DNA of 64,000 nt from an uncultured Candidatus Saccharibacteria bacterium. Lineage in GTDB: Bacteria; Patescibacteriota; Minisyncoccia; Phycocordibacterales; JACOZG01. Positions within the stretch are counted from its first letter, which is position 1. Each line of letters begins with the position of its first letter. The notes below the pieces were generated by a model. The model saw nothing but the letters and a program-made list of their open reading frames with translations, had not been told where the DNA came from and searched no databases. Of this stretch, positions 1-64,000 are shown piece by piece. The stretch lies in assembly GCA_964399075.1 (NCBI GenBank), contig CAYNPK010000001.1:55457-119456 (forward strand). Direction: 5' to 3'. Position numbers and translations under genes: made by a program.

Positions 1-228
1 GGCGCCGTGTTGCTGATACCATTCCTCAATGGCAATGCAGAGCTCGATGAGGGCGTCATTCTTGACGAAGGTTTGTCGATTGGGATGCAATTCAACACCC
101 TTCGCGATGATTTCGCCCTCAAATACTCCAGACGAGAGCGCCGTTACCACCTCTTCGGCTAGCAACCTTTCGGTTGATCGAAGCATGAGGTGGAGGGGGA
201 TACGTGAATCGTCACGCGCTGTCCCCAT
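1..228 (-). CDS. hypothetical protein, partial (C-terminus beyond left window edge); high-GC foreign-looking gene
   Basis: Minus-strand frame is open from about 420 down to position 1 with no stop. It reads ...GRKLPEVVINGTTLFRLFIARKSKKGGRDGRVLMGTARDDSRIPLHLMLRSTERLLAEEVVTALSSGVFEGEIIAKGVELHPNRQTFVKNDALIELCIAIEEWYQQHGA, which is protein-like. First in-frame ATG is at 228; GTG/TTG starts are possible up to about 400. The plus-strand ORF 29..397 is an S/R/P-rich antisense shadow. Confidence 0.35.
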   Translation of the reverse strand, partial: MGTARDDSRIPLHLMLRSTERLLAEEVVTALSSGVFEGEIIAKGVELHPNRQTFVKNDALIELCIAIEEWYQQHGA

Positions 229-571
229 AAGAACTCGACCGTCTCGTCCCCCCTTCTTGCTCTTTCGAGCGATGAAGAGACGGAAGAGGGTGGTGCCGTT
301 TATCACCACTTCCGGCAACTTACGACCTTGGAACTCCGAAGCCACAACGTCTGACCAGACTCGGTGTTCACCCTTCTCGGATGTGGGTCCGAGCTGATGA
401 GCGCCAAAGCGCGAAACAGAAAAGCGGTGAAAAAAATTAGCAGCCACGGATGTCACAATTTATTTGGAAACATCTTGTCGGCCGCTGTGAGGGTTTGAAA
501 AAGTTTTCGAATCTTAACAGTGGACTGACAATGTGTCGGTTCGGAAGTAGGTCTTTAAATTGGAGATTACC

Positions 572-919
572 ATGAGCGTTTGCGAAATCTGCGGCGGCCA
601 CGGCAGCGTCACGATCGTCGAGAAGATCTCATGTGGTGGCGGGTGCTGCGAAGCATTCCGCAACGAGATCGGCATGAAGATCACCAAGGGTCAGAATCCA
701 GAGAAGTGTCCCAACGGCGATGCTGCCAAGCACGCTGCCATTGGGATCTGCTCGGCCTGCGCGCGGCAGCGAGTTCGGCGGTTGCCGACTGAGTTCCCGG
801 AAGGTTGCGAGCATCGGCCATCGGTTTTCAAAACCGTGGTTCCGTCTGCTTCGTCACCGCCCAGGAGCTCTTCGGTCGCCCGCACTTCTGCCTCCAAGAC
901 CCACACGCGTTCGCTGTAA
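572..919 (+). CDS. small Cys-rich protein (possible zinc-ribbon), C-terminal half low-complexity; high-GC block
   Basis: GGAG 7 nt upstream of ATG 572. N-terminus MSVCEICGGHGSVTIVEKISCGGGCCEAFRNEIG...CPNGD...CSAC has several Cys pairs. The true 3' end is uncertain. Confidence 0.3.
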   Translation: MSVCEICGGHGSVTIVEKISCGGGCCEAFRNEIGMKITKGQNPEKCPNGDAAKHAAIGICSACARQRVRRLPTEFPEGCEHRPSVFKTVVPSASSPPRSSSVARTSASKTHTRSL

Positions 920-1045
920 TCCACAACGGCTTGGAAAGTGCCTTTAAACTTTCCCCTGATATTCGCCTGTGTGGGCGGACTGATGATTCCGAAAGGATGA
1001 AATCAGGATGATCTTTCAAACAAATTTTTCCGAAAGGAAATAAAT

Positions 1046-1456
1046 ATGAGTAAGTGGTTTATTCTAGAAGGTGATTGGGGTGGGCAGATTTATTTGACCA
1101 TACCAATCGCCAAAACAACGGCAGAGCGTGCACAGCAGGCTCTTCGCATCATCGATGCGGTTGAGTGGTCTTGTAATGAGCGCAGAGGCGCCTCATTCTA
1201 CACTCAAGATGGTCAGCCGGGCGATGGTGTTTGGGGCGGGATGGGCGGTGGTCTACTTACGGAAGGTCTCTGGACGCATCATCACCTCAACCCGGCACTC
1301 AAACTCTGGGTTGCCTCGTTCCTGATTGGAGAGGCTAATCTCCCGAACCCAGAAACCATGGCCGATTGGCTTTTGGCTGAAGAGCTCCACTGCTACTGCC
1401 CTCGTGAGGAGGCAGTGCAGAAGATGCGCAGAGCCCTTCATCCTCGCCAACCCTGA
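1046..1456 (+). CDS. hypothetical protein (high-GC block)
   Basis: ORF with AGGA-type RBS (aaaggaaataaatATG). Followed by a strong intrinsic terminator. No recognisable domain. Confidence 0.4.
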   Translation: MSKWFILEGDWGGQIYLTIPIAKTTAERAQQALRIIDAVEWSCNERRGASFYTQDGQPGDGVWGGMGGGLLTEGLWTHHHLNPALKLWVASFLIGEANLPNPETMADWLLAEELHCYCPREEAVQKMRRALHPRQP

Positions 1457-1477
1457 CTTGGCACCTGGCTCAAACGG

Positions 1478-1512
1478 CCAACGGACCCCACGACTGTGTC
1501 GCGGGGTCTTTT
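1478..1512 (+). terminator. rho-independent terminator
   Basis: GACCCCACGAC...GTCGCGGGGTC stem followed by TTTTTTTTATT. Confidence 0.6.
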
Positions 1513-1584
1513 TTTTATTCAAATATCTCTAAATTTACTACTTTATCTACAGCGCCCGTCGGTTCTTTGTGTTAGAATTAAATA

Positions 1585-2649
1585 ATGGACAATTTAGTGG
1601 TTTATATTTTAATCGCTGTTTTAGTTATTGCCGGGGGATTGATCTTTTGGCTATGGCGAAATCAGAGCAAATTACCTCAATCAGGAACGACTAATGATCA
1701 AGCTTTTCTTCTTATTCAGTCCCAACTTTCCGAATTAACTAAGAATTTAGATTCCAAACTCACAGAGTCAACTCGTTTTATGCAAGAATCAGTCCGAAGT
1801 CAATTTTCAGAGTCCTCGCTCTTGATTAAGAGCATTACGGAAGAATTAACTAAGGTTGGCGAGGGGCAGAAGCAGGTTGTTAGCTTCGCGGAACAACTCC
1901 GTCAATTGCAAGATATTCTAAAGAATCCCAAACAGCGCGGGGTGTTAGGTGAGTATTATTTGGAAACTTTGTTGAAAAATGTTTTACCTCCCGGTAGCTT
2001 CCAAATGCAATACGAATTTCCGGACGGCACTATTGTTGACGCTGTCGTTTTTGTTAAGGACAAAATTATTCCCATTGATTCTAAATTTTCTTTAGAAAAT
2101 TATAATCGCTTAGCAGAAGAGCGTAACGAAGCAGAGCGAGATAGATTAGAGAAATTATTTGTTAATGATCTGAAATTAAGAATTCAAGAGACTGGCAAGT
2201 ATGTTCAGCCGGAGCAGGGGACGATGGACTTTGCTTTTATGTTCATACCTCATGAGGCTATTTACTATGATTTGTTGACCAGCAAGGTCGGTGGTTTGAG
2301 AGGCGAAGATGAGAATCTCATCCAACGAGCCGCCAGTAAATATCGGGTTATTATTGTTTCGCCAACTTCCTTCCTGGCCTATCTCCAGACGGTTCTCCAG
2401 GGTTTGAAGGCGCTTCAGATTGAGGAATCAGCCAAAGAGATTCGCAAACGAGTGGAAGAGCTTGGCAAGCATCTGAAGGCTTATGATGAATATTACAAAA
2501 AATTAGGTAATAGCCTGACAACCACGGTCAATCATTATAGTTTGGGCTACAAAGAATTAAAAAAGATTGATAAGGACGTGCTTAGAGTTACCGGTACTGC
2601 TATTGGGATTGAAACTCAAGTTCTAGATAAGCCCATCCTTGAGGATTAG
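1585..2649 (+). CDS. rmuC: DNA recombination protein RmuC
   Basis: N-terminal TM, long coiled coil, C-terminal RmuC nuclease-like region (DAVVFVKDKIIPIDSKF...). Confidence 0.8.
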   Translation: MDNLVVYILIAVLVIAGGLIFWLWRNQSKLPQSGTTNDQAFLLIQSQLSELTKNLDSKLTESTRFMQESVRSQFSESSLLIKSITEELTKVGEGQKQVVSFAEQLRQLQDILKNPKQRGVLGEYYLETLLKNVLPPGSFQMQYEFPDGTIVDAVVFVKDKIIPIDSKFSLENYNRLAEERNEAERDRLEKLFVNDLKLRIQETGKYVQPEQGTMDFAFMFIPHEAIYYDLLTSKVGGLRGEDENLIQRAASKYRVIIVSPTSFLAYLQTVLQGLKALQIEESAKEIRKRVEELGKHLKAYDEYYKKLGNSLTTTVNHYSLGYKELKKIDKDVLRVTGTAIGIETQVLDKPILED

Positions 2650-3147
2650 GGATTCTTTTTGAATCTTCATGATCTTCTCTTTAACTTTCTGTGGCGACTT
2701 AGCGCCCTTGAAAACGAATTCTCCCTGTCCACCAGCAGTTTGCAGACGCAAATTACCGAAATCAAGTAACATTGCAAAAATACCCGGAACTTCGGCTACC
2801 ACATCTTGAACTTTGACGATTTGGCAAGTAGCCACCTCGCGATTGAAGAGCCCGCGTTGTTCAATGTCAATTATTTTAGTTGGCGTTACGATCCAAATAT
2901 CAAGATAGAAATCAGTCCAGATGATAAAAAAGACTATCCAAAGAATCATTAACCACAAACTGTAAGCAAAAACATAAAACCATCCCAGAGTGATAGTTAG
3001 ATCAGGAACAAGAGTTTTAACAAAAGGCAAACTGGCCGGTAGAATTGCAACCAGACCTAAACTAATTCCTTCTAATAAAAATATAAACCAGTGTTTGCGA
3101 ACCTCTATCAATACTTCTTCTTCATTGAAATCTATAGGATCAATCAT
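2623..3147 (-). CDS. membrane-flanked bacterial PH (bPH_2/YdbT-like) domain protein
   Basis: Two TM helices flanking a PH-like soluble region; typical YdbT architecture. Confidence 0.55.
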   Translation of the reverse strand: MIDPIDFNEEEVLIEVRKHWFIFLLEGISLGLVAILPASLPFVKTLVPDLTITLGWFYVFAYSLWLMILWIVFFIIWTDFYLDIWIVTPTKIIDIEQRGLFNREVATCQIVKVQDVVAEVPGIFAMLLDFGNLRLQTAGGQGEFVFKGAKSPQKVKEKIMKIQKESLILKDGLI

Positions 3148-3170
3148 TTTTTAATTTTTTAATATTAACA

Positions 3171-3371
3171 TTAATTTAAACTAATCATTACTAAAGCCAA
3201 CAGCGCTATTAGAGCTAGAGGAATGAGAACAGTTAAATAAGTTGTCTCAACGAGAGCGACGACGCGCTTATTCATGGCGAAGCATCGCCAGTGATAAAAG
3301 AGAATCACTGTTATCGCACCAAAGCCGAGTATTAAAATAATATAAACCAACCACAGATAAATATCTATCAT
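3171..3371 (-). CDS. small membrane protein (hypothetical)
   Basis: 66 aa with two hydrophobic helices, immediately downstream of the bPH_2 gene. Confidence 0.25.
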   Translation of the reverse strand: MIDIYLWLVYIILILGFGAITVILFYHWRCFAMNKRVVALVETTYLTVLIPLALIALLALVMISLN

Positions 3372-3421
3372 TAGCTTATTTTAACTTATTCGTGTTATGA
3401 TAACAATGGATATATTAGAAC

Positions 3422-4180
3422 ATGGAAAATAACAAAAGGAGTAAAGAGGTGAAAAAAACTGACAAAACAAGAAAAACCGTGATTGTTGTAGGCGCCTCGG
3501 GTGGTCTTGGTAGGGTCTTATGTGATGAACTTAGTCGAGCCGGACTCAATCTTGTGTTGGCCGCTAGGGGATTGGAAACCCTGGAGAAAGTGGCCTCTCT
3601 CTTGCCACCAGAGCGGACTTTGGTGATCCCAACTGACGCTAACGATCCGGAAGCGGTCGTGGAACTTTTCCAGCAGGCTCGGGAACGTTTTGGTCGCGTG
3701 GATGCGGTGATAATCTCGGTTGGCACTTGGAAGCAGTTAAGCTTTGGAGATCCGCTTGATTTGGCTACGAAGCTCTTCGACGAACATGTCCGGAGTCTCT
3801 TGCGTCCGAATTTTATCGTCGGATTCGTGGCAGCGCAGTTCTTCAACCTGCAATCAGGTGGGGGATGGATCGTTAATATTTCCTCCCATGCCGCTATCCG
3901 TCCCGAATTGCCGGGCAATCTAACCTACGGACCTCTCAAGGCCGCTGGGTTACACTTCATGCGAGCTCTTGGGGCGGAACTAGTTGGAAGTGAAGTCAGG
4001 GTTACAGACATCGAACCGGCCATCATCAATCTGCCAGGCAATTACGACGCTCTTGGTACCCCCGAAAGGCGAGCCAAAGCTGTCCAACCGCCGGCTATTG
4101 CTAAGTGGATTATTGAGCAGCTTGGTAATCCCAATCCTCCGACAACCAAACTCTTTGACAGTGAAGTGATTTTGCCTTAA
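3422..4180 (+). CDS. short-chain dehydrogenase/reductase (SDR) family oxidoreductase; elevated GC
   Basis: GASGGLG nucleotide-binding motif and YGPLK catalytic Y-x-x-x-K. GC visibly higher than neighbours. Confidence 0.8.
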   Translation: MENNKRSKEVKKTDKTRKTVIVVGASGGLGRVLCDELSRAGLNLVLAARGLETLEKVASLLPPERTLVIPTDANDPEAVVELFQQARERFGRVDAVIISVGTWKQLSFGDPLDLATKLFDEHVRSLLRPNFIVGFVAAQFFNLQSGGGWIVNISSHAAIRPELPGNLTYGPLKAAGLHFMRALGAELVGSEVRVTDIEPAIINLPGNYDALGTPERRAKAVQPPAIAKWIIEQLGNPNPPTTKLFDSEVILP

Positions 4181-4218
4181 TTGCCTCTCTGTGTGACAAA
4201 TATGGCAAAATTAAGACA

Positions 4219-4260
4219 GACGCAAGGTAGGTTCACGCCACCTTGCGTCTTTTTTATTTT
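4219..4260 (+). terminator. rho-independent terminator after SDR gene
   Basis: Perfect 10-bp stem GACGCAAGGT/ACCTTGCGTC followed by TTTTTTATTTT. Confidence 0.65.
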
Positions 4261-4279
4261 CGTGTAAAATATGGTGATT

Positions 4280-4594
4280 ATGTCTTTTGCGGTAATTAAA
4301 ACAGGTGGTAAACAGTATCGGGTAATTCCTGGTCAAGTTTTAACTATTGAAAAATTAGTCAAACCAACTAAGGATGACAAAATTGTTTTCGATGAGGTTC
4401 TATTAGTAGATGATGGGAAAACCACAAAAATTGGCACACCTATCATTACTAGTACTAAAGTTTCTGCAACTTTTCTTGAGGAAGGCAGAGCTAAAAAGGT
4501 TACAACTATTAAATTCAAGTCAAAATCTAATTACAAAAAGAAACTCGGTCATCGTCAGCCCTTCACTAAAGTTAAGATTGACAAGATTGGTTAA
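4280..4594 (+). CDS. rplU: 50S ribosomal protein L21
   Basis: MSFAVIKTGGKQYRVIPGQVLTIEKL is a hallmark L21 N-terminus. Confidence 0.9.
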   Translation: MSFAVIKTGGKQYRVIPGQVLTIEKLVKPTKDDKIVFDEVLLVDDGKTTKIGTPIITSTKVSATFLEEGRAKKVTTIKFKSKSNYKKKLGHRQPFTKVKIDKIG

Positions 4595-4605
4595 TTATAA
4601 TTTAC

Positions 4606-5235
4606 TCACTCTCTGTGTCTTAAGGCATTTTTAAGTGTCTCTGTGTCAGAATATTCTAATTCAGTTCCAGTAGATAAACCACGGCCAAGCATGGATATGG
4701 TTAATTTGTATTTCTTAATGACAGGTGTTAAATATTGACGAAGAAAGTCGGCGGTATAATCACCTTCAGTTGTTGCCGAGAGAGCCAAAATAATTTCTTT
4801 TAGGTTTAAATTTTTGGTTCGTTTTTCAATCGCGCTCGTCAATTCTCGTAGGCGGATATGTTGCTCTGGAGTTTTGTCTAAGATCGGAACATTTCCGCCG
4901 AGAATAAAATAATGACCATTATAAATTCTGGCTCTTTCCATATTTTCTAAATCAGTATCTTTTTCCACAATCATTAGTAATCCTTGGTCGCGATTTTGAT
5001 CTTGACAGAGACGGCACAGGGTTGAACTTTTTTGAAAAGGGGAGAAGAAGCGAAAGCAGTCCGGGCATTGATTGATGCCTTGTCTTAAGGCTTTAATTTG
5101 ATCGATTAATTTATTTTGAAGATTATGATTACTGCGCAGAAGATAATACACGAAGCGTCGCGCTTGTCGTGGGCCAATTCCAGGGAACTTCATAAAAGTT
5201 TCCATCAATTGTTGAATAGTGTCGTCGCCAGTCAT
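4606..5235 (-). CDS. recR: recombination protein RecR
   Basis: HhH (FPGIGPRQARR), C4 zinc finger (CPDC...C..C), Toprim region. Confidence 0.9.
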   Translation of the reverse strand: MTGDDTIQQLMETFMKFPGIGPRQARRFVYYLLRSNHNLQNKLIDQIKALRQGINQCPDCFRFFSPFQKSSTLCRLCQDQNRDQGLLMIVEKDTDLENMERARIYNGHYFILGGNVPILDKTPEQHIRLRELTSAIEKRTKNLNLKEIILALSATTEGDYTADFLRQYLTPVIKKYKLTISMLGRGLSTGTELEYSDTETLKNALRHRE

Positions 5236-5253
5236 ATTTGAGTTTTTTGAATT

Positions 5254-6663
5254 TTATAATCCTCCAAAATCGGATTTGTCCATGGTGTGGAAAGTTACTC
5301 GCTCTTCGTCAAAGTAAAGTTGAATTTCTCCCGTGGGGCCATTACGATGTTTAGCAATTAAAATTTCGGCAATATTTTTCTTTTCAGAATTGACGTTCAT
5401 CTTGTCTTCTCGATGGATAAACAAAACCACGTCGGCGTCTTGCTCGATTGAGCCAGAGTCGCGTAGGTCGGAGAGTCGAGGTCTGCCACCGCGTTGTTCA
5501 ACCGAGCGATTGAGTTGAGAAAGGGCTAATACCGGTACATCAAGCTCGCGAGCTAGTCCCTTCAACGAACGAGAGATTTCGGTAATTTGTTGCACTAGAG
5601 AATCGTTTTCTTTCCGCGGGATCATTAATTGGAGATAATCCACGATGATTAAATCTAATCCATGTTCAACCTTAAGCTTTCGTGCCACCCCGCGCATTTT
5701 TACAATATTATTCGACGCTTCGTCGTCAATAAAGATCGGCGCTGTTGCTAGGCGATCTAAGGCGTCGCGAATCCGAGCGAAATCTTCATCAGCTTTAATT
5801 TTGCCTGTGCGCAGATGCCAAGAGTCAACCTTACTCTCGGAAGCTAACAGTCTATCTACTAATTGTTGAGAACTCATTTCTAGAGAAAAAATACCAACAG
5901 ACTTTCCGTATTTACAAGCAACATTACGAGCAATGTCTAAGGCAAGGGAAGTCTTTCCCATTGATGGCCTAGCGGCCAAGATTATTAGATCCGATTTTTG
6001 AAAACCGGCTAATTTATTATCCAGATCGCGAAAGCCAGTTGGCACGCCTCGCATCTCTTGATCTGATTTGTGGAGTTTGTCGAAACGTTCCCAGGCTTCT
6101 ACCAAAGTATCTTTTAGTCTAGTGAAAGTTTTTTTAGAAAAACTACTAATGCCTAAAATGATTTTTTGAGCTTGGTCGAAAACGTCATCAATCTGTTCTT
6201 GTTCGTTGTAGCCTAATTCAGCAATTTCATCAGCGGTATTAATTAATCTGCGTAGGCCGGCTTTTTTGCGAACAATTTCAGCATAATATTTAGCATTGGT
6301 GGCAGAAGGAACCATGTTAATTAATTCCGTAAGATAGGTTGCTCCGCCCAGAACTTCTAATTGTTTCTTTTCTCGCAGAGAACTGGTGAGGGAAACTAGA
6401 TCTATTGGCTCACCTCGATCTTGCAATCCCATCAAGGCATTAAAGATTCGGCGGTGCTTATCAGCATAAAAATCTTTTTCGGTTACTACATCTAGAACCT
6501 CGTACAAAGCATCGGGGCGAATCATTATTGAACCCAACAACGCTTGTTCAGCGACGAGGTCTTGGGGTGGTAAGCGCAAAGAATTTTTAACAAAAGACAT
6601 TTTTGGGACTGATGGCGTGGTCTTTTTTGTTTGAGATTTTTCTTTTTCTTTAAGCTCTGGCAT
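5254..6663 (-). CDS. dnaB: replicative DNA helicase DnaB
   Basis: DnaB N-terminal domain (AEQALLGSIM...), Walker A GKTSLALDIA, RecA-like C-terminus. Confidence 0.95.
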   Translation of the reverse strand: MPELKEKEKSQTKKTTPSVPKMSFVKNSLRLPPQDLVAEQALLGSIMIRPDALYEVLDVVTEKDFYADKHRRIFNALMGLQDRGEPIDLVSLTSSLREKKQLEVLGGATYLTELINMVPSATNAKYYAEIVRKKAGLRRLINTADEIAELGYNEQEQIDDVFDQAQKIILGISSFSKKTFTRLKDTLVEAWERFDKLHKSDQEMRGVPTGFRDLDNKLAGFQKSDLIILAARPSMGKTSLALDIARNVACKYGKSVGIFSLEMSSQQLVDRLLASESKVDSWHLRTGKIKADEDFARIRDALDRLATAPIFIDDEASNNIVKMRGVARKLKVEHGLDLIIVDYLQLMIPRKENDSLVQQITEISRSLKGLARELDVPVLALSQLNRSVEQRGGRPRLSDLRDSGSIEQDADVVLFIHREDKMNVNSEKKNIAEILIAKHRNGPTGEIQLYFDEERVTFHTMDKSDFGGL

Positions 6664-6729
6664 GATTGTTATTGTAACAAAATAAAAGCACTAGAAGAAA
6701 ACGATATCAGTGGAGAACTAGTGGATAGC

Positions 6730-8091
6730 TTAGATTTTCTGTATTTTGGGGCCAGAATCAGTGTCTTTGATTGAAAAGCCCTTATTTTCAATTTCCTGAC
6801 GAATTTGGTCGGCCAGGAGCCAATCTTTAGCCTGACGAGCAACCTCTCGTCTATGGGCCAATTCGGTGATTTCTGGGGGGGTTTCGACTGCTTTTAATTT
6901 AGCTAACCCTAGACCTAAAATTTGATCAAAATCAAGCAGGGTCGTCTTTTTATTAGCCGGTTCAATGTCTGGATTCTTGACTAATTCCCAGGTGATGGCG
7001 AGAGCTTGAGGTAAATTTAAATCAGTATTAACCGCTTCAAGAAATTTGTTTTTGTAATTTTTATCAAGTTGACCGTCAGGATAATTAAGTTGCAAATCAA
7101 GAAAAAATTGGTGCAATTTTTGCAAGGCTGTCTGGGCGCTAATCATTGATTGCCAAGTGAAATTTACAAGAGTGCGATAGTGCCCAGTTAGAACCCAATA
7201 ACGGTAAACTAAGGGAGAAAAATCTCGCTTCCTTAAATCTTCAAGAATCAGAAAATTATTAAGCGATTTTGACATTTTTTCTTGTTCAATATTTACAAAC
7301 TCACTGTGGATCCAATACTTAGCGAGCAATTGTCCGGTGATTGCTTGAGATTGTGCCAGTTCATTTTCGTGATGGGGGAAAATCAAATCACTACCCCCAG
7401 TGTGAATATCAAATTTGGGTCCGAGAGTTTTCATACTCATGGCCGAACACTCAATATGCCAGCCGGGACGACCAGCGCCGAAGGAAGCTTCCCAACGAAC
7501 CGACCCATCTTCTGAACGATAGAATTTCCATAACGCAAAATCTCGCTTATCTCGTTTGTTTTGTTCAGATTCTCTTTCTCTCACGCTTTCGTTTTCAGCA
7601 ATTGGTAGGTCTGAAGTAGTGCTCTTGCGAAAATGGCCGTAAGCAGGAAAATCAGCGACACTAAAATAGACTCCATCAGTGCCAACATAAGCAAATCCTG
7701 CTTTAATCAATTGTTCAATTAAAGTGATCATTTCAGAAATATAATCAGTCGCTCTGACTATGTTCGGTTCAATGATATTTAACGACGCTAAATCGTTTAG
7801 AAAAACCTCTTCGTATTTTTTGGTGAAAACGAGAAGTGATTCATTGTGATGGCGACTAGCGGCGATAGTTTTATCATCGACATCAGTAATATTCATGACG
7901 TGTTTGACGTTAAGATTGTTATATTTTAGAGTTCGATAGAGAAGATCGGCGATTAAAAAAGTTCGCCAATTACCAATGTGTGAGTAGTTGTAAACAGTTG
8001 GTCCGCAGGTATACATGCCCACCAAATTGGAATTAAGGGGTTGAAATATTTCTTGTTTTCGCGATAGGGTATTGAAGAGTGTTAAAGTCAT
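6730..8091 (-). CDS. cysS: cysteine--tRNA ligase
   Basis: HIGN and KMSKS class-I motifs, CGPTVY. The true start MTLTLFNTLSRKQ is at 8091 and overlaps the upstream stop in an ATGA arrangement. The ORF-track N-terminal extension to 8226 is spurious. Confidence 0.9.
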   Translation of the reverse strand: MTLTLFNTLSRKQEIFQPLNSNLVGMYTCGPTVYNYSHIGNWRTFLIADLLYRTLKYNNLNVKHVMNITDVDDKTIAASRHHNESLLVFTKKYEEVFLNDLASLNIIEPNIVRATDYISEMITLIEQLIKAGFAYVGTDGVYFSVADFPAYGHFRKSTTSDLPIAENESVRERESEQNKRDKRDFALWKFYRSEDGSVRWEASFGAGRPGWHIECSAMSMKTLGPKFDIHTGGSDLIFPHHENELAQSQAITGQLLAKYWIHSEFVNIEQEKMSKSLNNFLILEDLRKRDFSPLVYRYWVLTGHYRTLVNFTWQSMISAQTALQKLHQFFLDLQLNYPDGQLDKNYKNKFLEAVNTDLNLPQALAITWELVKNPDIEPANKKTTLLDFDQILGLGLAKLKAVETPPEITELAHRREVARQAKDWLLADQIRQEIENKGFSIKDTDSGPKIQKI

Positions 8092-8810
8092 AGCAAAAAT
8101 TGAATGATTAGCGACAACAAAACAAAAACAATCAATATCATGACAGCTAGACGAACCAAACGGACCTTTTTTGCTAGTAATGTTGTTTGAGCTATTTGAT
8201 AAAATTCTACCGTTGCTTGGTGGCAAAGATTCATTGTTTGGCAGATTTTGTCATGAGTCATTATTAGAGTTTTAAATTGAGAATTAAAATTTTCCGGCTT
8301 AAAAAAGTTATTTAGCATTGGTTCAAGCGAGTTTAGTGTGTCTTTAAGTGGCCTCAGAACTAAACGAAAATTATATAAATATTCATTTAATTGGTTAACT
8401 GTTGTTATGCCACTTATTTCTTGATTGGTTTCCAAACATTGTTTCGCCCGCTTCAATTGATCCTTGAGAGCAAATTTCTCCAGTTCTTGTTCACATAGAT
8501 CATACATTGCTTGCAAAATGGACAGAAGGATTGTCCCAGTCGATCGTTCTCGCCCTGTTTTTTCGAAGTTTAATTTATGGCCAAAAATTTTGGCGAAATC
8601 GGTTAAAGTTTTAATTGTCTCGTCGTGGATGGTAATAATAAAGTCTATTCCAGCGATAAAATTAATCGTAGCTTGATGGGGGAGAGTTGCGGTTAAAGAT
8701 AAGAACTGACGGTTTGCTTTATAATCTTTCTCGATTTCTGCCAATTCTTTTTTACTCGGTTTTTCCAAGTCAATCCAGGTAATCTCACGGTAATTAAACT
8801 TTTTTAACAT
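8088..8810 (-). CDS. CorA-like N-terminal domain protein with single C-terminal TM (truncated relative to canonical CorA; no GMN motif)
   Basis: ITWIDLEKPSKKELAEIEK-type CorA N-terminal pattern. One C-terminal TM. Stop overlaps the cysS start. Confidence 0.35.
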   Translation of the reverse strand: MLKKFNYREITWIDLEKPSKKELAEIEKDYKANRQFLSLTATLPHQATINFIAGIDFIITIHDETIKTLTDFAKIFGHKLNFEKTGRERSTGTILLSILQAMYDLCEQELEKFALKDQLKRAKQCLETNQEISGITTVNQLNEYLYNFRLVLRPLKDTLNSLEPMLNNFFKPENFNSQFKTLIMTHDKICQTMNLCHQATVEFYQIAQTTLLAKKVRLVRLAVMILIVFVLLSLIIQFLL

Positions 8811-8879
8811 TTAAGTATTATAACATCGCTTAGATTTGACTGCCAGTCTTGATTTTGCCATAATTTAAGCTATCTTTCT

Positions 8880-10115
8880 ATGAAAATTAGAAAATTTATT
8901 TCTATTGTTGTCCCGATTGTTATTATCCTTATCATTGTCGGTAGTGCTTTTTCGGTTGGAGTAATCTTTGGCTATAAGGAGAGGTCAGAAGTTAGGCAGA
9001 TCACTGGTTTGATAAACAAAGACGAAGATCAGCCAGAGCGAGTCGACTTTGAACCATTTTGGGAAGCTTGGAGATTGATTGACGAACGCTATGTTCCTAA
9101 TGATGATGACGAAGAGCCTGTTTCTGTAATTACTGATCAAGACAAAGTCTGGGGAGCGATTGATGGTTTGGTAAACTCTCTGGGCGATCCTTATTCTGTA
9201 TTTTTAACTCCCAGAGAGAATCAGCTTTTTCGCGAAGATGTTAGTGGTAATTTTGGCGGTGTTGGCATGGAGGTTGGCGTCCGTGGTGGAGCACTGACGG
9301 TTGTGGCGCCTCTAAAAGATTCACCAGCCGCGCGCGTGGGTATTAAAGCCGGAGATATCATTCTTGAGATTGATGGTAAAACCACAATGACAATGTCAAT
9401 TCATGAGGCAATCACTTTAATTAGAGGTGAGCCAGGAACTCCGGTTCAAATTAAAGTTTTTCGAGAGGGGGGGGAGAATCCACTCTCTTTTAGTATTCTT
9501 AGATCTGAGATAAGTATCCCTACTATTGAGAGTCAGATGTTGCCAGAGAATATTTTTCTCATTCGACTTTTTAACTTTGGCGCGCTTGCTCCTAATCTGT
9601 TTAGAGAAGCTTTGCGCGAATTTGTTTTATCTGGTTCTGATAAGCTTGTTCTTGATTTGCGAGGCAATCCGGGTGGTTACTTAGAAGCTTCAATCGACAT
9701 GGCCAGCTGGTTTCTACCCTTAGGTAAGCCAGTTGTTATTGAAGAGCGTGGTCGAGAAGAAAAACCAAAAGTTTATCGCAGTAAGGGTTTTGATATTTTT
9801 ACTGACAAATTAAAGTTAGCGATTCTAATTGATGGGGGAAGCGCTTCGGCTTCGGAAATTCTAGCTGGGGCTTTACAGGAACATGGTGTCGCTGTTTTAG
9901 TTGGCAGTCAGACATTTGGGAAAGGTTCGGTTCAAGAATTATTACCTCTAACTGATGACACCTCATTAAAAATTACTATTGCGCGATGGCTAACCCCCAA
10001 AGGAGTGTCTCTGTCTCATCAGGGCCTTATTCCAGATATAGAAATTAACTCAGATAACGCAGATGGTGATGATAAACAACTGACTGCTGCTATCGATTAC
10101 CTTTTACAAATATAA
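8880..10115 (+). CDS. ctpA: S41 family carboxyl-terminal processing protease (CtpA/Prc-like)
   Basis: N-terminal TM, PDZ (GIKAGDIILEIDG), S41 motifs LDLRGNPGGY and DGGSASASEILAGAL. Confidence 0.85.
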   Translation: MKIRKFISIVVPIVIILIIVGSAFSVGVIFGYKERSEVRQITGLINKDEDQPERVDFEPFWEAWRLIDERYVPNDDDEEPVSVITDQDKVWGAIDGLVNSLGDPYSVFLTPRENQLFREDVSGNFGGVGMEVGVRGGALTVVAPLKDSPAARVGIKAGDIILEIDGKTTMTMSIHEAITLIRGEPGTPVQIKVFREGGENPLSFSILRSEISIPTIESQMLPENIFLIRLFNFGALAPNLFREALREFVLSGSDKLVLDLRGNPGGYLEASIDMASWFLPLGKPVVIEERGREEKPKVYRSKGFDIFTDKLKLAILIDGGSASASEILAGALQEHGVAVLVGSQTFGKGSVQELLPLTDDTSLKITIARWLTPKGVSLSHQGLIPDIEINSDNADGDDKQLTAAIDYLLQI

Positions 10116-10120
10116 ATATT

Positions 10121-10594
10121 ATGAAACTTATTTTACTACAAGATGTTGCCAAAGTTGGACGGCGTTACGAAATAAAAGAAGTAGCCGATGGTTTTGCTCG
10201 TAATTTTATTATCGCGCGTAATTTGGGTTGGGTCGCCAATGAAAAGAATTTAAAAAAGTTAGCTTTATTAAAGTTAAAGTCAAAATCTGTTTCTCATATT
10301 CAGCCAGGTGAGGCAGCTATTAAGAAGATTTTTTCGACGCTGGCTGACACCTCTCTTACGTATCGCGCCAAGGCCAATAAACAAGGCCAACTTTTTGCCG
10401 GTATTAGTAAGGTTGATATCCTGAAAATTTTAGAAACTAAATTAAAGCTAAGATTTCAATCAGATTGGTTAATTCTTGATCGCCCAATCAAGCAAATAGG
10501 GGAGTATAAAATTGATATTCAAATCAATCTTGCTGATAAAAATGACGAGATTCTTACCGGTCAGTTGAGTTTAGTGGTAGAGGCTGAAGATTAA
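10121..10594 (+). CDS. rplI: 50S ribosomal protein L9
   Basis: MKLILLQDVAKVGRRYEIKEVADGFARNFII is an L9 N-domain. Confidence 0.85.
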   Translation: MKLILLQDVAKVGRRYEIKEVADGFARNFIIARNLGWVANEKNLKKLALLKLKSKSVSHIQPGEAAIKKIFSTLADTSLTYRAKANKQGQLFAGISKVDILKILETKLKLRFQSDWLILDRPIKQIGEYKIDIQINLADKNDEILTGQLSLVVEAED

Positions 10595-10853
10595 CAACTT
10601 TAACCATTTTTACCTTGCCGTCGTAATTAGTTTTTCTCTTCGTTGCAAATTTTACTATACCAGGGTTAATAGCAAAAATTGTGTGATCTTTGCCGATCTT
10701 AGTGTCCTTGCCGGCCACAAAACGAGTTCCGCGTTGGCGGATAATAATTGATCCAGATTTAGCCTCTTGTCCGTCATGGAGCTTAACTCCTAAATATTTA
10801 GGATTAGAATCGCGGAGGTTTTTAGCTGTTCCGCCAGCTTTACGATGTGCCAT
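10554..10853 (-). CDS. rpmA: 50S ribosomal protein L27
   Basis: MAHRKAGGTAKNLRDSNPKYLGVK is an L27 hallmark. Convergent 41-bp overlap with the rplI 3' end. Confidence 0.9.
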   Translation of the reverse strand: MAHRKAGGTAKNLRDSNPKYLGVKLHDGQEAKSGSIIIRQRGTRFVAGKDTKIGKDHTIFAINPGIVKFATKRKTNYDGKVKMVKVVNLQPLPLNSTDR

Positions 10854-10884
10854 AATTACTTTCTTTTACTTTAAATCTGCTAAA

Positions 10885-11265
10885 ATGATTGTTATGAGTA
10901 TAGCCGATCTGCCTAAAAAAATCAAGTCAAAGTCAATAAGCAATTATCTATCTCAAGAAGCTAATAATTTATTCATAATCTCTCTGGTGTTATTAGTCGG
11001 CTCTTTAGGATTTGGTTTATGGCAATTGTCCAAAATTGAGAAGGGGATTGAACCGATTAGAATTGAGCAATTAGCGTCAATGTCATCATCTGATAGCCTG
11101 GGAGCTGGTCAGGCGGTAGTGGCTTCTAAGAGTGGGAGTAAATATCACTTACCTTGGTGTAGTGGTGCCCAGAGAATTAAACCAGAAAATTTAATTACTT
11201 TTACTTCAAGAGACGAGGCTGAAAGGGCGGGTTATACCCCAGCCGCTAATTGTAAGGGTTTGTAA
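10885..11265 (+). CDS. membrane-anchored protein with C-terminal Ada-Zn-binding-like (H-x-P-x-C ... C) domain
   Basis: Start taken at ATG 10885 (MIVMSIADL); the ORF-track upstream extension is an antisense shadow of rpmA. One TM, C-terminus KYHLPWCSGAQRIKPEN...GYTPAANC. Confidence 0.45.
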   Translation: MIVMSIADLPKKIKSKSISNYLSQEANNLFIISLVLLVGSLGFGLWQLSKIEKGIEPIRIEQLASMSSSDSLGAGQAVVASKSGSKYHLPWCSGAQRIKPENLITFTSRDEAERAGYTPAANCKGL

Positions 11266-11345
11266 TTTTTCTCTATAATAGAACAGGGGCAAGAGAGTCG
11301 CACAATATGCCTTTTGCGACGTTATAATTGAATTTCCTCAATTCC

Positions 11346-11780
11346 CTATCGAGACCAACATTTTTTACTCCAATTCCAATGGCGAGAACCTTCTTTGCTT
11401 AGAAGCCACATGGCATAATCAATGTTCCCCTCAGTTGTGTAGATATCATAGCCAAGCTCTAAGCTTTTATCTAAGTGATATTTTTCATTAATCTGAAATA
11501 GTCCAATGTCCTGAGCGTTATGGATTCCGCGCAAGGGTTCACCATTTTCATCAAATTGACGATTGGTACTTTCACAGAACGCGATTTTTTGGGCCAAACT
11601 AACATCTACACCATTAGTATGGGCTTTTTCAGCGATCATGTCGGTGATAGTTAAAACTCGTGCCGGTAGTGGTTTATCAACGACGTTGTTATTAGCGTCA
11701 ATTTGACTGTTAGGTACAGACAAGGGTGTCAATTGGGCTGATAAGGTTATTAAGCTTGCCAAACTTATTTGTGCTAACAT
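11346..11780 (-). CDS. secreted lysozyme-like / lytic transglycosylase (SLT-like) domain protein
   Basis: Signal-like N-terminus. AFCESTNRQFDENG...DIGLFQINEKYH resembles the SLT catalytic E-S...GLMQIN motif. Confidence 0.5.
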   Translation of the reverse strand: MLAQISLASLITLSAQLTPLSVPNSQIDANNNVVDKPLPARVLTITDMIAEKAHTNGVDVSLAQKIAFCESTNRQFDENGEPLRGIHNAQDIGLFQINEKYHLDKSLELGYDIYTTEGNIDYAMWLLSKEGSRHWNWSKKCWSR

Positions 11781-11827
11781 AGTAAAAATAAAAGTAATAA
11801 AATGGCCCTATTGAGCCATTACTGTCT

Positions 11828-11856
11828 ATATTAGCATAAAGCGATTATTTTGTCAA
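11828..11856 (-). promoter_or_regulatory. sigma-70 type promoter (TTGACA-N17-TAATAT) for the lysozyme-like gene
   Basis: Minus-strand reading: TTGACAaaataatcgctttatgcTAATAT. A short hairpin lies in the roughly 45-nt leader before the ATG at 11780. Confidence 0.5.
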
Positions 11857-12016
11857 TAGAAGATAATAATATTCGAATTTAGTCAATATTAGGGTTATCC
11901 AGGCGCGCAAGTCTATTTTAAAGTAATTTAGCAGGAAAATAGCGACTAGTAATATCAAAATTAGCTTAATAATCCCCTTTTGGTTATTTTGTTTGGGTGT
12001 GATTGTCATAAAATTG

Positions 12017-13336
12017 TCATAAATATGATAAAGGGTCTAAATAAGCTTCGATTGGAATAAGAGGGATACGGAAAATGGCTCCCGGACACGCCTTGCTGGG
12101 TAAATTACCGATTGTCGTAGCAGTGCTTGCCACTAGCCCCAAATGTAAATGTGGTCCGGTGCTATAACCGGAATTACCACTATAGCCAATTACGTCACCA
12201 CGATTAACTACCTGACCTTCACGAACCCCAATCAGGCTTAAGTGAGCAAAAACTGACGCTAAGCCATTGCCATGATCAATCATAATCCATTTGCCATACG
12301 AGGCGCCCCGGCAAGCAATATCAGTGTCGCCAACGCCGACAATATTACCACTAGCCGTTGATTTTATTGGCGTTCCCACCGAGGCCCGGAAATCAATACC
12401 ATTATGGAAATTTGAAGAGTAAAGTTTTGAAGCGGCGCTTGTATAACCGAATTTCTGGGTTAAGCATTGGCTATTGCCTAAATCTTTATATAAATGACAC
12501 TTAGACATATCGATTGGCCAGGATAACACACCCCTACCTGCAGAAGGGAGACTCTTTGGGTCAATAATTGCTTTTAATTGAGATTCAAATTCGAATATTT
12601 CTTGTTCGAAAATAGTTCTTCTGGTTTGATATTCGGTTAGTAGTTTACGATAGGCGGCTTCTTCATTTTGAGTTTCGCGTAAAAAAGCTGATTTTGTTCC
12701 TTGTTGATCAGCAACAATACTTTTCTGATCACCTAATTGTTTAGTTAAACCGATCAATTTTTGTCTTTCTGTTTCCACTTCCTCCTGTTGTTGCTTCAAT
12801 CTGTCTTTAACATTTTCCAAATTAGCGATTTGGTCTCGAACTTTTATCTGAAGATTGTTGTGACGATCATATTGAGTGAGTAGATCTGATAGCGTGTATT
12901 TGGACAAAAAGACTTCCGTCAATGAAAGAATTTCTCCTTGGCGCATTTCTCGTAGAGATTCAGCTAGAGCATCACGACTCACACCTAGGTGGTTATTCTT
13001 ATCAGAAATTTCTAGTGATAATTTTTCTAATGTTAATTTGGCTGTTGCGATTTTATTTTCCGTTAAATTAATATCTGTATTAATTTTTTTAATTACCGTG
13101 TCTAGCTTAGTTATTTCGTTTTTAAGACTCGAAGCTTGTTGACTGGTGTTGGTTACGTTTTGTTGATAAATATTTATTTGTCGCTCTAGTTCTTTAATTT
13201 TTAAATTACGTTCGGCTATCTCTGTTTTGAGTTCATCTAAACGTTCAGTTTTAACATCAGCTAAAGCTAATTGACCGATAATTAGAGAAATTAACAGGAA
13301 AAATAAATAGTTAAATTTATAATAAGTCTTTAGCAT
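12017..13336 (-). CDS. M23 family peptidoglycan DD-metalloendopeptidase with N-terminal coiled coil (EnvC-like)
   Basis: Signal/TM, long coiled coil, C-terminal LytM motifs HNGIDF and GPHLHLG. Confidence 0.8.
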   Translation of the reverse strand: MLKTYYKFNYLFFLLISLIIGQLALADVKTERLDELKTEIAERNLKIKELERQINIYQQNVTNTSQQASSLKNEITKLDTVIKKINTDINLTENKIATAKLTLEKLSLEISDKNNHLGVSRDALAESLREMRQGEILSLTEVFLSKYTLSDLLTQYDRHNNLQIKVRDQIANLENVKDRLKQQQEEVETERQKLIGLTKQLGDQKSIVADQQGTKSAFLRETQNEEAAYRKLLTEYQTRRTIFEQEIFEFESQLKAIIDPKSLPSAGRGVLSWPIDMSKCHLYKDLGNSQCLTQKFGYTSAASKLYSSNFHNGIDFRASVGTPIKSTASGNIVGVGDTDIACRGASYGKWIMIDHGNGLASVFAHLSLIGVREGQVVNRGDVIGYSGNSGYSTGPHLHLGLVASTATTIGNLPSKACPGAIFRIPLIPIEAYLDPLSYL

Positions 13337-14678
13337 GATTCAAGCGTTGCAAAGTTTCTTCTTTACCAATAATTTCCGCTATAGTAAAAGGGTCAGGTGA
13401 TCGTTCTTTGCCTGTTAGGGCGGTGCGCATTGGCCACAGAACCTCTCCCCTGCCCTGGATACTGGCGTAATCCCAAATTGCCGTCTTAATTTTTTCGGCA
13501 ATAAAATCATCTTTACTAAGTGACTCAAGTAATTTAATCAAACTGCTAAAATGTTTCTGATTTTTAAGTAAGTTCTTATCAATCGCGGGTTTGTCAAAAA
13601 AATAATCAAATTCGCCTTCATCTCTAGCTTTAGCTAAATCACCCCAAGTATTAACTCTGTTAATAATTTCCGGTATTAACTTTTCAGCTATCTTGTCATT
13701 AGCTTTGGGAAAGAATTCTTTTATTTTCAAAATAATCTCATCACTAGGTAATTTTTTTAAATATTCCCGATTGTACCAATTTAGTTTTTGTTTGTTGAAT
13801 ATCGCGTTACTTTTTTGAACTTTTGTTAGATCAAAAGCCTTAGTTAGTTCTTCTAGGGCGAATAACTCTTGTTCGGTGTCAGGGTTCCAACCCAAAAAAG
13901 CAATAAAATTTATTATTGCTTCGCTTAAGTAGCCTTCTTTAATTAGCCCATTTAGAGAAGCAATTTCTGCATGTTTTCTTTTTGAGAGTTTCGTTTTATC
14001 CGGAGCTAAAATCATTGGCAAGTGGGCAAAGATTGGTTGTTCGATACTTAAAGCTTCTCCGATGAGAATTTGTCTTGGTGTGTTGGACAAATGATCTTCT
14101 CCACGAATAATATGCGTGATTCCTAACTCATAATCATCAACAACACTAGCAAAATGATATAATGGTGTGTCTAAATCTTTTGCCACCACAAAATCGCCAA
14201 GCTCCGTGGTGTCAAATTCTATTTTACCCTTAATTAAATCATCAAAGCTTACTTTTTTGTTTGGATTGCGAAAACGAATTACTTCTGCGCGTTTTTTAGC
14301 ACTCTCCCCTGTTTCTGCTTGCTCTTCCACTTTTTCTTTCGATAAATAAATTTTATTTTCTTCTAAAAGTTTAGTTAGCCACTGTTTGTAAATTTGTGTC
14401 CGAGCTGATTGGTAGAATAATTCATCGGGTTTTAAACCCAGCCAAGCAAGGCCATCCAAAATATCTTTCTCATATTCGGGTTTTGAGCGTTCTTTATCGG
14501 TGTCATCAATTCGGACAATAAAACTGCCTTGATGTTGTTTGGCGTAAAGATAATTAAACAAGGCGGTTCTAACACTACCGGTGTGTAGAGTTCCGGTTGG
14601 GCTTGGTGCAAATCTTACTCTAATTTTTTTATCTTCATTCTTCATGTTTAAGGGCGAGGGCGATAATTTCTTCGGCAA
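13317..14678 (-). CDS. gltX: glutamate--tRNA ligase
   Basis: RFAPSPTGTLHTGSVRTALFNY (HIGH-type) and KLSKR (KMSKS-type). Confidence 0.9.
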   Translation of the reverse strand: MPKKLSPSPLNMKNEDKKIRVRFAPSPTGTLHTGSVRTALFNYLYAKQHQGSFIVRIDDTDKERSKPEYEKDILDGLAWLGLKPDELFYQSARTQIYKQWLTKLLEENKIYLSKEKVEEQAETGESAKKRAEVIRFRNPNKKVSFDDLIKGKIEFDTTELGDFVVAKDLDTPLYHFASVVDDYELGITHIIRGEDHLSNTPRQILIGEALSIEQPIFAHLPMILAPDKTKLSKRKHAEIASLNGLIKEGYLSEAIINFIAFLGWNPDTEQELFALEELTKAFDLTKVQKSNAIFNKQKLNWYNREYLKKLPSDEIILKIKEFFPKANDKIAEKLIPEIINRVNTWGDLAKARDEGEFDYFFDKPAIDKNLLKNQKHFSSLIKLLESLSKDDFIAEKIKTAIWDYASIQGRGEVLWPMRTALTGKERSPDPFTIAEIIGKEETLQRLNHAKDLL

Positions 14679-15762
14679 TCACATTAGCGGCATTTGGGTG
14701 GGCAAAGTTTTTTGCCCCAGCTTTCATTTTATTTCGCAAGGATTCGTTTTCTAGTAGACGATTAATTTCTGACTGGAGAACAGATGGAGTAAGATTATCT
14801 TGCTCAATAACAACCGCTCCCCCACTCCGAGCGTAGGTAAAAGCGTTTGTTCTTTGGTCGTGACTAATTGTTTCTGGAATTGGAATAATAATTGCTGGCA
14901 ATCCCCAGACCGCTATTTCAAAGAGAACTGAACCAGCACGAGTAATTACCAAGTCAGAAATTCCGGCCAGCATTCTCATAGCAGAAGTGTTTAGAAAAGG
15001 AAATGGATGATAACGATTTTTTTGCTCCTGCTCTGTGAGAAGAAAGAAGGCTCTTTGTTTAATTTCTTCAAAATTGTCAATACCAATCTGGTGAATTATT
15101 TGATATTTTTTAGTTAATTGAGGTAGAATATCAACTAGAGTATCGTTAATCACTGAAGCGCCGGACGACCCTCCGGTCACAAAAATTATTTGTACTCCTT
15201 TTTCGAGTTTTAAAAATTCATGAGCGCCAATGGTAATGGGATTTAGAAGTTCTTGACGAATTGGATTGCCAGTAATGGCTACTGGTTTGTCATTAAAATA
15301 GTGATTTGCCTCGGGGTATGATAAGGCAATTCTTTTCGCAAACTTAGCTGACCATAAGCTAACTCGACCGGGATGAGAATCAGATTCGTGCATCACTACT
15401 GGAATCTTCAAAAATCTAGCTGCCCACAGAGTGGGAAAACTATCATAACCGCCTTTGCTGAAAACAACATCTGGATAAATCACATAAAGTTGCCATAAGG
15501 CAATTATAATACCGCGAATGGTCTTAAAAATGTCAAAAAAATTTTTAATCGAAAAATATCGTCTAATTTTCCCCGCTGGAACCGCTTTAAATTCAAGATG
15601 ATTTTCAAACAAAGAAACCTCATCGTAAGGTGCGGTTGCGAGATAGTACAATCTGGCATCTACCAGTTTGCGTTGCTTAATAATAGTATTAATAGCTTGT
15701 GCCACAGCGATAATTGGGTAAAAATGACCGCCAGTTCCACCACCAGTAAAAACGATTTTCAT
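14635..15762 (-). CDS. murG: undecaprenyldiphospho-muramoylpentapeptide beta-N-acetylglucosaminyltransferase MurG
   Basis: MKIVFTGGGTGGHFYPIIAVA is the MurG N-terminal G-loop; dcw context. Confidence 0.9.
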   Translation of the reverse strand: MKIVFTGGGTGGHFYPIIAVAQAINTIIKQRKLVDARLYYLATAPYDEVSLFENHLEFKAVPAGKIRRYFSIKNFFDIFKTIRGIIIALWQLYVIYPDVVFSKGGYDSFPTLWAARFLKIPVVMHESDSHPGRVSLWSAKFAKRIALSYPEANHYFNDKPVAITGNPIRQELLNPITIGAHEFLKLEKGVQIIFVTGGSSGASVINDTLVDILPQLTKKYQIIHQIGIDNFEEIKQRAFFLLTEQEQKNRYHPFPFLNTSAMRMLAGISDLVITRAGSVLFEIAVWGLPAIIIPIPETISHDQRTNAFTYARSGGAVVIEQDNLTPSVLQSEINRLLENESLRNKMKAGAKNFAHPNAANVIAEEIIALALKHEE

Positions 15763-15772
15763 AATTTAAGAT

Positions 15773-16867
15773 TTAAGAGCGAATCGCATGACGCGAAATA
15801 TTAAGAATAATTCCAGCTTGAAATAAAGTAACTAATAAAGCTGTTCCACCATGACTAACAAAAACCAGCAAGGTCCCAGCTAAAGGAATAATACCAAGCA
15901 TCGAAGCAATGTTGATAAAAGTGCCGGTTATGATCATTATAACAATTCCCACTGCCACTAGTCTACCAAGACGATCTGGGGCCCTAACTGCGACCCTAAG
16001 CCCAGCAAAGGCGAAAATTAGAAATAGAGCAATGATAATTGTTGCTCCAATAAAACCAAATTCTTCGCTCGCAACCGAAAAAATAGAGTCACCAATTGGT
16101 TCTGGTAGATATTGGAATTTCTGAATACTCTGCCCGAAACCTCGGCCAGTTAGACCTCCTGAACCGATAGCAATTAAAGATTGGTCAACTTGGTAACCGC
16201 TACCTAAAATATCGGCGGTGGGATCAAAAAAGGTTTTAACTCGATCGATAACATATGGCTTATAAACTGCCACAGCGCCTAAGCCAATTATGGCTAAAAA
16301 CCCAATTAGAATGATCTGTTTCCAAGGAGCGCCACTCACAAAAAACATTGCTACTCCGGCCACGAGCATGATTACTAAAGTGTCCAGATCTGGTTGGGCT
16401 GCCATAATTATCCCGACAACAGCTGAGATAGCTAAGAGTGGCACCAGACCTTTCTTGGGGTTTGTAATTTGATCTTTAAATTTTGCTAAATAACTAGCTG
16501 TATAAATAATAAAGCCAAACTTAAGCAGTTCTGCCGGTTGAATTGAAAAAGAAAACAACCTAATCCAGCGTTGAGCACCACCCGAAGTGATACCAATACC
16601 AGGAACAAAAACTAGCAAGGTTAAAATAATGGTGAAAATAAAAATTAAGAGACTGTGATCTCTCCAAAAGTGATAATTAACTTTAGAAACAAGAATAAAA
16701 ATAATTAAACCAGCTACTAATACTACTAATTGTTTTAGGGCCACTAGATTGAAAGAAGCGCCACTGCGACTAATTAGACCAAGAGAGGCAGAAGTAAAAA
16801 TGAAAAAACCAAAAAGCGAAAGCCCTAAAACGGTAAAAAAGAATACACGATTAGGCTTCTGGCTCAT
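15773..16867 (-). CDS. ftsW: SEDS family peptidoglycan glycosyltransferase FtsW
   Basis: 10-TM SEDS topology, between mraY and murG. Confidence 0.8.
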   Translation of the reverse strand: MSQKPNRVFFFTVLGLSLFGFFIFTSASLGLISRSGASFNLVALKQLVVLVAGLIIFILVSKVNYHFWRDHSLLIFIFTIILTLLVFVPGIGITSGGAQRWIRLFSFSIQPAELLKFGFIIYTASYLAKFKDQITNPKKGLVPLLAISAVVGIIMAAQPDLDTLVIMLVAGVAMFFVSGAPWKQIILIGFLAIIGLGAVAVYKPYVIDRVKTFFDPTADILGSGYQVDQSLIAIGSGGLTGRGFGQSIQKFQYLPEPIGDSIFSVASEEFGFIGATIIIALFLIFAFAGLRVAVRAPDRLGRLVAVGIVIMIITGTFINIASMLGIIPLAGTLLVFVSHGGTALLVTLFQAGIILNISRHAIRS

Positions 16868-16868
16868 A

Positions 16869-17924
16869 TTAACGGCTAATCAAAGTTATAATTAAGCCAA
16901 TAATTGCCGCAATAATTCCAATAATCCAATAACGCATCACCACTTTGTATGCTGGCCAGCCGATAGCTTCAAAGTGGTGATGAATTGGCGCGACCAGGAA
17001 AACTTTCTTGCCTCGTAGACGCTTTGAACCCATTTGGATAACATTGCCAACAATTGTGGCAAAAAGTGGTAAGGCGATAATTGGCAATAACAAAACAGTA
17101 TTAGTCAGAAAAGCGACCACTGTTAAAGTGAGAGTTAAACCGAGAATTCCTGTTTCTGACATATAAAATCGAGCTGGCGGAATATTGAACCACAAGAAGG
17201 CCAAAACACCACCAGTAATTACGGCGCAAAATGCCGCTAGATCGATTTGATTTTGTAAAAATGCAATTGTTGTATAGGTAACAAAAATTATTGCCATCAC
17301 TCCCCCAGCTAAGCCATCTAAGCCGTCGATCACGCCACTAGTGAACAAACTAACAATGACTAATAGAAAAATCGGAATAAAAAACCAACCGATAAATACA
17401 TCCCCGAAAAATGGAACGAAGATACTGTCCATCTCTAGTTTGAAGTAAAACCAACCAGCAATAACCAACCCAAGAATAATCACAATCGTTAGCCGTTCCT
17501 TAAAAGGTAGCCCTCCGGCAATGTATCGTCCCTTGCCACTAATTTCTAACCAATCATCGAGCAAGCCAACTAGGGAACCAATCAATAAGGTGACGAAGGG
17601 AATCCAAGTTTGATTACGACTCAAGAAATTAAGCTTGCTAGTTAAATCTGAAGGAAAAATAATAGAGATAATATAAATTGCCAGGACGGTAATAATGGCG
17701 CTGACCCAAATAATGATACCGCCCATCCGTGGAGTGCCGACCTCTTTGTCTTTGTGTAATTGGTTAAAAATGGGGGTTGCCTCGCCACTGGGAGATAATT
17801 TGCCGGCTCTCTTTTTCCACAATTTGTGTTTATAAAGATAGTGAGTGAGTATGGGTGTAATAGCGATTCCAACAAAAAATGAAATCGTAATTGGTGCGAA
17901 AACTTTAAAGATATCGGTGATCAT
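16869..17924 (-). CDS. mraY: phospho-N-acetylmuramoyl-pentapeptide-transferase MraY
   Basis: Polytopic membrane protein with MraY conserved D-rich loops (GLLDDWLE, DGLDGLA). Confidence 0.85.
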   Translation of the reverse strand: MITDIFKVFAPITISFFVGIAITPILTHYLYKHKLWKKRAGKLSPSGEATPIFNQLHKDKEVGTPRMGGIIIWVSAIITVLAIYIISIIFPSDLTSKLNFLSRNQTWIPFVTLLIGSLVGLLDDWLEISGKGRYIAGGLPFKERLTIVIILGLVIAGWFYFKLEMDSIFVPFFGDVFIGWFFIPIFLLVIVSLFTSGVIDGLDGLAGGVMAIIFVTYTTIAFLQNQIDLAAFCAVITGGVLAFLWFNIPPARFYMSETGILGLTLTLTVVAFLTNTVLLLPIIALPLFATIVGNVIQMGSKRLRGKKVFLVAPIHHHFEAIGWPAYKVVMRYWIIGIIAAIIGLIITLISR

Positions 17925-18442
17925 GAAATTAATTCTTTGAGTTTCTCTGTGGTTGTTTGATAATCTGGCAATTCTTCAATCCGGCTGATTCCTAAATGCT
18001 GAAGCAGTTCAATCGTTGGCTGATAGAGAAAGCTTCTACCATCTTCCGGATTATTAATTTTTTCTACCAAGCCGCGAATTTGGAGTGCTCGTAAAATAAA
18101 ATTGGAATTAACACCTCTAATATAATCAATTTCAGCGCGCGCCACTGGCGCGCGGTAGAGAATAATTGTTAACGTCTCCAGGCCAGCCTTGCCCAAATCT
18201 CGCGACAATTCTTCTCTCGTTAGCTGTTCAATGATAGAACTGGCTTCTGGGGCGGTTCCTAACGCCACTTCATCATTTTTACGCACCACCGTAAGACCTC
18301 GAGATTCTAGAGAGCGAGACAGACAGTCTAAAGATGCGAAGATTTTGGCTTCAGGTTCATTTAGAATTTTTGCTATTTTTGAGATTGTTATTGGTTCAGC
18401 TTTCCAAAACAAGATGGCTTCGATTTTGGCTTCTAAATTCAT
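17921..18442 (-). CDS. scpB: segregation and condensation protein B
   Basis: EAILFWKAEPITISKIAKIL is a ScpB winged-helix N-terminus; 4-bp overlap with mraY. Confidence 0.85.
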   Translation of the reverse strand: MNLEAKIEAILFWKAEPITISKIAKILNEPEAKIFASLDCLSRSLESRGLTVVRKNDEVALGTAPEASSIIEQLTREELSRDLGKAGLETLTIILYRAPVARAEIDYIRGVNSNFILRALQIRGLVEKINNPEDGRSFLYQPTIELLQHLGISRIEELPDYQTTTEKLKELIS

Positions 18443-18443
18443 G

Positions 18444-19187
18444 TTAATTTATTGTATCATAACGTGGTGGACCGAGAGAACCGCTAGCTTCTAAGGTAAT
18501 ATCGGCAAAATGGACAGATTGTTCGACTTCGATAACACCCTGACGAACAAGTTCGAGAATACCAAGAAAGCTAACAATAACATTCACCCGCTCTTTCCGA
18601 CCTCTCACTAGATCACGAAAACCTATTTTGAGCGATGACTGAATCCTTTTTGTTAAATCAGCAATGGCCTCTTCCAGACTAATAATTTTACTAACAACAA
18701 TTTTAGGTAAAGTTTCGACCTTGGGAAATAGTGTAATTAAATTTTTAACAGTAGCGACTAGTATTTTTAAATTAATTTCTGGTGTGACAGAAAAAACCGG
18801 GACAATTTCGCGGTTTTGTCCACGAGAAAAAATTATCTTGTTACCAAAACGATTTTTTATTTCACCACTTAACTCTTTTATTTGTTGATAAATTTTTAGT
18901 CGTCGCTCTAGATCAACCATGCTTTCTTGTTCTTCTGGAGTAGTTTCTATTGTTGGCAGAAGAGAAACTGACTTAATCAACATTAGAGTGGCCGCAACTA
19001 AAATAAAATTAGCTCGTCTAGTTTTGTCTGTCCGGTCTAATTTTTCTAAATAGAGGATAAAGTCGTCAGTGACCGTTGCTAACGACACCTGACTAATGTG
19101 GAGTTTTTTGTCCTCAATTAAATTAAGTAGAACCTCTACGGGGCCTTCAAATTCTCCCACTCTTATTTTAAAGGCTTCTTTTGACAC
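18444..19187 (-). CDS. scpA: segregation and condensation protein A
   Basis: FEGPVEVLLNLIEDKKLHISQVSLATVTDDFILYL is a ScpA hallmark. Confidence 0.85.
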   Translation of the reverse strand: MSKEAFKIRVGEFEGPVEVLLNLIEDKKLHISQVSLATVTDDFILYLEKLDRTDKTRRANFILVAATLMLIKSVSLLPTIETTPEEQESMVDLERRLKIYQQIKELSGEIKNRFGNKIIFSRGQNREIVPVFSVTPEINLKILVATVKNLITLFPKVETLPKIVVSKIISLEEAIADLTKRIQSSLKIGFRDLVRGRKERVNVIVSFLGILELVRQGVIEVEQSVHFADITLEASGSLGPPRYDTIN

Positions 19188-20577
19188 TCTGAATATTGAG
19201 TCCTAATTCTGCTAATTGTTTTGGCTCAATGGGAGCTGGTGCGTCCATCATTAAGTCCTTACCTTCACCAGTCTTGGGGAAAGCGATCACTTCGCGGATG
19301 TTGGGTTCGCCGTAAAGTAGGGTGACGAAGCGATCGAAGCCCCAAGCAATACCGCCGTGTGGTGGCGCTCCGGAAGCCAGAGCCTTAAGCATGTGGCCAA
19401 AGTTACTCGCAATCCTTTCCTCAGCAAAACCCATAATTTCGAAAACTTTCTTGAGTGCGTCTGGTTGATGGTTGCGAATACTGCCACCGCCAATCTCGAA
19501 ACCGTTTAGAGCCACGTCGTATTGAGTGGTAATGATCTCGCCAATTTTCTCTTTATTCATCAGCCAAGCTTCGTGTTCCGGAATAGCGCGAGAGAACGGA
19601 TTGTGAGTGAAGGTCCAACTACCATCTTCTGTTTTCTCGAAGAACGGAAAATCAATCACCCAACAGAAAGCGAGTAAGTTTGGATCATTCTTGTCCTCAC
19701 GCATATCTGGACGGTCGGTACCATACTTCTCCATCGCTTCCTTGTAAGTGATGCGGGGAAAAGGAATTTGTTGGATCTTTTTTTCTGGTGCTAAAGTCTG
19801 CACAATCTTGATTAGGAGTTCTTCATTGAGCGCCATCACGTCATCACGATTAACGAAAGACATTTCCATATCAAGTTGAGTGAATTCTGGCTGACGGTCG
19901 CCACGAGTATCCTCGTCTCGCAAACAACGAGCAAATTGGAAATATCTTTCCAAACCAGCTACCATTAATAATTGTTTGTATTGTTGCGGTGATTGCGGTA
20001 GGGCGTAGAATTTACCGGGGTCAAGACGCGACGGAACAACATAATCTCTAGCTCCTTCCGGTGTAGATTTTGTCAAAATCGGCGTTTCTACTTCCACAAA
20101 ACCTTCTTTGGACAAGTGGTCGCGAATGAATCTCATAACCTTATAGCGATTTCTAATATTCTTTTGTAGGCGTTCACGCCTTAAATCTAAATAACGATAT
20201 CTAAGACGTGCTTCCTCATTAATTTCATAGCCTGGAGTGTCAATCGAAATTGGTAAAGTCGAAGCTTCATTGAGTACATTTAAAGAGAGAATTTCAATCT
20301 CTAAGTCACCGTTTAATATTTTGGAATTAATATTTTTTTCTGGACGTTTATTAACTTTACCGATTATTTCTATCACCCATTCCGGACGAACTTTTTCAGC
20401 AATTGCGTGAACTTCTGCGTTGTTTGGCAAAGCTACCATTTGCACCTGACCGCTTTTATCTCGCAAATCCATAAAAATTAATTTACCTTGATCACGACGA
20501 GAGTTTACCCAGCCGGCCAAACGCACCTCGGCGCCAATCTTATCAGTTAGTTGATCAATATAAATTCGCTTATTCAT
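19168..20577 (-). CDS. aspS: aspartate--tRNA ligase, short (archaeal/type-2 like, no GAD insertion); could be non-discriminating
   Basis: Class IIb anticodon-binding OB-fold N-terminus. Motif 3 GGGSIRNH...PHGGIAWGFDRFVTLL...IREVIAFPKT. 469 aa. Confidence 0.7.
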   Translation of the reverse strand: MNKRIYIDQLTDKIGAEVRLAGWVNSRRDQGKLIFMDLRDKSGQVQMVALPNNAEVHAIAEKVRPEWVIEIIGKVNKRPEKNINSKILNGDLEIEILSLNVLNEASTLPISIDTPGYEINEEARLRYRYLDLRRERLQKNIRNRYKVMRFIRDHLSKEGFVEVETPILTKSTPEGARDYVVPSRLDPGKFYALPQSPQQYKQLLMVAGLERYFQFARCLRDEDTRGDRQPEFTQLDMEMSFVNRDDVMALNEELLIKIVQTLAPEKKIQQIPFPRITYKEAMEKYGTDRPDMREDKNDPNLLAFCWVIDFPFFEKTEDGSWTFTHNPFSRAIPEHEAWLMNKEKIGEIITTQYDVALNGFEIGGGSIRNHQPDALKKVFEIMGFAEERIASNFGHMLKALASGAPPHGGIAWGFDRFVTLLYGEPNIREVIAFPKTGEGKDLMMDAPAPIEPKQLAELGLNIQSVKRSL

Positions 20578-20601
20578 GTGGTTATTTATACCATTTATTT
20601 T

Positions 20602-20633
20602 TTAATAATGAAAGCGAGATTCCCTGTTACAGA
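20602..20633 (-). terminator. terminator-like hairpin (perfect 10-bp stem) between the high-GC lipoprotein gene and aspS
   Basis: AAGCGAGATT-loop12-AATCTCGCTT with modest U-rich flanks on both strands. Confidence 0.4.
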
Positions 20634-20641
20634 AATCTCGC

Positions 20642-21241
20642 TTATTTTCGCCCCAAAGTGATCTCAATGCCGATTGAACCATACCAGCCGTCAAGATCAA
20701 CATCGGCGCGTCGAGTGAAAGTTTCCGTGAAGTGATAGCCCATTCCCCAAACCACTCGCCAGTCTTTGCTTTTGCTGATCGGAATTTCTCCAATGGCTCC
20801 CAAATTAAGACCGAGACCAGTAAACTGATCCGGGGTGGTCAATTTGATGGGTCCTAGTCTGCCCATCATCCGATAGCGAGCTTGATAGGCTTCCAGACCA
20901 AGGTCTAGTCCCATCACTCGACTGGTTATCGGGAAATAGTGAACGCCCAATCCCCCAGAAACAAATGACCCTTCAGCTTGGCCAGCCAGAACCGGGTGGG
21001 TGGCTTGCACCCCTCCCTGATTGAACTGCAGTTGAGCATAAGCGTCAAGGTTGTCAGTCAAGCGCTGTTTAGCTCGCAGTTCCCACAGCGGAATAACAGC
21101 CTTAGCTCGCATTCCGTTGTATTTGCCACTAATTTGACGTGTAGCAAGGCCCAAGCTACCCCGATCGGGACTAATAACACAAGCCCCCAGAAAACCAGAT
21201 AGTCCTATCAAAACCAGAATTGACGCCTTTCTGATAGTCAC
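20642..21241 (-). CDS. lipoprotein with outer-membrane beta-barrel-like C-terminal region (OmpW/OmpX-like pattern); high GC
   Basis: GTG start with GGAG RBS. Signal plus lipobox LGAC. Alternating-hydrophobic strands (VHYFPITSRVMGLDLGLEAY, WRVVWGMGYHFTE, GWYGSIGIEITLG). GC well above neighbours. Confidence 0.5.
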   Translation of the reverse strand: MTIRKASILVLIGLSGFLGACVISPDRGSLGLATRQISGKYNGMRAKAVIPLWELRAKQRLTDNLDAYAQLQFNQGGVQATHPVLAGQAEGSFVSGGLGVHYFPITSRVMGLDLGLEAYQARYRMMGRLGPIKLTTPDQFTGLGLNLGAIGEIPISKSKDWRVVWGMGYHFTETFTRRADVDLDGWYGSIGIEITLGRK

Positions 21242-21300
21242 TTTTTTCTCCTTTCACTTTTTTATGACATGAAGAACAAGATCCTTGTTACTCTTCTATT

Positions 21301-21330
21301 TTTAGCACATTTAGCGAAATTTAGCTAATG
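21301..21330. repeat. three tandem 10-bp direct repeats (tttagcacat / ttagcgaaat / ttagctaatg)
   Basis: ATTTAGC core recurs with exact 10-bp phasing, immediately upstream of the high-GC lipoprotein gene and downstream of the trpS stop. Confidence 0.5.
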
Positions 21331-21336
21331 TTTAAA

Positions 21337-22317
21337 TTATCTCACCCCGATCTTCTGACGAACTGTCGCTAATTTCAATTTAGCCAAATCTCTCGCTCGA
21401 CTTGCTCCGTTGGCTAGAATCTGCTCAACATCGTCAACGTTTTTCGCAATACTTGCTCGTCGTTCAACCAGAGGTGTAAGCATCGTGTTAATATTTTTAA
21501 TTAAAATTTCTTTTGATTCTTTATAGCCAATTTTCCCTTCCAGATAACGACTCTCCAGTTCTGGAAGTTGACCTTCAGAAAATAGCTTATGCAGAGCAAA
21601 CACATTGCATTTCTCTGGGTCTTTAACTTCATCGGTTGATTTAGAATCAGTCACAATACTCATGACTAATTTTGCTACTTCTTGTTCGTTAGCAAAAAGT
21701 GGAATAGTATTGTTATAACTTTTACTCATCTTGCGACCGTCAATCCCTGGTATGGTCTTAATTTTATCCAGAATCAATGGCTCCGGAAGGTGGAAGGTGT
21801 CGTCAAACAATCGATTGAACTTCTCGGCGGTGTCACGAGCAATTTCCACATGCTGTTTCTGGTCTTGCCCGACTGGCACCACATCAGCGTCGTATAGCAA
21901 AATATCAGCCGCCATCAGTAATGGATAAGCAAAAGTTCCCACGCTCACTTCCACCCCTTTGCTAAGGGCGTCTTTATAAGCGTGAGCTCTCTGTAGATAA
22001 GGCACAGTAGTGAGACAATTGAAAATCCAAGCTAACTCTGTGTGTTCCGGCACCTCTGATTGTTTAAAGAGAATCACTCGCTCTGGATCAAGACCGATAG
22101 CGAGATAATCTATAGCCATATCCAGAGAATTTCGTCGGAGATGAGGCGCTCGATGTTCAGTTGTTAGGGCGTGATAGTCGACAATCATAACCAAACTCCG
22201 GTATTCATCCTGAAGGTCTACAGCCTGTTTGAGAGCACCAAAATAATTACCAATATGCGGTCGCCCAGTTGGCTTAATTCCTGTAACTAAAATTTTCTGT
22301 TTGTTACTAGTTTCCAT
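21337..22317 (-). CDS. trpS: tryptophan--tRNA ligase
   Basis: TGIKPTGRPHIGNYFGAL (HIGH-type) and KMSKS. Confidence 0.9.
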   Translation of the reverse strand: METSNKQKILVTGIKPTGRPHIGNYFGALKQAVDLQDEYRSLVMIVDYHALTTEHRAPHLRRNSLDMAIDYLAIGLDPERVILFKQSEVPEHTELAWIFNCLTTVPYLQRAHAYKDALSKGVEVSVGTFAYPLLMAADILLYDADVVPVGQDQKQHVEIARDTAEKFNRLFDDTFHLPEPLILDKIKTIPGIDGRKMSKSYNNTIPLFANEQEVAKLVMSIVTDSKSTDEVKDPEKCNVFALHKLFSEGQLPELESRYLEGKIGYKESKEILIKNINTMLTPLVERRASIAKNVDDVEQILANGASRARDLAKLKLATVRQKIGVR

Positions 22318-22400
22318 ATTTTCTCATTATAGCAAAAAATATTATGGTGGTCTAAGTTGCGAATTGTATCTTTCCATAGCTCCCTTTTTGTTTTTCATGC

Positions 22401-22439
22401 AAAAAAAGGACCCCATCCACCAATTGGTGAACGGGGCCC
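22401..22439 (-). terminator. rho-independent terminator of the high-GC 212-aa gene
   Basis: Minus-strand GGGCCCCGTTCACCAATTGGTGGATGGGGTCC followed by TTTTTTT. The core contains the 12-nt palindrome CACCAATTGGTG. Confidence 0.65.
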
Positions 22440-22476
22440 AAGGTCTAAGAATCCAGAAGTTCTGGGATTCCAGACT

Positions 22477-23115
22477 CTAGACACTTTGCGAGACGACAAA
22501 CGCAAAACCGCCGTCAACATTCCACCTGCTGCCGGGCTTGTCGTAGCACGCATGCAGCAAGCGACCGTCGCGGTACGCACCGAGTAAGTGCGGGAGGCCG
22601 AGGGAGTCGAGGATGAGTTTGTGCATGGCGACGATCCAGGCCAGACCCATCTGCTCGATTTCCTTGTCCGTGAACTTCAGACGGATGAGGCAAGCCAGCT
22701 CGGCGTTGGGGGTGGTCAGCTTGCGCCTCTTGGCCTGGGCGCGGATCTTTGAGCTGATCCGGTCCTCGTCTTCGAAGAGCAGGCCCTTGATCACAGCGAC
22801 TTCGGTGGTCACGCCACTCGTCGGTTTGAAGTCCGAGGAACGGAGCAGCTGCTTGGCGTGGTCTCCAATACAGACGCCCTGGCTCTCCAGTCTGGCGATC
22901 CAGTCTTCGCCGGTCGTGCCGTCCGAGGTGACGCTGAAGCGAATGACGCCGTTTTCCTCGTGCCAGGTGCGAATTGGCTTTTGAGCCACGAGCTCGCCGG
23001 CGAGAAATGCCCGGATACCGTTTGCGGTACTCATTCCGGCATCCTGTCCGATCTTCATGAGGGCCGCGTCCAGCTGTCCACGGGTGAAATGATTCAGTTC
23101 GTTGACCCGACCCAT
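22477..23115 (-). CDS. hypothetical protein, high-GC single-gene cassette (no recognisable domain)
   Basis: AGGAGA RBS 6 nt before the ATG and its own terminator. Inserted between trpS and valS. GC visibly far above flanks. Confidence 0.55.
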   Translation of the reverse strand: MGRVNELNHFTRGQLDAALMKIGQDAGMSTANGIRAFLAGELVAQKPIRTWHEENGVIRFSVTSDGTTGEDWIARLESQGVCIGDHAKQLLRSSDFKPTSGVTTEVAVIKGLLFEDEDRISSKIRAQAKRRKLTTPNAELACLIRLKFTDKEIEQMGLAWIVAMHKLILDSLGLPHLLGAYRDGRLLHACYDKPGSRWNVDGGFAFVVSQSV

Positions 23116-23160
23116 GACATTCTCCTTTCGGCTAATTGCCGAAAAATATTCTCGCTACCC

Positions 23161-23239
23161 GCGAGCTGGGGCCAGACCATTGTGGTCATAGCCAAGAAAA
23201 GCCTAGTTTCTAAGTCCCTTTTGGCTATGACCAGCTCGC
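23161..23239. repeat. long imperfect inverted repeat (about 19-bp arms, one arm carrying a 15-16 nt insertion)
   Basis: gcgagctgg[ggccagaccattgtg]gtcatagccaa ... ttggctatgaccagctcgc. Lies between the valS stop and the start of the high-GC gene. Confidence 0.5.
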
Positions 23240-23278
23240 AAATTTTATTAAAGATCAGATACTCCCCTTAGTAGATAC

Positions 23279-25363
23279 CTAAACCACAGATTTGTCAAGC
23301 GTTGGCCACTTGGCCACAAGCAACAATTCTGATTGATTTATTTTCTCCCAAATTGTCTCGGTGATGAAGGGCATCACGGGGTGGATAATCTTCAAAGTTC
23401 GCAATAACACTGTCGCTAAAATTTTACCAGTGTTTTCTTTTAATTTAGGATCTAATAATTGCTTCTTACTCTCTTCAATATATTTATCAGCCAAATCACG
23501 CCAAACGAAATCATATAAGAAGTGGGTAGCCTGACCAAAATTATAATTCTTAATCTGTGCCTCAACTTCAGTAACCGTCTTGTTAAGCGCCGAAATAATT
23601 AGCTTATCAGCATCAGTTAAGGCTGTGAGTTTAGTCTCTTCAATTTTAATTTCTCCACTTTTTTTATCATCAATAGCGCTAACAACATAACGAGAAATAT
23701 TCCAAAGCTTGTTGCAGAATTTTTTTCCAGTGATTAAAATATTTTCATTGAAACGCATTTCCTGACCTTCGAAAGATTGATACAACAAACCAAACCGCGT
23801 GGCATCGGCGCCGTATTTATTAATCATTTCCATTGGGTCAATACCGGTACCCAGAGACTTACTCATTCGCCGACCGTCTTTAGTTAAAATCGTGGCATGA
23901 ATTACCACATCAGAAAACGGTAACTTGTTGGTAAACTCCAGACCGGAAAAGAGCATCCTAGAAATCCAAAGGTGGATAATATCACGAGCTGAAGTGATTA
24001 CTTGCGTGGGGTAAAACTCTGACAAATCTTTAGTTTTCTTAGGCCAACCAAGAGTCGCCAGTGGCCACAGGGCTGAAGAAAACCAGGTATCAAAGGTGTC
24101 AGTGCTATCGGCGATAGGAATAGGGTGTCCCCACCAAATTTGACGCGAAATACACCAATCTCGAACATTCTCGAGCCAGTCAACGGCAACCTTGGTCCAG
24201 CGTTCCGGATAATAAGCTACTTCCCCATTTTTAATCGCTGTCAAAACTTTTTTGGCCAAGGGGGCCATCTTCAAGAACCACTGCTTAGACATCATTGGCT
24301 CCACCGTTGAGTTACAACGATAACACTTGGCTACATTATGAACAGCTTTTTCCTCTTTCTCAATTAGACCTTTCGCTCGTAATTTTTCAACAATTTTTGA
24401 CCTGGCTTCGGAAATTTTCAAGCCAGCAAATTTTCCAGCGATTGGTAAAAGTTTTCCATATTTATCAATAATTAACTCACCATCTAATTTATGGCGTTCC
24501 GCAATCTCGAAATCAACAATATCGTGATAAGGAGTGATCGTCATCACACCAGTGCCGAAATTCATATCAATTGCCTTGTCTTTAATTACAGTGGCGGTCA
24601 CTGGTCCATTGATCCATTCCAGACTAATTTTCTCTCCATGTTCATATTGTTGATAGCGAGTATCATCCGGGTGCATTACAACGTATTTATCACCAAATTT
24701 TGTCTCTGGTCGTGCGGTGGTGATGATAAAAGGTCCATATTTAAGATAATAAAAGATTCCTTCTTCTTCAACATACTCAAGCTCCAAATCAGAGAGGGCT
24801 GTCTGATCTTTAACACACCAATTGATCACTCGCTCACCGCGATAAATCAAACCCTGTTGGTGATAATTTTCAAAAGCTGTTTTAACCGCCTCTTGATAGT
24901 CTTTGTCCATAGTAAAACGAGTTCGAGACCAGTCGCAAGAACAACCGAGAGTTTTGAGTTGGTTTAAAATAATATCACCGTATTTATCTTTCCATTCCCA
25001 GATTTTTTCCAAAAACTTTTCTCGCCCCAAATCATGGCGACTAAGACCTTGTTTTTTTAAATCTTTTTCTACCACATTTTGCGTCGCAATCCCGGCGTGA
25101 TCAGTTCCGGGAAGCCAGAGGGTTTTGTAGCCTTTCATCCTATGGAATCTGATCAATACATCAGAAATAGTATTTTCCAACGCGTGTCCCATATGAAGAG
25201 AGCCAGTCACATTTGGTGGCGCAATGAGAATGGTATAAGGCTCCTTTCTGTCGCCGGGCAAATTATCCGGGTTAAACAAACCACTCTTTAGCCACTTATT
25301 ATAGATTTTCTCTTCAGTTTCTTTGGGATTATATTGCGCTGTTATTTGATCCATTTGAATCAT
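23279..25363 (-). CDS. valS: valine--tRNA ligase (short form, lacks C-terminal coiled-coil)
   Basis: PPNVTGSLHMGHALENT (HIGH) and KMSKSLGTGIDP (KMSKS); 694 aa. Confidence 0.85.
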   Translation of the reverse strand: MIQMDQITAQYNPKETEEKIYNKWLKSGLFNPDNLPGDRKEPYTILIAPPNVTGSLHMGHALENTISDVLIRFHRMKGYKTLWLPGTDHAGIATQNVVEKDLKKQGLSRHDLGREKFLEKIWEWKDKYGDIILNQLKTLGCSCDWSRTRFTMDKDYQEAVKTAFENYHQQGLIYRGERVINWCVKDQTALSDLELEYVEEEGIFYYLKYGPFIITTARPETKFGDKYVVMHPDDTRYQQYEHGEKISLEWINGPVTATVIKDKAIDMNFGTGVMTITPYHDIVDFEIAERHKLDGELIIDKYGKLLPIAGKFAGLKISEARSKIVEKLRAKGLIEKEEKAVHNVAKCYRCNSTVEPMMSKQWFLKMAPLAKKVLTAIKNGEVAYYPERWTKVAVDWLENVRDWCISRQIWWGHPIPIADSTDTFDTWFSSALWPLATLGWPKKTKDLSEFYPTQVITSARDIIHLWISRMLFSGLEFTNKLPFSDVVIHATILTKDGRRMSKSLGTGIDPMEMINKYGADATRFGLLYQSFEGQEMRFNENILITGKKFCNKLWNISRYVVSAIDDKKSGEIKIEETKLTALTDADKLIISALNKTVTEVEAQIKNYNFGQATHFLYDFVWRDLADKYIEESKKQLLDPKLKENTGKILATVLLRTLKIIHPVMPFITETIWEKINQSELLLVAKWPTLDKSVV

Positions 25364-26102
25364 TTTTTAATTCTACAATAAAAGTACTGCCTAAGTTTTT
25401 GCCATCGCTCTCGGCCCAAATTTTGCCATTATGCGCCTCGATAATTTGTTTCGATATATACAAACCTAAACCAGTACCAGGAGCATAAGATTGGCTAAAG
25501 TCTTTAGAGCGAGCAAATTTTTCAAAAATAGTTGGCATTGTTTCTGAAGAAATACCCATCCCGGTATCTTTAACAGTCAATCTAATACCAGTTTCTGTTC
25601 TCGACAAAGAAACTTCCGCCTTGCCTTTTTCGGTAAATTTTATAGCGTTATCAATTAAATTATTAACTACTTGAGCTAATTGATCAGAGTCGGCTAAGAT
25701 GCTGTAATTTTCGCCTGTAGCGATTTCTAAATCAAGATTTAATTCTTTTCTTTCGGCAAATGGTTTAAATTTATCAATAACTTGTTTAGTTAATATATCA
25801 AGATCCAGCTTCTCAAATTTATAATTTAATTTTCCCAGTTCGATTCTAGAAGCGTTTAAATAATTTTCAGTGATATCAATTAGTTGCTGACTGGATTGAT
25901 AAATTGCCTCAACGGCTGTCTGCGCTTCACTGTTTATTTTACCGAAGGATCCTTCTAAAATCATTGAGGAATAACCCTTGATTGTGGTAAGTGGTGTCCA
26001 CAATTGATGATAAAGGAGAGATAAGAAGTGAATCTTTTGCTGTTCTAGATCTTGAGTTTGCTCTTCTGATTTTTTTAAAGTGTTTATTTGTGTTATTTCC
26101 AT
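25329..26102 (-). CDS. cytoplasmic sensor histidine kinase (HisKA + HATPase_c), no TM
   Basis: H-box YHQLWTPLTTIKGY. N/G boxes NLIDNAIKFT, GTGLGLYISKQIIEAHNGKIW. 35-bp overlap with the valS start. Confidence 0.8.
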   Translation of the reverse strand: MEITQINTLKKSEEQTQDLEQQKIHFLSLLYHQLWTPLTTIKGYSSMILEGSFGKINSEAQTAVEAIYQSSQQLIDITENYLNASRIELGKLNYKFEKLDLDILTKQVIDKFKPFAERKELNLDLEIATGENYSILADSDQLAQVVNNLIDNAIKFTEKGKAEVSLSRTETGIRLTVKDTGMGISSETMPTIFEKFARSKDFSQSYAPGTGLGLYISKQIIEAHNGKIWAESDGKNLGSTFIVELKNDSNGSNNSAI

Positions 26103-26110
26103 AAATTATA

Positions 26111-27166
26111 TTAAATTCCCTCCTTTTTTAAATCCTCAATTAATTTTCTAGCCTGACGAGAAAGTTTAGCTGGTGTTTTAATAATCATTCGAATCAATAA
26201 ATCACCGCGTTTACCACCGCGATAAGGTACCCCACGACTACGAACTCGCAATATTTCTCCATAAGAAATACCCGCCGGAATTTTAACTTTAATCATTCCA
26301 TCCAAAGTTTCTACCGCGTACTCTGCACCCAAGATTGCATCAGAAAGTTTTACTGACAAATCCATTACTAAATTTAAACCATCGCGACGAAACGTTCTGT
26401 GTTTTTCAACGTGAACTCTAACATACAGATCGCCACTAACTCCGCGAGGTGCTGCTTCTCCTTGGTTGGCCAGACGAATCATTTCTCCATTCTCTATGCC
26501 CGTTGGGATAGCTACTTTAATTTCTTCTGGGCCCTTGACTACTCCAACCCCGTCACAATTAGAACATTTTTCTTCCGGCACTTCCCCACTACCGAAACAG
26601 GTAGTACAATCTCTAGCCACGCTGATAGTTCCCAAAAAGGATTTTCTCGCTTCGCGAATTTGACCTTTACCGTCACAAGTTTGACATTTTTTAGCTTTTG
26701 AACCAGTTTTAGCGCCATTACCTTGGCAAACTTGGCATTGGCTAACTTTATGAATTAGTACTTGGCGATCAACGCCGAAAACCGCTTCTTGAAAAGTTAC
26801 TTGGATGTCAACTGAGATATCTCGCCCACGCTTTACTTGCTGTCCCCGACCTCTTCCGCCAGAAAAAAATTCGCTAAAAATGTCGCCAAAATCAAATTCC
26901 ATTCCACCGGCGCCATTAGCTCGAGTAAAATCAGAAAAATCCCAAGTATTGCCACTTGTGGCGCCGGAGGAACCATAAGCATCGTACTCTTGCCGTTTCC
27001 TGTCGTCAGACAAAATCTGATAAGCTTCATTTATGGCTTTAAATTTGCCCTCATCACCAGTTTTCTTGTCGGGATGGTAACGATGCGCCAGTTTATGAAA
27101 AGCTTTTTTTATTTCGTCCTTGGATGCGGTTCGGTTAACACCTAAAATTTCGTAATAATTCTTCAT
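26111..27166 (-). CDS. dnaJ: molecular chaperone DnaJ
   Basis: J-domain with HPD (YHPDKK), G/F region, four CxxCxGxG zinc-finger repeats. Confidence 0.9.
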   Translation of the reverse strand: MKNYYEILGVNRTASKDEIKKAFHKLAHRYHPDKKTGDEGKFKAINEAYQILSDDRKRQEYDAYGSSGATSGNTWDFSDFTRANGAGGMEFDFGDIFSEFFSGGRGRGQQVKRGRDISVDIQVTFQEAVFGVDRQVLIHKVSQCQVCQGNGAKTGSKAKKCQTCDGKGQIREARKSFLGTISVARDCTTCFGSGEVPEEKCSNCDGVGVVKGPEEIKVAIPTGIENGEMIRLANQGEAAPRGVSGDLYVRVHVEKHRTFRRDGLNLVMDLSVKLSDAILGAEYAVETLDGMIKVKIPAGISYGEILRVRSRGVPYRGGKRGDLLIRMIIKTPAKLSRQARKLIEDLKKEGI

Positions 27167-27175
27167 AAACTGATC

Positions 27176-29077
27176 TTATTTTACCTCAGCGTCACGTATC
27201 TGGCTATCGGTATCAGGATTTGGTTCGTCCTTGTTGTCATTTTTATTGTTATCTTTTTTGCTTTGTTCAGCCATAGTTTGGCCAATTTTTTGCATTTCCG
27301 TCGAGAGTTCCTCCGAGGCTTTTTTCAGCGTTGAACTATCTGAACTATCTTTAGCTTTTTTTAGATTAGCAATTTTCTCCTCAACAGCTTGTTTTAATTC
27401 ATTTGTAATTTTATCGCCGGCGTCCTTCAGGGCTTTTTCCGCAGTATAAATTAAACTATCGGCAACATTTCGCAATTCGATCAATTCTTGAGTTTTCTTA
27501 TCTTCTTCGGCATGGAGTTCGGCTTCTTGTTTCAATTTCTCAATTTCTTCTTTAGTCAAACTGGAGCGGGCTTCAATTTTTACCGACTGTTCGCGACCGC
27601 TGGTTTTGTCTTTAGCTTTGACGTTTAAGATGCCGTTAGCGTCAATGTCAAAAGTAACTTCAATTTGAGGTAAACCTCGCGGAGAAGGTGGGATTCCATC
27701 CAGAATAAATCTCCCTAAGGTTTTGTTATCGGCCGCCAGAGGTCTTTCTCCTTGGACGATATTAATTTCGACTTGAGTTTGATTATCGGCCGCTGTTGAG
27801 AAAACTTGTGACTTTGAAGCTGGTATAGTGGTATTTTTCTCTATTAATTTAGTTGCCACTCCACCTAAGGTCTCAATACCGAGAGCCAGCGGGATAACAT
27901 CAAGCAATAACACGTCTTTAACATCACCCTGGAAAATTCCGGCCTGAATTGCCGCTCCTAGAGTAACTACTTCATCTGGATTTATTGAACGATTAGGCTC
28001 ACGGCCAAAAAATTTCCGCACTGCTTCGATAATAGCCGGCATGCGAGTTTGACCACCAACTAAAATAACCTCTTCAATTTCATTAGTTTTGTAACCAGAA
28101 GCCTCCAGAGCTCGTCCGCAAATCTCAATCGAGCGGTCAATGTAACCCTTAGCCAAATCTTCCAATTGACTGCGAGTCATTTTCAGTAAAAGATGTTTGG
28201 GGCCATTAGCATCAGAGGTGATAAAAGGAATGTTAATTTCTGTCTCTAAGGTTGTTGATAGCTCGTGCTTAGCTTTTTCAGCTGCGTCTTTTAAGCGCTG
28301 GAGGGCTAATTCATCTTTAGTGATATCAATGCCGGAATCTTTCTTAAATTGTTCGGCAATCCATTTCATAATATCTTGATCAATATCTTCGCCTCCCATA
28401 TGGGAATCGCCATCGGTTGCCTTCACTTGGATACTTTGTTCTCCGTCATCAGCACCAATAATATCTAATATTGAGATATCAAAAGTACCACCACCAAAGT
28501 CATAAACGGCCACCTGTTCGTTCTTGCGCTTATTAAAACCATAAGCCAAAGCCGCCGCTGTGGGTTCATTAATAATGCGCTTGACCTTAAACCCCGCTAT
28601 CTCTCCAGCATTACGAGTTGCTTGTCTTTGCGCATCATCGAAATAAGCCGGCACGGTAATTACCGCTTCTTCTATTTTTTCACCCAACTTTGCCTCAGCG
28701 TCCTTTTTTAATTTTTGTAAAATCATTGCCGAGACTTCTTCCGGACGAAAGAATTTATCTCCCATTTTCACTTTCACACCACCGTCATCGGCTGCTTCAA
28801 TTTCGTAAGAAACAATTTCTCGGTCACGCTTAATGTGTTTATCGCTAAATCGGTGACCCATTGTCCGCTTAATTCCATGAATAGTATTCTTAGGATTAGT
28901 TACCGCTTGTCGTTTAGCTAATAATCCAACTAGTCGTTCACCGTTTTTCGAAACAGCAACAACTGAAGGAGTAGTTCTGGCTCCCTCAACATTTTCAATA
29001 ATACGAGGCTGACCTCCCTCAACATAAGACATTGCCGAGTTTGTGGTTCCCAAATCGATTCCTAAAATTTTTGTCAT
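27176..29077 (-). CDS. dnaK: molecular chaperone DnaK (Hsp70)
   Basis: [19 protein letters not shown] and other Hsp70 signatures. Confidence 0.95.
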
Positions 29078-29100
29078 AAAATCTTAAATATTTAAAATTC

Positions 29101-29667
29101 TTAATTTCTAATAAAACGACCAACTTTTACTTGGGTGGGGCGAATTATTCGATCATGGAGTTTGTAACCTTTCTGTACCACCTCTAACACAATATTATCT
29201 TCAGCGGGAGTGTCCGTGTCAATAGTCGCAATAGCTTGATGTTCTGCGGGGTTAAAATGCTGTTTCAGACTATCAATCTCGGTCAGGCCATTTTGTTTTA
29301 AGATGATTACTAATTGGGCATACAGCTGTTCGACCCCTTGTCGCCAATTTTCTGCGACAGCTTCCCAAACATTTTTATTCTGAAAAGCTAATTCAAAACT
29401 ATCAGCCAATTTGATTAATTCAAGCAATATTGGCTCCTTTGCAAATCGTATGGCTAGTTCTTTTGCCTCTTTTTCCGTTCGTCTTAAATTTAAATAATCA
29501 GCTTTTAGACGTTGACTAGTGGTTAAAAATTCCTGACGTTCAGTCTGGCAAGTCTTTAATTTGTCTCTTAATTTCTTTAGAGCAACTTGCGGATTATTAT
29601 TTAGAATATCGTCATCGACGACAATTTCTTCATCTTCATCAGATTTGGATTCTCGATCTTTAACCAT
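29101..29667 (-). CDS. grpE: nucleotide exchange factor GrpE
   Basis: Coiled-coil N-terminus and GrpE C-terminal beta-domain (GYKLHDRIIRPTQVKV). Operon grpE-dnaK-dnaJ. Confidence 0.8.
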   Translation of the reverse strand: MVKDRESKSDEDEEIVVDDDILNNNPQVALKKLRDKLKTCQTERQEFLTTSQRLKADYLNLRRTEKEAKELAIRFAKEPILLELIKLADSFELAFQNKNVWEAVAENWRQGVEQLYAQLVIILKQNGLTEIDSLKQHFNPAEHQAIATIDTDTPAEDNIVLEVVQKGYKLHDRIIRPTQVKVGRFIRN

Positions 29668-29677
29668 ATTTTGAAGC

Positions 29678-30082
29678 CTAACGCTTAGACCACTGAGGCG
29701 CCTTACGGGCCTTTTTCAATCCGAATTTTCGACGCTCTTTAATTCTAGAATCACGTTTTAATAAAGTAGACTTTTTAAGAGTTGGCTTTAAGTTTACATC
29801 GTACTTTATTAAAGCTCTAGCGATTGCTAAAGCGAGAGCTTGAGCTTGGGCGCTAACCCCACCACCAATAATTTTTGCACTAACAGAAAATTTATCTGTT
29901 AACTGTTGTTCGGCTAATGGTCGACTGACGACATTTCGCAAACTGTTTGTTGAAAAATAATTAGTTACAGCCCGATCATTAATCAGAAATAAGCTTTTAG
30001 AATCAGCGGTTAGACGTACTCTTGCCGTTGCCTCTTTTCTTCGACCAACAGCTTCATAATAAATTAAGGTATTTTTAGTCAT
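29678..30082 (-). CDS. rpsI: 30S ribosomal protein S9
   Basis: YYEAVGRRKEATARVRL... C-terminal ...RKAPQWSKR. Confidence 0.9.
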   Translation of the reverse strand: MTKNTLIYYEAVGRRKEATARVRLTADSKSLFLINDRAVTNYFSTNSLRNVVSRPLAEQQLTDKFSVSAKIIGGGVSAQAQALALAIARALIKYDVNLKPTLKKSTLLKRDSRIKERRKFGLKKARKAPQWSKR

Positions 30083-30431
30083 GAATGGTAAGACGTTTTA
30101 TTAATTTTGCTCGTAATTTATTCCCCGGCAACATACCCAAAACTGCTAGACGCAATGGTTCAGCATAGCCTTTTTTCTCAATTAACATCTCTAAGGTTTT
30201 CTCTTTGAGTCCACCGGGGTAACCAGTATAAGTTTTGTAAGTTTTAAGAGTTTTTTTGGTTGGAGAAATCTTCATTTCTTTAGCGTTAGTAACTTCCACA
30301 CTCACATCTGGGAGTAAGTGTGGTCGAAAGTTTGGTTTACTTTTTCCACGCAAAGCAACCGCCACTTGAGTCGCAATTCTCCCAATCGATTTTCCCTTAG
30401 CGTCTATCTTGATAAGATTAGTATTCAACAT
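30075..30431 (-). CDS. rplM: 50S ribosomal protein L13
   Basis: IDAKGKSIGRIATQVAVALRGK ... AVLGMLP; 8-bp overlap with rpsI. Confidence 0.85.
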   Translation of the reverse strand: MLNTNLIKIDAKGKSIGRIATQVAVALRGKSKPNFRPHLLPDVSVEVTNAKEMKISPTKKTLKTYKTYTGYPGGLKEKTLEMLIEKKGYAEPLRLAVLGMLPGNKLRAKLIKRLTIHD

Positions 30432-30446
30432 AATGTTCTATTTAGT

Positions 30447-30797
30447 TTAGACAAACTCAATTACCGCCATTTTACTACCATCACTTCGTCGTGGTGGTAA
30501 TTTCACAATTCTAGTATAACCACCAGCACGATTGACATAAGTCGGAGCGAGGTCGTCAATAAGTTTTTTGGCACGAGCGACAGTACCTAAGCGCGCAATG
30601 ACTAACCGTTTACTAGCAAGATCCCCTCGTCTAGCGGTTGTAACCAATTTTTCCACAAAGGGGCGTAATTCTTTAGCTTTGGCCTCAGTTGTGCGAATAC
30701 GACCTTTTTCAATCAGACTTTCAGCCAAGGACCGTAAAAGCGCCAAACGCTGATTGCGTTCTCGTCCTAATTTTCGGTTGGCGTTGTGGTGTCTCAT
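30447..30797 (-). CDS. rplQ: 50S ribosomal protein L17
   Basis: MRHHNANRKLGRERNQRLALLRSLAESLIEKGRIRTT. Confidence 0.9.
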   Translation of the reverse strand: MRHHNANRKLGRERNQRLALLRSLAESLIEKGRIRTTEAKAKELRPFVEKLVTTARRGDLASKRLVIARLGTVARAKKLIDDLAPTYVNRAGGYTRIVKLPPRRSDGSKMAVIEFV

Positions 30798-30805
30798 CGG
30801 AAAGT

Positions 30806-31795
30806 TTATTTTAAAGTAATTCCTAAATTATTCAAGGCCTTTTTTATTTCTGTCACTCCTTTTTCACCAAGACCAGTTATCTTTTTGAGATCTTCTTCCT
30901 TTTTTCTGGCCAAGCCACCAACCGTTCTGATGCCTTCTGTGGTTAAAGCTCGAGAAATACGGCTAGAGAGATTTAGATCATCAATTCTTGTTTTGAGAGC
31001 CTCATCTTGACCTTTTTGCTCCTCAGTGTCAGTAAAAGCCTCTTCTTTGCTAAAAATTTTGTCCTCATGATCTGATCCATCAACAGAAGCCTTGTCACTG
31101 TCTTCTTTCAAATCAGCAATTGATCTAAGTTGAGTAATCATGATTTCGATCGATTTTTGCAAAGCTTCCGCTGGTGTTAAAGTGCCGTCAGTTTCGATAT
31201 GTAAACGTAAGCGATTATAATTTGTTCTATCGCCGACTCTCATATTTTCTACTTCATAACTAATTCGACTTACGGGAGTAAAAGCTGCGTCAACGAAAAT
31301 TAAGCCGACTTCATTTTTTTCTCGAGACATTGACTCCTTAGGCAAGTAACCTAAACCCTTTTCTAGAGTCATTTCTACATTGAGTGAACTATTTTTTTCT
31401 GTTAACGTCGCAATGTGTTGAGTTTTATTTAAGATTTCAACCAAACCGCCAGTTTCAATATCAGACGCTGTTACCTCACGAGAACCCTTCACTGACAAAG
31501 TAATCTTTTTAGGCTCTTGATCGGCGAAATTAAATCTAATTTTTTTAAGATTCAAAATTACCATGATCATATCTTCTTTTACGCCTGGCAAAGTAGAAAA
31601 TTCGTGCTCAGCTCCCTCAATTTTTATTGAAGTAATAGCTACTCCCAATAAAGAAGACAGGATGATCCGTCGCAAAGAATTACCCAGAGTTTGACCGTAA
31701 CCAGGATGTAATCCTTCTATTTCATAAGTGCCACTGAAATCATTTTGACTGACAACTTTTAACTTAGAAGGCAAACTAATGTGTGACTCAATCAT
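30806..31795 (-). CDS. rpoA: DNA-directed RNA polymerase subunit alpha
   Basis: Alpha NTD (GTYEIEGLHPGYGQTLGNSLRR) and CTD (LNLSSRISRALTTEGIRTVGGLA...). Confidence 0.95.
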   Translation of the reverse strand: MIESHISLPSKLKVVSQNDFSGTYEIEGLHPGYGQTLGNSLRRIILSSLLGVAITSIKIEGAEHEFSTLPGVKEDMIMVILNLKKIRFNFADQEPKKITLSVKGSREVTASDIETGGLVEILNKTQHIATLTEKNSSLNVEMTLEKGLGYLPKESMSREKNEVGLIFVDAAFTPVSRISYEVENMRVGDRTNYNRLRLHIETDGTLTPAEALQKSIEIMITQLRSIADLKEDSDKASVDGSDHEDKIFSKEEAFTDTEEQKGQDEALKTRIDDLNLSSRISRALTTEGIRTVGGLARKKEEDLKKITGLGEKGVTEIKKALNNLGITLK

Positions 31796-31831
31796 AATTA
31801 ATATAAATTTGCTAAATTATTGTCATTAAAA

Positions 31832-32461
31832 TTAAACTCGACTATAAAACTCCAAAATGGAACCATAATTAACATCCAAGTCAGTTTCACCCATTATTGG
31901 TTCGCCTTTAACCTTTGCGGTCATTAACTTTGGGTCAAAAGCTAACCAAGCCGGTCCATGGTACTGTTTAAGATACTCTGGCAAATTTTTGAAAGCACCA
32001 CTGGTTTGACTAGCCGGACGGACACTCACGACATCGTCAGTTTTGAGTTGATGAGATGGAACATTGAGTCGACGACCATTTACCAAAATATGACCATGGG
32101 TTACTAACTGCCGCGCGAAAGCTCTAGAAGTTGCTAGACCAGAACGATAGACAACATTATCTAGCCGCCATTCCAAAAATTTAAATAATTCAGTAATGGG
32201 ATTAATTTTTGTCCGTCGACGAATAGTTTTAACATAGGTTGCCAATTGACGTTCTTTCAGTCCATAAGCATAGCGGACCTTTTGCTTTTCAATTAATTGC
32301 AAACCGTATTCGGAAATCGTTCTGGCACGATGACTACTCTTGCCAGAAGATTTCTTGCCTTTTTGCTCTGTGCCAGAAATACTAAATTTAGTAGTTTGAG
32401 TTTTAGGAAAAATACGAGCACCCAAACGTCTGGCTATTTTAAATTTTGGTCCAATTTTCAT
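31832..32461 (-). CDS. rpsD: 30S ribosomal protein S4
   Basis: True start MKIGPKFKIARRLG at 32461. The ORF-track upstream extension reads through the intergenic region. Confidence 0.9.
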   Translation of the reverse strand: MKIGPKFKIARRLGARIFPKTQTTKFSISGTEQKGKKSSGKSSHRARTISEYGLQLIEKQKVRYAYGLKERQLATYVKTIRRRTKINPITELFKFLEWRLDNVVYRSGLATSRAFARQLVTHGHILVNGRRLNVPSHQLKTDDVVSVRPASQTSGAFKNLPEYLKQYHGPAWLAFDPKLMTAKVKGEPIMGETDLDVNYGSILEFYSRV

Positions 32462-32477
32462 AAAAATAATTTTATAC

Positions 32478-32906
32478 TTATACTCTGCGTGGCTTACGTA
32501 ATTTAGGTCCGTTAAACGGCACCGGTGTTGAATCTTTAATAGTATCAATGATAAAACCACGCGCCATAAATGCTCTAATGGCCGCTTCGCGGCCAGCGCC
32601 AACTCCCTTAACGATCACATCAACCTCTTTCACACCCATTGTTTCAGCTTGATTGGCAATAACTTCAGCCACCTTACCGGCAGCAAACGGTGTTCCTTTC
32701 TTTGCCCCCTTAAAACCAAGACTACCACTAGAAGACCAGGTTAGAGCATTACCCATTGGATCGGTTAACAATAATTTAGTGTTATTATAGGTCGCTTGGA
32801 TATGCAAGACAGCGTGAGAAACCTTCCTTTTGGAAGCGGTCGAAGATTTAACGACAGATTCTGTCGCCTCACCCCCTTTTTCAGATGTGATACGTTTTTT
32901 TCCCAT
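32478..32906 (-). CDS. rpsK: 30S ribosomal protein S11
   Basis: AVLHIQATYNNTKLLLTDPMGNALTWSSSG is an S11 hallmark. Confidence 0.9.
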   Translation of the reverse strand: MGKKRITSEKGGEATESVVKSSTASKRKVSHAVLHIQATYNNTKLLLTDPMGNALTWSSSGSLGFKGAKKGTPFAAGKVAEVIANQAETMGVKEVDVIVKGVGAGREAAIRAFMARGFIIDTIKDSTPVPFNGPKLRKPRRV

Positions 32907-32912
32907 GTTATA

Positions 32913-33293
32913 TTATTTCTTCTCTACTTTCTTGCGACCAGAGGTCATGGTCTTCCGGATATTTCCTCGTCTAGTGCGAGAGTTTGTCTTCGTGCGTTGT
33001 CCGCGAACTGGTAGATGCTTAGAGTGACGACTACCACGATAACTTTTAACATCGATTAGACGCTTAATATTACCTGAGACTTCACGACGCAGAACACCCT
33101 CGGTTTTGTATTGATCAACCAATTCTCGAATATTTTTTTCTTCTTCGGGTTTCAAATCTTTAGCTAGGGTATTGTAAGATATTTTAGCGTTATTCAAAAT
33201 CATTCGAGCTCGGCTTTTACCAACACCGTAAATCACAGTTAAAGCTACTTCTAAACGCTTGCTATCAGGAATATTAATACCAGTGATTCGCAT
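32913..33293 (-). CDS. rpsM: 30S ribosomal protein S13
   Basis: MRITGINIPDSKRLEVALTVIYGVG. Confidence 0.9.
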   Translation of the reverse strand: MRITGINIPDSKRLEVALTVIYGVGKSRARMILNNAKISYNTLAKDLKPEEEKNIRELVDQYKTEGVLRREVSGNIKRLIDVKSYRGSRHSKHLPVRGQRTKTNSRTRRGNIRKTMTSGRKKVEKK

Positions 33294-33302
33294 AAATTTA
33301 AA

Positions 33303-33419
33303 TTAAGCTTGTTTTTGTTTGTGGCTAGGCTTAGATTTGCACACAACATACAAATGGCTGCGTCTTTTTACTAACTGACAACCAGCACACCGTTTTTTAA
33401 TCGAGGCTCTTACTTGCAT
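33303..33419 (-). CDS. rpmJ: 50S ribosomal protein L36
   Basis: Not in the ORF track (38 aa). My minus-strand translation is MQVRASIKKRCAGCQLVKRRSHLYVVCKSKPSHKQKQA, which matches the L36 zinc-ribbon consensus. Confidence 0.85.
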   Translation of the reverse strand: MQVRASIKKRCAGCQLVKRRSHLYVVCKSKPSHKQKQA

Positions 33420-33430
33420 GTTTAATTTGT

Positions 33431-33670
33431 TTAAAATCGTTTGATAATTCGACCTTTACCTCCATAGGAATCAAGAAAAACTTCAACTCTATCACCGATA
33501 AGCACCCGAATTCGATGTAAACGCATTTTGCCTGAGAGATAAGCAAGAATTTGCTTACCAGACTCGATTTCAACTCGAAAAAGAGTATTTGGCAAAGCTT
33601 CAACCACCACACCAGAAGTAACCTCTTCTGATTTCTCTGATGGTTGGCTTAATTGGCCTTCTGTCGGCAT
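33431..33670 (-). CDS. infA: translation initiation factor IF-1
   Basis: S1-like fold: GVVVEALPNTLFRVEIESGKQILAYLSGKMRLHRIRVLIGDRVEV. Confidence 0.9.
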   Translation of the reverse strand: MPTEGQLSQPSEKSEEVTSGVVVEALPNTLFRVEIESGKQILAYLSGKMRLHRIRVLIGDRVEVFLDSYGGKGRIIKRF

Positions 33671-33678
33671 TATTTGAG

Positions 33679-34941
33679 CTACGAACTTATATTAGCAGAA
33701 GCCTCCGGATGAGTCAATACTTTAATTTCTATGTCTTCGGATTGAGACGGGAAATATCTAAGCCACGGTGGCCAAAAAATAGCCTTGGCCGAATAAATAG
33801 CTGGAAATTGTTGAGAAATGGACTCTCCTTGACGCTTAGAATTACCAGCTAATAATTGGCTTAGCGCAATGGTATCAACTTCAGCTTGAATATAAGCTTG
33901 GCCAGAAACAGTAAGAGTAATCGACTCTGAGCTCTCAGTCACTTGTTCTTTATTATTTATCGTGATATCCAGATCGCTTAAATTAGAGATGAAATATTTT
34001 AAATCTTGAAAATCGGGAATTTCTCCATTGATCAAGTGAACAGTAAATTGATTTCGGTCAAAAATAATCACGCGCGGTAGAGCTGAAACAGTTAAGGTTA
34101 CCGAATTATCTTCACCCTCATTAACTTGCAATTGTTCAGAAAAATCAACAGATAAAGAATCGGCAGACCAAATAAAGGTGTCCGGAATTTGCGTCACCAA
34201 TTGACCCAAAGCTTGTTCTCTCAAAATTTGCTCTAATTCCGCCCGAGAAGATCTCTTGTCGTCGTCGGCCACTTTGGGAATTGAGCCGACGTAGCCACCA
34301 GTCATGGGAGTTTTTGAGCGAGCATAGAATTTTTCATATCGCGGACTATCTTTAAATCCAGGAATAGAGAAATCAGTTAGTGGAGAATTATAATTTTCTC
34401 CCGGATTATCAGCATAAACTGTTACTTCAACTTGTCCGGGAACAATTTGACCAGAAATGGTTGTTTGACCGGGAACGACAACTTCTTTATTAATGCGATA
34501 AATATTACCCGCCGTAGACTCAAATCTAGTGCCGGTAATTAAGGTTTGAGGAGAAGTGTTAAAATTATTATAAATAACAATTTGACCGCTAGCTTTTTGT
34601 TCAACCTCTTCGATCCCGCTGGCGATAAGATTTCTAGAGTCAACTAGAGATGGGAAGGTGGCAATTTTAAAATCAGGAATTTGAACTTGTTTATTATCAA
34701 AAGTTAAAATTTCCTGTCTAGGTGTTATTTCTACAGAAACACTAGAAAATAAACTCCCGATCGTGTAGATGACAATAGAGAACAAAACTAAAACAGCGAC
34801 AATAATAAAAACACGAACAGTAGCCGGAGACGGAGATCGATGAGGTCTAGCGATTGATATGGCCACTGGTTTGGTTGCTGATACCTTCTTGGGTAAAATT
34901 TCGCTTAAACTTTTTTTGTGATTACGAATATCTTGAAACAT
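33679..34941 (-). CDS. hypothetical bitopic membrane protein (short cytoplasmic N-terminus, one TM, large extracytoplasmic domain)
   Basis: TM RVFIIVAVLVLFSIVIYTIGSLF. No recognised domain. First gene of a three-gene cluster between infA and alaS. Confidence 0.4.
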   Translation of the reverse strand: MFQDIRNHKKSLSEILPKKVSATKPVAISIARPHRSPSPATVRVFIIVAVLVLFSIVIYTIGSLFSSVSVEITPRQEILTFDNKQVQIPDFKIATFPSLVDSRNLIASGIEEVEQKASGQIVIYNNFNTSPQTLITGTRFESTAGNIYRINKEVVVPGQTTISGQIVPGQVEVTVYADNPGENYNSPLTDFSIPGFKDSPRYEKFYARSKTPMTGGYVGSIPKVADDDKRSSRAELEQILREQALGQLVTQIPDTFIWSADSLSVDFSEQLQVNEGEDNSVTLTVSALPRVIIFDRNQFTVHLINGEIPDFQDLKYFISNLSDLDITINNKEQVTESSESITLTVSGQAYIQAEVDTIALSQLLAGNSKRQGESISQQFPAIYSAKAIFWPPWLRYFPSQSEDIEIKVLTHPEASANISS

Positions 34942-34943
34942 AA

Positions 34944-36101
34944 TTAATTAATTGATTTTTTAATTCTACCATAAAAAACGGTTTCTGCTACTAGGGCTTG
35001 ATCATAAATAACCCCCGACGTTAAACTATAACCTTCTCGTAGAATATCAGCGGATAATACATTTACCATAAACGGCTTACGGCTAACTTTAAATTCACCG
35101 AATTCATACGCCTGAAGCCATTGATGGAACAATGGGGCCATCAGTGGATCACTGACAATAAAAACAGTACTTGGCATAAAGCAATCGTCTAAGACCTTAA
35201 TCAACCCCTGGCGGAAATTATCTAACCACTTGGTTTTAGCCTTATTTAATGCTTGATTTATCCGTTCCGCAATGAGTGGATGTTGCTTATTGGCGATAAA
35301 CAGAGCAAGAGAAGATCGCATTTCGGCTGGGGTTGTGGCAAACTCCTTAACCAAGGTTCTAAGCAACCAATGACTGCCGAAAGGGTAAGAAACACTCCCC
35401 CTTAGTAATTTCTGCCAAACTAGAGAAATCTCACTTACTTCCCCATCAACATCCAAAATAACAAAACTATCTTGATCTGAAATGTCTTTCAAAACTTGAT
35501 AGAAAGCGAAGGCGGTCGCACAAAATTCAACTTCAACATGATGCCATTTGGCCATAATCACTTTACGAAATTGGTCCAAAATTCGACTGGAACCAAGATT
35601 TAAATAATGAGCAATTTCCAGTTCGTTTACTTTCTGACCAAACGGATGAGGTAACAAATAACCATTAGTTTTAATTTGCATTTGTTCAGTTTGTATTAAT
35701 TCGTGAGCGGATTTTTTTTCTTGGGGAGAAAAGAGTGATGGCAGAGATCGTTTAAAAGTCGCGACCTGGCTCATCACTAATTTATTTACCAATTGCGATG
35801 TTAAGAGAAATGGCTTAATCTCACTTTTTTTAATTACTTGAGTGCGAGAGGCATAAAATGGCGCCGAAAGAAAGCAAACCACCTTCTCTGGACGAGAAGC
35901 GCCTTGAGAAATAAGCTGGGTGATAGATTCTTCCAGAGTCAGGACTACTTGATGCAGAAATCGTTCTGAAGTTAAATTTTCCTGGAAATTAACCTCTCGA
36001 CGAACTCGCTGAATGATTTCTGGTTTCGAGCCTTTCGATTGCTTCACTAAAGCGATTCCAATTGAGGCGCTACTAATATCAACAATAGCAACTGAAGACA
36101 T
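34944..36101 (-). CDS. actin-like ATPase fold protein (FtsA/PilM-like N-terminus)
   Basis: N-terminus VAIVDISSASIGIALVK resembles the phosphate-1 motif of FtsA/PilM/Ppx. About 385 aa. Weak overall. Confidence 0.35.
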   Translation of the reverse strand: MSSVAIVDISSASIGIALVKQSKGSKPEIIQRVRREVNFQENLTSERFLHQVVLTLEESITQLISQGASRPEKVVCFLSAPFYASRTQVIKKSEIKPFLLTSQLVNKLVMSQVATFKRSLPSLFSPQEKKSAHELIQTEQMQIKTNGYLLPHPFGQKVNELEIAHYLNLGSSRILDQFRKVIMAKWHHVEVEFCATAFAFYQVLKDISDQDSFVILDVDGEVSEISLVWQKLLRGSVSYPFGSHWLLRTLVKEFATTPAEMRSSLALFIANKQHPLIAERINQALNKAKTKWLDNFRQGLIKVLDDCFMPSTVFIVSDPLMAPLFHQWLQAYEFGEFKVSRKPFMVNVLSADILREGYSLTSGVIYDQALVAETVFYGRIKKSIN

Positions 36102-36125
36102 TTTAAAAGTATAACATGAATTAGC

Positions 36126-37685
36126 TTAAGGAAGGACACTGGGATTGTGAATAATTTTAAGCTTTTCAACTAAAGAAAGTATTTCTGAAGAGTCTGGACG
36201 ACTTTGTTGAGAAATCGAGATAAACTGAGCAATAGTCGGCCATAGAATCATCGAACGCCTTTCTGGTGTCAAATCATTCCAGTTTTCCGCTTCCTTATCT
36301 GGATCTGTGTAATCTGTGTGAGCTAGAACAGGGGGAGTTATTTTTTTTAGATTAGATTTAGGTTTGGATTTAACCAAAACAGGAAGATTATCATCTTCTG
36401 GGACTTGGGATGAAGTATAAAGTAAGACAGAAAAAGTTTCGCTAGCTGAATTATTAGACAGATCAACCGCCTGGCAAGTTACCAAAGTGGTACCAAGATC
36501 AAAAATCGTTCCAGAACTCGGACTACAAATAACCTCGACAACGCCATCGACCATATCGCTAGCAACTGGATAATCATAGTTAACAACGCTCGGTCCACCA
36601 ACTTCAATTTCTCTATCAACCACCGAAGATAAAACCGGTGGCGTAGTATCAACAACCGTAATTGTTCTTGTAATTGGTAGGGCTGAATTATCAGACAAAT
36701 TATTAACTTGATAAGTGACGATATGTTCGCCCAAAATAAGGGTATCAATTGGCAAACCGGTAACTTCAATAAGATCTGTAAGATCACCGTCATCTTGATC
36801 CCAAGCCGTAGCTCCGAAATCCACATAAGTTGAACCAGCCTCGACAACAATCAGCTCCTCGCCAATCAAAATAATAACAGGAAGATCTGGGTCAACCTCA
36901 ACAACTTCTTCCATTATTTCTTGCACGACAGTGTCAGAAGTACTGCCCTGGAAATTATCGTCACCCTCGTAAACAACAAAAAGTGAATGGAGCCCGGGCA
37001 ACAAATCAGAAATAGAAACAGTAGCCACGCCAGCAGAGTCTAATTCCAATGATTCAGCCAGATCTGTTTCCCCAAATTCACCAGTTTCTTTCAATTTAAT
37101 AACTCCGCTAGGAATACCAACACCGTCAGGAGAAGAATGAGACACAGTGACCACTAATTCTAAATCTTCTGTTGGCAAAGATGGGTTTGTTGCAGAAGAC
37201 AGAGTTATAATGCTATCAGCTTGATCGACTGTCTTATTTAAGGGGGCACTGTAGCCAATTGCAAGATTAATTAAACCCTCACTTTTATCAATAACTTCAG
37301 CAGTCAAATTAACTTCACCAGCCGAAGTGTCGCGATAGAAAAAATTATCGGTGTTTTGTCTGGGTGAAAGAATATCAAGAATTAAGTTTGTTTCTGTAAA
37401 ATCACCAACAGTGCTAGTATCAAAATACCCAGTTGGAGAATCTGAAGAAATTTTTACTCTAAGATATTGATCAGTCCCAGTTACCGCTTCAGCTAGGCCG
37501 TCAATATTTTGAGCCCGAATTCTTAGCGGTTTTGAAGTGATATTAGGCAAACCAACAATAAAACTTGGTGGCTGATCTACAGGATTAAATCCAATTTGAG
37601 TAATTTCATCACTGGCCGCTTCGACAATTCTAAAAACACCAAAAAGGCTAACCAAACAAAAGGTTAGAATAAAAAGATTTTTCAT
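36126..37685 (-). CDS. secreted protein with tandem bacterial Ig-like (DUF5011/HYR-like) domains
   Basis: Signal peptide. ...DDGDLTDLIEVTGLPIDTLILGEHIVTYQVNNLSDNSALPITRTITVVDTTPP and a second ...DGVVEVICSPSSG...LVTCQAVDLSNNSASETF repeat. Confidence 0.45.
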   Translation of the reverse strand: MKNLFILTFCLVSLFGVFRIVEAASDEITQIGFNPVDQPPSFIVGLPNITSKPLRIRAQNIDGLAEAVTGTDQYLRVKISSDSPTGYFDTSTVGDFTETNLILDILSPRQNTDNFFYRDTSAGEVNLTAEVIDKSEGLINLAIGYSAPLNKTVDQADSIITLSSATNPSLPTEDLELVVTVSHSSPDGVGIPSGVIKLKETGEFGETDLAESLELDSAGVATVSISDLLPGLHSLFVVYEGDDNFQGSTSDTVVQEIMEEVVEVDPDLPVIILIGEELIVVEAGSTYVDFGATAWDQDDGDLTDLIEVTGLPIDTLILGEHIVTYQVNNLSDNSALPITRTITVVDTTPPVLSSVVDREIEVGGPSVVNYDYPVASDMVDGVVEVICSPSSGTIFDLGTTLVTCQAVDLSNNSASETFSVLLYTSSQVPEDDNLPVLVKSKPKSNLKKITPPVLAHTDYTDPDKEAENWNDLTPERRSMILWPTIAQFISISQQSRPDSSEILSLVEKLKIIHNPSVLP

Positions 37686-37699
37686 TTAATTAAATTTTT

Positions 37700-39505
37700 T
37701 TATTTTAAAACAGCTTTAATACGACGAATACCGGCAGCAATCGCTTCTTCTTTAATAATCTTGAATTCACCTAATTCTCCCGTCCGAGACACATGCGGAC
37801 CGCCACAAAATTCTTTAGAATAAGCGGAGTCTAAGCTATCGCCAATATAATAAACCGACACTTGCTCACCGTATTTGTTGCCGAAAAACCGAAGCGCGTC
37901 AGTCTTCTCCGCATCAGCGCGATTCATGATTTGGCAATTGACTGGTAAATCTTGTTGGATAATATTATTCACTTCGGTTTCTACGGCTAACTTCTCTTCA
38001 GTTGTTAATTTATCTCCGTGAACGAAATCGAAGCGCAACCGCTCTGGAGTGATGTTACTCCCCTTCTGTTGCACTTGATCACCTAAAACATTTCTTAGAG
38101 CCTGATGCAAGAGATGAGTAGCGGTGTGATATCTAGTTTCTAGCTCACTAGTACCAGCCAAACCACCCTTAAACTTTTGACCGGCACCAGCTCGAGAGAG
38201 TTGCTGGTGTTTTTTCATTTCCTGATTAAATTCACTAACATCAACACCCAATCCTTTTTCATCAGCAAGCTCAATAGTCATCTCGAGAGGAAATCCATAG
38301 GTTTGAAAAAGATAAAATGCATCCGTACCAGAGATTACCTTGTTTCTCATTTTTACATTAAAATTATACATTCTACCAAACCACTTAATTCCTTCCCGCA
38401 AAGTCACTCGAAACTTTTCTTCCTCTAAACTAATTTCTTTTTTAATTTTTACCCATTCAGTCTTTAATTCCGGATAAACTTCTTGATATTTCTTAACAAT
38501 CACTTCCGCAATTTCAGTCAAAGCGCCGTTACCTAATCTTGAAGAATCAGCATAACGCACCGCGCGACGCATTAGACGACGCAAAATATAACCCCGATCA
38601 GTATTGGTTGGCAGAACACCATCCGCGATCATGAATACCGATGTCCGAATATGATCAGCAATAATTCTCGCTGATTTACTGTCTGAATTTTTAGCTAGAT
38701 TTTTAATTTTACTAATAATCTCATCGAAGAGATCAGTCTCGTAAATACTTCCTTTTTTCTGAATGACCATCAAGAGTCGTTCTAGCCCGGCGCCTGTATC
38801 CACATTGCGCTCCTTCAATTTTCCAATAACTTTGCCCTGATCTTTCTGAAATTCCATGAAAACATCATTCCAAACTTCAACGATTTTTTGCTCGTCTTCC
38901 GCTTTCTGTTCTTCTTCCGGAGTTAAATCACCCAAGCCCTTCGGAGTAATGTCATAAAACATTTCTGTACAAGGCCCCGTTGGACCAGACCAAGAATCAA
39001 CACCTTTTACCGCTGGCCACCAATTGGCATCCGCGCCCTTAAAATAAATTCGCTCTTTGGGCACGCCAACTTTCTGCCAAATTTCCGCCGACAAAGTATC
39101 CCGAGGCGAATTCTGATCACCGGCAAAAACGGTGACATAGAGTCGAGCTGGATCAAGCCCCAGTCCTTCTTCAGTGGAAGTTAAAAATGCATAACTCCAC
39201 TCAATCGCCTCTTGCTTAAAATAATCTCCTAGAGACCAATTACCCAGCATCTCAAAAAAAGTAGCATGAGTGTTATCACCAACATCCTCAATGTCAGTGG
39301 TGCGAACACATTTTTGGACATTGGCTAGGCGCTTGCCGGCAGGATGTTTCTCGCCCAGTAGATAAGACACTAGAGGTTGAACACCGGCGGAAATAAAGAG
39401 GGCCGAAGGATCATTCTCCGGCACGAGAGAAGCCGAAGGCAGGATAGCGTGTCCGCGCTGTTTGAAAAAAGCTAAGAATCGTCGGCGAATTTCTGTTGAT
39501 TTCAT
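37700..39505 (-). CDS. alaS: alanine--tRNA ligase (short form lacking C-Ala domain)
   Basis: True start MKSTEIRRRFLAFFKQRGH at 39505. Editing-domain HxxxH/CxxxH present (HTATHLLH, CGGPHV). About 600 aa. Confidence 0.85.
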   Translation of the reverse strand: MKSTEIRRRFLAFFKQRGHAILPSASLVPENDPSALFISAGVQPLVSYLLGEKHPAGKRLANVQKCVRTTDIEDVGDNTHATFFEMLGNWSLGDYFKQEAIEWSYAFLTSTEEGLGLDPARLYVTVFAGDQNSPRDTLSAEIWQKVGVPKERIYFKGADANWWPAVKGVDSWSGPTGPCTEMFYDITPKGLGDLTPEEEQKAEDEQKIVEVWNDVFMEFQKDQGKVIGKLKERNVDTGAGLERLLMVIQKKGSIYETDLFDEIISKIKNLAKNSDSKSARIIADHIRTSVFMIADGVLPTNTDRGYILRRLMRRAVRYADSSRLGNGALTEIAEVIVKKYQEVYPELKTEWVKIKKEISLEEEKFRVTLREGIKWFGRMYNFNVKMRNKVISGTDAFYLFQTYGFPLEMTIELADEKGLGVDVSEFNQEMKKHQQLSRAGAGQKFKGGLAGTSELETRYHTATHLLHQALRNVLGDQVQQKGSNITPERLRFDFVHGDKLTTEEKLAVETEVNNIIQQDLPVNCQIMNRADAEKTDALRFFGNKYGEQVSVYYIGDSLDSAYSKEFCGGPHVSRTGELGEFKIIKEEAIAAGIRRIKAVLK

Positions 39506-39536
39506 TGATTTAGCTATTCTAACAAATTTTAAACAT

Positions 39537-39569
39537 AAAAAAAACAGGCAAACCTCATCGGCTTGCCTG
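39537..39569 (-). terminator. rho-independent terminator of the alpha-CTD-like gene
   Basis: Minus strand: CAGGCAA-loop11-TTGCCTG then TTTTTTTT. Confidence 0.55.
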
Positions 39570-39589
39570 CGCCTCACTCTCCCAGCTTG

Positions 39590-39988
39590 TCAAACACCAT
39601 CAGACTTTGCCGGCGACTTCCAGGCGAGAATCTCTCTTTCAGTCATCCCCAGACGAAGGCCAGAGATAGTGAGCAGTTTGCCTTCGATCTCCTTAAGAGT
39701 ACCGTACCCAAGACCACGAATACAAAGCAACTCATAGTCTCTCTTCCTGACCAATTCACCAATGGTCCGAATTCCAATTTTAACGAGACAATGTCTCGCT
39801 CGTGACGACAATTCAAGCAAGCTAAGTTCGCACTCAAAAATGTCGGCAGGTGAAGTTCTGGGTAACCCAACGAGGGGGTCACAATCTGACCAAATTCCAA
39901 TATATCTCAAGCGAGACTTGAGGGCTTGATTTTCTTTTTCCAGTCTTCGATTTTCTGCTTCGAGATTACTGATCCTGTTCGTCATCAC
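39590..39988 (-). CDS. stand-alone RNA polymerase alpha-subunit C-terminal-domain (alpha-CTD)-like protein with N-terminal coiled coil; high GC
   Basis: C-terminal ELSLLELSSRARHCLVKIGIRTIGELVRKRDYELLCIRGLGYGTLKEIEGKLLTISGLRLGM aligns with E. coli alpha-CTD [58 protein letters not shown]. N-terminal heptad region (LEAENRRLEKENQALKSRL). AGGA RBS. Confidence 0.6.
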   Translation of the reverse strand: MMTNRISNLEAENRRLEKENQALKSRLRYIGIWSDCDPLVGLPRTSPADIFECELSLLELSSRARHCLVKIGIRTIGELVRKRDYELLCIRGLGYGTLKEIEGKLLTISGLRLGMTEREILAWKSPAKSDGV

Positions 39989-40025
39989 ACACCGTCCTTT
40001 CTGGTTAGGGTTTTAGATGTCCAAG

Positions 40026-40055
40026 TCCACTTTAATATCTAGCATAAGCATCTAC
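40026..40055 (-). promoter_or_regulatory. putative promoter for the alpha-CTD-like gene (TTGACA-N18-TAGATA)
   Basis: Minus-strand TTGACAttatgtagatgcttatgcTAGATA upstream of the RBS; -10 is imperfect. Confidence 0.3.
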
Positions 40056-40061
40056 ATAATG

Positions 40062-41120
40062 TCAAACACTAATGATTCCCCCGCCCAAACACTCATTGCC
40101 ACGATAAATCACCAGAGATTGGCCGGAAGCGATGGCGCTTGGCGGTCTAGCGGTAAATTCTATTGTTAAAGATTTTCCCTGTTGGTTTAATACACAAGGA
40201 ACTAATTCGCCACGATGGCGAATTCTGGCGGTTAACTTGTTTAAATCAGTTTTACTTAGCAAATTAATTTGCTCTAGAGTAATTATTCTAGAATTAAGCT
40301 TATCGATAATTTTTTTATTTTGCGAAACTACCAAAATATTTTTTACCAGATCGCGACTGACAATATAATACGGCTTATCAGAGGCTGTTTTTTTATTTAT
40401 TTTAAATCCGTGACGCTCACCGATAGTATAGAATATCGCACCCTCATGTTCTCCTACCAATTCCCCATTATCGTTAAGAACCAGTCCAGATTTGGTCTTG
40501 AGATAACGTTTAAGAAAGTCTTTGACATCAACCTTGCCAATGAAGCACAGGCCCTGACTGTCTTTCTTAGTCGCATTTGATAATCCAAATTTACTTGCCA
40601 ACTTCCGTACTTCGGTTTTATGCAAGTGCCCCACTGGAAAAAGAATGTGCTTCAGTTGTTGAGTCTTAAGAGTCCAGAGGAAATAAGTTTGGTCTTTCTC
40701 TTTGTCTTTACTTGCTAATAATTTATTATTTTTAATTTGAGCGTAATGACCAGTTGCAACATAATCAGCGCCTCGTTCCATTGACCAATCGTAAAAAGCG
40801 CCAAACTTAATATGACGATTACACATTACGTCTGGATTAGGTGTCCGGCCGCGAGCGTATTCTCCAATCAAATAATCGACCACTTCCCTCTTGTAGATCT
40901 TCTCTAAATCAAGCGTCAAGAGTGGTATATCCAAGCGAGCGGCCACGCGCATCGCCTCACGTCTGTCATCTCGCCAAACACAAGGATAGCCGGGAGGTTC
41001 CCAAACTTTAATGAAAACCCCCACCACTTTATAGCCAGCCTTAACAAGCAAAGCCGCCGATACGGAACTATCGACGCCACCGGACAAACCAACAAAAACT
41101 GTGCCCTTTACTTGTCTCAT
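40062..41120 (-). CDS. mnmA: tRNA-specific 2-thiouridylase MnmA
   Basis: PP-loop VFVGLSGGVDSSVSAALL, MnmA conserved Cys residues. Confidence 0.9.
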   Translation of the reverse strand: MRQVKGTVFVGLSGGVDSSVSAALLVKAGYKVVGVFIKVWEPPGYPCVWRDDRREAMRVAARLDIPLLTLDLEKIYKREVVDYLIGEYARGRTPNPDVMCNRHIKFGAFYDWSMERGADYVATGHYAQIKNNKLLASKDKEKDQTYFLWTLKTQQLKHILFPVGHLHKTEVRKLASKFGLSNATKKDSQGLCFIGKVDVKDFLKRYLKTKSGLVLNDNGELVGEHEGAIFYTIGERHGFKINKKTASDKPYYIVSRDLVKNILVVSQNKKIIDKLNSRIITLEQINLLSKTDLNKLTARIRHRGELVPCVLNQQGKSLTIEFTARPPSAIASGQSLVIYRGNECLGGGIISV

Positions 41121-41133
41121 TTATACCCTAACC

Positions 41134-41667
41134 CTAACCTTCTATCAGTCGCTTGTAAACTTCTAGAGCTGTTTTAGCATCAGACAAGGCCGAGTGAGCC
41201 TGTTTATTGATAATACCAAAATGTTCGCAAAGTGATCGCAGATTAAAGCGCTGAACTTGATTATGGTGATAAAGTTTGACGAAAGCCATTGACAGAAGAT
41301 CCAGACGGACACTGGCCATTAAATTTGGCACCTTAGTTTTGGCAAAAGCTCTCTCTAGAAAGGCCCAATCGAAGGTGATGTTATGACTAATCATTATTGC
41401 CCCCTCGGCCTTGTCGTTTAGAGCCTTAAGAGCTTGATCTAGATCAGACGCAAAGATCCAATCAGCGCTATTGTAACTATTGATTCGCAAGGCTTCCGGC
41501 TCAGCAGTTTCCAGATGTTCCGGCTTTACTTTAAGATCAAGCTCACTAACAATTTCAAAATTTGCTCCTGGTTTGACAACAACACAACCGATTTCGATAA
41601 TTTCCTGTCTCTCTGGATCAAGACCGGTCGTTTCTAAGTCAATAAAAGCTAGATTATTCTTTTTCAT
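41134..41667 (-). CDS. DEDDh 3'-5' exonuclease (DnaQ/epsilon-like)
   Basis: Exo I motif FIDLETTGL; H-x4-D motif near the C-terminus (HSALSDA). Confidence 0.75.
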   Translation of the reverse strand: MKKNNLAFIDLETTGLDPERQEIIEIGCVVVKPGANFEIVSELDLKVKPEHLETAEPEALRINSYNSADWIFASDLDQALKALNDKAEGAIMISHNITFDWAFLERAFAKTKVPNLMASVRLDLLSMAFVKLYHHNQVQRFNLRSLCEHFGIINKQAHSALSDAKTALEVYKRLIEG

Positions 41668-42578
41668 GCTTGAGGCATTATACTATTTCGTAAATATTGA
41701 TCAATATTTTTCTTGTGATCAGGATAATTACGAGCGTAGTGAGTCTGACCAGTGTTATCAGAAAGGAAAAACCAAAATTCATTTGGAACTGGATCAAGAG
41801 TGGCCATGATCGCTTTGAGACCCGGACTAACAATCGGTCGTTCTGGCAGACCATAATTTTCGTAAGTTTCGCGAGCCACATCAACCTCTAGTTTCCAACC
41901 TTCATCAAGCCTCTTCCAGAGAATACCAGCAATCATTCGACGAGTTTCGTAATCACTAGCTTCTTTTTCCACAATAGAACTCATCACCAGCACCTCTTCT
42001 AGAGAACGGCCACTATCTGTAATTTGCCCCTGGAGATCTGCGATTTGCCGTTGGAAATTTTTATTCATCAGGTCCAAAATTTGCTCGACTTTAATTCGTG
42101 AAGGAAATAAATAAGTACTGGGGAATAAATAACCTTGCTTACTTAAACCCATCTCAATAAAAACATCGGGATCAAATTCCAACAGTGGCGCTCGAGAAAA
42201 TATTTTAGCCATTTGCGCTACTGATAGACCTTCGGGCAAAGTAACTTTAACCGGCGCTAAAGTAAAATCACCATCAATGAAGCGCCGAGCTAGCTGAAAA
42301 ACATCAAGCGCTTCTTCAAATTGATAATAACCAGCAATTACCCGATCCTCGCCAGCAAACCACTTGGTGACAGTGGTAAAAACTAGAGGCGAGCGAATGG
42401 CTTTTTGCTGATATAAAGTCAGACTAATATTCTTTAAACTTTGCCCTGATTCGATAACTATAATTTGATCGACCGGAAAATATTTAGGCGGAGCAAAAAA
42501 AGCACCAAACAATAGCAAGGCGCCAATTATTAAGAAAGAAGCGATTGCGCCGATAATAATAATAAAATAACGTAACAT
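41664..42578 (-). CDS. mltG: endolytic murein transglycosylase MltG (YceG family)
   Basis: N-terminal TM plus YceG-like domain; 4-bp overlap with the exonuclease gene. Confidence 0.8.
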   Translation of the reverse strand: MLRYFIIIIGAIASFLIIGALLLFGAFFAPPKYFPVDQIIVIESGQSLKNISLTLYQQKAIRSPLVFTTVTKWFAGEDRVIAGYYQFEEALDVFQLARRFIDGDFTLAPVKVTLPEGLSVAQMAKIFSRAPLLEFDPDVFIEMGLSKQGYLFPSTYLFPSRIKVEQILDLMNKNFQRQIADLQGQITDSGRSLEEVLVMSSIVEKEASDYETRRMIAGILWKRLDEGWKLEVDVARETYENYGLPERPIVSPGLKAIMATLDPVPNEFWFFLSDNTGQTHYARNYPDHKKNIDQYLRNSIMPQA

Positions 42579-43949
42579 CTAGATGGGCAAATTAGTCGGT
42601 GGTTCAGCGCGCTTAGATTCAACCCTCTTTAAGCTTGGGGTGGCCACTACCCGACCAGGAAGATGGAAAATTGTGGCTAACTCTTCGGTCGTTAAAATAT
42701 AAGGTTTATTCATAAAATTTTGATACGGCGGTTGGAAAATCGAACGCTTTTTATAAGCATCGAGCATTTGAATTTCCATTTTATTGCGAACTTTGCGCAT
42801 ATGATTAGAGAACCAAGGCAACCAACCAAAAACAGTCAAGAGATCTTTTCCCAGATCTCTGTGGTCCGTAAACCAACCGAGTTTCAACTTATTCAACTCC
42901 TCGGAATTATACTGGCGCACACTACCAATTAATCCGGTAATATTTCCAGAATTAAAGTGATCTTTACGAGCGATATAGAAACCGCGCATCATCACTTCAA
43001 AGGGCAACTTCGCAATACTGCGCTCGATAGCCTCCATTTTTAATTGTTGACCCTTGGTTGGATGAGAAAAAGAAGTTTTCCCTTTATTGCCTTCTTGGGT
43101 AATGATATCGGCCTCAACAATCGCCTCTTTACGAATCTCCTCAATTTCATCTAAGGCTGCCTGTGTCCAATTTGGTTTTTCAAACAATCTGCCATCTTTA
43201 AGACCCTCCTTGCGGTGAGCTTGGCATAAAATTTGAATCCAGACTCGTTCATTGGGACCAACAGAACCTAGGTATTCCAAAACCGAACTAATAGGATCAA
43301 TCTTCTCTTCTTCTTCCGCCGGTTTGTCTAAACCATAATCAATATAAGTTTTAATGGGATAAACATCATCTTCCGCCAATTTAAAATGAGTTCCCCACAT
43401 AATCCAGGTTTCTGGGTCCCAATGAACTTCCTCCGTGTAATCTTCGACTTGACGGATTTCAATATCAGGATATTGAGCATAAAGTTGAGCCTCCACCACA
43501 TCCCGCATTTTATCTTGGCTCACCCAGATAAAGAATTTAACATCACCACCAAGAGAAACCAATTCACAGGAAAACCAGGGTCTGATTTTACCCAGCCAGT
43601 ATTGTTCAAGAAAAGAAGTATTTCCGGGTAAGTACAGAGAAGTAAAAAATAACTCCATAGCCAGAGGAGAACGACTCACTTCTCGTGGGAGTTTGATTTC
43701 CAATAAAACTGACTTCTGTGAAGCAACGCTAAGACTACGGATATAGAGCAACCACAAGCGCCAGAAAAGCATACCCAACATGAAGGTAAGCCAAATTGGC
43801 GCTGTTAGCAATAAATAATAAGCTGTCCTAGCAAGAACGGTTCCGGTTCCTGACCAGACAACAAAGAGAATGATCAAGCCGAAGAAACCCAGCAACAAAA
43901 CCAGGACGATCCAAATTTCTTTTAAAAACTCAAGAAATTTCTCAGGCAC
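42579..43949 (-). CDS. hypothetical membrane protein (2 N-terminal TMs + about 350-aa cytoplasmic domain)
   Basis: No recognisable motif; abuts mltG with no gap. Confidence 0.4.
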   Translation of the reverse strand: MPEKFLEFLKEIWIVLVLLLGFFGLIILFVVWSGTGTVLARTAYYLLLTAPIWLTFMLGMLFWRLWLLYIRSLSVASQKSVLLEIKLPREVSRSPLAMELFFTSLYLPGNTSFLEQYWLGKIRPWFSCELVSLGGDVKFFIWVSQDKMRDVVEAQLYAQYPDIEIRQVEDYTEEVHWDPETWIMWGTHFKLAEDDVYPIKTYIDYGLDKPAEEEEKIDPISSVLEYLGSVGPNERVWIQILCQAHRKEGLKDGRLFEKPNWTQAALDEIEEIRKEAIVEADIITQEGNKGKTSFSHPTKGQQLKMEAIERSIAKLPFEVMMRGFYIARKDHFNSGNITGLIGSVRQYNSEELNKLKLGWFTDHRDLGKDLLTVFGWLPWFSNHMRKVRNKMEIQMLDAYKKRSIFQPPYQNFMNKPYILTTEELATIFHLPGRVVATPSLKRVESKRAEPPTNLPI

Positions 43950-44006
43950 CTAATAAGTATAATCTAGAATGAGAAAATTATCTACAGATTTAAACTTTAA
44001 ACAATT

Positions 44007-45080
44007 TTAAACCAGAGTATAACGCCCCTGTTTGTCTTGCTTGAAGTAACGACGATTCTTAATGTTAACCATAACGGTATTTTCTTTAACATAACGCTCT
44101 TTCATCACCTTGCTTAGAATTTCTTCTTTAGATAGAGGGCCATTATCTTTTATAATTTGACGAATGACATCTCTAACTACCCCTTTAATGTAACCCCACT
44201 CGCTAAGAGCATAGATACCGCGCCCAACTAGGATAAAGCGACCATCTTTAATTAATTCGTTATGACAAGTGGCAGAGTTAGCCTTGCGACCAAAGTTTTG
44301 CTGGATCGCCTTAGCAACTTCTGTAAAGTGCATTGGAGAACCATGCTTGCGCATAATTAAATAAGCATAATCACGAATGCCTCGAACATAAACATTGGGT
44401 GAGCTAGTTAATCCCCAATCACCGATTGGCGATTTTCCAATCTCCTTAGAGAGCATCAAATAACGTTTGGCGTGAGCCTTAGCTTGTTCCGGAGAAAGAG
44501 TTTCGTACAGATTTTTTAGAAAAGTATCAATAATCTCCTGTTCAGATAATAATTGATCTTCTGACAATTGAGTACACAAATTTTTAAGCGAGCCTCGAAC
44601 TCCTTCTGCCAATTCCGGATCAGTCGTCCAGTGGTGATAGAACGAATCTCCTTCTTTAACTTTAGAGAAGGCATCGCCTAACACTAGAAGAAAGTGAATA
44701 TTATTTTGGGTCATCCGTTCGCCAGATAGGTGGTTTAGAAATTCTTGCTCATGAACGATTCCGCCATATTGCTCCATCGCTGATTGCAATTCCGAAAAGA
44801 TTTCGGCTGACTCATTCATTACCGAAGAACGACGGATAGTCTTGAGACTAAAGTCTTCAATCTGGCGTACTCGTTCGCGGGTAATTTGATACTTTTTACC
44901 AATAGCCTCGAGGGTTAAACCTTTGTCGCTTTCTAAACCAAAGCGCATCTTTAAAATATCTTGCGCTCGCTCAGGCAAAACGGTTAACAAAGCACGGGTC
45001 ACCTTCTTTGGCTTAAATGTGAGAACTTCTTTGCTGATCATGATTAAATTTATTAAATCTATTCTTATAATTAAACTCAA
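44007..45080 (-). CDS. sigma-70 region-4-like HTH protein with C-terminal winged-helix (Mrr-N-like) domain; function unknown
   Basis: N-terminus LLTVLPERAQDILKMRFGLESDKGLTLEAIGKKYQITRERVRQIEDFSLKTIRR is a classic region 4.2. C-terminus ...GRGIYALSEWGY looks like a winged helix. Confidence 0.5.
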   Translation of the reverse strand: MSLIIRIDLINLIMISKEVLTFKPKKVTRALLTVLPERAQDILKMRFGLESDKGLTLEAIGKKYQITRERVRQIEDFSLKTIRRSSVMNESAEIFSELQSAMEQYGGIVHEQEFLNHLSGERMTQNNIHFLLVLGDAFSKVKEGDSFYHHWTTDPELAEGVRGSLKNLCTQLSEDQLLSEQEIIDTFLKNLYETLSPEQAKAHAKRYLMLSKEIGKSPIGDWGLTSSPNVYVRGIRDYAYLIMRKHGSPMHFTEVAKAIQQNFGRKANSATCHNELIKDGRFILVGRGIYALSEWGYIKGVVRDVIRQIIKDNGPLSKEEILSKVMKERYVKENTVMVNIKNRRYFKQDKQGRYTLV

Positions 45081-45128
45081 TTAAACTGTTATAGCTATTT
45101 CTAGCATATCAACATATTGTCGTCAAGG

Positions 45129-47975
45129 TCAAATCACAATATTAACCAATTTACCCGGAACATGAACGACTTTCTTAATCTTCTTATCTACTAACCATTT
45201 CTGGATTTTAGCTCTATTCTTAGCCTCAATTTCAATCTCAAGTGGCGACAATGACGGTGACACTTTAATAGTATCACGGAGAATTCCATTAATTTGAATA
45301 GCGATGGTGATTTCGTCAACAATGATTTTATCAGGATCATATTTCGGCCAAGGAGCAAGATGAATTGAGCGACTATTACCAAGCTCATGCCACAATTCTT
45401 CAGTTAAATGAGGAGCAAATGGAGCTAAGAGCTGAAGCATTAATTCATAATCCTGACGACTAATGTTCTCCTCTGTCTCCAGACTATTAACTAAAATCAT
45501 TAAAGAAGAAATCGCGGTATTGAAGCGCATGGCCTCAACATCCTCACTAACTTTTTTAATCGTTTGATGCAGAAGTAAGGTTAATTTTGAATTATCACTA
45601 CTCTCTTCTTTTTTGGCCACCTTGCTCCTTAAACGCCAGACTCTTTCCAGAAACCGCCGTGGGCCAATTAGACTCTCCGTACTCCAGGCAATGGCTTGAT
45701 CGAATGGTCCCATAAACATCTCGTAGAGTCGCAGAGTATCAGCACCATAAAGTTCCACAAACTTATCCGGATTAACCACATTGCCTCTTGATTTGGACAT
45801 TTTCTCTCCCCCTTCGGCCAAGATCATTCCGTGAGAAGTTCGCTTCTGGTATGGTTCACTACTCGGCACTAAGCCAAGATCGAACAAGAATTTGTGCCAG
45901 AATCGCGAGTAGAGCAAGTGGAGAGTAGTGTGCTCCATTCCACCGTTATACCAATCCACTGGCGTCCAGTGTTTTAACTTTTCTAAGGAGGCAAATGCAT
46001 CTATATTTCGAGAATCAACATAACGCAAATAATACCAACTAGAGCCAGCCCAATTAGGCATCGTGTCGGTCTCTCGCTCAGCTGGACCAGCGCAAGTTGG
46101 ACAAGTAGTCTTAACCCAATCAGTGATACCGGCAAGTGGTGATTCTCCGGTTTCTGTTGGCTGATAGCGTTCTACCGCCGGCAAAGTAACAGGCAAATCC
46201 TTCTCCGGCACCGACACCCAACCACACTTAGAACATTTAATCATTGGGATTGGTTCACCCCAATAGTGTTGACGAGAAAAAACCCAGTCACGAAGTTTGT
46301 AAGTAACTTTTTGTTGACCAAATTTATTAGTAATTTTTTCCTGCGCTTCTTCAGAAGCTAAACCATCAAATTCATTAGAATTAATCATCTCGCCTTCCAT
46401 AGAAAGAGCTGTTTCTGAAATTAACTGATTCCAAACCAGTTTTTGATGATCAGGGGTCAATCTATCAATTACAAGATCTTCATCTACCCATACAAGTGTA
46501 TGAAGTTTCTGTTCCGACTCAGCAATCACACCTTGATTCTTTAGACTATCAATTTCTGCTAATATTCCATAAGAAACCGCTTTTCTATTTTGTTTTTTGT
46601 GCGAGGCACAATATTTGGCTGCAGTGATCCAGCGTAATTTATTTTTAATAACAATTCCTTCAAGAGAGGCTTCTTCTTTTATCTCCATGAGTGCCGCCTC
46701 TTCTGGCGTCTGACCAGCCTCAATACCACCCATTATTGCTGTAGTAATACCTTCTAAACTCTCGTGCCAATCAAGTAATGCAAATTTGCCCGTAGACTTA
46801 TCACGCAAGTGGACAATAATTGTATCTCGCACAACTTCTTCAAAACCTTCACGAGGTGGATTTATTGAATCATCTTCGCATGGCATTATAACCTGCTTGA
46901 TAGGCAGATTAAATTTTTTCGCAAACGCATAATCTCTCTCATCGTGCGCCGGCACAGCCATCACGGCACCGGTGCCATACGACACCAAAACATAATCGGC
47001 GATCCAAACCGGAACCTTCTCTTGATTAGCAGGATTAATGGCAAAAACACCATCTAGCACAACGCCAGTTTTCTCTCGCCCTTCTGTGATGCGATCCATC
47101 TCGGTCTTAGTTTTGACTTCCGCTAAATATTCCTCCACCGCCGGCCAATTTTTAATTTGCGATTTCAATTTTTGAATCAACTCATGCTCCGGAGCTAATA
47201 CCACATAAGTAACCCCGAAGAGCGTGTCAGCCCTAGTGGTAAAGACTGAAACTTTTTCTCCAGAATCAACAATTTTAAATTCAAATTCCGCGCCGACACT
47301 TCGGCCTATCCAATGGCGTTGTTGAATTTTAATTTTCTCCAAATAATCTACCGTGTCTAAATCTTTATCTAATCTGTCAGCGTACTTAGTAATCGCCAAC
47401 ATCCACTGTTCCTTATCTCGCTTCTCCACCGGCGTCCCGCATCGTTCGCAATTCCCACTAACCACTTCCTCATTGGCCAAACCAATTAAACACTTAGGAC
47501 ACCAATTAATCGCCATCTTCTTCTTGTAAGCCAAACCTTTCTTAAATAATTGCAAGAAGATCCACTGCGTCCACTTGTAATATCCCGGATCAGTGGTGTT
47601 GATTTCTCGCGACCAATCAAAAGAGAAACCAAGCGACTGGAGTTGTCGCCTAAAAATATCAGTATTCTGCTTGGTAACAATCGCCGGCTGGACGCCAGTC
47701 TTAATCGCGTAATTCTCCGTCGGCAGACCGAAGGCGTCCCAGCCAATAGGATAGAGAACGTTATACCCTTCGGCGCGTCGCTTGCGGGCAATCACATCCA
47801 TTGCTGTGTTGCTCCGAATATGCCCGACATGCAAACCGTCGCCGGAGGGATAAGGAAATTCAATCAAGCAATAATATTTCCGCTTATCACTATTATCTAG
47901 AGCTTGATAAATTCCATCTTTTTCCCACTCCCTCTGCCACTTTGGTTCTATTTCTTTATGGTCGTAATTTTTCAT
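45129..47975 (-). CDS. leuS: leucine--tRNA ligase
   Basis: True start MKNYDHKEIEPKWQ at 47975. HVGH and KMSKSRGN motifs. Confidence 0.9.
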   Translation of the reverse strand: MKNYDHKEIEPKWQREWEKDGIYQALDNSDKRKYYCLIEFPYPSGDGLHVGHIRSNTAMDVIARKRRAEGYNVLYPIGWDAFGLPTENYAIKTGVQPAIVTKQNTDIFRRQLQSLGFSFDWSREINTTDPGYYKWTQWIFLQLFKKGLAYKKKMAINWCPKCLIGLANEEVVSGNCERCGTPVEKRDKEQWMLAITKYADRLDKDLDTVDYLEKIKIQQRHWIGRSVGAEFEFKIVDSGEKVSVFTTRADTLFGVTYVVLAPEHELIQKLKSQIKNWPAVEEYLAEVKTKTEMDRITEGREKTGVVLDGVFAINPANQEKVPVWIADYVLVSYGTGAVMAVPAHDERDYAFAKKFNLPIKQVIMPCEDDSINPPREGFEEVVRDTIIVHLRDKSTGKFALLDWHESLEGITTAIMGGIEAGQTPEEAALMEIKEEASLEGIVIKNKLRWITAAKYCASHKKQNRKAVSYGILAEIDSLKNQGVIAESEQKLHTLVWVDEDLVIDRLTPDHQKLVWNQLISETALSMEGEMINSNEFDGLASEEAQEKITNKFGQQKVTYKLRDWVFSRQHYWGEPIPMIKCSKCGWVSVPEKDLPVTLPAVERYQPTETGESPLAGITDWVKTTCPTCAGPAERETDTMPNWAGSSWYYLRYVDSRNIDAFASLEKLKHWTPVDWYNGGMEHTTLHLLYSRFWHKFLFDLGLVPSSEPYQKRTSHGMILAEGGEKMSKSRGNVVNPDKFVELYGADTLRLYEMFMGPFDQAIAWSTESLIGPRRFLERVWRLRSKVAKKEESSDNSKLTLLLHQTIKKVSEDVEAMRFNTAISSLMILVNSLETEENISRQDYELMLQLLAPFAPHLTEELWHELGNSRSIHLAPWPKYDPDKIIVDEITIAIQINGILRDTIKVSPSLSPLEIEIEAKNRAKIQKWLVDKKIKKVVHVPGKLVNIVI

Positions 47976-48894
47976 CTTGAATAGGAATGAGAGGGTAACG
48001 TTCCTGATCAATAGTTCTAGTAAAACAGGTATAACCTGTTTCGTGTTCCCAATTTTGTTGGACATCACCAAGTTGAGTTGGCCTCATTATGGCGGGAGCA
48101 GTATTATCTCGATTAGCAAGATTAAAATCAGCGCATAATTCAAATTCTTCTGGACCAAGCACTCGATAATCGTAAGCGACTCCAGTTTGTGGATCAAGAG
48201 GAATCTGATAATTAGAAATAGGGTCACTTAAATCCGTGAGAGCAAGCGGTAGAGAGTGTTTCTGTTGCCAATAATTAACAATCTGCCACTGAATATTTTG
48301 CAAATCATTAATTTTTCTCTCGTCAAAGCGCATTAGACGAACCGTCTGCGGTGAACCCATAATTACAAAACCGCCAACGATAGAGGCAATAATAACTACC
48401 AGAGAACTGATCGCCATTATTTTATTTAAGCGCGAATTTGTTTCATTCCTGCGTACGTCATACAAATAATAACCAAAAACTGCCATGGCAATAATCAATA
48501 CTGCTAGAACCTTAAGAATAAAGCGCGTGGTTATCTCACCGCCCAGAAAGTAATTAATTAGAGTAATAAGATTAATTACCAGAGTGACTCCAGCCACAAA
48601 TAAAGTGATGTAAATCAACCACTTACGGATCCACAAATCGCGCTTAGCCGGATCTTGAACATAATTACGATTTAAAAGCCAAGACAATAACACATAGAGT
48701 GGGAAAACAATCAAGAGCGAAGCAATAGACCAACGAATACCGGCAGAATAAGGATCAGAAAAATAATATTCCAATTGATCGGGAAAAGAAATATTGATAA
48801 TTCTAAACAACAAAGTCAGTAAACTAATAGTGCTGACAAACAAGGCGACAATAACGCCAAGATGCAAAAAGAAATCTTTTGGTGTGGTTTTCAT
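47956..48894 (-). CDS. hypothetical polytopic membrane protein with C-terminal soluble domain
   Basis: 4-5 TM helices then a soluble tail; 20-bp overlap with the leuS start. Confidence 0.4.
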   Translation of the reverse strand: MKTTPKDFFLHLGVIVALFVSTISLLTLLFRIINISFPDQLEYYFSDPYSAGIRWSIASLLIVFPLYVLLSWLLNRNYVQDPAKRDLWIRKWLIYITLFVAGVTLVINLITLINYFLGGEITTRFILKVLAVLIIAMAVFGYYLYDVRRNETNSRLNKIMAISSLVVIIASIVGGFVIMGSPQTVRLMRFDERKINDLQNIQWQIVNYWQQKHSLPLALTDLSDPISNYQIPLDPQTGVAYDYRVLGPEEFELCADFNLANRDNTAPAIMRPTQLGDVQQNWEHETGYTCFTRTIDQERYPLIPIQDEKLRP

Positions 48895-48917
48895 CCTATA
48901 ACTATAACACGAAGCTC

Positions 48918-49901
48918 TTAAATTTTAAACTCGATGACGTCGCCATCCTTCACCACATATTCCTTACCTTCGGTGCGAAGCAAACCCTTCTCTCTCGCCA
49001 CGGCATGAGAACCAACCTTAAGTAAATCTTGATAATAAATTATTTCAGCTTTAATAAACTTTTCCTTAAAATCGGTGTGGATTGCCAAACCGGCCTCCGG
49101 CGCCGTGCTCCCCCGCTTGATCGTCCAAGCCCTAGTCTCATCGAGGCCGGTAGTAAAATAAGTAATCAGATTAAGCAAACGATAACTCTCCACAATTAGC
49201 TGATCTAAACCGACATTAAAAATTGGGTCAACTTCGACAAAAGCCGAAGTCAATTTAGTCTTGAGTTCAGCTAGAGCGTTATCACTAGCAGCAGAAGTGT
49301 TGAGAACATACAAGATCGGTTTGGCAGTCAAGAGTTGTAAATGAGAAATTGTCGGCGGTAGAGATCCTGCCAATTGCCCCGACTGCAGACGGGCTAGCAC
49401 TTGCTTCAGAGCTAACTCCTCGGTCACCGCCGTCTTGTCGCCACGCTTAGCGTCACGAGCAATATTCGACAACCTTTTCTCAACTGTTTCCGTATCAGCC
49501 AGAATTAATTCGAGATTGATTACTTCCACATCAGACAAAGGATTAACTTTGCCAGCCACATGGATCACCTCCTCATCCGCAAAGACTCTAACAACCTGCG
49601 CGATGGCATCAACCTCGCGAATATGACTTAGAAATTTATTACCCAAACCCTCACCCTTGGCCGCGCCGGCTACCAAGCCGGCAATATCAACAAATTGCAC
49701 AATCGCCGGAATCTTTTTAGCCGATTGAGACAGGGTTGCTAATTGATCAAGACGCTCGTCCGGCACCGCAACTACTCCCACCGAAGGATCGATAGTACAA
49801 AAAGGATAATTTTCTGCCGGTACCTGATTTTTCGTCAAAGCGTTAAAGAGCGTGGACTTGCCGACGTTAGGTAAACCGACAATGCCGATAGAGAGAGACA
49901 T
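48918..49901 (-). CDS. ychF: ribosome-binding ATPase YchF (Obg family)
   Basis: G1 [12 protein letters not shown]-like C-terminus ([13 protein letters not shown]). Confidence 0.85.
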
Positions 49902-49910
49902 AATAAATAA

Positions 49911-50129
49911 TCAAGAAGTCAATTTAGCAATCTCTGATTGATAAGAAGTCATAACCTCAATAGCGGCTTGTTGTTGATCCATTCCACCATCCACTTTAGT
50001 TTTAATTTCCCCAGCGATCTTCTTAAACAACTCTGGATCCTTGTTCATCATCTTAACGATAGCGTCAGCTTGCTCGCTAGTAGCGCCCTGCGAACGTAAC
50101 ATTTTTTTAACCAAAAAATCTTTAAACAT
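49911..50129 (-). CDS. small helical protein (hypothetical)
   Basis: 72-aa ORF immediately downstream of ychF; no motif. Confidence 0.3.
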   Translation of the reverse strand: MFKDFLVKKMLRSQGATSEQADAIVKMMNKDPELFKKIAGEIKTKVDGGMDQQQAAIEVMTSYQSEIAKLTS

Positions 50130-50136
50130 AATGCGC

Positions 50137-50164
50137 TTTACTTTATCAAAATTCTCGCTATAGT
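50137..50164 (+). promoter_or_regulatory. putative promoter (TTTACT-N16-TATAGT) for the PRTase-like gene
   Basis: Followed by a strong AAGGAGG RBS 7 nt before ATG 50207. Confidence 0.35.
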
Positions 50165-50206
50165 GGAAGTGGCGCTCTTTAACACCAAGAAAGGAGGTGA
50201 TAAAAA

Positions 50207-50665
50207 ATGAGCGAGAATCTCTTCAGTCCTGAGCAGGTAGGGAGAATCTTTCAGAATCCCGGCCTCTTGGATCAGGCAGCTAATGCGGTCGCCATGACCT
50301 CATATCTTCTAGCCCCAAACGTTGTTCTTGGTCTAGAAGTTGAAGGCTGTGCTCTCGCGCCACGAGTGGCGGGCATGATCCAAAGTCTTAGCCGGCAACC
50401 GGTAAGATTTGCTCTCGATCTCGGGAGTGGAACCGACTTACAAAATCAAGGTGTCTTGATTGTAAGCGACGATCTTCCCGACCAAAAGATTCGAAAGGGG
50501 GTCATCAGAAAAATCGAGAAACAAGGCGGTCGCGTGCTTGGCTTTGTCGCTCTACGGTCGAGCGAAAAGGAAGAACCACAACGGTCTGGGAGGTTTCCAA
50601 CAAGGGAGACTGACCCCAGGATTGAGGTCATTCTGAACGGCGCGGGAGCGAGTGGGAGAACGTAA
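50207..50665 (+). CDS. type-I phosphoribosyltransferase-like protein with degenerate PRPP loop; high GC
   Basis: VLIVSDDL...GGRVLGFVAL resembles the PRTase PRPP-binding motif (VxxVDDxxTTGxT) but lacks the TxGxT. Own RBS, promoter and terminator. Confidence 0.5.
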   Translation: MSENLFSPEQVGRIFQNPGLLDQAANAVAMTSYLLAPNVVLGLEVEGCALAPRVAGMIQSLSRQPVRFALDLGSGTDLQNQGVLIVSDDLPDQKIRKGVIRKIEKQGGRVLGFVALRSSEKEEPQRSGRFPTRETDPRIEVILNGAGASGRT

Positions 50666-50709
50666 GATGAAGTCAGGTCATTTTTCTTCATCCTTTCTGG
50701 GTAAAACAG

Positions 50710-50752
50710 AGCCCCACAAATACACTTCTCAATGTGGGGCTCTTCTTATTTT
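50710..50752 (+). terminator. rho-independent terminator
   Basis: AGCCCCACA-loop14-TGTGGGGCT followed by CTTCTTATTTT. Confidence 0.6.
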
Positions 50753-50771
50753 CATGTTAATATTTTACTAA

Positions 50772-50844
50772 GGGCCGTTAGCTCAGTTGGTAGAGCGCTC
50801 CCATGGCATGGGAGAGGTCACCGGTTCAAATCCGGTACGGTCCA
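50772..50844 (+). tRNA. tRNA-Ala (anticodon GGC)
   Basis: Cloverleaf folds by hand: acceptor gggccgt/acggtcc with G3:U70 alanine identity pair; anticodon loop atGGCat; T-loop ttcaaat. Confidence 0.85.
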
Positions 50845-50884
50845 CAGGTCTCAATAAATAAATTGTTTTATTCAAAAAAATAAT

Positions 50885-51451
50885 ATGAACAAACGAGTAT
50901 TTATAATTCATGGCTGGGGAGGGTCGCCAGAGGGTGCAAGTTTGCCATGGCTGGCAAAAAAGCTCAAAGAAAAAGGTTTTGAAGTCTTTGCGCCCCAAAT
51001 GCCAAATACTGAAAATCCCAAAATTGAAGAATGGGTTTCGCGTCTTGCAGGGCTTGTTGGTACGGCTGATGAAAACACCTATTTCATTGGTCACAGTATC
51101 GGTTGCCAAGCGATCATGCGATATATTCAAACAATAGATCAAAAAATTGCTGGAGCTCTTTTTATTGCCGGGTGGTTTGTGTTGGATAATCTTGAAGACG
51201 ATGAGGATCCTGAAATAGCGCGTCCTTGGATTGAAGAACCAATTGATTTTGAAAAATTAAAAGTTGCTTCGGAAAATTATACGCTTCTTATTTCAGACAA
51301 TGATCCTTTTGGTGGGTTTGAGAAAAATATAGAAGAATTCAAAAAGATGAATGCTAAAATAATCATCCTGAAAGGCGCTGAACATATTGAAGATGTCGAA
51401 TTGCCAATTGCATTAGAAGAAGTTCTTTCGCAATACGAGAAGCACCCTTAG
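50885..51451 (+). CDS. alpha/beta hydrolase (RBBP9/YdeN-like serine hydrolase)
   Basis: FIIHGWGGS, nucleophile elbow GHSIG; about 188 aa. Stop codon lies inside the tRNA-Val 5' end. Confidence 0.7.
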   Translation: MNKRVFIIHGWGGSPEGASLPWLAKKLKEKGFEVFAPQMPNTENPKIEEWVSRLAGLVGTADENTYFIGHSIGCQAIMRYIQTIDQKIAGALFIAGWFVLDNLEDDEDPEIARPWIEEPIDFEKLKVASENYTLLISDNDPFGGFEKNIEEFKKMNAKIIILKGAEHIEDVELPIALEEVLSQYEKHP

Positions 51452-51515
51452 CTCAGCTGGTTAGAGCGTACGATTCACATTCGTAAGGTCGTAGGTTCAA
51501 CTCCTACAGGGTGCA
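51442..51515 (+). tRNA. tRNA-Val (anticodon CAC)
   Basis: Acceptor gcaccct/agggtgc, anticodon stem tacga/tcgta, loop ttCACat. Confidence 0.85.
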
Positions 51516-51549
51516 CTAGAGGAAAAAGAAATGCTAATATTGTCACCAA

Positions 51550-51625
51550 GGGCCGTTAGCTCAGTTGGTAGAGCGCTACATTCGCATTGTAGAGGTCACC
51601 GGTTCAAATCCGGTACGGTCCACCA
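51550..51625 (+). tRNA. tRNA-Ala (anticodon CGC), CCA encoded
   Basis: Identical to the GGC copy except the 17-nt anticodon arm (ctaca ttCGCat tgtag). G3:U70 present; ends ...acggtccaCCA. Confidence 0.85.
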
Positions 51626-51683
51626 AATTTGATTTGACGAAGGAACAGAAGCACTATGCCGATTGTTGTTATGAATTCCATTT

Positions 51684-51890
51684 CTATTTTTCTAGGCCAT
51701 GTAATCTTAAGCATCTTTCGTATCCAGTTTTCTGGTTGTTATTCCCAAAGCTATCCTTAGAATCATTAAAAGCATTAGGATATTGCTTGATACATTCTTT
51801 TCTGATTTGAGCTGGCCTTAACTGAAACCAATAAAAAGCGCCACCCAAGATAATCAATATTCCTAAAATTGAGAGTGCCTTATTTTTCAT
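51684..51890 (-). CDS. small membrane-anchored protein (hypothetical)
   Basis: N-terminal TM (ALSILGILIILGGAFYWF), 68 aa. Confidence 0.25.
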   Translation of the reverse strand: MKNKALSILGILIILGGAFYWFQLRPAQIRKECIKQYPNAFNDSKDSFGNNNQKTGYERCLRLHGLEK

Positions 51891-52077
51891 ATTTCTTTAG
51901 GAGATAAAGGATTAGGATGGCCGAAAAGAAATAAATAACAACTAAAGTGGGATTGTAATTGCAAGATGATAAACTTTGGAAACAGGGTCTTGCGTGGCTA
52001 GAAAACATACCACTAAGCGACCAAACGACCACCGCAATCTCTGTCAGTAATACTAGATATTTTTTAACCTTGCTCAT
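51880..52077 (-). CDS. small membrane protein (hypothetical)
   Basis: Two hydrophobic segments, 65 aa; 11-bp overlap with the downstream small ORF. Confidence 0.25.
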   Translation of the reverse strand: MSKVKKYLVLLTEIAVVVWSLSGMFSSHARPCFQSLSSCNYNPTLVVIYFFSAILILYLLKKYEK

Positions 52078-52118
52078 GTATCTAGTCTATACCTACCCCT
52101 TGCATAATTCAATTCCAA

Positions 52119-52151
52119 TAAAAAGGGCCGATGGAAATAAATCCACCGGCC
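52119..52151 (-). terminator. rho-independent terminator of the PEP-CTERM gene
   Basis: Minus strand: GGCCGGTGGA-loop7-TCCATCGGCC (one mismatch) then CTTTTTATT. Confidence 0.55.
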
Positions 52152-52181
52152 GAGTTTTATCTATTGTCTCACTGTGTCAAC

Positions 52182-52775
52182 CTACTGTCGTCGTCTACGC
52201 ACCAGCCCCAGGAACCCGAAACTCATGAGACCAAGCGATGCAGGTTCAGGAATCGGAATGCCAGTGAGAATGAAGTCATCAAAGTGCATCCGATCGCCAC
52301 TACTGTCCATAACGGCCGTTAGTCGTAAGGTGAAATTGGAATTGTCATCCGAAGCGACAGGCAAGAGAAGCGTCTCAGGACGCCAAACTGTTTCGGCCTG
52401 CAGTCCTTCGTAAGCAACAAGCTGCTCCCAATCAATGTTGTTGTTGGAGATCTCAACGCGAATGATGTCTTCATCCAGCTCTATACTCTCCCTTACTTTA
52501 TACCAATACTTGAGGGAGATGTTATGATAGCCAGCTAAAGAGATTTGTCCCATCAACTCATCACCCTGTTCAAACCCAGCACTCCGGCCATAAATATCGG
52601 CACTGAATTGACCAGAATGTGCTGTTTCAGTAGTCGTTCTCCATAAGCCAAAATTTCCAGGGAACCAGTTAGAGAAATTCCCCGACTCGAAATCGTCACT
52701 CCAAATCACTGCCTGGGCCCATGTCGGAACGCAAACCAACAACAACACCGTCACTGCCACAAAAATCGTCTTCAT
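52182..52775 (-). CDS. PEP-CTERM sorting-domain secreted protein; high GC
   Basis: Signal peptide MKTIFVAVTVLLLVCVPTWAQA. C-terminus PEPASLGLMSFGFLGLVRRRRQ is PEP motif, hydrophobic helix, then Arg cluster. AGGAGA RBS. Confidence 0.6.
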   Translation of the reverse strand: MKTIFVAVTVLLLVCVPTWAQAVIWSDDFESGNFSNWFPGNFGLWRTTTETAHSGQFSADIYGRSAGFEQGDELMGQISLAGYHNISLKYWYKVRESIELDEDIIRVEISNNNIDWEQLVAYEGLQAETVWRPETLLLPVASDDNSNFTLRLTAVMDSSGDRMHFDDFILTGIPIPEPASLGLMSFGFLGLVRRRRQ

Positions 52776-52976
52776 CTCGAATCTCCTGACAAAGAACCAT
52801 CGTGCCCAGAAAACATTTCCGAGCGCTTATCAAACTATAGACTGGCATTTATTCTCTATTAAGTCAATAGCTATTCAATTTGCCGAGCGCCTAAAATCAC
52901 TCCAGACGCTTCAAAAACCCAAGATTGTAGTTGGTTCCAACTTTGGCATACTAAGTCCACCAAACGAAATGAGAAA

Positions 52977-53108
52977 CTAAGACAAGAGGCGGGCGATCAA
53001 TATAATAAGCGCAATAGCAAGCAAGGTGTGAATGAGATTACCTCCCACCTTGAAGCTAAAGCCAAGGAGCCAGAGCACGACTAAAATAATGATAATTGTC
53101 CAAAGCAT
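52977..53108 (-). CDS. lmo0937-family small membrane protein (43 aa)
   Basis: Below the ORF-track size cutoff. My translation is MLWTIIIILVVLWLLGFSFKVGGNLIHTLLAIALIILIARLLS. Confidence 0.55.
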   Translation of the reverse strand: MLWTIIIILVVLWLLGFSFKVGGNLIHTLLAIALIILIARLLS

Positions 53109-53110
53109 AT

Positions 53111-53629
53111 TTAAGTTTGATTATTGTATAATATCTTAAGCTTGATAAGACCCCGATGCGCTTGCACGGCAACAGTATTTCTCGATTGACCCGTAATGAG
53201 AGCTATCTCTTTAAGCGAGAGATCCTGCGCATACCTCATTCACATCACTTTCTCGTATTTTGCCGGAAGGTACTTGATTAAGAGTAAGGCCACCTTACCG
53301 TCAAAGATGTTGGAAACGCGTTCGGAATGATCGAAACTTGGCTGAAAACCTTTTTCAAGAAGGACATCAAGAGAAGATGTCTTGTGTTTACGATATTCAT
53401 CAATAATCAGGTGATTCAGAATGTGGTACAAAAACGGCTTCATCAGATCAATCTTTCCTCCCTTAACGAGATAATCCCAAGTTTTAATGAAGGTGTCTTG
53501 AACCAAATCTTGACCAGTTGCATGATTGTGTACCTTGAAAAAAGCATGCGAATTCATCATTTTCCCATAGTCATGGTGGGCTACGGTCAATATTCCCTCT
53601 CGTTCAATTTTCTGCTTCGGAGTCATCAT
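53111..53629 (-). pseudogene. ECF-type sigma-70 family factor interrupted by a single in-frame TGA (region 2 in 53240..53629; region 4 HTH in 53111..53239)
   Basis: Upstream ORF ends ...LLIKYLPAKYEKVM-TGA and the same frame continues MRYAQDLSLKEIALITGQSRNTVAVQAHRGLIKLKIL. Together these reconstitute the canonical region-4 sequence (LPxxYRxVxxLRYxxDLSxKEIAxxxGxSxxTV). Confidence 0.55.
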
Positions 53630-53852
53630 ATATTAAGCCGAGCACAGGGTCATTTCATTACACAGCTATTACATAGTCGTGGTAATACTTAGGATTATCT
53701 AGATTGTTGGAACCCACCTGATGACAAAAGTATTACGACAATATCCAGCCAATGAGGAAGTGCTTGGTCTCATGAGCATACCACATCGCGCATCTTATAG
53801 CTAGTTATAGTTAGTTTTGTAATAATATCGACTTTCTAACGGCGTTTGCTGT

Positions 53853-54419
53853 ATGGAAAAGAATAAAAAAGTTGCGAAGCAAACACGTGTCACGATCGGG
53901 GCTGATTTCGTGGATCATTTTTGGGAAAAGAGTTGGACATATATTAAAACAGTGGTCGATGTCGTGCGCGAACCAGTTCTAATCTTAGATAAAAGTTTTC
54001 GCGTGATGACGGCTAACGAGTCTTTCTATCGGGCATTCCAGGTCGATCCAAGAGATACTGAACAGAAAATTGTGTACGAATTGGGAAACGGTCAGTGGGA
54101 TATCCCCGCTTTACGAAAATTGCTCGAGGATATTTTACCTAAGAACACCTTCTTCAAAGGATTCGAAGTTGTTCATGAGTTTCCCTCAATTGGACGCAAG
54201 ACCATGATCTTAAATGCCCGCCAAATTCATGTTAAAGAGGATACGGCCTTTCCGCCAATTATCCTTCTGGCCATAGAAGATGTTACAGAGATGATGGATG
54301 TGGCCGAGATGCTTGCCCGTCACACAAAGCAGTTTGAGGTTAAGACAGGAGAACGTATAGAAAAACTTGATAGTCATATCAAGAAATTGGAAAAAGAACT
54401 AAGTAGTCTTAAAAAATAA
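53853..54419 (+). CDS. stand-alone PAS domain protein with C-terminal coiled coil
   Basis: PAS fold pattern (VVREPVLILDKSFRVMTANESFYRAFQV...). Divergent from the split sigma factor. Confidence 0.6.
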   Translation: MEKNKKVAKQTRVTIGADFVDHFWEKSWTYIKTVVDVVREPVLILDKSFRVMTANESFYRAFQVDPRDTEQKIVYELGNGQWDIPALRKLLEDILPKNTFFKGFEVVHEFPSIGRKTMILNARQIHVKEDTAFPPIILLAIEDVTEMMDVAEMLARHTKQFEVKTGERIEKLDSHIKKLEKELSSLKK

Positions 54420-54443
54420 AATCTAAACAAATATTATATTATT

Positions 54444-54803
54444 ATGAATTCATCATATTCACCCACAACGAAACCACTTTATCGAGGCACCCAGATTATC
54501 TGGTACATTCTTGGCGTTATAGAATTATTGTTATTATTTCGATTTGCCCTGAAGTTACTTGGCGCAAATGCCGAAGCCGGTTTTACTAGTCTCATTTATG
54601 GAACGACAAATATTTTCGTATCTCCCTTTCTAAGTGTATTCCAAATCTCGCAAGGAGAAGGAATCATTTTTGAATGGACAACTCTTCTGGCAATGTTCGT
54701 GTATTGGGTTGTGGCAATGGGTATTATAAAGCTTCTCCTCATGGGGAAGAGCGTCTCAACACCCGAGGCAGCCCATGAGCTTAATGAGCAAGAAGACTTG
54801 TGA
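54444..54803 (+). CDS. YggT-family-like membrane protein
   Basis: Two TM helices, YggT-like motifs (IYGTTNIFVSPF ... EGIIFEWTTLLAMFVYW). Confidence 0.45.
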   Translation: MNSSYSPTTKPLYRGTQIIWYILGVIELLLLFRFALKLLGANAEAGFTSLIYGTTNIFVSPFLSVFQISQGEGIIFEWTTLLAMFVYWVVAMGIIKLLLMGKSVSTPEAAHELNEQEDL

Positions 54804-54908
54804 ATCTACAACAGGTCACGGTGATAATTACTGTAATAATACTGAATTCAGGACGGCATCATTATAAGTAGAGATTAAGCATAAAGGTCGATTATGTAGA
54901 AACCTCAA

Positions 54909-54924
54909 TAATCTCTAGAGATTA
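54909..54924. promoter_or_regulatory. 16-bp perfect palindrome TAATCTCTAGAGATTA (candidate operator)
   Basis: Centred about 27 bp upstream of the ATG of the small secreted-protein gene. Extends to 20 bp with one mismatch. Confidence 0.4.
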
Positions 54925-54942
54925 ATCCAAACAAAAAAACAT

Positions 54943-55230
54943 ATGGATAAAATAATAAAGCGACAAAGAAACGCATTACGCATAGGACTCGTCGGGGGAA
55001 CGATGATAGCAGTAGTAATGCTTCTCGGTCTTCCAAGCCTGACCCAGGCTGCAACATACGGATATGTGAGCACCAATGGCTACGTGAGATCTGTTGTTGC
55101 AAACGGTTGGCAGGAGGCGATAAACACCGCTTCTTCCCAAATCAGTTACAACAGTGGCGTGATCTTGCTCCAAACAGCAAAAGATTTCGACATGGTTGGC
55201 AACTACGTGACGGGAGTAAACAACAACTAG
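54943..55230 (+). CDS. small secreted protein (about 60-aa mature peptide, Gly/Tyr/Asn/Val-rich; bacteriocin-like?)
   Basis: Signal peptide ...MLLGLPSLTQA then ATYGYVSTNGYVRSVVANGWQEAINTASSQISYNSGVILLQ... No family recognised. Confidence 0.45.
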   Translation: MDKIIKRQRNALRIGLVGGTMIAVVMLLGLPSLTQAATYGYVSTNGYVRSVVANGWQEAINTASSQISYNSGVILLQTAKDFDMVGNYVTGVNNN

Positions 55231-55328
55231 TTTACTCGCTTCACGGATAGTAGATAGGTAGGCAGAATGAATAAGAATGAAAGGACGTCTAAATAGGCGT
55301 CTTTTCATTTTAATAGCGATAATTGTTG

Positions 55329-55360
55329 AATTAGAATAATTAGAATATAATTAGAATATG
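55329..55360. repeat. three tandem 10-11-bp repeats (AATTAGAATA / ATTAGAATATA / ATTAGAATATG) ending in the start codon of the downstream gene
   Basis: aattagaataattagaatataattagaatATG; the third copy contains ATG 55358. Confidence 0.5.
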
Positions 55361-56080
55361 GAAAGTTTTCCCGAGTTGGAAATTAAAGATTTCAGCGGTC
55401 AAGAATACGAAGAATTGTTTGTCACCACAATGAACGTTGGCTGGGACGCTGACGCTTTTTTGAATGCTCGAAAGCGCGAAGATCTTGAGAAAGTACCGTT
55501 TGGCACATACACTGATCCGATAATCAAAGACTGGTTTGACGAACAAGCTGATCCGGATCTGCCATCTTTTGACAAATGGAAAAAGCTCTCTTCGCTCGGC
55601 AAGAAACAAACATTGTTAGATTGGTTAATGACTAAACAACCAGAAGGTCGCCCAGACCTGGGAACAACACTTCGCAACTTAGTTGCTGAAGAATTAAATC
55701 TCGAACCAGGAGAAGTTGAGAAACTTAAACTCTATTCGTCTACTCATTCGCCTATAGATACCCTCTACGGCGTAGATGGTTTCTTCCGGTATCAAAATCA
55801 AACCGCCACTTTTGACTTAACGACTAATCCGGAAAAATTTGATTCTGGTGTAAAATATGGCAAGGCGGATGAAGTTATTTCTTGCGCTCCCTGGGATGAG
55901 GGCTGTCTCCGTAAGGCGGCTCGTGGCCTCGCCCATGAGATCAGAGCCAAGATTGAGCGAGTCGAAGCTGACCAACGTCAGGGAGCTAGAGATCCACGTC
56001 TCGCTAGTCAAGAGGAGCGTGATCGCGCTATTGCTAATCGCATCAAAGAGTTGAGGAAACGGAGGCGGTTGTTAAACTAG
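55358..56080 (+). CDS. hypothetical protein (acidic, no recognisable domain)
   Basis: 240-aa ORF; Arg-rich C-terminal helix (IKELRKRRRLLN). Confidence 0.4.
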   Translation: MESFPELEIKDFSGQEYEELFVTTMNVGWDADAFLNARKREDLEKVPFGTYTDPIIKDWFDEQADPDLPSFDKWKKLSSLGKKQTLLDWLMTKQPEGRPDLGTTLRNLVAEELNLEPGEVEKLKLYSSTHSPIDTLYGVDGFFRYQNQTATFDLTTNPEKFDSGVKYGKADEVISCAPWDEGCLRKAARGLAHEIRAKIERVEADQRQGARDPRLASQEERDRAIANRIKELRKRRRLLN

Positions 56081-56135
56081 AACGTAAAGCAAGATATTAT
56101 CACCAAGAACTTTTTCTGGTAAGATAGGTAATAAC

Positions 56136-57131
56136 ATGAGGAAAATATTCGTCATCAACTTTGTCGCGATAATGATTCTATTCGTGACGCTCTTTATCGC
56201 CACCAGGTCATCACAGGACGAGAATGGTCAAGTGGCTCTATTATTGCCAACAGTAGAAGCCTCGAAGATGGTGGCGACCTCAAGTCTCACGGTTCGCCCC
56301 AATCAAGCGCCACCACTACCGATTCCCAGCCGGGCGAAATTGAAGGCCGCCTTGCCCCTGCCAACAGCTGAAGCGCAAGCTTATCTTGTCGCTTATCTGC
56401 CACCAGAGGACATTAGCCAAGCAGAAATTCTACTAGAAAAAAACGCCTCGACTCCCCTACCCATCGCCAGTATCACCAAATTACTTACCGCCCTAACCTC
56501 TATAGAAGAATTAGAGCCTTATCAAACTATTACCTTTCTTGAGTCGGCGACTAAGGACTTCATCGATCCTTCAATAATGATACCGGGGGAAACTTTTTAT
56601 ATGCGAGACTTACTACACTCACTATTAATCGAATCTAGTAATGACAGCGCCTTGGCTTTGGCCAAAGAAATTGATCAAACCAATTTTATGGAGCGAATTA
56701 ATTTAACCGCTTCTCGTCTCGGCTTAGATACCACGCGCCTGGTTAATCCTTCCGGCCTTGATCCAGAGAACGACAGCGAACCAAATCAATCTTCGGCAAA
56801 AGATTTACTGAAATTAGTCTCATATTTGCTAATTAATAATCCCGATATTTTAGCGATTACCACTCGCGCTAATTATGATTTCTACACCGCCGATGGCCAC
56901 TTCCATCACCAATTGCTAAACACCAATCAATTGTTAAAGAGCAACGGCTGGCCAGCAGAAGTCATCGGTGGTAAAACTGGTACGACCACTTTAGCCCAAA
57001 GAAATTTAGTATTAATTCTGCGCGACAAATTATCCGGTGGTTATTTAGTTAGTATTGTGCTAAATACTACTAACCACTTCAGTGACACTCGCAATTTGAT
57101 CGACTGGACATATCAAAATTATGAATTTTAA
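56136..57131 (+). CDS. D-alanyl-D-alanine carboxypeptidase (S11, PBP5-type)
   Basis: SxxK (ASITK), SxN (SSND), KTG (GKTGTT); N-terminal TM. Confidence 0.8.
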   Translation: MRKIFVINFVAIMILFVTLFIATRSSQDENGQVALLLPTVEASKMVATSSLTVRPNQAPPLPIPSRAKLKAALPLPTAEAQAYLVAYLPPEDISQAEILLEKNASTPLPIASITKLLTALTSIEELEPYQTITFLESATKDFIDPSIMIPGETFYMRDLLHSLLIESSNDSALALAKEIDQTNFMERINLTASRLGLDTTRLVNPSGLDPENDSEPNQSSAKDLLKLVSYLLINNPDILAITTRANYDFYTADGHFHHQLLNTNQLLKSNGWPAEVIGGKTGTTTLAQRNLVLILRDKLSGGYLVSIVLNTTNHFSDTRNLIDWTYQNYEF

Positions 57132-57210
57132 TTAAAATTAAGTAGACACAATTTACTTTATGCGTTAAACTTAAGAAGTCGCAATTATTAATCAATCTCA
57201 AGGTTAAACT

Positions 57211-57345
57211 ATGGACGATAATAATCAGCCGGAACCACAGGTTCCTCCTGCTACTACTCCCGACATGCCACTCACACCAGATATCGACTCTACACCAATG
57301 CCTGATGTAGAAATCCCAGGAACCGGAGCTGAACCACAAGTCTAG
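57211..57345 (+). CDS. small Pro/Asp/Thr-rich protein (44 aa, hypothetical)
   Basis: ORF MDDNNQPEPQVPPATTPDMPLTPDIDSTPMPDVEIPGTGAEPQV with AAGG upstream, followed by a strong terminator; could be non-coding. Confidence 0.25.
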   Translation: MDDNNQPEPQVPPATTPDMPLTPDIDSTPMPDVEIPGTGAEPQV

Positions 57346-57357
57346 GGTTCACTCCCT

Positions 57358-57400
57358 CACAAAACCACCCCGCTAATTAGCGGGGTGGTTTTGTGATTTC
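57358..57400. terminator. bidirectional rho-independent terminator
   Basis: Perfect 13-bp stem AAACCACCCCGCT-aatt-AGCGGGGTGGTTT flanked by an A-tract on one side and T-rich sequence on the other. Sits between convergent genes. Confidence 0.65.
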
Positions 57401-57447
57401 TGATTATTAAAATTCTTGCCCCTTATCAATTTCTAGAACCGTAAATT

Positions 57448-57993
57448 TTATCTCCCTTGCTTCACCAACTTAAGCGCTAAATTTACTGCTTCTTTAGCGT
57501 TTTCGGCAACTTCAATTTTTATTCTGTTTCGGGCATCAAGATATTGGTCTCCAAGTTTTTCACTCCAACCTCCAGTATTTTTCAATACCACAATTGGAAT
57601 GTTCGCTTGATAAGCAATAGCAATTTCAGTAAGCGTACCAGAACCGCCATTAAGTGCGATAATAGCATCGCAACTTAAAACAAGGGTTAGTTCTCGGCCG
57701 CCACCACGTTCAAGCCCGCTTGCGATAACAACGTCCACATTCTTTTTTTCAAAAATATCAAAACCTTTTCCATAAGTTACGCCAACAGTAAGACCGCGGA
57801 CTTTCTTTGCTCCGCGGCAGGCTGCTGTTGAAAGAGAGTCGTAATCTTTTTCTGCGCCAAAAATTAGAGTTGCTCCTTTTTTCGCAACCCAATAGCCGAT
57901 TTCTTCCGCCAGTTTCTCAAATTTATTCGAATATTTAAGATCAGCAGCAGAACCCATCACTCCAATTTGCATTTTCCTTGATGATTTTTTCAT
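57448..57993 (-). CDS. TIGR00725/LOG-family Rossmann-fold protein (lysine-decarboxylase-like)
   Basis: GVMGSA...GGGSGTLTE resembles the LOG GGxGTxxE motif. Confidence 0.65.
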   Translation of the reverse strand: MKKSSRKMQIGVMGSAADLKYSNKFEKLAEEIGYWVAKKGATLIFGAEKDYDSLSTAACRGAKKVRGLTVGVTYGKGFDIFEKKNVDVVIASGLERGGGRELTLVLSCDAIIALNGGSGTLTEIAIAYQANIPIVVLKNTGGWSEKLGDQYLDARNRIKIEVAENAKEAVNLALKLVKQGR

Positions 57994-58006
57994 AAAATTT
58001 ACTATA

Positions 58007-58525
58007 TCATACTATTTGCTTAAACATTTTCTCTCTACCAATTCTTCCTAAAGCAAGCGCCCACTCCCAAGTTTTTCTATAATCATAGATACCTTCACGA
58101 CTACTTTCTACCGCTACTTGCTTATCCGCAAATTCTTGTCCGTATAACTCTGTCCAAATATCATAAAGTACAAGAAAAAGAATTTGATGTGCATCCAAAC
58201 TTTGTTGTCGATTTTCAAGTTGAAACAGAAGACGATGTCCTAATTCGTGAATCAAAGTTGCCTTTTTAACATCAGCTGAATAACTTGCTCGCAGTTTTAG
58301 TGGATCGTTCTCATTCTTTCCAGAACGACTGATTCCTTCATATATGATAACTTTTATTTCCCCTTCGGTAAATTTTAAACCAGTCACTTTCTCGAATGTA
58401 GCGACTATTTTTCCGCCTTCATTTTTCCATAACTCTACATAATCTAGAGTTGAAGAAACAATCTCTTCATCATTAGAAAACGGCTCAAAATTTAACATCA
58501 ATTTAATTGATTCACACCTTACCAT
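58007..58525 (-). CDS. small HExxH metallopeptidase-like protein
   Basis: ATLIHELGHRLL zinc-binding motif. Start taken at ATG 58525 just past the tRNA; the ORF-track N-terminus is a translated tRNA. Alternative start at 58498. Confidence 0.4.
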   Translation of the reverse strand: MVRCESIKLMLNFEPFSNDEEIVSSTLDYVELWKNEGGKIVATFEKVTGLKFTEGEIKVIIYEGISRSGKNENDPLKLRASYSADVKKATLIHELGHRLLFQLENRQQSLDAHQILFLVLYDIWTELYGQEFADKQVAVESSREGIYDYRKTWEWALALGRIGREKMFKQIV

Positions 58526-58527
58526 CT

Positions 58528-58603
58528 TGGTGGACCCTATCGGACTTGAACCGATGACCTCCGAGGTGCAAGCTCGGCGCTCTACCAACTGAGCTAAGGG
58601 CCC
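58528..58603 (-). tRNA. tRNA-Ala (anticodon UGC), CCA encoded
   Basis: Minus strand: gggccct...agggtccaCCA with G3:U70; anticodon arm ccgag ctTGCac ctcgg. Confidence 0.85.
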
Positions 58604-58625
58604 ATTTAGATTAGACAATAGCACA

Positions 58626-59588
58626 TTAGGGACGAAGAGCCAATTGGATCAAATGATCCAAGAAATCGGGATAAGCGCAACCAACCGCCGCTAATGACTT
58701 CGGCAGAAGTGACTCGGAAGTTAGTCCGGGAAGAGTATTAACCTCCAACAAATAAATACCGCGAGGTGTAATAATGAAATCAGAACGAGAATAATGACGC
58801 AAGCCTAAGGCCGAGTGGGCTCGAGTAGCCATTTCTTCGATCGTCTTCTTCTCCTCGTCATTGAAATTGGCCGGACAAATTTCTTCAGTCTCGCCACTAT
58901 ACTTATCTTGATAGTCCCAAACCGATTTATTACCGGGACGACGGATCTCAATCACCGGCAAGGCATAATGTTCAACATTGCGAAAATGATCGAGAACACC
59001 GCAGGTGGCTTCCCGACCAGCGATATATTGCTCCACTAGAACTTTATCGGAATACTGGAAAGCTTTCTTGAGAGCAACAATCAACTCTGGATAGGTTCGA
59101 GCTAGAGTTAGGCCAACAGAGGAACCACGGTCAGTTGGTTTGACAATCCACGGTGGAGAAATCTTCTCGAAAGCGGTTCTGGCTGGATCAACTTGCTCGT
59201 TTTGTCGTAAAGAAATACCATAGGGCGTCTTCAAGCCATACTTGCGGAAAACATCCTTAGCTAAAGCTTTGTTCATGCTAACAGCGGAAGCAAAAATGCC
59301 AGAACCGGTATAAGGAATACCAACTTTATCTAAAACATTTTGAATTCGCCCATCTTCGCCATACTCACCATGGAGGGCGTTAAAAATAACATCAACTTGC
59401 CTAACCATCTTTTCCGGATTGGTTGGCAAACCATTGTGGTGCCAGTCGCCACTCTTGGTAATCAAAATATCTTGAGGATGATAAGCTGATTTCGGCAAGG
59501 CATCAAGAACGCTTTGTCCCGTCTTAAGCGAAACTTCATATTCGCTAGATGGACCGCCACGCACGACGCCAACACGAATCATAGCCAT
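58626..59588 (-). CDS. ddl: D-alanine--D-alanine ligase
   Basis: ATP-grasp; N-terminus IRVGVVRGGPSSEYEVSL, ...EVNTLPGLT. Confidence 0.9.
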   Translation of the reverse strand: MAMIRVGVVRGGPSSEYEVSLKTGQSVLDALPKSAYHPQDILITKSGDWHHNGLPTNPEKMVRQVDVIFNALHGEYGEDGRIQNVLDKVGIPYTGSGIFASAVSMNKALAKDVFRKYGLKTPYGISLRQNEQVDPARTAFEKISPPWIVKPTDRGSSVGLTLARTYPELIVALKKAFQYSDKVLVEQYIAGREATCGVLDHFRNVEHYALPVIEIRRPGNKSVWDYQDKYSGETEEICPANFNDEEKKTIEEMATRAHSALGLRHYSRSDFIITPRGIYLLEVNTLPGLTSESLLPKSLAAVGCAYPDFLDHLIQLALRP

Positions 59589-59594
59589 GATTAA

Positions 59595-59981
59595 TTAGTT
59601 TTTATTAGTTAGCTTACCACCAATTTTAACCACCAAATCATCGAGGGTAAAATTAGCTTTGATCAAGAAGTCGTCCGCTCCTAATTGTTTAGCCTTTTCC
59701 ATATCTTCACGTTGTCCCAAGTTAGAGAAGACAATTACTGGTATTGTTTTCAACGCCTCATGAGCGCGAATACGTTTTAAAACTTCAAAGCCATCGATAC
59801 CGGGCAATAATAAATCAAGCAAAATTAAATTGGGTTTAGCTTCGACTGCTGAATTGAGGGCATTATCGCCGTCCACCGCCACAGCAATCTGATAACCCTC
59901 TTTCTCCAAACGCTTAGCGGTTAAAGAACGCAAAAATTCGTCATCCTCAACGATCAAAATGGTGTGTTTAATTTCGTCCAT
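59595..59981 (-). CDS. stand-alone response-regulator receiver (CheY-like) protein
   Basis: ILIVEDDEFL...LILLDLLLPGIDG...K; no output domain. Confidence 0.85.
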   Translation of the reverse strand: MDEIKHTILIVEDDEFLRSLTAKRLEKEGYQIAVAVDGDNALNSAVEAKPNLILLDLLLPGIDGFEVLKRIRAHEALKTIPVIVFSNLGQREDMEKAKQLGADDFLIKANFTLDDLVVKIGGKLTNKN

Positions 59982-60010
59982 ATTTTATTTAAATTATATC
60001 TTTACTTTAG

Positions 60011-60970
60011 TTAATTATAATCCTTTTTCTGTTTTATGGGAATTGCCACATGGAAAGAGGTGCCACCGCCCTTACCACAATCAAACCAAATTCGACCATG
60101 GTGCTTTTCCACAATCCCCTTAACAATATAGAGACCAAGACCGGATCCTTGAGTAGATTTCCCGGCGGCATTCATTGAACGGAAAGATCGAGTGAAAATT
60201 CTCGGTCGATCAGCAAGAGGAATACCAATCCCGTTATCCTGGACAGTAAATTCAATCTCGCCGTCCGTAGCATTAATTTTATCATCATTAAAAGCGATTG
60301 TCACGGTGCCACCATTTGGCGTATATTTGATAGCGTTGTCTAATAAATTCTCCACCACCATGCTAATCTTAATTGGATCAACCTCCACCAACAGAGGACT
60401 CTTCAGTGGTTCGACAATATCAAGAGACAAACTCTTTTCTTCCAATCTTGGCTTCAATTCAGAAACAATCCTATTAACCAACTCCACCAAATCAATGGCC
60501 ACAAATTTATAACTATTTTTATTAGCCTCGACATAATCTAAATTAAGCCAATCGTTGATGATCGTAATAACGCGCTCGGCGCTATCATAACCTTTCTGCA
60601 GAAAATGCTTCTGATCTTCGGTCACCGCTCCTAATTCACCACCAAGAAGCATGTGGAAGGTCCACTTAATCGCCGAGAGTGGGGTTCGCAATTGATGAGT
60701 AGTTAGAGAAATCATTTGTGACTGCTCTTTATTAATTTGTTGCAAGTGAGTATTCTCCTGACGTAATTCTCGATTGGCGCGGTGAGAAGATGAACTTATT
60801 TTGCCTACAACCTTCAACAATAAAGGAGGGCCAATAATCGCAAAAGCTAATAAAACAAAGATCGTCAACCGAACCGATGTGGTCAATAAAGAAAAATCAC
60901 CGAAAAGTAAGAACAAGAAAATAATTAAAACCAAGAGAGCGTAGTAAGTAAAAAAGGCGAAACTCTTCAT
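60011..60970 (-). CDS. membrane sensor histidine kinase
   Basis: Two N-terminal TMs. H-box LTTHQLRTPLSAI. HATPase N/G boxes (NLLDNAIKYT, GSGLGLYIVKGIVEKHHGRIW). Confidence 0.85.
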   Translation of the reverse strand: MKSFAFFTYYALLVLIIFLFLLFGDFSLLTTSVRLTIFVLLAFAIIGPPLLLKVVGKISSSSHRANRELRQENTHLQQINKEQSQMISLTTHQLRTPLSAIKWTFHMLLGGELGAVTEDQKHFLQKGYDSAERVITIINDWLNLDYVEANKNSYKFVAIDLVELVNRIVSELKPRLEEKSLSLDIVEPLKSPLLVEVDPIKISMVVENLLDNAIKYTPNGGTVTIAFNDDKINATDGEIEFTVQDNGIGIPLADRPRIFTRSFRSMNAAGKSTQGSGLGLYIVKGIVEKHHGRIWFDCGKGGGTSFHVAIPIKQKKDYN

Positions 60971-60978
60971 TCAAATAA

Positions 60979-62184
60979 TTATACCATTCGTCTCCGGAGT
61001 TTCCTATGGTAATTGATCGCAAAACGATGGGCTTCTTGATTGAGGGCAACAATAGAGTCACGATGTTCGATAATCAGCCTAGAAAGACCGATGAATTTAC
61101 TGGCTCGATGATGGGCATCTTTAATTACCCCAACCACCGGAATGTTTAATCCTCGCTCTCGTAAAACTTTTTCAAAAGCATTAACTTGAGGCCTCCCACC
61201 GTCAACGATAATTAGTTCTGGCAACAGCCACTCGCCATGACTAAGACGACGATTTAAAACTTCTTGCAAATTGGCAATATCATCAGACTGATCAGACGAG
61301 GAACCTCTTAGCTTGAAACGCCGATAACTATCTTTAGCAAGTTCTCCGTGACGCATTGCCACCATCACGCCAACCGTATGTTTACCAGAGAGATGAGCCA
61401 CATCATAGGCTTCTATTGCAAAATCTGCAGAAGTGGTAATTATTGGCTTCTTAATTAGCGAAACATCCTGAATATGCTTTAAAGCAAAAATTTGTTTTTT
61501 TATCTCCCCCGCTTGTTCAAATTTTTGTTTTTTCGCGCAAGCGATCATTTCTTTTTCCAACTGTTTAATCAGATTCGCCTTTTTGCCCTGAAAAAATAAG
61601 GTGAGGTGACGAATCGTTTTTTTATACTCAATTTTACTCATCGTGCCAGCACAAATACCAGGGCAAAGTCCGATTTGGCAATCAAAACACGGTTTGCCAC
61701 TATTAGGCTTACACTTATCTCTGAACGGAAAGATCTTGCGAATAATCTTCAAACCTTCTCTCAACTCGCCACCATGAGGAAAGGGGCCGAAAATAGTAGC
61801 TGACTTTTGCTCAGAAATATTTCGCTCTCGCACAGCCAGAATCCGAGGGAAATCCTCATCGGTAATAACTACATACAGATAACTTTTGTCATCCTTTTCG
61901 CGAGTGTTATAAAAGGGTTGATGTTTTTTAATTTCTCGTGATTCTAAAATTAAAGCTTCTAAAACAGAATCAGTTAATTTAAAATCAATTTTATTAATCC
62001 GACTAACCATCTGGGCAATCCAAGAACTGCGAGACTTGATTAAATCAGAGCGAAAATAACTTCGAACCCGCGAGCGAAGCGAGGTGGCCTTGCCAATATA
62101 GAGAATTTGTTGATTTTCTCGCAAAAAATACACCCCGGGCGCTTCGGGCAAGTTATCCACTTTCTGTTTGATTCTTGACTCCAT
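60979..62184 (-). CDS. uvrC: excinuclease ABC subunit C, short form (GIY-YIG + UvrBC + RNase-H-like endonuclease domain; lacks C-terminal (HhH)2)
   Basis: GIY-YIG (GVYFLR...ILYIGKA). Cys cluster. C-terminal IIVDGGRPQV...VVGVIKD endonuclease domain. 401 aa. Confidence 0.8.
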   Translation of the reverse strand: MESRIKQKVDNLPEAPGVYFLRENQQILYIGKATSLRSRVRSYFRSDLIKSRSSWIAQMVSRINKIDFKLTDSVLEALILESREIKKHQPFYNTREKDDKSYLYVVITDEDFPRILAVRERNISEQKSATIFGPFPHGGELREGLKIIRKIFPFRDKCKPNSGKPCFDCQIGLCPGICAGTMSKIEYKKTIRHLTLFFQGKKANLIKQLEKEMIACAKKQKFEQAGEIKKQIFALKHIQDVSLIKKPIITTSADFAIEAYDVAHLSGKHTVGVMVAMRHGELAKDSYRRFKLRGSSSDQSDDIANLQEVLNRRLSHGEWLLPELIIVDGGRPQVNAFEKVLRERGLNIPVVGVIKDAHHRASKFIGLSRLIIEHRDSIVALNQEAHRFAINYHRKLRRRMV

Positions 62185-62233
62185 AGGTATATAATTAACT
62201 TAGATAGTTCTTGGCTTCTTTCCCCCTCCGGAA

Positions 62234-62270
62234 AGCGTCGCCCTGCTCCACGCAGACGACGCTTTTTTTA
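62234..62270. terminator. intrinsic-terminator-like hairpin between uvrA and uvrC
   Basis: AGCGTCG-loop16-CGACGCT with TTTTTTT on the plus side and an A-tract on the other. Orientation favours plus-strand (antisense) termination, so its role for the minus-strand uvrA-uvrC transcript is unclear. Confidence 0.4.
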
Positions 62271-64000
62271 TTTCTGCAATATTCGGCGTAAATATTTAGC
62301 CGTGTGGGAAGTCTTATTTCTTGCCACTTCTTCAGGAGTACCCTTAGCTACTACTTGGCCACCAAGATGACCACCATCGGGACCAAGATCAATTACATAA
62401 TCGGCGTTTTTAATAACGTCAAGATGATGTTCAATAACTACGACTGTATTACCTCGATCAACTAACTTTTGCAAAATCATTATTAAATTGTTGACATCTT
62501 CGTAATGCAAACCAACTGTCGGTTCATCTAATAAATAAATAGTTCGTTGAGTCATAGGGCGATAAAGTTCGGACGAAATTTTAACTCTCTGGGCCTCACC
62601 TCCAGACAAAGTAGTGGCCGACTGGCCTAATTCAAGATAACCCAAACCAACTTCAGCAAGAGTTTGCAGTCGATCAGCCACGGCGGGAATATCACTAAAA
62701 AAATTTAAGGCTTCTTCGATAGTCATTCGCAAGACATCATGAATATTTTTTCCCTTATATTTCACTTCCAGAGTCTCTTTCTCAAAACGCCGACCGCGAC
62801 AAATATCACATTGAACGTAAACTGTCGGCAAAAAATGCATCTCCACCGCCACCTCGCCATTACCCTGACAAGCCTCGCAACGACCACCAGGAACATTGAA
62901 GGAGAAACGTCTCGGTGCCCAACCGCGCTCTCGCGCCTCTAAAGTAGCCGAAAAAATTTCGCGAATAAAAGTAAATGCTCCAGTGTAAGTCGCCGGATTA
63001 GAGCGCGGAGTACGACCAATCGGTGATTGGTCAATCAAAATTGTCCGACTAAGATACTCGGCTCCGCTAAATTCGCGACAATTAATAACCTGATTAGAGC
63101 GATAGCGACGATCAAACCGAGCGCGCAAATTTTCGTGCAAAACATCATAAAGAAAAGTCGATTTACCAGAACCAGAAACTCCAGTAATCGCAACCAAGCG
63201 ACCCAAAGGTAAATCGATGTTCAAATTGTGAATATTGTGAATTTTTCCACCTCTGATTTTAAGCACGCCCTTGTCCTGACTTCTTATTTTTTCTGAACGC
63301 TCAATCACCTTATCACCTCGTAAATAATCAACGGTTAGAGAATTAAAAGTATTTTTCTTGGCCGTAAGGAGCTTATCAGTCTCACCAGCAATTACGATTT
63401 TACCACCATGAATCCCCGCCCCCGGACCAATATCAACCAAAAAATCAGAAGCATAAATCGTATCCTCGTCATGCTCCACAACTAAAATAGTGTTACCAAG
63501 ATCTCGCAACTCCAGAAGGGTTTTAATTAAGCGGTCATTATCGCGCGGATGGAGACCGATAGTTGGTTCATCTAAAACATAAATGGCGCCAACCAATCGA
63601 GAACCAAGTTGTGAAGCAAGACGAATCCGCTGAGACTCACCACCGGAAAGAGTGTTAGCTCTCCTGTCTAAAGTTAAATAATCTAATCCAACGTCAAGCA
63701 AAAACTTTAGCCGGGCTTTAATCTCTCGCAAAACAACACTAGCAATTTCTTGTTCTTTCTTAGTCAATTGGAGCTTCTGAAAAAAATCAAAAGCTTCACC
63801 AATAGACAAAGCCACTGCTTCAACAACGCTTTTACGACCAATCAGAACTTGCAAAGCCTCGGGCCTAAGACGAGCGCCTTGGCAATCCGAGCAAGCCTCG
63901 TTACCAAAAAGATGTTTAGTCCCCAAACCATGACAAGTTGGGCAAGCGCCATATGGTGAATTAAAAGAGAAAAGTCGCGGTTCAATCTCGGGATAAGAAA
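62268..64000 (-). CDS. uvrA: excinuclease ABC subunit A, partial (N-terminal about 360 aa beyond right window edge)
   Basis: Frame stays open upstream of the ORF-track start (…PTCHGLGTKHLFGNEACSDCQG zinc finger) to position 64000. Two ABC signatures (LSGGESQRIRLA, LSGGEAQRVKIS); Walker A GVSGSGKST. Confidence 0.9.
   Translation of the reverse strand, partial: SYPEIEPRLFSFNSPYGACPTCHGLGTKHLFGNEACSDCQGARLRPEALQVLIGRKSVVEAVALSIGEAFDFFQKLQLTKKEQEIASVVLREIKARLKFLLDVGLDYLTLDRRANTLSGGESQRIRLASQLGSRLVGAIYVLDEPTIGLHPRDNDRLIKTLLELRDLGNTILVVEHDEDTIYASDFLVDIGPGAGIHGGKIVIAGETDKLLTAKKNTFNSLTVDYLRGDKVIERSEKIRSQDKGVLKIRGGKIHNIHNLNIDLPLGRLVAITGVSGSGKSTFLYDVLHENLRARFDRRYRSNQVINCREFSGAEYLSRTILIDQSPIGRTPRSNPATYTGAFTFIREIFSATLEARERGWAPRRFSFNVPGGRCEACQGNGEVAVEMHFLPTVYVQCDICRGRRFEKETLEVKYKGKNIHDVLRMTIEEALNFFSDIPAVADRLQTLAEVGLGYLELGQSATTLSGGEAQRVKISSELYRPMTQRTIYLLDEPTVGLHYEDVNNLIMILQKLVDRGNTVVVIEHHLDVIKNADYVIDLGPDGGHLGGQVVAKGTPEEVARNKTSHTAKYLRRILQK

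What the first reader, a model, noticed from the sequence alone, without database searches (positions are those of the whole stretch)
52119..52976. PEP-CTERM sorting-signal protein without an exosortase in view
The protein has a clear signal peptide and a textbook C-terminal PEP-motif/TM/Arg-cluster tag (PEPASLGLMSFGFLGLVRRRRQ). This tag is processed by exosortase (EpsH/XrtA) in diderm bacteria that make exopolysaccharide.

The gene is GC-rich and has its own RBS and terminator. No exosortase gene is present in the window. In a presumed small-genome organism the substrate would be non-functional unless an exosortase exists elsewhere.
Basis: partly seen in the sequence, partly recalled or inferred. 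Interest (0 to 1): 0.55.

Follow-up and report, generated by a model that had tools for sequence, protein, structure and literature searches.

The report
PEP-CTERM surface protein in a CPR bacterium
The gene really does encode a secreted sugar-binding-like surface protein with a textbook PEP-CTERM anchor, but it belongs to a family shared by related ultra-small (CPR/Patescibacteria-type) bacteria, a group thought to lack the outer membrane this sorting signal normally goes with.

Summary
Observation confirmed. Window 52182-52775 (minus strand) encodes a 197-aa protein. It has a signal peptide, a confidently modelled beta-jelly-roll domain of carbohydrate-binding-module/adhesin type, and a C-terminal PEP-CTERM domain that scores above both curated cut-offs. 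It has its own ribosome-binding site and terminator, and a higher GC than the window. No exosortase lies in the window or in 8 kb further left.

The "isolated acquisition, probably non-functional" reading is not supported. About 36 of the best 150 relatives share the same short architecture, and Pro-Glu-Pro is invariant in the 35 aligned. Five carrier contigs are collinear with this window (core proteins 50-79% identical), yet the gene sits at four or five different sites. Promoter-like box, leader hairpin, ORF and terminator are conserved as one ~750-bp unit. The only close hits in named genomes are two MAGs labelled Candidatus Saccharibacteria.

So this is a resident, relocating surface-protein cassette of a CPR clade. 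Whether these genomes encode an exosortase-type enzyme could not be tested. None appeared in roughly 20 inspected neighbourhoods. The held literature has no paper linking exosortase with Patescibacteria, and none that discusses PEP-CTERM proteins in CPR. This is a new family of a known kind in an unexpected lineage, of moderate interest.

The parts
52182..52775 (-). Coding sequence of the 197-aa PEP-CTERM protein (stop TAG at 52182-52184)
   Evidence: ORF list. An identical protein is on record in NCBI and in three independent Logan assemblies with the same neighbours.
52710..52775 (-). Signal peptide, aa 1-22 (MKTIFVAVTVLLLVCVPTWAQA, predicted cut after A-Q-A)
   Evidence: Read from the sequence. 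AF2 predicts helix 2-14. Homologues have equivalent hydrophobic N-termini ending just before the conserved (V/I)(I/L)WSDGFE. No dedicated signal-peptide predictor was available.
52254..52709 (-). Beta-jelly-roll passenger domain, aa 23-174 (carbohydrate-binding-module / adhesin-like)
   Evidence: AF2 with a 35-sequence alignment: mean pLDDT 92.9, pTM 0.83, eleven strands. Foldseek against PDB: best matches are CBM families (porphyran-binding CBM, CBM61, CBM22, CBM16, CBM4) and gingipain cleaved-adhesin domains, E 2.5e-8 to 1e-6, TM 0.5-0.57 on the query and up to 0.73 on the target. Weak sequence hits fall below cut-off: choice_anchor_J at 19 bits against 30, CBM_4_9 at 17.3 against 25.9.
52185..52253 (-). 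PEP-CTERM domain, aa 175-197: PEP motif, hydrophobic helix, RRRRQ
   Evidence: TIGR02595 at 22.9 bits against 16, and PF07589 at 26.1 against 20.7. AF2 predicts helix 178-196. P176, E177 and P178 are invariant in 35 family members.
52783..52787 (-). Shine-Dalgarno AGGAG, 7 nt upstream of the ATG
   Evidence: Sequence. Conserved in the DNA alignment with L029 and L004.
52804..52824 (-). Leader stem-loop (GCUCGGAAA-UGU-UUUCUGGGC, 9 pairs of which 2 are G.U)
   Evidence: Predicted in the MFE fold. The same hairpin occurs in L029 and L004, differing only by changes that give G.U pairs. Across 13 family leaders the best hairpin in -65..-19 is more stable than in 26 control leaders (median -9.8 against -5.8 kcal/mol, Mann-Whitney p=0.0011). 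Its function is not established.
52835..52867 (-). Conserved upstream box TTGACTTAATAGAGAATAAATGCCAGTCTATAG (promoter-like)
   Evidence: Conserved between window, L029 and L004 although the flanking genes differ. Homology stops upstream of it. The consensus scan gives TTAATA-17-TATAGT, 9 of 12 matches, at 52862-52834. Promoter function is inferred, not shown.
52117..52151 (-). Intrinsic terminator (GGCCGGTGG-ATTTATTT-CCATCGGCC followed by CTTTTTATT)
   Evidence: Terminator scan. The hairpin is conserved in L029 and L004, after which homology ends.

Best explanation
The gene encodes a genuine, resident cell-surface protein of a CPR/Patescibacteria-type bacterium.

Shown:
- It is a monocistronic cassette: conserved upstream box, leader hairpin, SD, ORF, terminator.
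- The product has a Sec signal peptide, one CBM/adhesin-like beta-jelly-roll domain and a canonical PEP-CTERM tail.
- It belongs to a family of about 200-aa proteins with the same three parts. The family is found in genomes collinear with this one and in MAGs labelled Candidatus Saccharibacteria.
- The cassette lies at different chromosomal sites in different relatives.

Inferred:
- After Sec export the protein is held at the membrane by the C-terminal helix and Arg cluster.
- The invariant Pro-Glu-Pro at the membrane interface is recognised by a membrane-embedded sorting enzyme of the exosortase/archaeosortase kind, or an analogue, encoded elsewhere in the genome.
- That enzyme removes the helix and transfers the domain to a surface acceptor. 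This would leave the sugar-binding-like domain displayed on the cell, plausibly for attachment to host or matrix glycans.
- Because CPR bacteria are proposed to lack an outer membrane, the outcome would resemble archaeosortase A / PGF-CTERM anchoring in single-membrane archaea more than export to an outer-membrane or EPS layer.
For: - PEP-CTERM scores above both curated cut-offs. The same holds for relatives.
- Family: 529 proteins at E<=1e-3, and about 36 of the best 150 are short signal-peptide + domain + PEP-CTERM proteins. In a 35-member alignment only W131, D166 and P-E-P are invariant.
- Native to the lineage: L026/L033 shares 17 collinear orthologues with window 29678-48071. L029 is collinear with window 1585-8226 (DnaB 79%). 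L004, L035 and L051 are also collinear. Placement in this genome is reproduced in three independent assemblies.
- Named carriers: two Candidatus Saccharibacteria MAGs. One has two PEP-CTERM ORFs 9 kb apart.
- Cassette conservation.
- Fold and CBM/adhesin similarity.
- More distant homologues of the domain carry other lineage-typical anchors: T9SS tails, dockerin-like repeats, plain TM anchors. This fits a surface-display module.
- Established knowledge: Haft 2006 (PMC1569441) argued that conservation of the PEP motif reflects interaction with a specific protein. ArtA cleaves PGF-CTERM and a lipid is attached in a single-membrane archaeon (PMC6098224; bioRxiv 10.1101/2023.06.07.544157).
Against: - No exosortase (PF09721 or NCBIfam Xrt/Art models) was found in the 64-kb window, in 8.4 kb further left, or next to family members in roughly 20 loci.
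- Only one PEP-CTERM ORF lies in the window, whereas classical systems have a median of 8 per genome.
- PEP-CTERM systems are described only from bacteria with an outer membrane and EPS loci, and no EPS genes were seen here.
- One family member (L034) has SEP instead of PEP, so the motif is not absolutely fixed.
- The CPR assignment of the window itself is indirect. It rests on synteny with unnamed metagenome contigs, on named Saccharibacteria MAGs that share only this gene, and on gene content.
- Cleavage, the acceptor and glycan binding are all inferred.
Confidence: 0.55

Rival explanations
1. The tail is never processed. The protein is simply a type-I membrane protein held on the single membrane by its C-terminal helix and Arg cluster. 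The PEP motif is kept as an inherited or structural feature, for example a helix-breaking interface element, and no sorting enzyme is involved.
For: - No exosortase was seen anywhere inspected.
- Long homologues in CPR-like proteins use plain C-terminal TM anchors without PEP.
- Copy number is low, one or two per genome region.
- L034 tolerates SEP.
- Chlorobium tepidum also has two PEP-CTERM proteins and no EpsH (PMC1569441).
Against: P-E-P is invariant in 35 members that are only 29-46% identical to this protein, while the rest of the tail varies freely. That is hard to explain without a specific recognition partner. The tails score like canonical PEP-CTERM domains.
Confidence: 0.3
2. The gene is a recent horizontal acquisition from an outer-membrane-bearing bacterium (for example a host) and is an orphan, effectively non-functional substrate.
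For: - GC3 is 0.515 against a median of 0.353 for the window.
- Other GC-rich ORFs without family hits occur in the window.
- The location varies among relatives.
Against: - The family is present in at least five collinear relatives and in other CPR-type contigs, with intact ORFs, signal peptides and regulatory flanks.
- Gene GC tracks host GC, from 0.38 in a 0.31 contig to 0.65 in a 0.51 contig. This indicates long residence.
- The GTDB-representative scan found no relative above 30% identity in diderm phyla.
- There were no hits in viral contigs.
Confidence: 0.07
3. The PEP-CTERM tail is recognised by the exosortase or EPS machinery of a host or neighbouring cell, or serves to blend into a PEP-CTERM-protein-rich floc matrix, rather than by an enzyme of the CPR cell itself.
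For: Circumstantial only. CPR bacteria are described as episymbionts, including on floc-forming Zoogloea, whose flocs need PEP-CTERM proteins (PMC11393006). No exosortase was seen in the CPR DNA.
Against: The tail would be buried in the CPR cell's own membrane after Sec export. No precedent is known, and nothing here tests it.
Confidence: 0.03
4. Assembly artefact: the gene belongs to another organism and was joined to this contig by mis-assembly or mis-binning.
For: Higher GC than the surroundings.
Against: Three independent assemblies from runs SRR11845627-29 place the identical gene between the same neighbours. Collinear relatives carry homologues.
Confidence: 0.02

Closest known systems
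PEP-CTERM / exosortase (EpsH, XrtA) protein-sorting system (Haft et al. 2006, PMC1569441)
   Same: - N-terminal signal peptide.
- C-terminal tripartite tag (PEP, hydrophobic helix, Arg cluster) scoring above the TIGR02595 and PF07589 cut-offs.
- Single-gene unit with a sizeable upstream intergenic region.
- A passenger with little homology to characterised families.
   Different: - The carriers are CPR-type genomes, for which absence of an outer membrane is proposed. [quoted passage not shown]
- One or two copies were seen rather than many.
- No exosortase or EPS genes appear in any inspected neighbourhood.
PGF-CTERM / archaeosortase A of Haloferax volcanii
   Same: A tripartite C-terminal signal with the motif abutting the helix, on a surface protein of a cell with a single membrane. 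This is a plausible mechanistic model: cleavage plus covalent anchoring at the membrane surface.
   Different: The motif is PEP, not PGF. The organism is bacterial. No archaeosortase homologue was found here. This is an analogy of mechanism only and was not tested.
Choice-of-anchor J domain proteins (NCBIfam NF038128)
   Same: The passenger domain gives weak hits to this model in 11 of 35 family members. Like choice-of-anchor domains, its homologues appear with different lineage-specific anchors: PEP-CTERM, T9SS tail, dockerin-like repeats, TM helix.
   Different: The score of 19 bits is below the 30-bit cut-off, so it is not a member by the curated threshold.
Carbohydrate-binding modules CBM4/16/22/61 and gingipain cleaved-adhesin domains
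   Same: Same beta-jelly-roll fold by Foldseek (E down to 2.5e-8, target TM up to 0.73).
   Different: Sequence identity is 9-20%. Pfam CBM_4_9 scores below its cut-off. No ligand-binding residues were examined, so sugar binding is inferred from the fold alone.
Chlorobium tepidum: PEP-CTERM proteins without an EpsH homologue (Haft 2006)
   Same: A low copy number of PEP-CTERM proteins with no exosortase detected.
   Different: There it was treated as a degenerate system in one genome. Here a whole protein family keeps the motif across many genomes.

Membership tests
PEP-CTERM sorting domain (TIGR02595 / PF07589) | HMM score at or above the curated cut-off, with the domain at the extreme C-terminus | tested here: met
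   TIGR02595 at 22.9 bits (cut-off 16), residues 175-197 of 197. PF07589 at 26.1 bits (cut-off 20.7).
PEP-CTERM sorting domain (TIGR02595 / PF07589) | Tripartite layout: Pro-Glu-Pro motif, hydrophobic helix directly after it, basic cluster at the end | tested here: met
   IPIPEP-ASLGLMSFGFLGLV-RRRRQ. AF2 helix 178-196.
PEP-CTERM sorting domain (TIGR02595 / PF07589) | N-terminal signal peptide on the same protein | tested here: met
   MKTIFVAVTVLLLVCVPTWAQA with A-x-A before the conserved mature start. No dedicated predictor was run.
PEP-CTERM / exosortase system | An exosortase (EpsH/Xrt, 8 or more TM, Cys-Arg-His) encoded in the same genome | not testable with these tools
   Only about 72 kb of this genome could be read (window plus L052), and no candidate lies in it.
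PEP-CTERM / exosortase system | Several to many PEP-CTERM proteins per genome (median 8; Haft 2006) | tested here: inconclusive
   One PEP-CTERM ORF in the 64-kb window and none in the extra 8 kb. Two lie within 10 kb in the Saccharibacteria MAG L012. Whole-genome counts were not possible.
PEP-CTERM / exosortase system | Host organism has an outer membrane and exopolysaccharide loci | tested here: inconclusive
   No outer-membrane or EPS genes were recognised in the window. The closest named carriers are labelled Candidatus Saccharibacteria. CPR bacteria are proposed to lack an outer membrane. The taxonomy of the window itself is inferred, and the envelope was not observed.
PEP-CTERM / exosortase system | Single-gene operon preceded by a large intergenic region | tested here: met
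   A 201-bp upstream intergenic region (52776-52976), its own SD, and a terminator directly downstream. The cassette is conserved as a unit.
Choice-of-anchor J domain (NF038128) | Score at or above the 30-bit cut-off | tested here: not met
   19 bits, residues 31-167 on profile positions 24-159. 11 of 35 family members give weak hits.
CBM_4_9 (PF02018) | Score at or above the 25.9-bit gathering cut-off | tested here: not met
   17.3 bits over residues 22-71 only. The fold similarity to CBMs is nevertheless strong.
Named PEP-CTERM protein families (floc PepA NF033554, XDP1 NF041927, THxN NF038125, NF038120, NF038129) | Full-length match above the family cut-off | tested here: not met
   Only the 23-residue tail aligns, at 14-21 bits against cut-offs of 65-125.

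The most novel reading that the evidence does not exclude
A clade of CPR/Patescibacteria, cells thought to have a single membrane and no exopolysaccharide machinery, uses PEP-CTERM as a working surface-sorting signal. Processing would be by a so-far unrecognised enzyme: a divergent exosortase acting in a monoderm envelope as archaeosortase does, or an unrelated protease. The substrate family would be a relocating adhesin cassette that displays a glycan-binding module for attachment to host cells.
Probability: 0.3. Interest if true: 0.7.

Novelty: new member of a known kind. Interest (0 to 1): 0.5.

Why it matters
[quoted passage not shown] How ultra-small CPR episymbionts anchor proteins on their surface and hold on to hosts is largely unknown.

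A conserved PEP-CTERM protein family in CPR-type genomes gives a concrete, cheap test. One can profile complete CPR genomes for the family against all membrane-protease families.
- If an exosortase co-occurs, the system's range extends to presumed monoderm, genome-reduced bacteria, and the CPR surface proteome gains a marker.
- If none does, an invariant orphan sorting motif points to an unknown processing enzyme.

Either way, the small CBM-like domain is a candidate host-glycan adhesin. In the held literature I found no paper that discusses PEP-CTERM proteins or exosortases in CPR/Patescibacteria.

Tried and rejected
- **Word-indexed protein search with the single protein.** It found only itself. 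With the 35-member alignment it returned only 3 proteins. The exhaustive phmmer search was what revealed the family.
- **First genome-contig scan with the single protein.** It found nothing. The 35-member alignment was too diverse to seed a scan. An 11-member alignment worked.
- **Looking for an exosortase.** I screened all ORFs of the window and loci for TM segments and ran Pfam/NCBIfam on the polytopic ones. They are FtsW, MraY, DUF5671, bPH_2, DUF2914, DUF6580, TspO, ArsP, ZIP, EamA and similar, with no exosortase, rhomboid or CPBP protease.
- **Looking for a recurrent unknown membrane-protein neighbour.** There is none. The HEAGH membrane protein next to the L012 copy has no counterpart elsewhere.
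- **Extending L012 downstream and the window leftwards.** No exosortase was found.
- **Phage carriage.** There were no relatives in viral contigs.
- **Idea that the conserved CTCTTTG box sequesters the SD, as in a fourU-thermometer.** Rejected. SD pairing probability is no higher than in control genes (median 0.54 against 0.70, p=0.77). The motif enrichment itself is weak (10/13 against 42% background, p=0.013).
- **RNAalifold on a MAFFT alignment of the leaders.** It gave no consensus structure because the hairpins differ in sequence and were misaligned. The hairpin claim therefore rests on per-sequence folds and a control comparison.
- **AF2 of the 199-aa lipoprotein-like ORF without an alignment.** Uninformative, pLDDT 30.
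- **The afdb50 fold library.** Not available.
- **Direct taxonomy of the window.** I could not name the window's organism. Its NCBI contig is not in the position index and the genome is not a GTDB species representative.
Full report
**1. What is at the coordinates**

The finding's interval 52119-52976 contains one real gene on the minus strand, 52182-52775 (197 aa, ATG to TAG).

- *Tail.* The C-terminus IPIPEPASLGLMSFGFLGLVRRRRQ matches TIGR02595 at 22.9 bits (cut-off 16) and Pfam PF07589 at 26.1 bits (cut-off 20.7). A small HMM built from the tails of family members picks out this ORF and no other among all six-frame ORFs of the window.
- *Signal peptide.* The N-terminus MKTIFVAVTVLLLVCVPTWAQA has the shape of a Sec signal peptide. 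The predicted cut after A-Q-A falls exactly before the block (V/I)(I/L)WSDGFE that starts the conserved domain in all relatives.
- *Flanks.* AGGAG sits 7 nt before the ATG. A 10-bp stem with 7 G-C pairs plus a T-run follows the stop (52151-52126).
- *Composition.* The gene is GC-richer than its surroundings: GC 0.481 and GC3 0.515, against window GC 0.409 and a median GC3 of 0.353.

**2. No exosortase in view**

Exosortases are polytopic, with eight or more TM helices (PMC1569441). A hydropathy screen of all window ORFs finds only five with four or more TM segments.
- Four were scanned: FtsW, MraY, a DUF5671 membrane protein and a bPH_2 protein.
- The fifth is a 123-aa ORF nested inside another gene. 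It was not scanned and is too short to be an exosortase.

The remaining genes are housekeeping: aminoacyl-tRNA synthetases, ribosomal proteins, GrpE-DnaK-DnaJ, MurG, Ddl, a D-Ala-D-Ala carboxypeptidase, M23 and S41 peptidases, two-component systems and UvrC. No polysaccharide-export or outer-membrane biogenesis genes were recognised. A Logan contig extends the view 8.4 kb to the left (PBP, Mur ligase, an ECF sigma, a MacB-type ABC transporter) and also shows no exosortase.

**3. The passenger domain**

With a 35-sequence alignment, AlphaFold2 gives a confident model (mean pLDDT 92.9, pTM 0.83). It has an N-terminal helix, an eleven-strand beta sandwich (residues 22-174) and a C-terminal helix 178-196.

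Foldseek against the PDB returns carbohydrate-binding modules as top matches: a porphyran-binding CBM, CBM61, CBM22, CBM16 and CBM4. Gingipain cleaved-adhesin and MAM domains follow. E-values run from 2.5e-8 to 1e-6, and TM-scores are 0.5-0.57 on the query and up to 0.73 on the target.

Sequence models agree only weakly and below threshold: choice-of-anchor J at 19 of 30 bits, CBM_4_9 at 17.3 of 25.9. Sugar or surface binding is thus an inference from the fold.

**4. It is a family, not an orphan**

The word-indexed search saw only the protein itself. An exhaustive phmmer search of 1.84 billion representatives found 529 relatives at E<=1e-3.
- About 36 of the best 150 are proteins of 176-236 aa with the same three parts, 29-48% identical to ours.
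- In an alignment of 35 of them, the only invariant residues are W131, D166 and the P-E-P of the tail. The hydrophobic stretch and the basic end vary freely.
- Longer homologues carry the same domain at the N-terminus of large proteins that end in plain TM anchors or other tails.
- Distant homologues in named genomes end in T9SS-type tails (Bacteroidota) or dockerin-like repeats (Armatimonadota).

The domain therefore behaves like a surface-display module that is combined with whatever anchor a lineage uses.

**5. Who carries it**

I looked up the genomic context of ten family members and scanned the genome and metagenome collections with an 11-member alignment. Five contigs are collinear with this window.

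| Locus | Source | Collinear with | Core-protein identity |
|---|---|---|---|
| L026/L033 | landfill metagenome 3300014208 | 17 orthologues in order, window 29678-48071 (LeuRS ... AlaRS ... IF1-S13-S11-S4-RpoA-L17-L13-S9) | 30-78% |
| L051 | Logan assembly | same block, continuing into GrpE-DnaK as in the window | 55-79% |
| L035 | landfill metagenome | same block | 29-57% |
| L029 | ENA assembly | window 1585-8226 | DnaB 79% |
| L004 | ENA assembly | GrpE-DnaK-DnaJ | 62-75% |

- The only hits above 40% identity in 185,579 GTDB species representatives are two MAGs titled "uncultured Candidatus Saccharibacteria bacterium".
- One of these (L012/L049, GCA_964467325.1) has a second, unrelated PEP-CTERM protein 9 kb away, scoring PF07589 30.8 bits.
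- Other carriers come from a 0.1-um groundwater fraction and from a 580-kb contig with 31% GC.
- Contexts elsewhere are type IV pilus genes, NusG-L11 and small hypothetical genes.

From this I infer that the window belongs to a CPR/Patescibacteria-type organism. That assignment is indirect, because I could not name the window's own genome.

**6. A relocating cassette**

Although the carriers are collinear, the gene sits in different places:
- between AlaRS and the next surface protein in L026 and L051;
- directly after S9 in L035;
- beside L21 in L029;
- next to a restriction-modification/KAP-NTPase island in L004;
- between an ECF-sigma/DUF5670 pair and a tRNA cluster in the window.

A DNA alignment of the window, L029 and L004 shows where homology begins and ends. 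It starts at a box TTGACTTAA...AATAAATGCCAG (window 52835-52867). It runs through a leader hairpin, the SD and the ORF. It ends right after the terminator hairpin, and the flanks are unrelated.

The leader hairpin (window 52804-52824) differs between the three only by changes that give G.U pairs. More distant members have hairpins of different sequence at the same position. These hairpins are more stable than the best hairpins in the leaders of 26 control genes (median -9.8 against -5.8 kcal/mol, p=0.0011). The hairpin's role (mRNA 5' protection, attenuation or a protein-binding site) is open.

In most carriers the gene's GC3 exceeds the local median, yet gene GC also follows host GC: 0.38 in a 0.31 contig and 0.65 in a 0.51 contig. 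This fits long residence, with either occasional exchange among related genomes or expression-linked codon bias. It does not fit one recent import. No relatives occur in viral contigs.

**7. How it most likely works**

Shown:
- a self-contained, monocistronic unit;
- a secreted protein with a CBM-like domain and a canonical PEP-CTERM tail;
- family-wide invariance of PEP;
- residence in a CPR-type clade.

Inferred:
- After Sec export and signal-peptide removal, the protein is tethered by its C-terminal helix with the Arg cluster inside.
- The PEP motif at the outer membrane face is recognised by a membrane-embedded sorting protease.
- The domain ends up covalently held at the cell surface.

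Haft's original argument was that a nearly invariant Pro-Glu-Pro on a domain too small for catalysis implies a protein partner (PMC1569441). That argument applies equally here.

CPR bacteria are proposed to lack an outer membrane (bioRxiv 10.1101/2025.01.22.634366). The nearest working model is therefore archaeosortase A with PGF-CTERM, where the helix is removed and a lipid anchor attached in a single-membrane cell (PMC6098224).

The main rival is that the tail is simply a permanent TM anchor. I cannot exclude it, because no sorting enzyme was seen, copy number is low, and one member has SEP. I put enzymatic sorting at roughly 0.55 and the plain anchor at 0.3. The recent-HGT, host-enzyme and artefact readings are small. 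Three independent assemblies reproduce the gene's placement.

**8. Comparison with what is known, and novelty**

By the defining features of the domain (HMM score, position, tripartite layout, signal peptide, solitary gene), this is a PEP-CTERM protein.

By the defining features of the system, membership is untested or inconclusive. Those features are a co-occurring exosortase, many substrates, an outer membrane and EPS loci. The passenger domain falls below the cut-offs of choice-of-anchor J, CBM_4_9 and every named PEP-CTERM protein family.

Literature searches gave the following:
- no paper holds both "exosortase" and "Patescibacteria";
- the papers that hold PEP-CTERM or exosortase together with a CPR term do not discuss such proteins in CPR. 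The one I opened cites PEP-CTERM only in its reference list, and the others are unrelated by title and abstract;

I therefore rate this as a new member (a new protein family) of a known kind in an unexpected lineage. Interest is moderate, and the follow-up is clear and cheap.

**9. Limits**

- The whole genome could not be searched, so "no exosortase" holds only for about 72 kb plus roughly 20 neighbourhoods of relatives.
- The CPR assignment and the monoderm envelope are inferred.
- Signal-peptide cleavage, tail processing, glycan binding, promoter function and the hairpin's role are all predictions.

Noticed in passing
window 53111-53629 (-), TGA at 53240-53242: The ECF-type sigma factor gene just upstream of the cassette is interrupted by an in-frame TGA between region 2 (129 aa) and region 4 (42 aa; PF08281 at 32 bits). 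The TGA sits where homologues have a hydrophobic residue (...KYEKVM*MRYAQDLSLKEIA). The same split is called in two independent Logan assemblies. TGA is an ordinary stop for 8 of 43 window genes, so this is not genome-wide recoding. It could be a pseudogene, a split gene or local read-through.
   Followed up: partly
window 52804-52824 (-), and the same position in L004, L007, L011, L012, L026, L029, L034, L035, L036, L047, L048, L051: Every family member has a stem-loop about 25-50 nt upstream of the start codon. The sequences differ, but stability is higher than in control leaders (median -9.8 against -5.8 kcal/mol, p=0.0011). A CTCTTTG-like box follows it in 10 of 13 members. The idea that the box masks the SD was tested and rejected.
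   Followed up: partly
window 22477-23115 (-): A 212-aa ORF has GC 0.60 and GC3 0.78 in a 41% GC window and no Pfam or NCBIfam hit. It looks like recently imported DNA between TrpRS and another class-I aminoacyl-tRNA synthetase gene.
   Followed up: partly
window 1-1456 (and L052 7736-9872): The left end of the window is GC-rich (0.55-0.60). The plus-strand ORFs 29-397 and 560-919 are probably the reverse strand of a 378-aa minus-strand gene called in the Logan contig. None has a family hit.
   Followed up: partly
window 20642-21241 (-): A 199-aa protein has a lipobox-like FLGAC and an alternating pattern reminiscent of a small beta-barrel, with GC 0.50. It has no family hits. The single-sequence AF2 model was useless (pLDDT 30). 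An outer-membrane-type barrel in this genome would bear on the envelope question, but the resemblance is untested.
   Followed up: partly
L012 9285-9788 (-), next to the PEP-CTERM gene at 9935-10537: In the Saccharibacteria MAG, a 167-aa polytopic membrane protein with an HEAGH motif lies divergently adjacent to the family member. It has no Pfam or NCBIfam hit and no counterpart in the window or in other loci.
   Followed up: partly
L034 9953-10543: The family member on a 580-kb, 31% GC contig has VSEP instead of (V/I)PEP and a weak basic end (FRHKIIARI). It may be a decaying or variant sorting signal.
   Followed up: no
proteins P0040, P0043, P0067, P0075, P0078, P0089 and others: Many long homologues of the passenger domain end in a shared C-terminal motif, roughly TGYVYKTTxRxINxLxCPxxxxPxPxL. 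It is not a TM anchor and I do not recognise it. It could be another lineage-specific C-terminal signal.
   Followed up: no
window 39590-39988 (-): A stand-alone 132-aa protein carries only an RNA polymerase alpha C-terminal domain (PF03118 at 49.6 bits), in addition to the full-length RpoA at 30806-31795.
   Followed up: no

What the first reader, a model, noticed from the sequence alone, without database searches (positions are those of the whole stretch)
53111..53629. ECF sigma factor split by one in-frame TGA exactly at the region-4 boundary
Region 2 (…FIKTWDYL…FLYHILNHLIIDEYRK) is in the annotated ORF, which stops at TGA 53240-53242. The same frame continues without interruption into a perfect region-4.2 HTH (MRYAQDLSLKEIALITGQSRNTVAVQAHRGLIKLK) ending at 53111.

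The join LPAKYEKVM-*-MRYAQDLS matches the consensus spacing, so the TGA occupies a residue position.

Long core genes (leuS, dnaK, valS) show no internal TGA, so genome-wide UGA reassignment (code 4 or 25) is unlikely. That leaves three possibilities:
- a very recent pseudogenisation;
- a sequencing error;
- programmed read-through or regulated expression of a sigma factor.

The divergent PAS-domain gene 220 bp upstream may be its sensory partner.
Basis: seen in the sequence. Interest (0 to 1): 0.6.

Follow-up and report, generated by a model that had tools for sequence, protein, structure and literature searches.

The report
Fresh nonsense mutation in sigma factor
A single C-to-T change has turned an arginine codon into a stop codon inside a sigma factor gene that is intact in every relative examined, so this is most likely an ordinary, very recent gene-breaking mutation and not a programmed recoding signal.

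Summary
The sequence facts hold. On the minus strand a 129-aa ORF (53240-53629, sigma region 2) ends at TGA 53240-53242. The same frame runs on from ATG 53239 to TAA 53111-53113 and encodes an intact region-4.2 helix-turn-helix.

- **Position of the stop.** It is not at the region-4 boundary. It lies 14 residues inside the Pfam region-4 match, within the second helix of sigma-4.
- **Genetic code.** The window uses the standard code. Many genes end in TGA, and no other gene has an internal one.
- **Orthologues.** All about 200 orthologues inspected (Paceibacteria/Parcubacteria, CPR) are single proteins of about 170 aa. At this column, 52 of 74 are Arg, and four of the six closest use CGA. One C>T transition (CGA>TGA) therefore explains the stop.
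- **Reality of the allele.** The identical sequence occurs in two separately assembled sequencing runs.
- **Age.** There is no decay after the stop: pN is 0.064 downstream and 0.076 upstream. The lesion is either recent or tolerated.
- **Recoding.** No recoding-type RNA structure is present, and no relative shares the stop.

Side result: the sigma gene and its divergent PAS-domain neighbour form a conserved module. Both are preceded by the same promoter-like motif, TGTAAT-N16-CGGC.

Verdict: an ordinary nonsense allele, of low interest.

The parts
53240..53629 (-). Truncated sigma factor ORF of 129 aa. It holds sigma-2, the linker, and sigma-4 helix 1 plus most of helix 2.
   Evidence: Pfam Sigma70_r2 at aa 21-83; 86% identical to the full-length P0001.
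53240..53242 (-). In-frame TGA at codon 130. The orthologous codon is Arg, and CGA in four of the six closest relatives.
   Evidence: Column in 74 orthologous loci: R52 H6 K5 Q4 Y2 S2 T2. None has a stop.
53111..53239 (-). Same-frame continuation of 42 aa plus TAA. It encodes the end of helix 2 and the region-4.2 helix-turn-helix. Its ATG directly abuts the TGA.
   Evidence: Pfam Sigma70_r4_2, 32.1 bits. All nearly invariant family residues are kept. pN is 0.064 here against 0.076 for the N-terminal part.
53637..53662 (-). TGTAAT-N16-CGGC motif, 7 nt before the sigma ATG. Inferred to be the sigma's own ECF-type promoter, giving a leaderless or near-leaderless mRNA.
   Evidence: 3 copies in the window against 0.2 expected. 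The same motif precedes the sigma gene in 55 loci. 137 exact copies against 1.2 expected.
53775..53804 (-). Conserved sigma-70-like block, TAGCTA-N17-TATGCT with TG upstream (extended -10), about 150-175 nt upstream of the sigma start. Inferred housekeeping promoter.
   Evidence: Conserved columns 'T.GCTA-T ... TG.TAT..T' in the alignment of 38 orthologous intergenic regions. The simple consensus scan did not pick it up.
53818..53843 (+). Second TGTAAT-N16-CGGC motif, 9 nt before the ATG of the divergent PAS gene.
   Evidence: The same arrangement occurs in 44 loci, with a median distance of 9 nt.
53853..54419 (+). Divergent 188-aa PAS-domain protein, intact. It is a conserved neighbour and a putative co-regulated partner.
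   Evidence: PAS_4 scores 23.3 bits against a cut-off of 23.1. Present in 69 of 82 loci at 58-80% identity, mostly divergent and within 500 bp of the sigma gene.
54832..54857 (+). Third TGTAAT-N16-CGGC motif, 85 nt upstream of a small secreted-protein gene.
54943..55230 (+). 95-aa predicted secreted protein behind the third motif.
   Evidence: It belongs to a family of about 87-aa proteins that follow the motif in 7 loci.
52977..53108 (-). DUF5670 small membrane protein of 43 aa, immediately downstream of the sigma gene.
   Evidence: Pfam DUF5670, 56.6 bits. Directly downstream of the sigma gene in most of the 28 loci that have a hit.

Best explanation
The gene encodes an ECF-type (group 4) sigma-70 factor that is a conserved single-piece protein of about 170 aa throughout the Paceibacteria/Parcubacteria (CPR). 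In this one clone, a single C>T transition changed Arg codon 130 (CGA) to TGA.

The organism uses the standard code, so translation normally stops there. The product is a 129-aa protein that has sigma-2 but lacks the region-4.2 helix-turn-helix, which reads the -35 element. That is a null or strongly hypomorphic allele, in other words a fresh pseudogene.

The lesion is recent relative to the divergence from the nearest known relatives, because nothing else has decayed:
- the downstream 42 codons are intact;
- the three TGTAAT-N16-CGGC promoter-like motifs of the locus are intact;
- the PAS-domain partner gene is intact.

Shown: the stop, the standard code, the intact orthologues, the one-step mutational path, the same allele in two runs, and the lack of downstream decay. 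Inferred: loss of function, and the role of the motif as this sigma's promoter.
For: - The stop and the in-frame continuation are present.
- The fused sequence passes the NCBIfam sigma70-ECF model, 52.2 bits against a cut-off of 42.9. The Pfam r4_2 match spans the stop.
- There are 2448 homologues. Of the best 120, all but the window's own 129-aa product are one-piece proteins of 158-204 aa carrying a region-4 Pfam domain.
- None of 74 scorable orthologous loci has a stop at this column. CGN Arg occurs in 50, and CGA occurs in L003, L004, L005 and P0001, four of the six closest.
- TGA is used as a stop in 12 of 59 long ORFs. No other gene has a mid-gene TGA.
- Two separately assembled runs give contigs that are exact substrings of the window.
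- Against P0001, pN is 0.064 for the C-terminal part and 0.076 for the N-terminal part, with pS about 0.7.
- Motifs and neighbours are intact.
Against: - The complete lack of decay downstream of the stop is equally what continued selection on the C-terminal piece would produce.
- The TGA is directly followed by a conserved ATG (UGAAUG). That arrangement is favourable for termination-reinitiation (PMC6728339, PMC10666635).
- The column tolerates R, H, K, Q, Y, S and T. A Trp inserted by UGA read-through might therefore still give an active protein. Read-through was 2-4% in an E. coli reporter (PMC10570021).
- No intact allele of the same species was found for comparison. The best full-length hit is 86% identical, and the JGI metagenome scan was empty.
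- Reads were not inspected.
Confidence: 0.8

Rival explanations
1. The stop is tolerated because the sigma factor is still made. Either of two routes could do this. Low-level UGA read-through by Trp-tRNA at a substitution-tolerant column would give some full-length protein. Alternatively, termination-reinitiation at the abutting AUG would give two pieces (sigma-2 plus region 4.1, and the region-4.2 HTH) that reassemble on RNA polymerase.
For: - The downstream 42 codons show no relaxed constraint, and all nearly invariant residues are kept.
- The stop and start codons are adjacent, UGAAUG. Coupling by reinitiation needs such short distances (PMC10666635).
- The column is variable in orthologues, R/H/K/Q/Y/S/T.
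- UGA read-through of a few percent is documented in E. coli (PMC10570021).
- A natural two-polypeptide sigma exists, SigO-RsoA (PMC7826278).
Against: - The arrangement occurs in one clone only. Zero of 74 orthologous loci and none of the 119 other best hits share it.
- The break lies inside a helix of sigma-4, not between domains as in SigO-RsoA.
- The ATG after the stop is the ancestral Met131 codon, not a newly evolved start.
- A recent mutation explains the lack of decay without any extra assumption.
Confidence: 0.1
2. The TGA is a sequencing or assembly artefact, or a minority variant fixed in the consensus. The real gene would then carry CGA.
For: - It is a single-base difference from the codon of four of the six closest relatives.
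- Only one population has been sampled. The two run accessions are adjacent, so they are probably from one study.
- No reads could be examined.
Against: - Two per-run assemblies plus the deposited MAG give the same base. The 2.6 and 2.9 kb contigs are unbroken and exact substrings of the window.
- The site is not in a homopolymer or repeat.
- No other gene in the 64 kb looks broken.
Confidence: 0.07
3. This is programmed recoding. UGA would be decoded as selenocysteine, or as Gly or Trp through a reassigned code (tables 25 or 4), or by regulated read-through.
For: Some Patescibacteria (Gracilibacteria, Absconditabacteria) do read UGA as Gly. This rests on established knowledge and was not tested here.
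Against: - TGA terminates many conserved genes in the window and never interrupts one.
- The orthologous residue is Arg, not Cys, Gly or Trp.
- The 111 nt around the UGA fold no better than shuffles, z = -0.31.
- Rfam finds nothing there.
- No tRNA with a UCA anticodon is in the window.
- The stop is not conserved in any relative.
Confidence: 0.03

Closest known systems
ECF (group 4) sigma-70 factors, e.g. Bacillus subtilis SigW (PDB 5wuq) and the SigM and SigV subfamilies
   Same: - Two-domain sigma-2/sigma-4 architecture with no sigma-3.
- Passes TIGR02937.
- A profile of the family hits SigW, SigH, SigL and SigE structures.
- A bipartite motif with a fixed 16-nt spacer sits in front of its own gene, like an autoregulated ECF promoter.
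   Different: - It falls below the cut-off of every named subfamily.
- It is a CPR-specific lineage of unusually high conservation, 63-79% identity across species representatives.
- No recognisable membrane anti-sigma factor is present. Instead there is a divergent cytoplasmic PAS-domain neighbour.
- The inferred promoter, TGTAAT-N16-CGGC, lies 7-12 nt from the ATG, implying leaderless mRNAs.
- In this clone the gene carries a premature stop.
[quoted passage not shown]
   Same: Sigma-2-like and sigma-4-like parts are encoded as two adjacent polypeptides (PMC7826278, citing MacLellan et al. 2009).
   Different: - SigO-RsoA is split between the domains and is conserved as a split.
- Here the break is inside sigma-4 helix 2.
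- Here it is caused by a single nonsense codon and is found in one clone only.
Ordinary nonsense pseudogenes arising by CGA>TGA transition
   Same: - One-step C>T change from an Arg codon.
- Intact orthologues everywhere else.
- Standard genetic code.
   Different: No secondary decay is visible yet, so loss of function is inferred and not demonstrated.

Membership tests
ECF (group 4) sigma-70 factor, criteria of Casas-Pastor et al. 2021 (PMC7826278) | Sigma-2 domain (PF04542) present | tested here: met
   27.7 bits against a cut-off of 24, aa 21-83.
ECF (group 4) sigma-70 factor, criteria of Casas-Pastor et al. 2021 (PMC7826278) | Sigma-4 domain (PF04545 or PF08281) present | tested here: met
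   PF08281 scores 42.5 bits on the fused sequence, aa 116-164. The domain is interrupted by the TGA at codon 130.
ECF (group 4) sigma-70 factor, criteria of Casas-Pastor et al. 2021 (PMC7826278) | [quoted passage not shown] | tested here: met
   No PF04539 hit at E <= 1. The gap runs from aa 84 to aa 115, 32 aa. TIGR02937 sigma70-ECF scores 52.2 bits against a cut-off of 42.9.
ECF (group 4) sigma-70 factor | Cognate anti-sigma factor or other dedicated regulator encoded nearby | tested here: inconclusive
   No anti-sigma domain was found in the neighbours. The conserved neighbours are a PAS_4 protein (69 of 82 loci) and DUF5670 (28 of 82 loci). Their roles are unknown.
Two-subunit sigma factor (SigO-RsoA type) | [quoted passage not shown] | tested here: not met
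   The stop is 14 residues inside the r4_2 match and inside helix 123-133.
Two-subunit sigma factor (SigO-RsoA type) | Two-gene arrangement conserved among orthologues | tested here: not met
   Zero of 74 scorable orthologous loci, and none of the 119 other best protein hits, are split.
Two-subunit sigma factor (SigO-RsoA type) | Both polypeptides are made and jointly required for transcription | not testable with these tools
   This needs proteomics and in vitro transcription.
Alternative genetic code with UGA as sense (tables 4 and 25) | In-frame UGA at conserved Trp or Gly positions of core genes, and UGA not used as a terminator | tested here: not met
   There is no internal TGA in leuS, dnaK, valS, alaS or any other real gene. 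Twelve of 59 long ORFs end in TGA. The orthologous residue is Arg.
Selenoprotein | UGA aligned with Cys or Sec in homologues, plus a SECIS hairpin just downstream | tested here: not met
   Homologues have Arg. The fold around the UGA has z = -0.31. The sel genes could not be checked beyond the window.
Nonsense-mutation pseudogene | Stop reachable by one substitution from the orthologous codon, with orthologues intact | tested here: met
   CGA in L003, L004, L005 and P0001 against TGA here.
Nonsense-mutation pseudogene | Secondary decay: further stops, frameshifts, or raised dN downstream | tested here: not met
   There are no indels. pN is 0.064 for the C-terminal part and 0.076 for the N-terminal part. 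The lesion is therefore recent, or the piece is still under selection.

The most novel reading that the evidence does not exclude
The UGA is not a dead end. The sigma factor may remain functional in this lineage as a leaky or two-piece protein. One route is Trp read-through at a substitution-tolerant column. The other is termination-reinitiation at the abutting AUG, giving a natural intradomain-split ECF sigma (sigma-2 plus region 4.1, and the region-4.2 HTH). Because the gene appears to be positively autoregulated from a TGTAAT-N16-CGGC promoter, read-through efficiency could then set the activity of the regulon.
Probability: 0.08. Interest if true: 0.6.

Novelty: new member of a known kind. 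Interest (0 to 1): 0.18.

Why it matters
The stop codon itself matters little. It is a textbook CGA>TGA nonsense allele in one uncultured clone. It says nothing new about the genetic code or recoding in the CPR, and the check confirms that this Paceibacteria genome uses UGA as a stop.

The check is useful for annotation. The two ORFs should be flagged as one disrupted sigma factor gene, not as two genes.

The more useful by-product concerns the gene's family. It is a highly conserved CPR sigma factor with a conserved divergent PAS-domain neighbour and a sharply defined promoter-like motif, TGTAAT-N16-CGGC. This gives a testable small regulon in organisms whose transcriptional regulation is almost unstudied. 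A natural null allele of its sigma factor could serve as a comparison point if transcriptomes from this site exist.

Tried and rejected
- **Code reassignment:** rejected. I recomputed all ORFs with TGA read as sense. Only this gene gains a homologous extension.
- **Selenocysteine or a read-through-stimulating structure:** rejected. The fold of the 111 nt around the UGA is ordinary, and Rfam finds only four tRNAs in the window.
- **Genuine two-gene arrangement:** rejected by 74 orthologous loci and 119 protein hits.
- **General genome decay or poor assembly:** rejected. No other broken gene is visible.
- **Search for an intact allele of the same species:** nothing found. No protein above 86% identity exists in the 5.8-billion-sequence collection. 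An exact-pattern scan of the JGI metagenome contigs, with N at the mutated base, returned nothing.
- **Shine-Dalgarno test for the internal ATG:** uninformative. Gene starts in this window show less anti-SD complementarity than random positions.
- **Simple sigma-70 promoter and terminator scan:** nothing above the shuffle expectation.
- **Literature search for the two run accessions:** no result.
- **Literature search for CPR sigma factors:** nothing relevant.
- **Second copy of the sigma gene in the window:** none found.

Full report
**1. The observation**

Read on the minus strand, the region is ...AAA GTG ATG TGA ATG AGG TAT GCG.... A 129-aa ORF (53240-53629) ends with TGA at 53240-53242. 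The same frame continues from ATG 53239 through 42 codons to TAA 53111-53113.

The N-terminal piece matches Pfam Sigma70_r2 (27.7 bits). The C-terminal piece matches Sigma70_r4_2 (32.1 bits). With the stop replaced by X, the fused 172-aa sequence passes NCBIfam's sigma70-ECF superfamily model, 52.2 bits against a cut-off of 42.9. It stays below the cut-off of every named subfamily. The coordinates and the 'one gene interrupted by one stop' description are therefore correct.

One detail is wrong. The stop is not at the region-4 boundary.
- On the fused sequence, the r4_2 match spans aa 116-164 and so begins 14 residues before the stop.
- A profile of the family aligns to SigW (PDB 5wuq) straight through the position. 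The column corresponds to the second V of SigW '...KYRTVIVLKY...'.
- I modelled the 86%-identical, collinear orthologue P0001 with AlphaFold2. Overall pLDDT is only 61, but it is 78-88 in sigma-4. The helices are 111-118, 123-133, 139-146 and 150-170, so residue 130 is inside the second helix of sigma-4 (region 4.1).

The 42-aa piece is therefore the last turn of that helix plus the bare helix-turn-helix.

**2. Genetic code and genome quality**

The window has 41% GC. Among 59 stop-to-stop ORFs of at least 150 codons, 35 end in TAA, 12 in TAG and 12 in TGA.

I re-read every frame with TGA as sense. In real genes, TGA then appears only just upstream of the start or as the terminal codon, followed by a few codons before the next stop. 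The sigma gene is the only case with a TGA in mid-gene (codon 130 of 174) and homologous sequence on both sides.

The core genes are confirmed as:
- leuS, 978 aa;
- dnaK, 633 aa;
- valS, 694 aa;
- alaS, 601 aa.

None of about 60 genes looks broken. The four tRNAs in the window are Ala (three) and Val (one). None has a UCA anticodon. The organism uses the standard code, and the assembly is not generally degraded.

**3. Orthologues**

A search of 5.8 billion proteins gave 2448 hits at E <= 1e-5. Of the best 120, all but one are one-piece proteins of 158-204 aa carrying a region-4 Pfam domain. Where the source is named, they come from Patescibacteria: Zambryskibacteria, Harrisonbacteria and 'Patescibacteria group'. 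The exception is P0042, the window's own 129-aa product.

A scan of one genome per GTDB species found 319 relatives. The best 80 match as one uninterrupted segment at 63-79% identity. They include Zambryski-, Taylor-, Harrison-, Campbell-, Yonath-, Yanofsky-, Kaiser- and Nomurabacteria, and Paceibacterota.

At the column of the TGA, the 74 loci that could be scored have R52, H6, K5, Q4, Y2, S2 and T2. None has a stop.

The codon at that column in the six closest relatives is:

| Relative | Codon |
|---|---|
| L003 | CGA |
| L004 | CGA |
| L005 | CGA |
| P0001 (86% identical protein) | CGA |
| P0002 | CGT |
| P0004 | CGG |

L004 reads AAAGTGATGCGAATGAG, against AAAGTGATGTGAATGAG in the window. 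One C>T transition, the classic CGA>TGA nonsense route, is sufficient. The ATG after the stop is the ancestral Met131 codon (Met or Leu in all orthologues), not a newly created start.

**4. Is the base real?**

The truncated product is on record from the NCBI MAG (353-kb contig) and from two Logan per-run assemblies, SRR11845627 and SRR11845628. Both Logan contigs (2942 and 2598 bp) are exact substrings of the window, TGA included.

Two separate assemblies make a random consensus error unlikely. The adjacent accession numbers suggest one study and the same clonal population, so this is not independent evolutionary evidence. I could not inspect reads. No paper in the library mentions these runs.

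**5. How old is the lesion?**

Against P0001, synonymous sites are saturated (pS about 0.7). Non-synonymous divergence is 0.076 in the 129 codons before the stop and 0.064 in the 41 codons after it. Comparisons with five other relatives give the same picture.

With 94 non-synonymous sites and 6 differences, the excess attributable to neutral drift after the stop is at most about 0.05 substitutions per site. This is my estimate from a Poisson upper bound. That is a small fraction of the branch.

All nearly invariant residues of the C-terminal part are retained, and there are no indels. So either the mutation is recent, or the downstream piece is still selected. These data cannot separate the two.

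**6. Recoding signals**

- The 111 nt around the UGA fold no better than shuffles (-26.3 kcal/mol, z = -0.31).
- Rfam finds only the four tRNAs in the window.
- The orthologous residue is Arg, not Cys, Gly or Trp.
- The stop is shared by no relative.

Nothing here has the hallmarks of programmed recoding.

Two generic mechanisms could nevertheless leak some function.
- **Read-through.** UGA is read through by Trp-tRNA at about 2-4% in an E. coli reporter (PMC10570021). The column tolerates many residues, including Tyr.
- **Reinitiation.** The stop is directly followed by AUG. This zero-distance arrangement is the kind that supports termination-reinitiation (PMC6728339, PMC10666635).

A Shine-Dalgarno test was uninformative, because gene starts in this window show less anti-SD complementarity than random positions.

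The natural two-subunit sigma SigO-RsoA is split between the domains (PMC7826278). Here the break is inside a helix. I therefore rate a working two-piece sigma as unlikely.

**7. What the gene belongs to (beyond the finding)**

The divergent 188-aa gene (53853-54419) has a borderline PAS_4 hit, 23.3 bits against a cut-off of 23.1. It is present next to the sigma gene in 69 of 82 loci at 58-80% identity. In 59 orthologous loci it is divergent and within 500 bp. A DUF5670 43-aa membrane protein follows the sigma gene in many loci.

Aligning the intergenic regions exposed a bipartite motif, TGTAAT-N16-CGGC. The window has three copies against 0.2 expected, and 0 of 100 shuffles reached three. All lie within 1.2 kb:
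- 53637-53662 (minus strand), 7 nt before the sigma ATG;
- 53818-53843 (plus strand), 9 nt before the PAS ATG;
- 54832-54857 (plus strand), 85 nt before a 95-aa secreted protein.

Across the orthologous loci there are 137 exact N16 copies against 1.2 expected from base composition. With a slightly relaxed pattern, the spacer is 16 nt in 186 of 204 instances.

The genes behind the motif are:

| Gene behind the motif | Loci |
|---|---|
| The sigma gene itself | 55 |
| The PAS gene | 44 |
| A secreted protein of about 240 aa, annotated PG_binding_1 in L083/L084 | 36 |
| YggT | 10 |
| A small secreted protein | 7 |

For the sigma and PAS genes, the distance from the motif to the ATG peaks at 7-12 nt.

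A fixed-spacer bipartite element in front of the sigma's own gene is what an autoregulated ECF promoter looks like. Its closeness to the ATG implies leaderless or near-leaderless mRNAs. This is an inference, since no transcription start sites are available.

A conserved block further upstream (53775-53804) resembles an extended -10 sigma-70 promoter. The simple consensus scan did not flag it.

In this clone, all three motifs and the PAS gene are intact. That again fits a recent lesion.

**8. Verdict**

The finding is real, but its most attractive premise, a clean split at a domain boundary, is not. The evidence points to an ordinary, recent, lineage-specific nonsense mutation (CGA>TGA) in a conserved CPR ECF-type sigma factor, under the standard code.

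| Explanation | Confidence |
|---|---|
| Recent nonsense mutation (fresh pseudogene) | about 0.8 |
| Tolerated stop: leaky or two-piece sigma | about 0.1 |
| Sequencing or assembly artefact | about 0.07 |
| Programmed recoding | about 0.03 |

Interest in the stop itself is low. The conserved sigma/PAS module and its promoter-like motif are the more interesting by-product.

Noticed in passing
window 53637-53662 (-), 53818-53843 (+), 54832-54857 (+); also L003-L085 around the sigma gene: A bipartite motif, TGTAAT-N16-CGGC, precedes several genes across Paceibacteria: the sigma gene, the divergent PAS gene, a PG_binding secreted protein of about 240 aa, YggT and small secreted proteins. There are 137 exact copies against 1.2 expected. 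For the sigma and PAS genes it sits 7-12 nt from the ATG. It is probably the sigma's own promoter, with leaderless mRNAs.
   Followed up: partly
window 53663-53760 (-) and orthologous intergenic regions: Extra TGTAAT copies occur in the roughly 150-nt region upstream of the sigma gene. One copy sits 11 nt upstream of the -35-like copy. A second pair, TGTAAT-N6-GTAAT, lies about 80 nt further upstream and is degenerate in the window (CGTAATACTTTTGTCAT). Their function is unknown; they could be regulator sites or alternative promoters.
   Followed up: no
window 44007-45041 (-): A 344-aa protein has only a sigma-70 region-4-like segment at aa 12-75 plus an RNA polymerase delta-like segment at aa 224-291. 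It has no sigma-2, so it is not RpoD. It is a stand-alone sigma-4/delta-like protein of unknown role.
   Followed up: no
window 23279-25363 (-) and 37700-39505 (-): valS (694 aa) is short compared with the usual bacterial enzyme. alaS (601 aa) matches the short PRK01584 type. A 257-aa histidine-kinase core gene (25329-26102) overlaps the valS start by about 35 nt.
   Followed up: no
whole window (57 gene starts): The regions upstream of start codons pair less well with a generic anti-Shine-Dalgarno sequence than random positions do (median +0.3 against -2.3 kcal/mol). This suggests weak SD use in this organism. The caveats are that starts were taken as the first ATG and a generic anti-SD sequence was used.
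   Followed up: partly
window 52182-52775 (-), with a terminator-like hairpin at 52126-52151 (-): A 197-aa PEP-CTERM-tailed secreted protein lies downstream of the sigma-DUF5670 pair, followed by the only terminator-like hairpin of the region. Among the fetched loci, this gene is found only in this clone.
   Followed up: no
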